DNA from: Bigelowiella natans CCMP2755
Lineage: Eukaryota; Protista; Cercozoa
NCBI GenBank assembly: GCA_000320545.1
Contig: ADNK01001402.1
Location: 1-43,721 of the forward strand
Reading direction: 5' to 3'
Length of the DNA stretch: 43,721 nt
Of this stretch, positions 1-43,721 are shown one piece after another. A model generated the notes under the pieces. The model made no database searches. It was not told where the DNA came from and saw only the letters and a list, made by a program, of their open reading frames with translations. Position numbers and translations under genes: made by a program. How positions within the stretch are numbered: the first letter of the stretch is position 1; each line of letters begins with the position of its first letter.

Positions 1-1008
1 ATAATAACGAGAACGCTCGAAGAACAGTACAAATGGCAGCATAGTAACGTGTGCGTGGTATTGCGGCAGATTTCGTCTCTCCCCTCGAGCAAGGGGTACT
101 ACACACCTGCTTGGAGAGGATGATTTGAGTCTTCTTTGAATCGCTCCGGCAATGCTTGAGGGCGCCATCGAAGTCGCCTTGTTCTGTTGACCATGATCGT
201 ACATTAGTAGGAGGAGGAGGAGGAGGAGGAGGACAGGGACGACGGTGGTAGTGATGATAATGGTGATAATGATGATATGATGATCAATATACAGACAGCT
301 TCGTGCGTGTGTGCGGTGTGTGCGTGTGCGTGTGCGTGTGCATGTGCGTGTGCATGTGCGTGTGCGTGTGCGCGTGTGTGTGTAAGCGCGCGCACGTATG
401 CGTAACGTACGCAATAGAAGCCTCCAAATGTCTCTCTCCTCGTCTTCAATTATGATCTGCGCGTGCATATGAGGCAACAAATCAACATGCCGTGGCGACG
501 GTTGGATGCACACATCTTCGAGCTCCGCACACAATACTGCACGCAGGCAGAACATGATATCAAAGCCTCAAAACACTCACAACGCCGGAAGAAGAGAGGC
601 CAAACTACCGCCCCCGCCACCGCTATCACCAGCCCCCCGCACCTCAAAGACGCATCGGTCGGAGAACATCCAGAAAGTATCCTGCTTCAGGTCCGCAGCC
701 AGGCCTCGGAAGAGGCCATATCTACGTTCAGCATTCCCATACCATCCATCGTCATCATCGGCGTCATCATCACTGCTTTTGCAACTACTACTACTAGTAC
801 TACTACTACTACTACTACCACTACTATATAATACTAGCGCTGCTATGTAGTGTACCTCTTAGCATCGTCGCGAAGGGAAACATCGTACACAACTGCCTTG
901 CTCAGCCGATTCGCACAGGCAAACTAATTAATGGCAAGAATCCGTTGTAAAATCAAATGGCGGCTGTGGAGAGCCATCAAGCTGAAGCAAATCAAATTGA
1001 GGGACTAC

Positions 1009-1046
<38 letters not shown>

Positions 1047-1932
1047 ATATGTTTTATATTATGTGTGTGCGTGCATTTTGGACAAATGGAAGTGATCAAG
1101 CTGAAATGGTGATGGTGCGGTAGTCGTGTTCTCAGTACCCTTCCCCTGAAGAGCATGAGGTAGTGGAACTTGCTCACGGCGATGGAGAGAGGCGGCACCC
1201 GCACCACCGTCGAGTTGCTGCTCCCCCCCCCCCCGTCGAAGCTCTCTCCGATGTTCATACGCGCAGGGTTTGGGTAGTTGATCAATGTGTGTGTGTCGCA
1301 CACCTGCGTTGCGATGTTGTTGTTATTGTTTGCTGTTGTTGTTTTTATTGTTGTTTTCGGGGAACCAAAAAACCCAAAAAAATGGTCGTTCTCATTCTCT
1401 CAAAACAGAGTACAGAGAGAGACGAATTATTCATCGAGATGAGGCGGAAGGTGTGTGGGGGGAGGGGGGGGGGGATGTGGCACGTAGTTGTTGGGATGTG
1501 AGATGATCAGAGTAGACACTAACATAGATTGGACATGGGTTGTAGTAGTTACTTCATTTTACGCTATGCTACCATTATTATCGTTATTAATTTTATTATT
1601 ATCATTCTTTGTAGACAACAGTAGCACAGTAATAGTGCATGATACGAGCACCTTTTCCCCTGGATTTTGCGCTCCGTAGACAAGATCGCCTATGGTAGCG
1701 ATGATGATGATGATGATGGTAATGATGATGATGATGATGGTGATACTGCATCATAGCCGTTGACGATGACGAAGGGATATCAACGTTGTGCATGTACACG
1801 CACTTTGTCGGCTTCATAGAATGCAGAAGCAACAACAAGAAGACGTCATCATCATCATTATCATCACCATATCTGTTATTCTCATCATCGTTTTTCTTAG
1901 CTAGGAGCTCCTCATGATCGGCCGAACATTAC

Positions 1933-1974
<42 letters not shown>

Positions 1975-2410
1975 CCTTGGAAAATCCCTGCTTGCGTCAG
2001 CCATGCTACCTGGTAATATGCAGGTGATGACTCGTTAGTAACTGCAGCAGCATCGAAGAAAGGAAAAAACGACATCTTCTACTCACTCCTCACTAAAATA
2101 CCACAGTATTTCTGCGTCTTTTTATATAAAGTTAGGCTTTAATGTATATTTATTTCTACAATTTATATTAAAAGAAAAGACAACAATTGAGGATTCCTGG
2201 TTTTAATACTCTCATTTCCACGCTGCTAGTGGTATTTCTCTTTTCCCCTTCTTCTTCTTCTTCTTCTTCTTCTTCTTCTTCTTCGGGCTAATCAATCGCC
2301 ACCCTTTGGGCCGTGCCGTGGGGATATGCGTTGTACTGAAAGTGCAGCTCGCTTCGGTCAAGATTGCCTATTGATGAGATGAATGGTAGCAGATCACGAG
2401 AGGTCATATT

Positions 2411-2455
<45 letters not shown>

Positions 2456-2775
2456 TACGAGCAGAGCGATGCTAGACGTGGGGTCTGATATGATGCCGCG
2501 GCACGGCAGCAGCGTCTCCTTCGACTGTGCGTGTAGGAGGAAATAGGAGGAGTACCTGGGAGCTCCTGAAATCCGCGATTTCGGCTTCCAACATATCTAG
2601 CAAAGAGCGCCTCGAACGTCGGGCCTCCCACAAATTGGTAATGGCGAGTAGGAGTTGCTGCCATGACGAAGAACTGTGGAGGGGGGGAGGGAGGAGTCAT
2701 CAACAAATAACACAGTAGAGCATCATCATCAAAGGAGGTTGCGTCACATTCTGTTCGAGTGCCTGTAATCCCCCC

Positions 2776-2817
<42 letters not shown>

Positions 2818-2938
2818 TGGCACCCTCCTCCTCCTCCTCCTCCTCCTGTCCTTTAGGAATCAGGCATGAAGTTAGATATAGTGAGTGTTGTTGACGATGA
2901 TATTGAGTAAAGAACTCTCCTCATCCTCCTCCTCCTGT

Positions 2939-2970
<32 letters not shown>

Positions 2971-4455
2971 ACAATAATATCAATATCACCTTGGAGGATT
3001 CACCAGGAAACAGATCCATCTGCCCAATTACACAAATCGACGATATTTCAGTGAAAAGCGCAAGAGAGAATGAGATGTTGTTCATTCCTTCCTTCACGCA
3101 CCTGCAGCCCCATGATCGGCATTTCCGCGTCGCCAATGTTCCATAACCGCTTGCAGACCTTCTCTTTCCCATCCTTAGGTGGATGATGATGAGGCAAAAG
3201 TACTAATGAGTAGGCTGCGTGTTTTAATGATAATGCGTAGACGTGTTAAGGAAGGCACATCGATGTACAGAGGAAGTGATTACGACGACCCTACCTCAAT
3301 TAGCAACTCGTAGATAGCGCCAGTATTTGTACCGATTAAGACGCTGCATGAGGACACGCCGCTACCCTCGCCTCCGCTATTTCCTCCTGTGAAGATCGCG
3401 ACAATAAGGGTGGGGGATGGAATGATGGCAATGCTAACGGCATATTCTTCCCTAATAAAGATGATAATTCAGCAAATTGCTGCCGCTACTATCGGTTGTT
3501 GTTGTATCCACGTTACTGCACCTGCGAGGACGTTGACCTTGTTCCAAGCAACCGATTCGATGATGACGTTCTTCAGACCCTACATTGTACAATTACACAA
3601 TAACCACGCACCAATACACACACTTGAAATAGAGAATCGTATGGTATCATCAATAGCAGATGACCATGGAAAATACAACAGTGCCTGCACATGCAGGAGA
3701 AGGAGCAGATTCTGGCCAATTATTGCTCTGATTGACAAAGTCGCCATCAACTCGACTCGCCTACCCCCCCCCCCCCCCCAGCGCTAGCAGCAACAAATAG
3801 CAGCGACTGAACGACCTTAATGCTAACGCACGTGCGCTGCTTCTTGGATGTTGGGATGTAAAAATTCGACCCCTTTTCTGTGCTGACAAGACCGTGCTCC
3901 CCGTTTGGCTCGAGGAAAACCTACATATTTATATACAGATATTGGTAAAGAAGAATTGCTTCGAGTCGTAGTACTCTGTGTGCATAAGAGGGAGGGGAGC
4001 ACGGAGATCGTGTGCCAGCTGTCTTGCTTGACGCACAGATGCTTCACAGTAAGCGTCTCTTCCTCTTCCTCCTCCTCCTCCTCCTCCTCCTCTTTTATCA
4101 TAAACAACCTTATGGATGGGTTCACGAGACTTTGTGTCAATCGGTATTTTCCTGTCATCCAGCACCTACATTTAGTCGATACGAGGAGGAGAACGATCAG
4201 GCAGTGAAGATGCTATCGAGAGGTCACTACAAACCACCACCACCACCACCACCACCACCACTCAACAAATCTTAAGCACGATCTCACCGAAAAGCGGATG
4301 ACATGCCCCGACTCCGTTCCCATAAGAAGGATGTTATCGCCAGACGACAGCGAGGCGATTCGCCCTGTGTGGTGAGGTGGGGGGAAAGAGCGAGTTGGAT
4401 TTATTGAGAACAGATCTTCCCGCATCGATCCATCACCCATCAAAAGGCTACGAGA

Positions 4456-4493
<38 letters not shown>

Positions 4494-4575
4494 GATATTG
4501 TTCAATCGAGCATGTACCGTATCTTGGATCCAGTGACCATTCCAGCCTCTCGATTGCGAATATGTCCTCCTTTAA

Positions 4576-4608
<33 letters not shown>

Positions 4609-4743
4609 GGAGAAGAAGGGGGGGCAGCAAAATATTATCCGTGTGGTGGTGGTGATGGTGGCGGTACAGTGCTCATTATTTAACGCTGTGGAATTGAGAT
4701 TCTGACAAAACTAGCCACTTCGCAGTACACAATTATACTGATA

Positions 4744-4781
<38 letters not shown>

Positions 4782-4968
4782 CCTTTGCGTGTGTATATGG
4801 TTTAAGGAAACGTCCACCACACGGCATTATAGATCAAATTACATTTCCCCCTGCAGTGGGAAGCGGGGGGGGGAGGGGGGGTGGAGATCTTCCTTCGAAT
4901 CGTCACACAACACCAATTAGATGTTAGCTGAAAATTATCTTGCCAACCTCCATATCAGGATCCGCCAT
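1..4968 (-). CDS. VPS18: Vacuolar protein sorting 18 (Pep3/deep orange; HOPS/CORVET subunit), multi-exon; 3' part lies beyond the left edge
   Basis: Short GT-AG exons join in phase: MADPDME (4968-4948), EDIFAIERLEW, GRIASLSSGDNILLMGTESGHVIRF, IHK|VFLEPNGEH, GLKNVIIESVAWNK, VLIGTNTGAIYE, FFVMAATPTRHYQFVGG...FQELPG, SELHF, VAWLTQAGIFQG, PPLSIAVSKFHYLMLFRGR, GLAADLKQDTFWMFSDRCVFE|IIIEDERDIWRLLLQQGDFDGALKHC (last visible exon 183-107). These match, in order, the Vps18 N-terminal beta-propeller/Pep3 motifs as I recall them. Confidence 0.93.
301..400. repeat. Intronic (GT/GC)-dinucleotide microsatellite, representative of dozens of intronic simple sequence repeats
   Basis: tgtgcgtgtgcg repeats here. 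Elsewhere (TA)n occurs at ~1012, 2419, 19864, 23340, 23770, 24113 and 32082, (CT)n at ~4749, 10849, 14604, 19570, 24342, 24640 and 25670, alongside poly-C/G and trinucleotide runs. Confidence 0.9.
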
Positions 4969-5199
4969 TGTAGCACCGCCTCAATTTCGGTTTGCCTTCT
5001 CTCTTTGTCTCAATATTTCTCTTCCAAGAAATCCCTGAGATTGTCAAGTGAGGAAAATGGAACGGTTGAGAAGGGGGCGGGGGGGGCGCACCTGAGAGGG
5101 GTGATGATTTGTTGTTGGTGTTGTTTTGATGACACTTTAAATCTCGGCTTTCCCATTTACTCAAAAACAGCGTGAGAAAGGAAATATTTATCCGAAGTA

Positions 5200-5660
5200 T
5201 TTCGTATTAAATGTGGATTACTCTTTGGGTTCGGATGCATAACTCCAACCGTCTCAAGTTGACACACTAGGTTCAATCTGAGGATGTTGATCCGACAAAT
5301 GCTGACGTAAATTCCCTCTGAACTCAGGACCAAAACCCACAATTTGCCCCCCTCATCCTCGATCTGTCCTCTTTGTGATGCTGGAGCTGTTCAAAGTGTC
5401 AACCACCTCATTCATCATTGTGCTCACTTGAATGTTGTGAGAATTCAATTGTTCTCCAGCATCAGAGCAGCTCTCGGGCCTGCTCTCCTGCCTGCTCTTC
5501 ACTTTTTGATGCCCCTGACTCTGTCAAGACCAAAGTCTTGCTCGATGCCCCCTCGGTTGTCCCCAACGTTGATCTCCGTGTGGACGTAGCTGTCAGGAAG
5601 TTCCTGCTCAGGATTGATGCCTTGCGTCGTCGTCACTTGGCTGCTAGTTGTGATGCTTTT
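5200..5660 (+). mobile_element. Degenerate, 5'-truncated non-LTR retrotransposon (LINE) ORF2 C-terminal remnant
   Basis: FRIKCG-like motif at ~5200, then a CCHC-type knuckle CPLCDAGAVQSVNHLIHHC (~5364-5420). After a frameshift at the T-run near 5500 the frame continues ...KVLLDAPSVVPNVDLRVDVAVRKFLLRIDALRRRHL, typical of LINE ORF2 ends. In-frame stops lie upstream and no reverse transcriptase core is visible. Confidence 0.6.
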
Positions 5661-6431
5661 CAATGCTTAGATCGTGCCAATTTGCAGTTGCGATCGACGA
5701 TGGAACGATTCATGTGCAGGCGTCCACAAGTCAGCTGGCAGGCACGCCAAGTGCACAGCACAGCGACTGCATGCGACAAGCTGGCAAGTCATCGCATCAA
5801 CATGCACACTCCAGCAGCCAGGCGGTCTAGCGGTCCGATCCAGCGGCGATGCGCACATCGCACAGCCCAGCTAGCTAGCTAGACAGTGCCGTTGCTGTGC
5901 GGCTTCCAGCTTGGTGAACACCTGGACATGGGATGTGTGCTGAAAGATGCATTGATGTCTCAATTGTGTTCTTCTGTCTTGCGTGCTCCCGCCTGCTCCT
6001 CCTGCATGCACACACTCTAGCACTAGCTACTAGCTAGCTAGCATGCGCATCTGAAAGCGACCTACAAGCATGTGAAGATGCCATGCACAAGATCCATGCA
6101 CGCACACCAGCACTACGTGCGCAACATCAGCAATGCGTGGCATCACGGCATCATGTCAAGATGCATGGACCCATGTCTAGATGTGGCTCAAAGTCGATGC
6201 TATGCATACAGTGTGTAACTTCATGCAGTCATGTCCACAATCTTAAATCACAGGCACTCGCATGCAACGCATCGACTCTCATTCTCAAGAAATTGGCTAA
6301 TGTAACAACCTCTAGATTAGTTAACAATCACTAGAGCAAGGTGAGCAATACTGTAACTACTAACATAAGATCTAGATGATATCATCGAGATCATTTACAT
6401 TTATGTGTATCACATGTAGATATACTTTTAT

Positions 6432-6481
<50 letters not shown>

Positions 6482-6593
6482 GTCTCTGTGTGTCGTGTGT
6501 GTCTGTTGTGGAGGCACCAACCAACCGAGCAGCATCGTTTGAGTGTATCCATGTTACCGAGGACGATACTCCTCTACCGCTGTTGCAGTTGTA

Positions 6594-7263
6594 TCATGTC
6601 TGCGAACAATTCTTGCAAACATAGGAGTCACCGAGATTCTCCGCCTCAAGTTTTGTCATTCCGATGCACTTTGGATGGAACCAGTCCGCGCACTTGTCGC
6701 AGCCGATCTGCAGAAAGAAGAAATTACGATGAGCCCAAATCTACCTATTTCTTCAAGAAACTTTCACGGACACGAAAGATGCCAGATGACATTCCAATCA
6801 AATAAAAAAAAATGGACAGCAAGAAAGAGACACCTACACTGTACGGCAAATATTACTACTTCTACTACTACCATGAAAGCGCCCTCATCGTAAGGGGTTT
6901 TACACACGCAGTAGAGCGTGAGTTTCAGCTTGAGAGCCTCGATCTCCTTTACTTCGAGAGTTGGGGGTAGCTGTTCCTTACAGCTCGCAAGGAAGCGTTC
7001 TGATACTGGAGTGCCTGGCTTCCATTTCTTCTGCAGGCCCTTCTTTGCCATCGCGCGCAGCTTCTTTGCTTTTGCTATCACTGTCCTTAGCACTTTCGCC
7101 TCGATAGGCAGCGTTGACGATGAGGACGAAGCTGATGATGATGATGATGACGCAGCAGGCGCCAAGGAAGAAGGAGGAGGCCCTGACGATGATGCCGCCG
7201 TCCTTGCTGCTCTTCTTTGTCGCTTATTGGGATTCGCCACTGCTACGCTATCGTCGTTGCTAC

Positions 7264-7300
<37 letters not shown>

Positions 7301-9753
7301 GATAGCAGGAGCATGGTGCAGCAGTTGAGTCCTCTTCTCGTGGTGGTCATCGTTCCTTTGTGGCTGCTGCTGCTGCAATTGCTGCACAGGGACATGGCTC
7401 TTACGCTTCAGGGGCATCGATGCTGAAGGATCTGTGGCCATCATCTTCTTCGTGACGCGAGCAGGGGAAATATTCTGATTTTTCGCGACGACAGCTAACT
7501 CCATGACGTTGCTCTCTTTCTCTCGCCCCTCTTCCATCTTAACGACGGTTGAAGAGGTGGGCTTTGCTGCTACTGTCACGATATTCATCTTTTGGTCTGC
7601 CAATGATGCAGCAGCCTTCTCCTCTCCACAGCAGCCTCTTCCTCCTCCCCCTCCTCCGTTTGCTTTAGTCTCCTCCACCACCATCTCAACCTTCTTTTCT
7701 TTCTTCACAGCGACGACGACGATGCCCTTCATCTTCTTTCCCTCCCCGTCCTCTTCAATCTTCATCGATTTTTCCGCCGCGTTTGTCGCTTCCCGACCAC
7801 CTTCTCCTCGTCCTTCTCGGCGTCGGTCTCTTTCCTCCTCCTCCTCCTCCTCCTCCTCCTTCTTTACCCTCATCCTCTGCCTACTACGCTGGTTCAGCCT
7901 CTTGGCCAGCTTGCTGGTGTAGAAGTTGGAGAGCCCCTCGAGATCTAGGAGATCACTGTACGATGCGAGTGTCAACCGAACGTCCGCGCGGAAGAGGAAG
8001 AGTTGTGCGTCGAGTTCTTCCTGAAAGCTGACGTTGAATTTATGCATTTGGACCACCGCGTGCTTTACCCTCTCCACCTGTGACTGCGGAAATTTGGGCA
8101 TCTGCTTCCACGATAACGGTGGCGGCTTTGGCACGCTGACGTTTTTCATGGCTTTGTTGTTGTTGTTGTTGTTGTTGTCGTTATCATCGTCACCACACTC
8201 GGCGGTGGCACCACACTCTGCTCGTACTTGCTCTGAGGCCTCTTTGAGCGTGGCGGTGAAGCTGTCCCGGGCGCGTTTGAAGTGTCGCATCAGCAATCTA
8301 AGCATTTTGAACTCGGGCAGCATGAGCTGGCTGTTCTCCTGATTGTCGTATTTCTTGCAAAGCTCCTCCAGCTGCGAGTACTGGGGATGTGCGATGGCTA
8401 TAGTGGGCGACCCGAATTGGTAGGGAACGTCCTCCTTCTTGCAGCACTTCGGGCAGCGAAACTTGGCCGAATCGCCTCCCTCCAGCAACTTCTTCATCTG
8501 TGTGGACATTGACGATGATACTGATTAGTTGTGGTCATGTTTGCAACAACGGTGATGGTGTGGCGGACGTGTTATTGTTTTTGCAATGTTGTCGTATTGT
8601 TGTCGTAGTAAGCTCGTACGTCGGCAGCGTTGATGTTGACGCAGGTCCCGTGGTACCATTGCTGACAGAAATCGCAACTAATCATTGCCACCCCTTTCAT
8701 ATCCGGCCGCCTGCAGACGCAGTAGATCTCCTCCCCCTGCAAAACACAGCATTTTATTTTAAAAAGAGTACCTTTGGCGGTTATGGAAAGCGCACAAAGG
8801 CAACAACAACACGACACCACGTACCCCCCTGACAGCACCACCATTTCAACGCTACCTTGGTATTCTTATCGCTGTCGCCGAAACGCTCTCGGATTTGCGC
8901 AAGAGTAGTCCATTTGACGGGGAGCGAGAGGAGTATAGAATGCAATGCGTTTTTGAGGCTGAGAAAGCGCGGCCGTGGCGTGAACAGCCGATCAAGCACC
9001 GCCAGCATCCCACCTCCATTCTTAGATAGGTCTTTGAGCCGCTCGAGGCACGCCAGCCTGCGACGACCGGGTTCAATTAATCAGTCAATCAACCAACCGT
9101 AAAACAACTAGCAGGATCATCAATGCCATCACTGTAATAAAACCTTAGCTTGAGGACTTTCGCTTCCACGAGGAGCTCCTTCGCGATTCGTAGTTTGTCG
9201 TCACAGAAACTACTAGTCCCGCCCTCGTTTCCTTCTTCCAACGCCCTCTCCGCCTCTTTCTGCTCGTCCTCTGCGAGACGCTGTTCGAGTAGGTGCCGGG
9301 GAAGCTTCAAGGTCTCACCCTCCATGATGCTTGGGAAGGTCTGAAGTTGAGGAGGGGGAAGATGAACGGCATTGCTAGATGGGCGTGCGTGTACGTGGAT
9401 CAATATGGCGCGTTTATCTTCTTCACTTGCCTACAACTACAATTTGTTGTCCAACGACGACGATAGTTACTACTACTTCTACCACCAGCACCTTCCATGC
9501 CTTCAAAAGCCAATCTAAGCATCGTTGGCTGAGCGCGGGCAGCCGATCCGCCTGCGGAATCTTTATGTTGAGGCGATTCGCCTCAGCCTGGAGCTCCACG
9601 AGCATTGGGAGCGACACCAGATTGTCGAGTACGTACTTGGAATATCTGAGAGAAAGCAGGAGAGTGAGAGTGAGAGTGAGAGAGAGAGGCGCATGTTCAG
9701 ATTTGCACCGATGAACGAAATGGTGCAGACTCTGCTGCTGTTGCTGCTGCTAT

Positions 9754-9785
<32 letters not shown>

Positions 9786-10843
9786 TGGATTTTATCTCAC
9801 GATTCGCTCTGCTCCTCTCGTGTTTGCTGTCTCTAAGGAGGTGGTTTTGATTTCGAGGGACGACCACCTTCTGAGCCAATCCTGGCCGATTTTATATGCC
9901 TTCCCCAAGGTGCTGCGAGCATATTGCACGATGCTGCGGTCCATCGATATGATGTGAGACTGACTCCTCTCCCTTCCACCTTCCTCATCATCGTCATTGT
10001 CATCATCACGCTGCGACTTCTCTTCCTCAATCGCGATGAACCTTTTCCATTCACATGTTCGTTATTGCAATATCGCCATCAATCCATCCGAGTATTACAA
10101 TCATATAACAACAATAACAACAACAACAACAACAACAGCAGCAGCAGCAGCAGCACACAGGAGGCGAGCGGACCACGACGAGATCACGAGGACTTCGAGA
10201 GACCAATTAGGAGGCAAAAACACCACCAGCAGCCCACTCCCCCCTAATTACACATCTGCACTTACTCATCGGTGGCGAAAGCAAGCGCTTGGCGATCACT
10301 GCTGTGAAGCTGTACGAGCCGGCTCCATGGCACTCTCTTGCTTGATGTCGTGCTCTTAACCTTCGTCGGGCTCTGCGTCTTCTTCCTAGCAGCAGCAGCA
10401 CCTCTTGCAGCGATGATGGCCTCAGCAGCCCACAACAGTCTCAGGACACGTCGCGCCGCGGGGAAATCTGCTTTCAGCTCCATCACCTTGGCAGCAAGAC
10501 GTGCAAGCAGCGTTTGTTTGAACATGGATAATTCTGCTGTACTACTGGCACTGTCATCATCATCGTCGTTGTTATCGACTGAGGAGCTGCCACATCTTCC
10601 GTTCTCCCCCCCCCCTTCAGACGGTATGAGAGCATGGAAGCGAGAGAGCAGGGCTTGAGGGGACGACGGTTTCGGGAGAAGCAGAGCCTCTTCTAGAGCT
10701 GCCACTGCAGCGATGTGCCTTTCGAGCTCAGGAAGCAAGGGCAAGCGAACGAAGATCTTGGAACTCTGCCAGCGTAAATTGTATATGTGTGAGAAGAAAA
10801 TCACCCTCATCCGCACATAGAATCGTTAGTTGGATGGGCCGCC

Positions 10844-10894
<51 letters not shown>

Positions 10895-13800
10895 CTTGTG
10901 CGGTATGTGTGTGTATGTGTCAAGATTCTGTTTGCTTTTGTAGAGCAGCACCAACATCAACACCAACAGCAGCAGCAGCAGCAGCAGCCCACCTCAGCTT
11001 CAAGCTCTCTGAGCTCAGCAATGCTGTAGAGCCTCTTTGGAGAACGATGATGGGAGTGTGGGTGCTCCCCTTCTTTTGCAGTCTTACTGGTGCTGTTGTT
11101 CGTGGGCTTGTCACCTCCTCCTCCACCAGCCCTACTACCACTACTACTACTACTATTTCCCTTCTTCGTCTCTGGCAGAGCGGCACGAACTCTCTCGATC
11201 CAATCCTGATGACGACGACGACGACGACGACGGGTTGTAAATGAATATCACAATGAGATCAATTTGAGGGCAGAGGAAGAGGAAATAGAAGAAGAAGAAA
11301 AAGGAGAAGAAGAAGAAAGGCTTCGGTTCCTTGCGATCCCTCCCTACCTCCCTCCCTCACAAGCACCGTCTCCATGCTGATGATATTCACTTCGACTCCC
11401 AGTCACCACAACATGCAACCGCCACCGCAACCACCATCATACCTTAGCCTTATTGATAAGTTCTTCGAGGCGATCTTCGCCAATATCCACGAAGCGCTTT
11501 CTGTCCACAAGCTCTTTCCGTATCATCCTCAGCTTCTGGATGCTTACAGAATCTTGGGCAGTAGAGGTCACCTTCATCACCTGAGCATGAGCCTCCTCAC
11601 ACGCTCGGATAGAGAAAAATAGCCGTCTTTCCACCAGCTCTCTCCCCTCCATAGTCATAGCTGCTGCGGCCGATGCTGCCAGCACCTGAGTAGATCCCCT
11701 TCCTCCTCCCCTGCCTGCCACAAGGCCGCTGCTGCTGCTACTACTACCGCCACCTCCCCCACTTGCTTTTGCAGCCGAAGAGAGGTGAATTGGAGAGCGA
11801 CGAGTCCATCCAAGTAGCTTCTCGAGCTCCACGAGCTGCTCACGCGCCGTCGCTAGTCGTTTCAGATAGCCGAAGTCTACGATTTGGCTGTTGTTGGCGC
11901 CAGCGCCGCGGTGGTCGGTCATCCATTCCGCACCGTTGGCTGCTGCCTGCGGGGTTGCTTCCTTCACGCACTGGGTCCAGAGCTGCCACGTGAGGACGTG
12001 CTCCACGGCACACGCGAGGAGGGGGGAGGAGAGCCGCTTATCGTTGTATCTTTTGAGCAGCTCCTTGGCCCCCGCCCAACCGGAACTGCAGCAGTTCTTC
12101 GTGCTCAGTTGTTTGAGGAAGAGACGAGCATCGCGCTGCCATTCCACGGCAGCCTCCAGCCGACCGCACACAAGTTCCGCCTCAGGTGTTAGCAGAGCCA
12201 CCTCCTCCATCTTACTGTAAAGGGAGAGAAGCTGGGCCACACTAGTCGCGTGCACACCGCCGAGCAGCTCTTGATGCTGCTTCTCTTCATAACCCCCAGC
12301 GGTGGGGGGGACTACTTTCGCCAACTTGTTACCATTATCATCATCCTCCTCCATCATCGCCATCGTCCTGTTGCTGTCGCTGCTGCTCAAGATCTGATAG
12401 CTGTTGTCTTTGGAAAGCAGCAAGGAGCGCACCGCCGTCTTCCCTCTCGTCGCACAGAAATGCGAGTAAGGGAGCTTCGTGAGGCAGCGATAACGGGGCC
12501 TGGTTTCTTGCGCGAGCTTAGATTTCACTTCCCTCGCAAAGACCTCCGCAGATCCGATTAGATTTTGCAGGTCCTGCTGCTGGCTGGCGAGAGTCACGGG
12601 AAGCCTCAGAGACTCTTTCAAAAGCTGCTTGCATCGCCGCAGGCTGATGCGATCCGGGCGCTCCGCAGAACCCCCCCCCCTCCTCTGGTTCCTCCTTGCC
12701 TCGAATTCCTCGAGGGACTCCAGTGGCCGCTTGCGCTTGAGCCGCGCCTTCCGCGATTCCTCCTGAACCAGCAGCTGCGTTCTTGTAGACACGAAGCACG
12801 TGGTGTGGCATTCAGCATCCTTCGTGACCGCCTCGTGAGTGCGCAGCCATTCTTTCACTCGGTCCATGCGTGCTTGCAGCTCGTACAGCTCGGGGATGAG
12901 GAAGGGGCTGGACCGCGCTTTGGAGAGCAGCTCCGCCACGGCGTTCCACGTGGGCTTGCGCTTCCGACGGCCCGTCTTCTCATCGACTTCCAGGCGATTT
13001 TCCAGGGCCATCACAAGACTATCACGGATCGTGTTTGCCTGCGAGCGATGCGGACCAGGTCAAAAGGGAAAGATATATTAATGGGGGGGGAGGGAGGTGT
13101 GATACCATATCGAAAAATCTACAGGCGAAATAAGGAGAGGGACGGAGGGAAGGCCACAAAATATCTATCATATGATCTATTACTACTTCTATTGCTACTA
13201 CTACTACTACCTCCGCAATCATTCCTTTCAGCCTCTTATATTCTGAACCCCAGAGCAGTCCCTTTGGCAGTTGATTGGCCTTATGCTCCGCACACTCAAC
13301 CACCGTCTCGAGTGCTGGTCTTCGATCCTTCTCGACACTCCTGAACGCTGTTACCCGAGATGGTAGGCGGGAGAACCGCACAACGTCCGCAGCCTTTCGA
13401 GAGACAACATATATCGTCGTGAAACAGAAGAAATCAACCAGTTCCAAGTGCATAATTACACCCAAAACCATAAATAATCCCCCCCCTCCCATGAAAACAA
13501 AGCAGATGAGCGCATGGAAAGTTTCCCCCACGGTATTAAAACAACAGAGGTAGATGCAGCCGCCGCTGTCGTAGCCGCAGAGAAGGAAAAGGCTTGACTC
13601 ACCGTGATCTCAAGCGTTAGCAGCTTCCGGTAGCGCATGCGAGTGGGGTCCTGCGGGCGTCCGGCCCAGATAAATGCTCGGCCACTTCGGAGAAGCTTTT
13701 TGAGCTTCCCCCTCTCGCTAGTTATTGCATCGGCCGAAGGTGGAAGGGAAGGAGGATTGGTGGTGGTGGTGGTGGTGGTAGTAGTAGTAGTAGTAGCAGT

Positions 13801-14603
13801 AGCAGTAGCAGTAGCACTGTCATCAGCTTTGCTTTGCGGGTCTTCCTCCATCATGGCATCGCCGGTGATGTTCTTTTCATTACTACTGTCGTCGTCGTCA
13901 CAAGTACCGCAGACGACGACGGTAGCAGCAGCAGCAGCAGCAGCAGCAGCCTGCTCCTCTTCGAGGAATTTGTCGACTGAGGCACGCCAAGCCTTGGCCT
14001 TTTCTTCCATCTCACGCTCAGCCGCCAAGATACGCTTTTGGTCATCAACGACCCCTCCTGCAGGATATGGAAAGACGCTGTTGTTCTCCGCCCTGATTGC
14101 CCGTACCTTGCGGTCGAGCAAATCGCTTGATCTTCTCCCTAGCCCTCCTCGTTGTTCCCCCCCCCTTCCTTCCTTTCTTCCCTCGACCTCTCCAGACACC
14201 AAGCGCTGATCCACTATGGAGGTAAGGAGATCTAGCTCACTCAAGGAAAACCTGCGCGCGTGGAGGAGGAAAGACAGCGATAAGGGAGAGAGAGGGGGGG
14301 GGGGAGGAGAGGGTGTTTGATCAATTGGAGGAAACATGCTTCCTGCTAGGACTTCTTTGCGATGTGTGACGACGACGACGACGATGATGATGGTGATGAT
14401 TTTGTACAGAGCAGCAGTTTATCAAACAACTCCGTTATTCTATTCTATTTGTTTCCTACCCACCATCAGGCCAGCAATTCCGCACATGCAAGGTATCTTC
14501 CTCTTATTCGTGTTCTTCTGATTCTCCTCCTCCCTCTCTTCTCATCATCATTCTTCTTCTTCTTCTTCTTCTTCTTCTTCTTCTTTTCTTCATCACCGTC
14601 TGA

Positions 14604-14643
<40 letters not shown>

Positions 14644-17642
14644 TATAGCGCACATGCTTGTTGTGCAGGCTACAGGAGCACACGTCCTTAGCGTGCTTGA
14701 GGCATGCAAGATTGGGCGAGCAGGGGCAAAAGACCGCTGACACGTACAGGGGATATTTGCACACGGCGCAGTGATGCTGCGAGTTGCCGTTGGGAGCTCC
14801 ATACCTGCAACAAACAAGTCGTCCAGTATTATGAGAGTAACATCGTGAGAAGCAGTGCGCAACAACTTGGAACGAATTCTTCTATTTTCATCCCCTCCCC
14901 TTCCCTCTCCCCATTCTTTCTTTTCAAAAATATATTCTGTTTCCTACTCTGAGCGGAGAAACGCGAGCACGGAATTGTCCTTAGAATCCTTGGGGTCATT
15001 GCAAAGCGATACTGAAGGAGCAGCAGCAGCAGCAGCAGAATCGTTGGTATCATCACCATCATTCTTTCTGCTTTCTGCGGCGATGTCGTCACCCTTCTCG
15101 CCAGTAGGAGAAAGCTCGCTGCTAGCACCCAGGTTTGCATCATCAAGAGTAGCAGCGGCAGCAGCAGCAGCAGCAGCAGCGGTAGGTATCATGTCTTTAT
15201 TTTCCCCTTTCGTCTTCCCGCCTTCTCCCTCAGAGCCACCACCAGCAGAAAAACCTCCAAGCTCCCGAGAGGTGACCGGCAAGAGACGGCCCTTTTCTAG
15301 CCCGCCGTCCCTGTTCTTCCAATCGTTCTTGTGCACGACGTTGCGATACTTGCGCTTTCGTGGCTTCTTCCTCGCTCCAGGGATATTGCGGAGCGGCTCC
15401 TTGGGCCAACGTGCCTCGGTCGTGAGGCCTTCTGTCCACAGCACTAATCGTCGATGATACCTATCGTTGCCATCATAACAAGCAGCAGCAGCAGCAGCAG
15501 CAGTATCCGTTAGTGTTACTGGGTTGTGATTGTAGTTGTTGTTGTTGTTGTCGAGTTTGGGGTTCTCGTTGGTATTGCTCTGTCTTTCCCTCGTCAATTC
15601 CGACACGATGATACTGTTGATCGTGCCATAGACGAAAATAGCCGGTAGACGGTGTTGTAGTCGCGTGTGTATGTGCGCACGTGTGCAAGGTGCACTTGTG
15701 TGGGTGGATTTACCTCTCCCGGCTATCATCTACTATCTAAATGGGAACATAAGAAATACGAATATAACATCACGTACTCTTCGTTGCGCACACGGCGCAG
15801 GCTTGTCTGGATCCATGCTGCGTTCTCAACTGACGGGTGGTTGAGCGCAATGCGTACTAGGAGCTCGTCGTGAGAGAAAACCGGAATTCTGCGAAATCTC
15901 CTGTAATGCTCCACGGCCCTCGTGCCCCATGACATCCAGTCCGGACACGCAAAGTTTACGGCCTACTCAATCCCATAACAGCAAGTGGCGAGAGACGGGA
16001 AGACGGCGTATGTGATAGGAGCTTCAATGATTTTGTAAAGGAGGTTTTTCCTCGACAAAATACTACCACTACTACTACTACTACCACGTAATAACTAGGC
16101 CGCACTATGATTCATATGCTATATAAACAATCGCAGCTACTACTACTGCTACTGCCACTACAACTAACTACTACCACGCTTACCGCATAGTAGAACCTAC
16201 CTACCTACCTACCTCTGCGACGTTGAAGCCGTAGTTAAAGCCAGCATGGTAAGCTTGGGGAAATGTCACAATGAACTCACCAGGCTTGTGCACCGCCTTG
16301 CAGACGGCCACTTTGTGCTTTTTCAGCGTTGTGGGGGCTACAAGAGTCACCAGTTGGTAGAGGAGGTCTGGCTGTTTGGCAAAGAGCTTCGGGTAGGTTT
16401 CGCGCATCATCTCCTCGAAACGATGTGCATGGTTGCCGGGAATACCGTACCACTGCTTGGGCGCGCCTCTATGATTGTAGCTTATGCTGTAGCAGTAGTG
16501 GTCCTCGTTGTGCCAGCAGAAGGAGGAGAAGCACATCCCGATGTACAGCCACGGGATCGTGATGCCCGCGATGTCGTCCAGATGTCGCAGCACGGAGTTC
16601 TGCGCCCGCGCTAGGTTGTTCAAATTCCATGGGTGCTCGCCGTATGCCCCCTCCTTCGGGAATCCGCTCCCCAGCTCTGTCACGTCGAGCTCACTGCCGT
16701 ACTCCACCTCCACGAACGGCTTGCCTTTCTGCACGATGTTCCAGAAGGTCCGCTCTACCATAGATCGCGGCACTGAGTCGGCGTGCTGACCCTCCTTTAC
16801 AGAGAACCAGGCCTTCTTGAACCTGTCCCCCCGCGCTTGATACCCGTTGAGTGTGTACTGATTACCATTTCCGAATCCGAACGACTGCTTCTTGTACTCC
16901 ACGCACACCCTGCAGGTCCAGGGCCCGTCAGGCCGTTGCATGAGGGGCGGGGAGAGGCAGTACATGTGCGAGGTTCTCTTGCACTCGGAACAGGCAATCA
17001 TCTTGTCCTGATCAATCGTGCTGGAGCACTTTGAGCATTTAGGGACTCTTCGAAACACCCGCTTTTTTACTTTTGCTTCAGGGATAGCGGCGGTTGGATT
17101 CGTAGAATGCTTTTCATCTTCCGGGGCTTCCACTTCCATGGACGATTGCAGCTCCTCATCCTCTCCATTAGCGCGGGCGTGCGCTCCAAGACGGTCAATT
17201 CGCTGGAGTCGTGTAGGAAGATTTTTTGCTACATCCATGCTGAAGGGAGGCTGTGAACACATCAAAGTGGTTAAATGGGAGAATAACCGAAATTAATAGC
17301 GTGGTAAGCAAGCGGCATCGTCTCTGCTTTGCAACGCGTTATATGATATTTATATCTTCAAAGTCTGTGAATGACTGTATTTCATCTATGGAAATTATTC
17401 GTCGAAAAGTAAAATAATTGCATACTGAAGCTCCGATCCAATATTCGTTGTGAAGTGTAAAACACGCACAAAAAGACTCAAAAAATTAGTCTCACCTCCC
17501 ATCCCTTAGGTGGAATAATCTTGCAGATACCATACCCTTGACATCTTTTTCGAATAGATTGAATGTACAGTAAAGGATCGTCATTCCATTCCTCCTTGGA
17601 CGGTCGAAAAACGGGCGCATCTGGGATGCTGCTATTGCTCAT
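6594..17642 (-). CDS. KDM5: KDM5/JARID1-family H3K4 demethylase: JmjN-PHD-JmjC-zf-C5HC2-PLU-1-like helical region-PHD-PHD, multi-exon, no ARID
   Basis: JmjN exon 17642-17496 (IPDAPVFRPSKEEW...YGICKIIPPKGWE|PPF...TRLQRIDRL). Exon 17250-16213 carries PHD1 (CSKC...CSEC...HMYC...CRVC) and JmjC with WHNEDH, APKQWY and YHAGFN, continuing into AVNFACPDW...VFSHDELL. C5HC2 exon at ~14806-14646 (CAVCKYPLYVSAVFCPC...CLKH...CSC). PHD2 at ~8735-8620 (YCVCRRPD...ISCDFCQQWYHGTCV...FRCPKC). PHD3 split by the last intron (LYCVCKTPYDEGAFM|IGCDKCADWFHPKC...CKNC), stop TGA at 6596-6594. The start codon is tentative. Confidence 0.93.
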
Positions 17643-18173
17643 AATTTGAACGAGCGGTGTTCTTACCGGTGCAGCTTTAGATTCTCCTTTGCAACGGTTT
17701 CAAAGTTGAATTTCGAGCGTAAAAATGAGGGTTAATAATAATGGTCGAGACGGTTTCCCTCTCTCGTCACAGATGACCAACAGGGGAAGGCTGGAAGACA
17801 GTAGTGGGTAAGGGTTAACTCAGGCCTCCTCCATTCCCTTCCGACTCAGACTATGATGCAGCATGTACGCAAGTTGTAATTATTTGATCAAATTTAGCCA
17901 GTTTATACATAACGTTAAACCTAAATCCCCTATCATCTTTTGCGATCTACAGACTTTCCATCCGGTGAGAGAATTTCAGATTTTGACTGATGTTAGTTCC
18001 TCGGACAACTGTTACAAACCGCCTTGATTTGGTCTTGGGAAAACATGTCAAGCATTTTCCAATCGATCTTTCCTGGTATTTTATGCTAAGACAACTGCAG
18101 AAGAGAAATCTTTTCCCCTTTCGCCATTCCAAAGCTATTTCCTTCTCTCCGTTCCGTTCTCCCTATGTCGCAG
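17643..18173. promoter_or_regulatory. Putative divergent promoter region between KDM5 (-) and the Cache-TPC gene (+)
   Basis: Head-to-head gene arrangement only. No core elements were identified, and both start codons are tentative. Confidence 0.3.
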
Positions 18174-19567
18174 ATGAGAAACGCAATGAGTGGAAACGGA
18201 GTAACTGTGAGACTACCTGAACGATGCTTTCAAATCATCGGTCCTCTCGATCTGATCTGCCCCGCTAGGATGATGAACTCGGAGCCGCCTGCCACGAACG
18301 TGAACGAAGGGAAACGGCCAACGTAGGAAAGCGGACACCGTAGAGCGCAAGTGCAACGGGCGGGAGGGGCAGATCGTAGAAAATGCACAAGCGGTGGTCG
18401 GCCCGCTTTACCGTCGGGCAGAAGCGACCCAATCATCGACGCAACCAGTCTGCCGGGGGAGTCCAGCTAGCCTCAGCTTTGTCGAGCTCATCAACGCGGC
18501 CGGTTGCCGGAGAGAAGAAAGTAAAATTGAGAAGAATATCATAAGCGTGTTTGGAAGGTTTGGTGCAGATTGTGCATGCGCACCTCCATGTTCCGGAATA
18601 ACCACCAGAACAACCTATTTTTTTCCGTATCGCAAATATTTTACGTGCAATTACCATATCTCATTCCATCCTTACCCCTTACCTTCCTGTATTCTACTCT
18701 CAAGACACACTCGAGGAGACGTACCGTCCAGTTCGATTTGGGCGGTTCTTCGCCACCGAAACCTGGGTAGCAGCAGCTTGTTAAGTGATAGTTAGATAGA
18801 GCTGTAAAGCGAGACAATTACTATCGGAATTAATAGGGAAACAATGATGTCGTTTATTCGTATTTTTCGTAGCCTTAGGACGATTGAGGAGATAAAGGAT
18901 GATTCGAAGCGATCTCCACCAGCTCGGTTTGAGGAATCGTCGCATGTAGTATCTGGGACAAGGGAGAAACGGTAACTTTGGAAATCGAACACCTGCGTTT
19001 TTGGTGTTTGTACGCCGACTAATTGGTTATTAGTCCGTTCTTTATTTCTCTCTCTCTCGCTCTATCTCTCTCCAAATGAAAATTATTCTGTGCATCTGCA
19101 AGCTGTACTGCACTTAATCGATAATCAATTGATTGCGTTGGCGAACATCAACAGAGTGTATTCATCGCCAAGCGAGCGAGCTCCACCCATCAAGAATGGC
19201 CTCCATCCAAACCCAACAGGCTCGCCGGGAACCCGGCGGTAGTATTATGATGCCTGTCTGTGTATGTGGCATGTGCGTGCGTTCTTGCGTCTGAATCATG
19301 CTCGCACAGTAGAAAGCTCTCAAGTGCGTTCTTCATGACCCCTCATACTTCGAACGTTATGAATAGTCGGTCGGCAATCAGTTTCAGCCTATCCACAACT
19401 CGATGTTCAATTATTTTTACCTTTAGTTGTTCTTTCTTATTTCTACACACCTCTTCATTTCCTTCTCCCCGCACTCCCTGGTAAATCTCTAATTCTTCTG
19501 TGCGATGTGTGCGTAGCCGCCGGGCGAATACAGATATGCCGAGAAGAGAAAGGAGGTAGGCACTGAT

Positions 19568-19613
<46 letters not shown>

Positions 19614-19861
19614 CCTCCCCCTTCCTCCCTCTTTCTGTGGATCTTAGCTACTGAGTCACTAAAAGATATTCGAGTGCTTTTATCATCACCCAAATGTAGA
19701 ATGTGCAACTTACTGTCCGATTCCTGTTTTCTCTCTGCCTGCTTCCCAGGATGAATATCGCTACCATGGACGCTCCGATATTAGGCCAACAGAGCGTTTT
19801 TTTGAATAAGATCCAGCGGTATTACAAGAAGAAACGTGCAGCTGCTGATCAATACAGGTTT

Positions 19862-19892
<31 letters not shown>

Positions 19893-22800
19893 CTCTAATG
19901 TTTGTTTGAGTAGAGAATCTATAAATTCAGAAAGTTCATCATTTCTTCTTTGTCGTAAAATTTCCATTCAGTCTCCCGTGACATCGAGAGGAAATAAAAA
20001 ATTACAAAAACGAAAACTAGAACATTATAGAATATTGTCTCGAGGATGCATTATTTAACGCCCCTCCCCCTCATTTCCATCTTCCTCACACATATACAAA
20101 ATATTTATCATAAGATACTGAAACTTGAAATACGATTATTCATCTATGCCTTGATAATGTCCATACCTGCCTCTCTCTCGCGCGCACACACATTACACAC
20201 AAACACACACACGCAATTATGACCATACAGCCCTAGCTTTGATCCAAGCTCGGCGGACAACGTGGAGTTGGCTCAGGAGCTCGCCCAGCTGCCGTTTCGT
20301 CGGGTTCAGCCGGACATCCAGCGGGTGATCTTGGGCCTCAAGTTCCTCATAGAATTGGGAGTATTCAGGAGCGCAGCGGACGATTCATCGGACACTGATC
20401 TGAAACTGAAAAAGTGCTCTCATGCCTGAGAAATTGATGGAAATTGCATGCATGAGGGTGGTGGAGAACGATCCGCGGTGTGTGCCTCGAGTTATTCCTC
20501 TTATTGAGCTTGCTTGAGTTGCATTTGTTTGGCTGTTTACCTGCTTCGCCAGCCTTTCTCAAGAGCAATTGCATTGATTCCAGGTATCACAAGGAGCAGG
20601 AGACTGACGACCCAGACTACGTTTCGCCAGCCCAAAGCAGGCAAGTTGTAATGGCGCACCGTAAGCAACAGGGTTTTTCCGGAATGTCACGCAAGATCCT
20701 AGAGGGCTCTGTTATGCTATCGACACTGCGCGCTAGTCAGAAAAGAAGCACCGCCAAACGGAAGGCGGCCCCCAACCGCGATACGAACATGCTGAAGTCG
20801 CTGGCTGCTGGGGTGTTTCCCCTGAAGGAGCTTGCAATCCCACATCGAACCAGAACCCACTACCACGCACTTCTCACGTCCTCCATTGCTGACCTCAGCT
20901 GGAATGCCTCGAGGCTCGAGGCGCACGCATTCTTCCACCTATGCATCTTTATGAACCGCAAGGTGTCCAAGTATTACGACCGAATGCATGCTGGAGGAGG
21001 AGGAGGAAGGCATGGTCAGTCAATGGTAAACGCAGATGCTAATTCCGAGCAGAAGAATACCGGTGCCTGGCGCGGTGCATCTAGGATAAACTTCGAACCT
21101 GAGAGTCCAGAAAACCCGGAGTTGCGAGGGATGAAGTATATGAGCTGGCTCCTGCTCGAGATTAGTCGGCTGCGGAGGACAGAAGACTCTTTTCACGTGG
21201 ACTCTGATACTGGGTAGCATTATAGATAATATCATGTCTTCCAGAGAGAGGGGGGAGAGTAGCAGCATGCCGTGTGGTTCAGTCGGTGCACCTCATTTCA
21301 ATGTAATAAGAAAGCAGTGCAGCAAGCTCAGAAGCTTGTGCGAGGGCTTGAGTCGCCGAAGAATGACTGGATCAATGCTACTTATGCCCCCCCCCCCCCC
21401 CCCCCAATAAAAGGTACATGTCGACGTACCACTTGATGGAGAGCGGACTCGACCGAATCCAGCTTGAAAATCTGTCCTCCGCCGCGATGTACACGTCGAA
21501 TTGGCTTGAAAGAAGCTGGCGCGCAATCGACTTGCTGCCTGTCGTTTGGCAGAACAACACGGTGGACTGGAGCTCCCTTCTCCCGATCAAAAGCCAGATG
21601 GAGTTCGCCGCAGCGCACATTGACTTTTTCTCGCTCGCAGGGGTAACGGTCGCGCAGCTCAATTCATCGCAGTTCTACGCTGCCGTGGAGCTTGATAGCT
21701 TGGGCATCGTGCTGAGGAACGGTAGCTCTGAGCTGGGCTACTACTCGCAACTTCCGTGGCGAAACAGCAGCGAATCGCAATCTCTTCTAGAGTCATCTGG
21801 CTCACTCCCCACCACCACCACGCACTCTGCAGCTTCCTATGACCCCCGCAACATGACGTGGTTTCAACAGGCCCTTGGTAGCGACGGTCAAGTATGGGCG
21901 CCAATGCGACAACTTGATCTTCGGAACATCACTGGGATCAGCCTGTCAAGGAGCCTGAGGGTCAACGACTCACTCGTGGGAGCGATGGCGGTCGATCTGG
22001 ACCTCCGGAAACTGTGCGACTTGCTCTCCTCGCGCATCGAGCTGTACGACAAGAGCATGGTGTTTGTGAGCGACCGCTCGTGGAACGTTCTCGCTGCCTC
22101 CTTAGACCGGCTGAGTTGTCACGATGGGGAGCTGACAGGGTTAGGGAAGACTCTTCGGGCAGATAGTACTCTTCTGAGCGCCACCAAGGAGTAATCGTTG
22201 TTAACTAACTAGAAGCATTGGTTATCGTTCCTCTCTCTTCTCGTCCTTCTCTCTTCAACTTCTCCCTCCCCTACGTGCATAATCTTTAACCCGACCATAG
22301 GTACCTGGTTCGGGAGTTTCCATCGGGTCTTTCGACCTCCTCCTCCAGCACGATGTTCATGGACGGAAAGTCGCTAACTTACAGGCAATTCAGCAACATC
22401 GATTACCCGGGGAATCGCTATCCGATAGTCGCAACGGTGGCAAACTTCGAGGTTTTGGGTCTTGAGCTAAGCATTGTTGTTTCGAGCAGCCCCGAGCCTT
22501 TCACAGACCAGGTTACGATACTGCTGCTGCTGATGATGATGATGATACTGAGAATGTCATGATAACCATAGTTCTCCCACCCTCTTTCTCCCCCCCTCTC
22601 ACAATCAACAAAAACGAACGAAAAGCCACTCATTTGGTTGCATTTGTTTGTCCCGACTCCCCCCCTGAATGATAGCTGGTGTCAATCGGCTGGATAGCGC
22701 TCTCCACAGGGCTGATCAGCATAATCATTGTCCTCCTCATATCCTGTTTCCACTGCGGAGAGAACCAGAAGTTCGGTGAGGAGGCGTGGTACGGTGGTGC

Positions 22801-23337
22801 AGCAGCCCGCAGCAGCGCTGCCAACAACGGCCTGCTGCACTCCTGGATGAAGATCTTCAAGACCACCATCGGCGAGAAAAAGAAAGATGGTTTCGATCCC
22901 GACATCAGGCGCAAGTATGAGAATTTGATCGGCATGACGGATTGGGGGGGAGGGGGAGGGGGAGGAGGAGGAGGAGGAGGAGGAGGAGGAGGAGGAAGAT
23001 GCGGTGGCAGAAGGCGTTGGCGTTATATAATATCATCAAACGCAGGACACTCACACACTCACTCACTCACTCACTCACTAATTTCCTGTTTCTCACATGC
23101 GCGTTTGTAAGGTTTAAGGAGTTCAGGCGAGCTCGAAAGCACCTCCATGATAAGCTGCAAGCGGTGTTGGTGCAAGAAGAACTCGCTGTGGTAGAGGCTG
23201 AGGTGGGTAGGATAGTAGCGTCTCTCTCTTTTGTGAAACTCATCATACGATGATTGTGCAAGAAGAGAATGTTGGTCTTGGCACAGAGCCATTGGTGTTT
23301 GAACAATTTTTGTTGCTTTTAGATTTAATGTGGCCCC

Positions 23338-23383
<46 letters not shown>

Positions 23384-23768
23384 CTTGAATGTAAAATAGG
23401 GAGCTGGTACCGCGAAGGAAAAAGTAGACGGTGAAACGGAAAAGTCAATGAGCGACGAGAAACACGGGCACATTCGAACTCAAATAATGCATCAGAAATC
23501 ACACAGCGGTGACAGCTCTTCAACCTCGTTGACAGATAGCAAGGTTTGCAGATTGTGGATGCACGTTTTTGTGTTGTTCGCTGGTCAATTACTCCTCAAA
23601 GTTGGTGGCTCATACAAAGAAGCACAAAAAGGATACCTATTCTACGTGACATGCACATCTGCATAATTGTACGAGGCGATGCATGATTTGGAGAATTGTC
23701 GAGATCACTATGTCGCAAGCTTTCCTTCTATCTCTCACGCACATAGTTATATATTCATACATTGATAT

Positions 23769-23814
<46 letters not shown>

Positions 23815-24076
23815 CGATGTAAAGGGTAGTCTTTCTTCCCAGCGAGCAGCCGTCGATAAAGGGTCACTCCAATCTGCAGGGAGAAGAAGATCGACAATGG
23901 GACGGACATCGAGCATTTTGGGTCCCATTTCCGAATCGACTATCAGGTAATCGTCGTCGCCCAAGAGGCCACAATTCTAGTCAATATAAAAAGGGAATTG
24001 GCAAGTTTTATTTCTTCTTGCCTTTTCCCTTTTACATTCCATCTTTGTTCTATTTGCTTTTTTTCCTATCCCCCCT

Positions 24077-24157
<81 letters not shown>

Positions 24158-24189
24158 ATATCTTCACTTCCCTTTTCATGTTGCAAGGC

Positions 24190-24222
<33 letters not shown>

Positions 24223-24338
24223 GGTGGTAGTAGCCCGTGTATATATGATTTGGTTCGTCGAGCAGGCAAAAATGTCGCGCCCTATGATTTAATGATAGTC
24301 CTAATGAGTTAGATCCCTAATATCTTGCTCATCCTTCC

Positions 24339-24382
<44 letters not shown>

Positions 24383-24633
24383 CTCCCCTCCCTCTCTTGT
24401 TTCTCTCCCTCCCACTTGCTATGCAATCTAGCATTTCCTCTGCAGTCGCTTTTGCACTCGTAGCCATTGTCTTCTTTATAGCTATTATTAGCTATGATTT
24501 GGAGACGAGTCGATACGCGAAAGAGTTTTGGGAGAGAAGCGCAAGGGAGATTAAACAGAGGAGCTGGTCAGGGCTCGACCACGTCAATGCCGTCTCGCAG
24601 TCAGCTGCCACGTATGTTCTCTTATATTTCTCT

Positions 24634-24681
<48 letters not shown>

Positions 24682-25664
24682 TCTCTGAGCGTGTGGGTGC
24701 TTGGCTCCTTCGTCCATGACCAGTAAACTGACACCGATTGTCGTTTCCCGCCCCCCTTCCGCACCCCACAAGTCAAGTACAACGCGAACGTTTCACCCCG
24801 TCTCTCATCAAACACTCCTCTCACCCTGCCAAATGTTCTCAGCTACATAAAGATGCTCGACGACTTCGGATGGCTGACACAGAGCTCGACGTATAATGAG
24901 ACATACGACCGTGTGCTAGTGCGAACGATGCGAGCCTGGACAACCAATAACCACTCGAGCTTGATGGGCCTGATTGTCGTAAACAACGCAACGGCTAACG
25001 CTTCAGTCACTGGAGCGTTGTTCCTGCGTGGTGACCAGCCGCTTGACAGCGTCGAGAACAATCTCAAGATAATTGACGGCTCGCTGCGAACGGACGCTTA
25101 CGTGTAAGTAACCTACCATGTTATACGTGAATGCTCGAGAGCTTTTCCGAGCTCCCATATTTGTATTGTTAATTCACAGAATAAAACAAGAGAGGAGGGG
25201 GAGGGGGGATGTGCGTTGCTTGCTGTTTGGTGACGAGTCCTTAATCTTGGTAACAAAAAGGTACTATGATACCAACCGGACGGCGTATGCGAACATCGGC
25301 AACGAGTACGCTCGTGGAGGGGGAGGGGAGGACTGCGCAGATTTCGGCACGTGGATGAATCTCTTGGCCAACCGGAGTGCGATGGTACCCTCACCGATAT
25401 ACCACACCTCTTTCTGTGTCTCGCGGCTCTTTCTCCAGTTCAACTTTGCTCGGAGCCTCAAGATCGCCCTAGAGGACCATAGTGCAGCACGCAGCGTTGT
25501 GATCATTCAGCGAATACAACCGCTGTCAACATTCCTACAGGGGACAACCGTTCCTTCCTTAAACTCCGTTGTTGTCGATGTCGTTACAACCGAAGGTCGG
25601 TTATCAGTGGCACCTCACTCACCCCGTCCTTAATGTTGTTCGTATATCCTCTCCCGTTCCCCCG

Positions 25665-25706
<42 letters not shown>

Positions 25707-28700
25707 CCCCTCTCTTTTTCTGGCCTAAATTGTCGCCAAAGACCTCTCTGCGACTGGTCGACCTAGAGATCAACAGAATATGATGATGTTTCAGGCATCC
25801 TAGCCGCCAGCAGTGCCGTGCTCCCAGCATCACAAGAGGTGTGCGCGGATGAACTGCTTTCGCGGGCCGTCGACTCGGAGAACGATGTAACGCAGAAGGC
25901 CATAAACTATCTGCAGACCGATCTCGGAAGTCTCGAGAGGATATCGGGGGAGTACTCGCCTAACCGACCCTTTGGCTCTCCAGAGACGTCCGTGCGGCCC
26001 CTTGGCGATTACTTGGATCTATATCAAATTCAAAGCAAAGCGGGAAGCGATTTCCTCGCAGTTGTGAACGTGCCGTACGAGGGTACTTACGCAGAACACG
26101 TGGACCTTCGCGTCTTCTCCTTCATCGGTAACGTATGAGAGGCGAGAGTAACTAGAAATTATTTGCATTAAAAATTGTAGTCCGCAGCTTCACAGGTGTG
26201 CTCTATGTCCCTGTTGCCGCTGCGGATGTTGTTGATGACGATGACGATGATGAGGAGCCCGTCCTAGAAGAAGAAAGTGTCTAGACATGAAGGGAAGATA
26301 GAATAGAGGGCGCTTTCTACGAATCATGAATCTATCTCTTCGCCGCCAACAAAGCCTGATGTCGAATTCTGTGCCAATGTGTTGTGACAGTCTCGATGTT
26401 CCTCCTTGTGATCCTGAACTACATGATGTACCGTGCTCACGATGTGTCTACGGAGGGGTACGAGCGAATGATGCAGCGGCGGGGACCTCGCAAGCGCGAA
26501 ACGCAATGGAGGATAATTGGCAAGGACCCAAACGAAAAAGGCCAGAAGGAGGCTCTGAAATGGTGCTTCGACGAGATGAAGTACATGGGACATGTATCCG
26601 ACTTCTGCTCGAATAGATTTCACGAGGCAGCCAGATCGGGCGGTGCGACAGCGATCTCGGTCGAAATATTGAAGGAGCACTGCTATAGCATCGCCAAGGA
26701 ACTTATCGAGAGCTCGCGGGATGGGACAAACATTGTGTACCTGTGCTACCTATACACGTGCATGTGGAGGTCCGAGCAGAAATACTGCTTGCGCTTGGGC
26801 GTTGCTTACTGGATATATCGTCTATATCACTGGTGGGTCTACAATCTCTTCATCAACGTCGTCCTGCTGCTGCACATTCTCGTCATGTTCTTCCAGCGGC
26901 AGAACATTAGCTCCCTGGGGGCGCACGGCCCTATTCTCTCTTGGTGGGTCGTCGAGATATTCCTCCTCATTTTCGAAATCGGCGACGGGCTGATATCGGT
27001 GTCGATCTTCCACTTGTGGAGGGGGGACCTCCGCGGCCACGACGTGATGAAGCTCGGGGAGTTCCACAAATCCTGGAAGCTTCAGATATACTCCGCGGTC
27101 CTGCTGATGATGACCCTCGACTGGCTGATGCAGGGATGCATATGGTTTTCCTTCCAGTACTTCTTGCCCCTCCGCCCTACGACGATTCTCATCCGAAACC
27201 AGGGTACGCTCGACCAGCTCTACTATTTCTGTAAGACGATGTACTCAGCCGCTCATGTGTTTTTCTTGTTCGGCCTCGTGGTGCTCCTTGCTTCGCTAAT
27301 GGGCAATGTGCTCTTCCACGATATCTTGAATGACCGCGGGCCTGAGTCGAGCTTCCGGGACTTTTGGCGGTCTCTGATCACTAGTTTTGCTTTCGTTGGA
27401 ACAGGGGAGAATTTCGTGGAGGTTGCGTACCCAACCTTCGAGGTCCACGGAGCCTATTTCATCTTCTTCGTGGCATTTACCATCTTTGGGACGTTTCTGG
27501 TGCTGTCCATCACCATTGGTAGCTTCCAGAGCACATTTGCCAAAACACGTAAACAGCGAGAGATCCGGACGATGTGCATCAAGCGCTTGGGTGTAATCGC
27601 AGCCTTTTTGACGCTCGACTTCAACGGGAGCTCTACTGTAAATGTGGAAGACCTCAATCAATTCTTCCAGAGGTTAAGGCCACAGCTCCACAAATCTGTG
27701 ACGAAGCAGCACGTTGATTCGCTGATCAAGGATGATGAAGGAAAGACCACCTTAGATATGTTCCTCACTGGTGTGGAGGGCATTTACGAGCGTAGCGTTG
27801 CCATCTCGAAGAATATCAACGTTGGCACTCGATGGCAGGTTTTACTTTGTAGCCCACACACCCTCATTGTACACACAATGCATGAGCTGTGGAACGTATG
27901 GATGTATATGTATTCTAGAGATGACGAATACGAGAGGAGATAGAGAGAGAAGAGTGTATTTGATCTCAAAGAAATGATGTAAACAAATGCTCAAATAACA
28001 ACCATACAACCTTTTTTCTGCAAAGCCACCTTTGCGACTTTAAATCTGCTTATTCTTCACAACAAGTTTAAAAGCAGCAGCAACATCATCAACAACAACC
28101 TCCAGGTGTCACTCCAATACCTCGTCTGCGAGCGAAACTGGTTCAAAGATATGGTCCTGATCGTGCTAATGTGTAACGCGTGGGTGTGCGCGATGTATGG
28201 TATCACCGGCCCGACCGAGCTCCTGCGAATTCTGTCCTTTCTCTGCTTGCTCTTTTATTGCTGCGAGCTTGGAATTCGTGTAGCAGCGGTGGGGGGGTAT
28301 GAGTTCTGGAACCCGCACCACTATGGCAACGGGAGAAAGCCACTGCTACGCATGTTCGTCAATCGAGCTGATGCTATTATTATCACTCTGTGCTTCGGGC
28401 TTAATGTGGCTGTCGTTGCTTCGCACCGAGGATTCACGGACGGCTCGGATTGGTGGGTTATTTTCCAGCTCCTGAGGCTAATCTATGTGTTCCCAGTAAC
28501 ACAGCCTATCGTGGCCTCATTGGTCCACCTGATGCCTCAGTTCTACAATATCGCTCTTTTCCTCTTAGTAATCTTCTTTGTGTACGGAGTATGGGGAGTC
28601 ACCCTTTTCTCTGGAAAGAACAGTTTCAGCCAAGTGCTGCAGGACGATGCACCGGAAGGCAACTTTCAGGACCTCGCATCAGCGATGGCGACACTCTTCC

Positions 28701-29548
28701 AGCTCTTCGTGGGCGAGGCGTGGCACGACATTATGTATGCCGGGATCTCCGTCTACGACGATTTTGGTGTTGCAGCCTACTTCATCTCATTCATTCTGAT
28801 CGTGACGATTATCTTCGCAAACCTGCTCATCGGCCTTGTCCTCGATGAATTCTCCATCAACTACGAAGAGCACATCCAAAAGCCAGAATCAGAGCACCAT
28901 AGTACCCCTCGTGACAAGAAACGGCGCAATTCCTGGTGGGAAGGGGTGAAGAATAAGCGAAAGGTTATTCCAAAGGCGCTATCCCGCTATACGAACACCT
29001 CCAAGAACTACTGGAACTCCGTGGGAATCGGCGGTCCTTCAAAATCCGTTCCCCTTACCTTCGACCGGAAGATGCCAAGCAGACCGAAGCTACAAACAGT
29101 TCCGAGCCGCATCCCGAGCGAAATTACGCCAAGTTCGGTTCACCTACATGCACCTGAGGAAGGTGGCACTTCCAGGAAATTTGATTTCTCGAGAATCATA
29201 TCACATGAATCAGACTACAACGTGCTCGGGATCAACACACCAAAAAGATCTGCAACTTCGCACCCCATCCCGGATGCTAAAAAGGCCAAACAGGCTCCTC
29301 TCGGCGCCGCAGTGAAACTAAGAAGAACTGTGGCTCTGGGCAATAGTCTCCAAGAAGCCCGTATGACCTCCGAAGGCAACATGAACAGACCTTCACCGCG
29401 CCTTGCTGTGAGCGACGGTAGCCCAGTGCTGGCTGAAACTGTCTACAAAACGAGAAAGATTTCAATTGTTCCAGACAAAAAATCGGCAAACGCCAGAGAG
29501 CGGCAAGACAATGCCAAGAATCAGTTCAGAAATCATGGCACTGCGTGA
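18174..29548 (+). CDS. Two-pore channel (2x6TM with EF-hand linker) fused N-terminally to two membrane-anchored dCache-like domains; multi-exon
   Basis: Phase-compatible GT-AG junctions link exons 21414-22190, 22301-22511, 22676-22914, 23112-23202, 23400-23543, 23813-23946, 24432-24611, 24843-25103, 25261-25595, 25795-26127, 26391-27838 and 28106-29548 (TGA). Cache1 shows YDPRNMTWF...LVGAMAVDLDL...ADSTLLSATKEYL...GLELSIVVSS. Cache2 shows LSTFLQG...DVVTTEGILAASS...AVDSENDVTQKAINYL. The TPC part has two 6TM units, pore loops VGTGENF and FVGEAW, and an EF-hand-like DFNGSSTVNVED. The upstream exons (18174-21213) are also phase-compatible, but the 5' end is less certain. Confidence 0.82.
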
Positions 29549-30639
29549 TGTGTCGGTGAGTGCACCGGCTTCATTGACGACCGAACTAGCGAAACTCTGC
29601 CGTGAGATGGTGCATGTAGTGCTAGAGTGCTTGTCTTCTTTGATTCACATCGCTTGGTTTGTTTCATGCATCTCCTGGCTCACAACAAGTTCATGATGCT
29701 GCTGGTGGCGCAACGTGTGCGTGCGCAATTGATCATCTGCCTCGCTAGCTCGCACACGCTAGCACGCACAGCAGTGAATCGCATCAACGCAGTGTGCAAA
29801 ATGGCCTGGCATTGCATGCGCTGCGAAGACGGCTAGACGGGCCGTCCAGCTGGTGCCGGATGCGTGTGTGTGTCGTCGTTTGCACGCAACAAGTTGTCAC
29901 GACGACGACACGCGTGGATCCACCATCTCACGCACGCTGGCACGCATCGCAGCGCACGTGGAAAGTGCACGTCTGGACAGCTAGTGAAGTGCACGTGATC
30001 GAGCACAACATCAACGTGACACGACACCCGCGGAGTCTGTCACACCGCGTGCGATGCACACTCGGGACGCGCGCGCGAAGTCTGCGTGTGTTGGTGTGTG
30101 TGGCAGATCCGCCGGTGGGTTGTTCAAGTGCTGGAGCTGGAGGTGCGCTGTGCGCACATCACACGCACCGTGCACGTGCATGCACTTGGGTTAGTGTTTC
30201 ATTGGGAGCACACTAGCACGAATCGAAGTGAGCACGAGCGTCCACAGGACGATGGACTGAGTGGAGCAATTCCAATGGAGGGGTTGAAAGGACCGTGCTG
30301 GCTCATCCACATCTCAATCAATCAGCAAAGTGCAGTCGAGAAGATCCTAGATATTACGCCGACAGCACAAGTTTTGTCTCACGAGTCGAACCGATGAGAA
30401 AAAAGCCAAATATTTTACGTGTAAGATGATGATTTTAAGTCAAAAATGTGATTTTTTCCGATGTTACAGGACGATATCAGCAAAGCAATACAAACAACAA
30501 TAGAGTTTTCAAAAAGAAGGGAATTGTTCGAAAGAACATCCACCTGTAGTCGTAAGCGTGCCAAATTTAGGAGAAGACTGGTGCGACTCCAACACGTGTA
30601 GAGGAGGGTACCGTTGCAAGAATCAGGACAGAGGAAATC

Positions 30640-32078
30640 ATGTTCACCCTTCGTCTTCTCTCACCTCCCCGGGCTGTGGCCACGTTTCTCAATAGCCTGA
30701 TTTTGTTCATGATGCTGATGTCCATCGGAGCGGCAGTCATCAATGGTTTTGCTCTGGGATGGACTCCGGATTCTCGGAGCTCATCCTTGTGGGAAGAATA
30801 TGCAGTGAAGAGTCTGGGAGCGCGCAGTGTGTCCCTTAGAAAACTCATCCTATTCATGCGAACCGAGTACGTCACACTGGTTGCATGTTTGTATTAATAC
30901 GTCGATATTATGTGCTCACCCCCGCGCGCGTGTTGTGTGTGTGTGTTCGGGCCGGTACTATTTTAAAATATATCCCATCCCAAATGTTAACGATATCTTC
31001 TCCACTCTTTAGGACAATGTGCAAAGTGATTTATTCGATCATATCACTCCATCTGTGCGGTGTTCTCTACAAGTCGCTGTTCTCAAGGCAGGGCAAGCTG
31101 AAAGTGTCCGTCAGACTTTGGGTAGTCTGCACGACTAACAAAGCGAATTAACTTCGTTCCCCACCAAAATTTAAAAGAAGAAATGAAAGTGAAGGCAGGC
31201 TCCACATCTTAATCCTCCTTCTATCTTCCCTAACCCTAGGTGCGTAATTTCATCCGAACTTCCTTGCTACCGACTGTGATGATCCTTGCATACATCACTT
31301 TGGCGGATAAAGATTACGCAGCAAAAATGGGGAGGGCTGCTGCTGCAAGGGCCAATCCCGCCAAGATCGATTTTGCGTCGATTCTAACAAAGTATCGCCC
31401 TTTTGAAATTGACAAAATATACGGTGTCGGTCGACGAGTAGAAGAGTCTAATTTTCTGTTTGTGACGGATGCAGGCCCCCAACAACCTTCGAGGTCGCCC
31501 ATGCCCTTACTGGGGGGAGCACCAGTGACAATCACTTCCTCCGTGAGGGTTTATTTATCTTCCTCACTTGGTTGTTCTACTACGTTTTCATCCACGTCGT
31601 TGTTTACGGGGGAGGCTTTGGAATCCTCGCTGCATATCGGCATTGGAGGCCACAGGCAAACACACTGAAGGTGCCGTGGGAGGAGCAGATGCGGCAGATG
31701 CTTCATAGCGAGAAGGCCTTCCCTATGTACGCTGTCGTTCCCACCATTGGTGATATCATGCGCAGCTATGGATTCTCCCAAATTGTGCCTTCTTTCGCAG
31801 CGTGTGGAGGTATGTTGGCAAAGGGACACGTTTCGATGTCACAGCAAGCACAACGATGGTGTAAATTAAGAATTTGATGTTCACCATAAAGGTGTCGTGG
31901 CTTCTCTGGCCCACTTTGTTATCTACATGTTCTTGGTGGAGGGAGGCGTTTTCTTCGTCCACTACTGGCTGCTGCACAAATGGGAATGGGGGTACCAGAT
32001 GATATGCTATGCTAGGCTGTTGTTGCTACTACTCTCAGTAGCTAAGAGTTCTTAAATATGATCATCTGTGACTGTGCC

Positions 32079-32126
<48 letters not shown>

Positions 32127-33090
32127 TATATAAAATCCACACACACGTACGGAGAGAGTTAGGGAGAGAGTGGCACATGCATAATGCATATTAATATAAA
32201 TATGTTAGTGTGTAAAGCATGTGTATGATTCACAAATTCAAAATTAGGCGCAAGAACCTCAACCACGACGATCATCACCTCTACATCCACGATGACGAGA
32301 TGACAACATTCACAGGGTAGACCTCCTGCTGCTAGTGGTGGGGTATGGTAGTGACTCACGGACTGCGCGTGCGAATTACGTTGATGATAATGAGCGAACA
32401 GCACGCTCGTCTGCCATTAAACAAGTATGTGTATCATTACTCGTCCTATCCACCTCTCCCCCACCAGATATGCCTTCGAGCCTATCGACGCCTCGCTGCA
32501 AGGCCTCCCCTTCGTATTCTTCCAATTCGTAATTCCAGTGCCCGAGCCGCTCGCTATTGCTGCTGGGGCATTCGTCGGCTTCTGGACGATGTATATCCAC
32601 GTGTCGGAGCCGGATCTGCCGTGGCCGTTTATGGGGGCAGGATACCACCTGGTGCACCACCAATATAACTGGTTTAACTTCGGCCTCTTCACAATGCTGT
32701 GGGATTATTTGGTAGTAGTTGTAGCAGTAGTGGTAGTAGTAGTAGTAGTAGTGGTTGTTGTTGTTGTTGAAGCTGATGTGATTTCAGTAGAGTAGTTGTG
32801 GCAATCACTTTCGTTTTTCTCGATTAAAGATTGGGAAAAGGGTTTTCCTGGTTGGGAGATTGGAAAGTACTAGGAATACGCTGTCGTTGATGATGGCTTG
32901 TGATGGAAGAGTAGTTTGTAGCGCGTCGATAATATGAAACAATATTTAGCACAACACTTTGCGGCATCCTGGGGAAGCCACCCGAGCACATGCGTTGAAA
33001 ACAAAGGCTGCAAGAACTGGAAAGGCAAACCGAAATGCGCTTGAGAAGCTACACCAGATGTGGTCCGATACCACGAAAAAACAGCACTAA
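30640..33090 (+). CDS. ERG3: Delta7-sterol C5(6)-desaturase (lathosterol oxidase; ERG3/SC5D/STE1 family), multi-exon, with an N-terminal hydrophobic extension
   Basis: The spliced product contains the His boxes HYWLLH, HDDHH, YIH and HLVHH. It also has AFEPIDASLQGLP and WPFMGAGYHLVHHQYNWFNFGLFTMLWDYL|HNTLRHP, resembling plant STE1/DWF7 (WPVMGAGYHTIHH...) as recalled. All junctions are phase-compatible; the last exon is 32950-33090 (TAA). Confidence 0.88.
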
Positions 33091-33941
33091 CATAGACGCT
33101 TCTGTTGCTACTAAGAAAGACAATCAGTTTTCCTGGTAAAGCCAGATTATGTCCCATGTGCGAGATCACAACCTACTAACGCAAGATCATGTGAGCTGAA
33201 TAGTGTCTGCAATACAAGCACAGGATATAGTTATTGTTGTATCAGCATTCCCATCGAGTGTCTTGCTTAACATTAGTAAGTGGTGTGCGATGACATTCAC
33301 TATTCGATTATGAAATATCATCGGCAGTACACATATGTGTACATCATACATGGACGGGCGTTTGCGCGAGCAAATAACAATAATATAGCAGTTTAAGTCG
33401 AAGTGAATTGCATCAACTTGTTGACTGTATTTTCATTGTAATGTGACAGAGTGTCGAGAAGAATCTATAACACTGATACATCCAACACAGCGGCACCGCG
33501 AGTGCAAGCATATAGCGTGTGGTTGCATTGGACACTAAGGCTATCGATCGTATAGCCACACATTATTATTGTTGCTATTTCGTTGCACACTCCTTATTTA
33601 TGTTATTTGACAAAGCTTGCACGTGTGCAATCATAGGAATCATTTCAACTGATCAACTATTAGCATAATAGAATCCCAACATGCGTGTGTACATGATGTG
33701 ACTAAAATGTTGATAAAAAGGCGTCGATCGTACAATAGCTCAATGTTAGTGCGACGATGCTATATCGTCAGGCTGCTCCCCGTGCTATATAGTTATGTTC
33801 ATCACTGCTTTGCCAATGCAAGCATTTTACCATCTCGAAGCAGTCTTTATATCTAAAATAGGAGCCCATGTAGTCCTGCAAGCTGACATACTGCGATCTT
33901 TACCAGAAAACCGTCAAAATTAGGGATAGTTTCAGCAGCCA

Positions 33942-34784
33942 TCAAGCTTTCATGGATTGCTCTGCAATATCGCTTCTCAATACTCGCATCATCTTGTGGG
34001 CGACCTCTTCTGCAGAGAGGTTTTTGCCGAAATACTCGAGAAATTCACCATTCGTTCCCATCAGGTAGAAGAAAATCGAGTGGTCCACTAGGTAGTCTTC
34101 CTCATCACCAGCAGGGGCGCTAAAGTAGACCCTGAAGGCCTTGGAAACCTTTCCTATCTCCTCGTTTGGACCGGTCAAACACATTAATCTTTCATGGTAG
34201 TCTTTTTTATAAGCTCGAAGTCTTTCGGGCGTGTCCCTTTTCGGGTCAATGGTTATGAAGATAGGGAGGACAGTAGGTAAATCGCCCCGTGAGTCGACCA
34301 TATCGAGAGCTCTTCCCATTTTCTTCAGTTCAGTCGGACATATATCAGGGCATTTGGAGAATCCGAAGTACAGGAGAGTGTACTGGCCGTGGAAATCACT
34401 GCTCTTCCTTGTTTCTCCCGTTTCCGCATCGATCAGCTCGTATGGGCCACCAATGGCCGGCTTTCCAGTGACAGTAATCTTGGTCTCAGAGAGAACACGC
34501 TCCTTTTCATAGTTGTAGTACAAAACTATCCCAGCACCTACAGCGCCCATGGCTGCAACGCTCTTCCAACTTGCCCATCTTGCACCGAGCGCCTCAGTCG
34601 AAGCGGCAGCAGAAGCGCTAGAGGTGCTTGTCTTTGAACTCTCAGCTGCAGTCTTCGCAGCTTTCGCACCCCCAGAATTTGCTTTATTGCAGAAGGTCCT
34701 CACGCGGGCGCGAAGGCCGAGGCGTAGACGAAGTGGGTGGAGAGTGCGAACGAGGGGACGGAGGAGCGGGCCAACGGAAGCCAT
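33942..34784 (-). CDS. SCO1: SCO1/SenC mitochondrial copper chaperone for cytochrome c oxidase, single exon, 280 aa
   Basis: Arg/Leu-rich presequence, one TM segment (VAAMGAVGAGIVLYY), IGGPYELID, YFGFSKCPDICP (CxxxC), FITIDPKRD and YLVDHSIFFYLM (conserved His). Confidence 0.97.
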   Translation of the reverse strand: MASVGPLLRPLVRTLHPLRLRLGLRARVRTFCNKANSGGAKAAKTAAESSKTSTSSASAAASTEALGARWASWKSVAAMGAVGAGIVLYYNYEKERVLSETKITVTGKPAIGGPYELIDAETGETRKSSDFHGQYTLLYFGFSKCPDICPTELKKMGRALDMVDSRGDLPTVLPIFITIDPKRDTPERLRAYKKDYHERLMCLTGPNEEIGKVSKAFRVYFSAPAGDEEDYLVDHSIFFYLMGTNGEFLEYFGKNLSAEEVAHKMMRVLRSDIAEQSMKA

Positions 34785-35407
34785 GGTGTTTGTGGTCGAT
34801 GGTTCTGGTGGTGATTCTGGACACGCACCCGAACATATTTAGGTTTAATTCCCATGTGTTTTTATATGACGACATGCAGATCCACTCAAATCGCTCTAAT
34901 ATCCGCCAATAATTCATCATCTCATGCATCTTTTGGGTAAACGACATCCATTTTGATATGTCGTAGATAGACTCTGTGAATCCAGCAAAGCGCCATTTTA
35001 GTCTAGTTTCTATGCGAGAAACATCGTGCTGAGAAGTGAGCGAGGCTTTCATAAATATGAGTCTCACCAAACCTTGAATCCCGGATCTACGAATTTCTAT
35101 CTAAAAATAAAGGGGAATTTATATGTTTTTTACAGCGAATTACGGATATTTGCGTGTTCGGCAGTTACTTAGAAACGCCCTCTCCCCCCTTCTCAAGCAC
35201 GCCAACTTGCCAGAGGTTTCGCGCGGATCCTTTAGTGTGCAGAGGAGTTGACCTCGACGGGTTTAGAGTTGCCTTTTCTGGGACTAATTGGTAATTGATG
35301 ATAGCTACACAGGATTAGATCATGGTCTATGGCAGAAAAACCGATGTATTTAGTCGTCGCTTGTAATGCACGAGCAGGTGAAGCAAAAAACAGGACTTTC
35401 TCCAGCC
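34785..35407. promoter_or_regulatory. Putative bidirectional promoter between SCO1 (-) and DRC5 (+)
   Basis: The two ATGs are about 620 bp apart, head-to-head, in AT-rich sequence. Inferred from arrangement only. Confidence 0.35.
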
Positions 35408-37399
35408 ATGAGTGCGGACGCGAAGAAATTGCAGGCTGCCGAAGAAAAAAAACAGAAGCTTCAGCAGAGTGCTTTGGATGTGGATTTTGAGACGTCTGTT
35501 CCAGAGGACAAATGCCGAGTAAGGCTCCTTTTGACACGTTACATTTGAGTTTTCTTTGGGTTATGCATCAATACTTCCCATTCAGAATAAAGTTCCTCGA
35601 TTGGATGATCTCTGTGTGAGATATCTTGCGGATCACTTTGGTAACGCAGTGATTTCTTAATCTGTTCAAACAAAGATATGACTTTGACGTGTGTGTTTTA
35701 CTTAAAGACAAGTACCCTGCGCTCGATCACATTAAACAAGAATACGTTGCCGCAGTGGTAGATCCATTGCCTTCCTTCATGGAAAAGATATCAGTTGTGA
35801 CATGTGAATCGATAAATTGCAGGTGGAACTCATCAACACATCAAAAATTTCCTACTCCGCAGCTAGCAAGGTAATCTATCTACTTCACGGTCGAGAGAAT
35901 TGTACATAATTTTTGTTTTACACAGTACATCAAGAATGAAATGTTCTGGAAGAAAAGCACTTTGGAAAGATGGTAAATTCCAACCTGCGCGTATTTTTCA
36001 AAATGCTGAGCAATTGGGAGTGTAGCATCCATTAGCTTAGCCTGGCTTTTTTATCGTCACACCTAGGCCACAAACACCACACGAGATTTCGGAGCACGGA
36101 ATGTCTTGGCGAAGGCTCTATGCCGAGCTTCACATTACAGAAAGATTTGAAAGGTGATCATACATTTGCTAATAGTTCAAAATATACCTAATGTTACTTC
36201 GCACGAGTGCAGCATTCTGAGTCGCCTTCGCCTGTTGTGCCGCCTCAGATTTTTCCCATCGAAGTGCGGATCGACCTTACAGAATTTGATTCAAGAAGTT
36301 GAGTGCGCCAAGCCTTTCGTGCAAACCATACGCTTTCGGCAGCTAAGAACAAAAATTGACCTGTCCAAGGTCCTGGGGGACTTCCAAAACCTGCAAACTC
36401 TTGACCTGACGTATGGTAAAAAGAAGGTTGGGATGGGGTACGAGAAGAGTCTCTTTGGCATGCATCTCACCGATGCGATGTCTCTGAGCCGGCTTATAGC
36501 CAACTCTCGTGCGCTTACGCGAGTGGTGCTGCAGGAAAATCTTATAGACGATGAAACCGTCCACGTCATAGGGTCGGGCCTTGCCAAGAATAACACCGTG
36601 ACCTACCTCGATCTCTCACACAACTGCATCGCTGATCGTGGGGCGGAGAGACTGGCCAAGCTGTTGCAGCGCGGCTCGATGCTAATAGATATCGATCTCA
36701 GCGATAACCAGATCGGGGATCTAGGAGCTGGGTACCTAGCGGATGCACTTAGATTGAACGATGTCCTGAGCACGCTGTCATTGAGGCAGAACCTGCTCAG
36801 TGACAATGGGGGGGAAGAGGTGCTAGATGCGCTTGTAGAGAACTCCTCCCTCAGCGAGTTGGACTTGTCTGCCAACGAACTCGAAGCTAAGACAGGAGGC
36901 AAGCTGCTGCAAATACTTCGGTCCAATGACGCACTGACAACACTAAATCTTGCTTGCAACTCGGTGATTACTGATGAAGAGGGAAAGCTCCTTATCGGCG
37001 CGCTTGAAAAGGTCGGTCATCATTGTGGCAATAACTACGTATTTTATACTGGATGATTTACGACTTTCCTATTGTACCTCTCCTCCCTCATCCTCTTCTA
37101 CACTTGTGCATGGCAGAACGCAACATTGACGAAGTTAGACCTAAGGAAAAACGCAGATGCGAAGGTTTGGATCCTTGTTTGTTTTCCATTTCCGGGGTAG
37201 TTTTCTAAATAATACTGTTCGTGTTGAATTAGGTTCTAGGACCAATCAAAAAGCTACTGAAACCTCGTGCGGTAAGTAGAACTTGTAGCTACCATTTCGT
37301 GTCAAGGAAAGCTAAAATTAATTTGCGCTCATGTAGGTGAAAGAGAAGCAAGTCAGCAGAAAGCGCTATCAGAATGGATGGGATCTCGTCGATGATTAA
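35408..37399 (+). CDS. DRC5: Dynein regulatory complex subunit 5 (TCTE1), LRR protein of the flagellar N-DRC, multi-exon
   Basis: Exons give VPRLDDLCVRYLADHF, YIKNEMFWKK, EISEHGMSWRRLYAE and LDLTYGKKKVGMGYEKSLFGMHLTDA, followed by RNI-like LRRs (YLDLSHNCIADRG, DIDLSDNQIGDLG, ELDLSANEL). The last exon ends ...WDLVDD TAA at 37399. Confidence 0.9.
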
Positions 37400-38036
37400 T
37401 GCATCTCGTTCTAGTTGTTGCATGTAGTGGACATTGTCAAAAACAATTCAATTGATAGACGAAAGTCCCACGTAGCTACATGCCTGAGTGTGCACACACT
37501 CACATGCATTTGTTGCTTTTGCGTTGGCTAGCTGTGTGTTGTGCTGCTCATCGGGCACATCATCGTAAATGCCACAGCATTCGTGCACACAGTCACACGC
37601 CATTGAAGAATGATGAAAACAATTTGGCAGTTGTACATGGCGGTGAACTACTACCCACAGATTTGGGCTCTACGTTCACAGCAATGCTCACATTGTGTAG
37701 CTAGCATAGGTAGGTCTAGGTGCAACTAACGACACGATGAAGCAGTAGCATGTGTGGACAGGATGCCCAGCACACTATGCACACATGCCGCGCCGATGTG
37801 ATCGATGCGAGCGCATGAGGCCCGCAGCACTGGACGGTTGCTCGACGAAGCAATGCAGCAATGCGCATTGCTCCACCGTGCATGCAAGCTAGCAAGCACA
37901 CTGCACAGCAAATCACTCTTGAATTTTTGAGAGAGTGAAAACAGATGAAGAAAGATCAAAATCAACCAATGCAAACTGAAAGAAGAAACAGAAACAAAAT
38001 GTTTTGATGCAAAAACTGAACATGTAGCCTTTAAGG

Positions 38037-39923
38037 CTACATAGCTTGTGGCGACCGCTTCCGCTTTCTTGAGCTTGTGGCGACCGCTTCGGCTCCCAAC
38101 CCTCGCTTCAATTCTGTGCTCAAGAAGTACACATCACTAAAGTCTCTGTTGAACACCTGGACTCGTCGCTCAATGCAATAATGCTTGATGAAGATTTTAG
38201 TCTCTTGATGGTTTGTCAAGTCATAGGGAGTTTGTCCATCTCTGTTTTTAGCCTCGATGTTTGCCTTCATGTCAACCAGGAATTTTACGATGTCCAGATG
38301 ACCATTTTTGGAACCACGAATCAACGGAGTCATACCTAAAGCATCGTAATGCAATCACTTCAAATTATGTATCATCTTCTACAACCGATGCCTCGATGCT
38401 AGCATTGGGAACCCACAGTCTTCGTCTTTCGCCTCGATGTTTGCCTTCATGTCAACCAGGTACTTTACGATCTCCAAATGACCAATACTGGAACACCAAG
38501 ACAACGGAGTCATACCTAAAGCATCGTAATGCAATCACTTCAAATTATGTATCATCTTCTACAACTGATGCCTCAATGATGCCTCAATGCTAGCATTGGG
38601 AACCCACCGTATCTGTCTTTCGCCTCGATGTTTGTCTTCATGTCAATCAGGTACTTTACGATCTCCAAATGACCATGTTGGGAACCACAAATCAATGGAG
38701 TATTATCTAATGTATTGTTATGCAATTGTTTTAAATTATGTATCATCTTATACAACCGCTTCCTCAATGCTAGCATTGGTACCCACCATTAAATCCTTTC
38801 GCCTCGATGTTTGCCTTCATGTCAACCAGGTACTTTACGATATCCAAATGACCAGCATTGGAACCCTTTGTCAACGGAGTATAATCTAATGTATTGTTAT
38901 GCAATTGTTTTAAATTATGTATCATCTCGTACAACCGCTGCCTGAATGCTAGCATTGGTACCCACCATCATATCCTCTCGCCTCGATATTTGCCTTCATG
39001 TCAACCAGGTACTTTACGATCTCCAAATGACCATTTTTGGAACCAAAAAATAACGGAGTATTATCTAATGTATTGTTATGCAAGAATTAGAAATTATGTA
39101 TCATCTTCTACAACTGATGCCTCAATGCTAGCATTGGGAACCCACTGTGTGCGCCTTTCGCCTTAATGTTTGCCTTCATGTCAACCAGGTACTTTACGAT
39201 ATCCAGATGACCATTTTCGGAACCACACATCAACGGAGTATAACCTAATGTATTGTTATGCAATAGTTCCAAATCATGCATCATCTTATACAATTGCTGC
39301 CTCAATGGTAGCATTGGTTCTTACGGTATTCGTCCTCTTCGTCTTTCGCCTCGATGTTTGCCTTCATGTCAACCAGGTACTTTACGATCTCCAAATGACC
39401 ATTTTTGGAACCATAAAACAAAGGAGTATTACCTAATGTATTGTTATGTAATAGTTATATACTATGTTACATCTCAAAACTGCTGCCTTATCTCAATGCT
39501 AGCACTGGTACCCACCGCTTTGGTTTTCCGCCTCAATGTTTGCCTTCATGTCAACCAGGTACTTTACGATATCCAGATGACCATTTTCGGAACCACACAT
39601 CAACGGAGTATAACCTAATGTATTGTTATGCAATAGTTCCAAATCATGCATCATCTTATACAATTGCTGCCTCAATGGTAGCATTGGTTCTTACGGTATT
39701 CGTCCTCTTCGTCTTTCGCCTCGATGTTTGCCTTCATGTCAACCAGGTACTTTACGATCTCCAAATGACCATTTTTGGAACCATAAAACAAAGGAGTATT
39801 ACCTAATGTATTGTTATGCATTTGTTACAAATTATGAATCATCTTCTACAACCGATGCCTTAATGCTAGCATTGGTACCTACCTTCTCCGCATCTCGCCT
39901 CAATGTTTGCCTTCATGTCAACC
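38037..39923 (-). CDS. Ankyrin-repeat protein with one repeat per exon; 5' end missing or interrupted (possibly a pseudogene)
   Basis: Phase-1 exons 39802-39695, 39614-39516, 39432-39325, 39244-39146, 39064-38966, 38885-38787, 38706-38608 and 38515-38417 (99 or 108 nt) each encode xTPLxxGSxxGHL[E/D]IVKYLVDMKANIEAxxxx. A partial exon lies at 39923-39883. The terminal exon 38335-38037 adds one more repeat plus GQTPYDL and a tail ending RKRKRSPQAM*. Confidence 0.85.
38256..39923 (-). repeat. Tandem array of ~10 exon+intron units, period ~180-190 bp
   Basis: The + strand motif ttgccttcatgtcaacc recurs at about 38261, 38441, 38631 (variant), 38811, 38991, 39171, 39359, 39541, 39729 and 39908. The intervening introns (GTGGGT/GTAAGA...AATGCTA...GATACATAATTT...TTAG) are also homologous. 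Confidence 0.95.
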
Positions 39924-42124
39924 GTCTCGAAAAGGCGGTCACTCTCCTTTGGCTTCGCCGAACAGGTACCTCCTCGGTTCGTTGTGGTCGTGTGCGAGTG
40001 ACCTGACCACTCAGTGAGACTCTCGAAGCATTGCAATGTGTGGTTGTTGTTTTTGCGAGGGGGGGATCCAACCCCCTGGTGGTGTCTGACACCTCGCATG
40101 AGAGCCGCCTGTTCGTGTGCTCGAGACTCGTGAGGAAGCGGAAGACCTGACTCGCGCTCTCATCGCCAAGTGGAAACACGGTCGTTCCTTGGATCGAGTG
40201 CTGTCTGAGCACAAAACAGTGAAGTCTCATTGGGTCTCATGGCGACCGTGCGTGGACTGGGATTAAGGGAGCTCGGAACGGAGAGTTCGCATTTTTTATT
40301 TCTGCTTTCGGCCATACAATGTAACGGGCGAGTTTCAAATTACGAAAAAGTGTCATTCACTCATCGGTCCGAGTCATTTCAGTCTCCAGATGGAGCGTTT
40401 TACTTAGCCACGCCACATCCTTGGCCTTCAACGCGAAGAAAATGTTTGTACCTGCCATACGAATAAGAATAGGGTCATTGTATAGGGAAGTGGGATGAAT
40501 TGCACGTCTGTTTGGAATGAAACCTAGAGGCGCCTTCTGTTTGTACGACCCGGTTGCACAAAGGATATTTACATGGCTAATTTGTGAAAGAAATCAAGGC
40601 GAAGTACCGAGAACAACTACAGATATCAAAGCGAGCGAATGTGAGATGGACGTAGCTTCTGGCAGCATTCCCAACCCGATTGGACCCACTCAAAACGCTA
40701 AATCGCCAGCCTGCAATGAATGCGTGAAATGCTTGAACATTCCGACACAGCACACTTTAGCTGGCGCGACACAATTGCTTTACTATCTATGCTATTAATT
40801 ATTTTTACTAGAAATGCTGCAATTCGTAACTGCAAACGTTTTGTAACATTTTAGGATTGCTAGCTTTGCATCATCATTGTTCATTGACGATCATCAATGC
40901 ATTGTTCAAGCCATCACGAACATTCATTACTAATTTTTGGCTTGAGCACGAACAAGCCGAACAATGAACAACAATGACAAACTAAATTTCCAGAATTTAG
41001 TGAGGACTACCTGGTGCACAAACAGTGCAACCAGCATGATTCAAAAAATGGCATTCTGGCTGTTCTGAAACAGCATGTCGCAACAATTACAATGCACACA
41101 TGCAAGGCCGGCATTTGCAAAGCAGCACGAATCGAAACGCAGTGCACATGCCGCCTCGAGGCATGAACCAGCATGATTTCTACACAGCCTTCTAGCCTTG
41201 TGGGGCCACAGAGCGTGCGGGGTTTGAGGCACACACGTTCTCTGAGACATGTCTAGATGTGTGGTTTGATGGAAATGCACATGTTCGCACGTGTGCACGC
41301 CACAAGAACTTGAACATATGAACCCACTCAGCAAATGTCATCTGACATGAATCAGTCATCACACAATTTGTGATGACACATGCAATGAGAGTGCAATGAA
41401 CATGGAATGCATGATGCAATTCCCTGAAACGTTGAGTGCGGTAGGCACAAGTGCGACTAGCATTCGCAAGGAGAAACAGACAAAAACACAGGCGATTTCA
41501 TGAGAGAATGAAGTCCGCCACTAGCCAACAGCGCAATCGTAACAGTCTCTCTTGAATCAACAGCATCGAGAATTGTGCTGATGCACACACAATGCAAATG
41601 TAGTCATTGACAGGACAAGTGAAGTTGTAACTGTGTTAAATTCAACTTGCGTTACGCTTTGCTACGTACGCTGCACAGCCTCGTGGGGCTGTGCAGATTT
41701 CAAAATGATTGGTGAACAGAACGAATGACACATGAACAACAATGAACGAAGTGATGACAGACTGCATTTCCAAAAGCATGTTGCAAGACATTTGTTTGCA
41801 TGCAAAGTGTGCGATCGAACGTGCGGTGCCTGAACCACCACGCTAGCTTCATGACAGCACGTGCATCTGTGATTGTTGGCGGCTCGTCGTTCGAATGACA
41901 ATGTCTCGGTTTCCACATTCAACACTGTTGCAGATGCAGCGTACGTAGCAATGAGCTGACATGTAGCTTTAGTTTGCGCCTTACTGTTCCTGCATGCCGG
42001 CAAGCAGCACCACAGATGACATGCGATGATGGACAACGGGCCAGAAAACCAGCAGGGATACGATGCAAGTTCGCGGCACTATCATTGCCCTCTGGCTCGC
42101 CTTCCGACAGGTTTTGACGATGAA

Positions 42125-42469
42125 TCACTCCTTCTGCTTGGCCTCCCCACCGTCATTATCATCGTCAGCAGCGCGAACTTCAGTTCCTGCTTCGTTGTCG
42201 ACGCAAGCATCTGCACCCTCCTCCTCATTATCATCTCCTTCCATGTCGTCCATAAAGGTATTGGCATCAGCCATGGCCTCATCTCCACCCTCCTCGCCCT
42301 CTCCTTCTTCTCCTCCTCCTCCTCCTCTTTCCGCATCATCATCTTCCACAGCAGCAATCTCAGCCGCTTCTTCGACAGGGGCTGCTGTGCTGGAGTCGAT
42401 GGCGTCCTTTTCCTCCTTCTCTGCTTCCCCTTCCTGGTCGGCTGCTGTCGGACTGTTGGGCTGAGCAAT

Positions 42470-42502
<33 letters not shown>

Positions 42503-43076
42503 ATAAAGCACGGTGACTGCTGATTCATGCCAACGTCATTGAACAGGGCCCGAGATGTATGCATGCATGCAGCAATTTTTTGATTTTTTTGCGATGATAC
42601 CTCCTCCTCCTCCTCCTCCCCCTCCTCTTGCTCCTTCTTCTCAATTCCCCCAGCTCCTTCAACTGCTTCCTCCGTTTGCTCTTGCTCATCGTCAGCATTC
42701 TCGTCCGTAGCGGCCGCATCATCAACCTGTTCCCCCACCCCTTCCTCCTCTTCTTCAGCCTCTTGAAGAGCAGGAGCAACCTCGGATGTTTGCGGCAGCG
42801 CTGACCTCTCCCCGAGCTCCTCCTCTAATCGCGACAGCGTTTCTTTCAACGATCTGCACACATGGCGATGTGGTTGCGAGCGGTGAGGTGATGAGGCAGG
42901 AAGATTAGATAGGGCGACATCGATCATTAGATGATTGATTGATCGATATATTTTAATGGTGGATTGTGAGTACTAACACGCAAAACAATAAATTGACCAG
43001 ACGCAACGAAGAAGGCAACAAATGCCGGGCAAATATGCATGAGGTCGTCAGTCAGCACAGTTAATGTCCTTCCATA

Positions 43077-43115
<39 letters not shown>

Positions 43116-43721
43116 TAATTTAATATATTTTATATATTACGAGATCTCTGCTTTAGCTACTTCATTTGCCTCTACGAGAGCGTCTGCTTTATCATAGTCC
43201 TGGAAATAATGACAACAACAACAACAACAACGAAGAGTACGACGGACGTCCACGAAGAAATCGGCACATCAATATTTACACCAACATTTACTTGCCCACA
43301 TTCTGGGAGAAACAGTCGGAGAGGGGGGGGGGGGGGGGGGGGGATATTCGATATAGCATATGTGTTGTGTGCAGTTGATCGTAAACGTAGAAACAAATGC
43401 ACTTATTGAAACAAAGCTCTACGAGCAGATAACCACATACTTCGGCCTCTGCAGCAGCGTCAATTTCAGCTTCCCTTTCCTTCGTTATAGTAATAATAAT
43501 AAGAAGAAGAAGAATCATCATCATCATCGTCGTCGTCATCGTCACCATCGTCATCGTTATCGTCTCCATATAATGGCGACTTACATGGATCTCATTTTCG
43601 AGAGCTTCGAGCTTAGCCTTCGTCTCTGCTGCAAGCTTTGTCAACTTGCCATCATCGCTCTTCTCACCACCGCTTTGCTTGTCTTCCCCTGCTTTGATAT
43701 CCTCCTTCTCCTTCTCCTCCT
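42125..43721 (-). CDS. 3' part of an acidic, low-complexity coiled-coil protein with a UVR-like motif; 5' part beyond the right edge
   Basis: Phase-compatible exons give ...KLEALENEIH|EREAEIDAAAEAE|DYDKADALVEANEVAKAEIS|SLKETLSRLEEELGE...EEEEEE|PNSPTAADQEGEAE...GGEAKQKE*. AAEAEDYDKADAL resembles the UVR (AxxxEDYExAxxL) motif. No family could be assigned. Confidence 0.6.

What the first reader, a model, noticed from the sequence alone, without database searches (positions are those of the whole stretch)
21414..29548. Two-pore channel fused to two tandem lumenal/extracellular dCache sensor domains: candidate ligand-gated TPC
Seen: eleven consecutive splice junctions from 21414 to 28106 are phase-compatible. 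The key junction 26127/26391 (G|TC) rebuilds an uninterrupted hydrophobic helix, DLRVFSFIVSMFLLVILNYMMYR, joining Cache2 to the channel exon. The product reads Cache1-TM-basic cytosolic linker-TM-Cache2-TM-TPC (6TM, EF-hand pair, 6TM)-tail. Both Cache regions are rich in N-x-S/T sequons, consistent with a non-cytosolic location. Established: dCache_1 domains are small-molecule sensors of bacterial receptors, and in animals occur in the separate Cav auxiliary subunits alpha2delta and CACHD1; characterised plant and animal TPCs have no such N-terminal sensors. Inference: a single-chain receptor-channel in which lumenal or extracellular metabolites gate a TPC. I do not know of a described family with this architecture.
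Basis: partly seen in the sequence, partly recalled or inferred. Interest (0 to 1): 0.88.

Follow-up and report, generated by a model that had tools for sequence, protein, structure and literature searches.

The report
Cache sensor domains fused to calcium channel
This alga-like protist gene joins two bacterial-type "Cache" small-molecule sensor domains to a two-repeat calcium-channel-like pore in one protein, and the same undescribed design recurs in many other protists, so it is a candidate channel opened directly by outside chemicals.

Summary
The core of the finding holds. A multi-exon + strand gene (at least 21414-29548) encodes dCache-1, TM, a 55-aa linker, TM, dCache-2, TM, about 135 cytosolic residues, a 6-TM repeat, an EF-hand pair, a second 6-TM repeat and a basic tail.

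The key splice 26127/26391 is backed by comparison, not only by phase. The nearest relatives of the channel exon are proteins of 1600-2900 aa with the same order of parts. Four of them are single uninterrupted ORFs on metagenomic contigs. Three align without a gap across the rebuilt helix.

Family HMMs hit both window Cache modules (64.8 and 51.6 bits; shuffles reach 4.4 at most). The AlphaFold2 model of exon 1 matches only bacterial dCache ligand-binding domains.

The family occurs in Rhizaria (Paulinella, foraminifera, Leptophrys, a cercozoan MAG), Mesostigma and Rhodelphis. The window comes from a chlorarachniophyte. I found no paper describing this architecture.

Caveats:
- The membrane helix expected before Cache-1 is not found, so the 5' end is unresolved.
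- The 1517-nt intron joining Cache-1 to Cache-2 is only inferred.
- I rebuilt 8 introns, not 11.
- The pore is CaV-like (Glu in both filters) rather than typical of TPCs.
- Ligand gating is inference.

The parts
20313..20366 (+). Candidate N-terminal cytosolic motif (DIQRVILGLKFLIELGVF). It hints that the gene extends upstream of 21414.
   Evidence: The pattern R[LVI][LVIF]x[ACGVL]L[RKS]FL[LVI] occurs once in the six-frame translation of the window, here. It also occurs in the N-termini of P0002, P0007, P0013 and P0087. The pattern was designed after the fact, so this is weak evidence.
21414..22190 (+). Exon with the Cache-1 stalk helix and the membrane-distal PDC module. The acceptor is at 21413|21414. 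An in-frame ATG lies at 21418.
   Evidence: Pfam MCP-like_PDC_1, E 4.9e-7, 30.6 bits against a cut-off of 27. AF2 pLDDT 79.6 and pTM 0.78. The Foldseek top 50 are all bacterial dCache LBDs. A C16 tract gives 72% pyrimidine upstream of the AG.
22301..22511 (+). Exon with the rest of Cache-1 (membrane-proximal module).
   Evidence: Phase-compatible GT-AG junction. The Cache-1 family HMM aligns to model residues 2-354 at 64.8 bits.
22676..22914 (+). Exon with TM2 (IALSTGLISIIIVLLISCF) and a 55-aa cytosolic linker.
   Evidence: 22676 is the only stop-free acceptor. Hydropathy 2.63. Linkers in homologues are 55-266 aa and not conserved.
22915..24431 (+). Inferred long intron (1517 nt) full of microsatellites. 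This is the weakest link of the model.
   Evidence: Donor CAA|GTATGA, acceptor CTAG|CAT, 82% pyrimidine upstream of the acceptor. GGA, CACT, AT, CA, AGT and TC arrays lie inside it. There is no RNA evidence.
24432..24611 (+). Exon with TM3 (ISSAVAFALVAIVFFIAII) and the start of the Cache-2 stalk helix. An alternative start codon lies at 24421.
24843..25103 (+). Cache-2 exon. The 5' boundary is ambiguous.
   Evidence: The Cache-2 family HMM aligns to model residues 449-818 at 51.6 bits.
25180..25595 (+). Cache-2 exon (core of the distal module). Both boundaries have alternatives.
25795..26127 (+). Cache-2 exon (proximal module, conserved NRPFGSPETSV motif) plus the first half of TM4.
   Evidence: tblastn of P0005 residues 1179-1254 hits 25866-26126. 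See also the alignments.
26128..26390 (+). Key intron (263 nt, GTAACG...ACAG). Reading through it hits a TGA at 26136-26138.
26391..27838 (+). Exon with the second half of TM4, a cytosolic region of about 135 aa, 6-TM repeat I (filter GTGENF) and the EF-hand pair.
   Evidence: Pfam Ion_trans 4.3e-14 and EF-hand_7 at 21.7 bits, below the cut-off of 30. The closest solved chain is human TPC2, 8e-7. Family alignment.
28106..29548 (+). Exon with 6-TM repeat II (filter VGEAWHDIM, S4 with one Arg), a basic tail of about 220 aa and the stop codon.
   Evidence: Pfam Ion_trans 1.6e-27. The closest solved chains are CaV1.2 at 8.5e-33, against plant TPC1 at 1.3e-8. Family alignment.

Best explanation
The locus encodes one long membrane protein of a conserved, so far undescribed family.

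Shown here:
- The order of parts is dCache-1, TM2, a short cytosolic linker, TM3, dCache-2, TM4, about 135 cytosolic residues, 6-TM repeat I, an EF-hand pair, 6-TM repeat II and a basic tail.
- Both Cache modules are true dCache_1-type sensor folds.
- The same layout exists as single ORFs in other eukaryotes.

Inferred:
- Two chains pair, as in two-pore channels, to form a four-repeat pore.
- Each chain gives one Glu from each P-loop (TGEN and GEAW, both conserved in the family). The dimer would then carry a CaV-like ring of four Glu and should conduct Ca2+.
- The Cache modules face the outside or an organelle lumen. This rests on TM parity downstream, the sequon excess, and the way all bacterial dCache sensors sit.
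- A small ligand binding in the distal pocket, most plausibly of Cache-1, which keeps the family's W/W/D pocket framework, shifts the flanking helices. TM4 runs straight into the cytosolic segment before S1 and biases opening.
- Voltage sensing is weak: two Arg in S4 of repeat I and one in repeat II. The first EF-hand loop could give Ca2+ feedback.

My odds:
- Cache-2 and the channel in one chain: about 0.9.
- Cache-1 in the same chain: about 0.7.
- Ligand binding controls gating: about 0.45.
For: Closest relatives:
- The closest relatives of exon 26393-27940 in 1.84 billion representatives are proteins of 1600-2900 aa with the channel at their C-terminus.
- Pfam finds dCache_1 above its cut-off, two Ion_trans domains and an EF-hand in P0002 and P0005.
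- P0005, P0002, P0003 and P0008 are uninterrupted ORFs of 6.2-7.5 kb. P0008 lies next to Sec3, Bap31, PRP4 and SKA2, and P0003 next to WD40 and protein-kinase genes, so these are cellular eukaryotes.
- Transcript-derived members come from Rhodelphis and Leptophrys (TransDecoder/Trinity-style record names), and probably from Nonionella and Bolivina.

The spliced window model:
- It aligns in single HMMER domains across residue 804/805: P0005 718-1249, P0002 728-1365, P0013 695-1536. The alignment across TM4 has no gap.
- tblastn of P0005 hits Cache-1, Cache-2, repeat I and repeat II in that order.
- Family HMMs built without the window score 64.8 bits on Cache-1 and 51.6 bits on Cache-2. Each module scores best with the HMM of its own position. 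Shuffles reach 4.4 bits at most.

Fold:
- The AF2 model of exon 1 (pLDDT 79.6) and of a full Cache-2 module of P0005 (pLDDT 86.9) match only dCache ligand-binding domains such as Tlp3, PctC, TlpQ and PctD.
- The Cache profile hits PctA at 6.7e-13 and CACHD1 at 4.5e-13 by sequence.

Other points:
- 51 of 152 representatives carry Cache modules, and the four pre-channel helices are conserved.
- Sequons: 14 in the Cache regions against 2 in the cytosolic parts.
- The filter Glu residues are conserved across the family and S4 is poor in charge.
- Repeat II is closest to CaV1.2.
Against: - No RNA evidence exists for any junction in this organism.
- The helix expected before Cache-1 (TM1 in every two-Cache homologue) is not cleanly encoded upstream of 21414. 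Without it or a signal peptide, Cache-1 cannot reach the non-cytosolic side.
- The Cache-1 to Cache-2 link needs a 1517-nt intron, six times longer than the next longest. ATG 24421 followed directly by TM3 would make a plausible separate start.
- The only database protein from this locus is a 491-aa ORF call that starts at M26 of the channel exon and reads through the intron at 27839.
- Neither Cache module keeps the amino-acid motif Y-x4-R-x-W...Y...D (PMC8915833). Cache-2 has Tyr for the family Trp and Gln for the family Asp.
- The acceptor at 26391 has no pyrimidine tract.
- No ligand, localisation or current has been measured for any member.
Confidence: 0.55

Rival explanations
1. The architecture is the same, but the Cache modules are not gating sensors. 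They act as a built-in equivalent of the alpha2delta/CACHD1 subunits of CaV channels. They would support folding, trafficking, surface stability or contact with outside partners, while gating is driven by Ca2+ (EF-hand), lipids or residual voltage sensing.
For: The Cache profile hits CACHD1 as strongly as it hits bacterial sensors. The pore is CaV-like. In animals the Cache-bearing alpha2delta mainly affects trafficking (PMC8915833, text). Cache-2 of the window has lost the family's pocket Trp and Asp.
Against: There is no VWA domain. Each module is flanked by two membrane helices, as in bacterial transmembrane sensors, not anchored like alpha2delta. Cache-1 keeps the pocket framework, and both modules are conserved as full dCache folds across distant lineages.
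Confidence: 0.25
2. The locus makes two products. One is an upstream Cache-1/TM2 protein, or a decaying remnant that has lost its first helix. The other is a single-Cache channel that starts at ATG 24421 (MQSSISSAVAF..., a signal anchor equal to TM3).
For: TM1 is missing. The gap is 1517 nt and rich in repeats. Single-Cache channels exist in the family: P0012 from Leptophrys at 1272 aa, P0019, P0083 and P0108. The topology of a product starting at TM3 is self-consistent.
Against: Cache-1 is intact over three exons with good splice sites and a confident fold. 24432 has the strongest pyrimidine tract of all the acceptors. The six closest channel relatives (P0002-P0007) all carry two modules. Each window module matches the homologue module of its own position best.
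Confidence: 0.2
3. The channel is expressed alone from a start inside 26391-26470, and the Cache exons belong to a different gene.
For: The public ORF call P0001 begins at the Met of MMQRRG. In-frame Met codons exist after the junction.
Against: P0001 also reads through an intron, so it is a mechanical call. The 263-nt gap must rebuild a helix that aligns without a gap to homologues encoded by continuous ORFs. A start at 26396 would leave half a membrane helix at the N-terminus.
Confidence: 0.05

Closest known systems
Two-pore channels (plant TPC1, animal TPC1/2)
   Same: One chain carries two 6-TM Ion_trans repeats with an EF-hand pair in the cytosolic linker, and is presumed to dimerise. Repeat I is closest to human TPC2 among solved structures.
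   Different: An N-terminal extension of 800 aa or more carries two dCache modules and three to four extra helices. The filters are TGEN and GEAW, with Glu in both, instead of the Asn-rich TPC filters (the latter from my own knowledge). Repeat II is far closer to CaV1.2 (8.5e-33) than to AtTPC1 (1.3e-8). Localisation is unknown.
CaV alpha1 with its Cache-bearing auxiliary subunits alpha2delta / CACHD1
   Same: A Ca2+-channel-type pore (the GEAWxxIM P-loop resembles CaV repeat IV) is combined with two dCache_1 modules on the non-cytosolic side. The Cache profile hits CACHD1 at 4.5e-13.
   Different: Here the Cache modules are covalently part of the pore-forming chain, are each flanked by membrane helices, and carry no VWA insertion. 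The pore has two repeats per chain, not four.
Bacterial dCache_1 transmembrane sensors (PctA/B/C, Tlp3, Mlp24/37, TlpQ, CqsR)
   Same: The layout is TM, long stalk helix, two PDC modules, TM. These are the best fold and sequence matches.
   Different: The output is an ion channel instead of a kinase, MCP or cyclase module. Two sensor modules sit in tandem in one chain. The amino-acid motif is not intact.
Ionotropic glutamate receptors (analogy only)
   Same: A ligand-binding domain of bacterial type is fused to a pore of the voltage-gated-like superfamily, giving a direct chemoreceptor channel (my own knowledge).
   Different: The sensor fold is unrelated (periplasmic-binding-protein type against Cache), the pore type differs, and there is no homology to the sensor part.

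Membership tests
Two-pore channel (TPC) | Two tandem 6-TM voltage-gated-type repeats in one polypeptide | tested here: met
   Two Ion_trans hits, 4.3e-14 and 1.6e-27. They join in frame by 27838/28106.
Two-pore channel (TPC) | EF-hand pair in the linker between the repeats (plant TPC1 type) | tested here: inconclusive
   EF-hand_7 scores 21.7 bits, below the cut-off of 30, in the window. The homologue P0004 scores 41.7 bits, above it. Loop 1 (DFNGSSTVNVED) is near canonical and loop 2 is degenerate, read directly from the sequence.
Two-pore channel (TPC) | Sequence closer to TPCs than to other voltage-gated-type channels | tested here: inconclusive
   Repeat I is closest to hTPC2 (8e-7). Repeat II is closest to CaV1.2 (8.5e-33 for the whole chain, best single stretch 45 bits) against AtTPC1 at 37 bits. 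No rooted tree with named references was possible.
Two-pore channel (TPC) | TPC-type selectivity filters without an acidic ring | tested here: not met
   The filters are GTGENF and VGEAWHD, and the Glu is conserved across the Cache-fused family. The TPC filter consensus is from my own knowledge.
dCache_1 / Cache superfamily sensor | Significant profile match | tested here: met
   Window exon 1: MCP-like_PDC_1 above the cut-off. Homologues P0002 and P0005: dCache_1 above the cut-off. Family HMMs: 64.8 and 51.6 bits on the two window modules. The profile hits PctA, Mlp24 and CACHD1.
dCache_1 / Cache superfamily sensor | Double-PDC fold with a long N-terminal stalk helix | tested here: met
   AF2 and Foldseek for window Cache-1 (exon 1 only) and for the full Cache-2 module of P0005. 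The window Cache-2 could not be folded because spliced sequences cannot be handed to the tool.
dCache_1 / Cache superfamily sensor | Extracytosolic module flanked by two membrane helices | tested here: inconclusive
   Cache-2 is flanked by TM3 and TM4. Cache-1 has TM2 after it, but no TM1 was found before it.
dCache_1AA amino-acid sensors | AA_motif Y-x4-R-x-W ... Y ... D (PMC8915833) | tested here: not met
   Cache-1 reads YDPRNMTW, with Met at the Arg position and no Tyr at the second-part position, while the Asp is kept. Cache-2 lacks both the Trp and the Asp.
alpha2delta / CACHD1 | VWA domain inserted in a dCache_1 domain; a protein separate from the pore subunit | tested here: not met
   No VWA hit in the window pieces or in nine homologues. 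The Cache modules are in the same chain as the pore.

The most novel reading that the evidence does not exclude
These proteins are eukaryotic ionotropic chemoreceptors. An extracellular small molecule bound by a bacterial-type dCache module would directly open a Ca2+-selective, CaV-like two-repeat channel. That would give protists such as chlorarachniophytes, Paulinella, foraminifera, vampyrellids, Rhodelphis and Mesostigma a one-protein path from chemical cue to Ca2+ signal. It would also be a covalent counterpart, possibly a relative, of the alpha2delta-CaV partnership.
Probability: 0.35. Interest if true: 0.9.

Novelty: new variant of a known kind. Interest (0 to 1): 0.78.

Why it matters
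Cache domains are the main extracellular small-molecule sensors of bacteria. In eukaryotes they are known chiefly from alpha2delta and CACHD1, the separate helper subunits of calcium channels.

A published survey states that every eukaryotic dCache_1 protein carries a VWA insertion (PMC8915833). This family has none, and its Cache modules are wired directly into a pore-forming chain.

If ligand binding gates the pore, this would be a new class of ligand-gated channel in the voltage-gated superfamily. It would also be a simple chemosensory Ca2+ entry route in several protist lineages, including shell-building foraminifera.

The family also bears on two older questions: how Cache domains and CaV-type pores came to work together, and what two-repeat intermediates of four-repeat channels looked like.

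On the practical side, Pfam cut-offs miss the Cache modules in most members from named species, and the public protein for this locus is a fragment. The family is therefore invisible to routine surveys of domain architecture.

Tried and rejected
- Word-index search with the Cache region of P0005 found only P0005 itself, because the modules are too diverged for shared 5-mers.
- The same search with the window channel exon found only the window's own 491-aa ORF call. No transcripts from sister species turned up.
- An exact look-up of that ORF on contigs found nothing on record.
- A metagenome scan with exon 1 found no relative.
- An HMM of the homologues' N-terminal regions against all upstream + strand open stretches gave nothing significant.
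- I tried to link the 253-codon open stretch 20456-21214 to the TM1-like stretch at 21186-21236 by a GT/GC-AG intron. No option exists.
- I tried to choose among alternative splice sites inside Cache-2 by family-HMM score. All options score 56-60 bits, so this is not decisive. An exhaustive combination script timed out.
- Aligning the three Cache-2 exons as separate fragments gave overlapping, unreliable placements, and I disregarded the result.
- I considered a giant-virus origin for the intron-free homologues and rejected it, because P0008's neighbours are Sec3, Bap31, PRP4 and SKA2, and P0003's are WD40 and kinase genes.
- A rooted tree with named TPC and CaV references could not be built, because no named reference sequences were available to the scripts.
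Full report
**What is in the sequence**

The window is eukaryotic, with GT-AG introns and microsatellites. Its SCO1 gene is 77% identical to that of Chlorarachnion reptans and 73% identical to that of Amorphochlora. The organism is therefore a chlorarachniophyte (Rhizaria). That it is Bigelowiella natans is my guess only.

On the + strand between 21414 and 29548, Pfam finds three things:
- An MCP-like first PDC sensor domain in the first large exon: E 4.9e-7, 30.6 bits against a cut-off of 27.
- Ion_trans plus a weak EF-hand pair in 26360-27940.
- A second Ion_trans in 27983-29545.

**Gene model**

I enumerated GT-AG pairs that keep the frame open. This gave nine exons:
- 21414/21418-22190
- 22301-22511
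- 22676-22914
- 24432-24611
- 24843-25103
- 25180-25595
- 25795-26127
- 26391-27838
- 28106-29548

They translate to 1767 residues without a stop. All twelve tandem-repeat arrays in the region fall in predicted introns or upstream of the gene, and none falls in an exon.
- Cache-1 (residues 1-334)
- TM (335-353)
- 55-aa linker
- TM (409-427)
- Cache-2 (428-799)
- TM (800-818, split by the 26127/26391 junction)
- about 135 cytosolic residues
- repeat I
- EF-hand linker
- repeat II
- tail of about 220 aa

I need eight introns, not eleven junctions. Three junctions inside Cache-2 have equally plausible alternatives, and homology cannot rank them.

**Is the fusion real?**

The decisive evidence is comparative. 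A full HMMER scan of 1.84 billion representative proteins with the channel exon returned the window's own ORF call first. It is a 491-aa fragment that reads through an intron. The next hits, at about 30% identity, are proteins of 1600-2900 aa with the channel at the C-terminal end.

- Pfam finds dCache_1 above its cut-off, two Ion_trans domains and an EF-hand in P0002 and P0005, with weaker Cache hits in P0003 and P0004.
- P0005, P0002, P0003 and P0008 are uninterrupted ORFs of 6.2-7.5 kb on metagenomic contigs.
- P0008 lies next to Sec3, Bap31, PRP4 and SKA2. P0003 lies next to WD40 and protein-kinase genes. The contigs therefore come from intron-poor cellular eukaryotes, not viruses.

In those genomes no splicing prediction is needed for the fusion.

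The spliced window model aligns to the homologues in single HMMER domains that run across the key junction: P0005 718-1249, P0002 728-1365, P0013 695-1536. The rebuilt helix ...RVFSFI|VSMFLLVILNYMMY lines up without a gap with the fourth pre-channel helix of P0005, P0002 and P0008. tblastn of P0005 hits Cache-1, Cache-2, repeat I and repeat II of the window in that order.

**Are both regions Cache?**

- I built HMMs from the first and second modules of 17 homologues, leaving the window out. They score 64.8 bits on window residues 2-354 and 51.6 bits on residues 449-818. Each window module scores best with the HMM of its own position. Two hundred shuffles reach at most 4.4 bits.
- An AlphaFold2 model of exon 1, using 35 homologue modules as the alignment, has pLDDT 79.6 and pTM 0.78. 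It shows a 44-residue stalk helix followed by an alpha/beta PDC module.
- Its 50 best Foldseek matches in the PDB are all bacterial dCache ligand-binding domains, such as Tlp3 (2e-8), PctC, Mlp24, CqsR and PctA.
- A full second module (P0005 residues 890-1252) folds with pLDDT 86.9 into a complete double-PDC domain. It matches TlpQ, PctD, a dCache diguanylate cyclase, TlpA and Tlp3.
- By sequence, the module profile hits PctA (6.7e-13), a sensor diguanylate cyclase (4e-13) and human CACHD1 (4.5e-13). It hits alpha2delta-1 only weakly.

Its assignment rests on the HMM and on the alignment.

**The family**

A conserved plan is seen in more than 25 long representatives:
- TM1
- module 1, about 340-450 aa
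- TM2
- variable charged linker, 55-266 aa
- TM3
- module 2, about 370 aa
- TM4
- about 140 aa
- channel

Of the 152 proteins held (150 representatives and two cluster members), 51 carry at least one such module ahead of the channel. Seventeen of these were used to build the HMMs. Some members have a single module.

Named sources:
- Paulinella micropora (four paralogues)
- Cercozoa sp. M6MM
- the foraminifera Nonionella stella and Bolivina argentea
- the vampyrellid Leptophrys vorax
- Mesostigma viride
- Rhodelphis marinus

The Rhodelphis and Leptophrys records carry TransDecoder/Trinity-style names, so they are transcript-derived. The foraminiferal ones probably are too. In these named species Pfam mostly fails to call the Cache part at its cut-offs. 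That probably explains why the architecture has escaped notice.

**The pore**

Repeat I is nearest to human TPC2 among solved chains (8e-7). Repeat II is much nearer to CaV1.2 (8.5e-33) than to plant TPC1 (1.3e-8).

The P-loops read GTGENF and VGEAWHDIM. The Glu in each is conserved across the Cache-fused family, with consensus TGE(N)Y and GE(G/A)WH(E/D)(V/I)MY. A dimer would therefore carry four Glu, as CaV channels do.

S4 of repeat I has two Arg. S4 of repeat II has one, and it lacks the K/R-x-x-R cluster that most homologues keep. This agrees with another first-stage note on this window (s1-417662).

**Topology and sequons**

Cache-1 has 8 N-x-S/T sequons and Cache-2 has 6. The 524 residues assigned to the cytosol have 2. 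Counting helices back from the channel, whose N-terminus must be cytosolic, puts both modules on the non-cytosolic side.

**What does not fit**

In every two-module homologue a first helix (TM1) ends 1-4 residues before a conserved W-x-x-S/T, and about 11-14 residues before the position aligned to the window's Met 21418. The window model starts exactly there, without a helix.

The site 21413|21414 looks like a true acceptor:
- A C16 tract lies just upstream.
- The 40 nt upstream are 72% pyrimidine, a level that only 5% of AG sites in the window reach.

An upstream exon is therefore expected. I found three phase-compatible candidates, and none is convincing:
- A CT-rich stretch ending at 19480.
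- ...VCLELFLLLSLLELHLFGCL... ending at 20583.
- ...TLFTWTLILGSIIDNIM... at 21165-21271.

A short motif at 20313-20366 resembles an N-terminal motif of four homologues. It occurs only once in the six-frame translation of the window. This hints that the gene begins at or before about 20220. An HMM of the homologues' N-termini found nothing significant.

The link between Cache-1 and Cache-2 needs a 1517-nt intron. Its acceptor has the best pyrimidine tract of all (82%). However, ATG 24421 followed directly by TM3 would also make a self-consistent single-Cache channel, and such channels exist in the family. I put the two-module single chain at about 0.7 and the Cache-2 to channel link at about 0.9.

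**Ligand pocket**

The amino-acid motif of dCache_1AA is Y121, R126, W128, Y144 and D173 (PMC8915833). It is not intact.
- Cache-1 reads YDPRNMTW, with Met at the Arg position and no Tyr at the Y144 position. It keeps the family's Trp, Trp and Asp (VGAMAVDLDL).
- Cache-2 has RYY in place of the family WY, and Gln in place of the family Asp.

If ligand sensing occurs, Cache-1 is the better candidate, and the ligand is probably not a plain amino acid. This is inference from the alignment.

**Literature**

Six full-text searches, together with reading of the two main Cache surveys and a review of diatom Ca2+ channels, found no description of a Cache domain fused to a pore-forming channel.
- PMC4822843 lists "ion channels" for Cache only in the sense of the alpha2delta domains.
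- PMC8915833 states that all eukaryotic dCache_1 proteins carry a VWA insertion, which this family does not.
- The library holds open-access papers only, so an earlier description elsewhere cannot be excluded.
- JGI's automatic annotation names both domains for P0007, so the co-occurrence is visible in databases.

**Verdict**

It is one member of a widespread, conserved and apparently undescribed family: two-repeat channels with CaV-like pores and one or two covalently attached dCache sensor modules. The functional reading, a ligand-gated Ca2+ channel, is plausible but unproven. The 5' end of this particular gene is unresolved.

Noticed in passing
window 11440-17292 (-): A large multi-exon KDM5/JARID-type histone demethylase gene lies on the minus strand upstream of the channel gene. 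Pfam finds JmjC at 1.3e-39, PHD and PLU-1.
   Followed up: no
window 33945-34838 (-): A SCO1/SenC copper chaperone gene. Its closest relatives are Chlorarachnion reptans (77%) and Amorphochlora amoebiformis (73%), which places the window in the chlorarachniophytes.
   Followed up: yes
window 20456-21214 (+): A stop-free stretch of 253 codons lies directly upstream of the Cache-1 exon. It has no Pfam hit and no significant match to the homologues' N-termini. It may be 5' coding sequence of the channel gene or something unrelated.
   Followed up: partly
window 21388-21405: A homopolymer run of C (called the C16 tract in this report) sits 8 nt before the AG of the 21414 acceptor. If its length is mis-assembled, the upstream reading frames change.
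   Followed up: partly
window 26468-27940 (+), protein P0001: The only public protein from this locus is a 491-aa ORF call. It starts at an internal Met and reads through the intron at 27839 to a stop at 27941. The public gene model is therefore fragmentary.
   Followed up: yes
window 28430-28480 (S4 of repeat II): The window protein lacks the K/R-x-x-R cluster that most family members keep after the first S4 arginine. It is even less charged than its relatives.
   Followed up: partly
P0016, P0018, P0051, P0012, P0015: In members from named species, Pfam scores for the Cache part fall below the curated cut-offs or are absent, although family HMMs score them at 35-300 bits. Routine domain surveys would miss the architecture.
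   Followed up: yes
L001 11179-12148 (-); L004 17337-18509 (-): Two of the intron-free homologues lie next to protein kinases, and the one on L001 is fused to ankyrin repeats. This may be coincidence.
   Followed up: no
window 36151-37053 (+): A leucine-rich-repeat exon (LRR_6, 3.6e-15) lies downstream. Another first-stage note reports an ankyrin exon array at 38037-39923.
   Followed up: no
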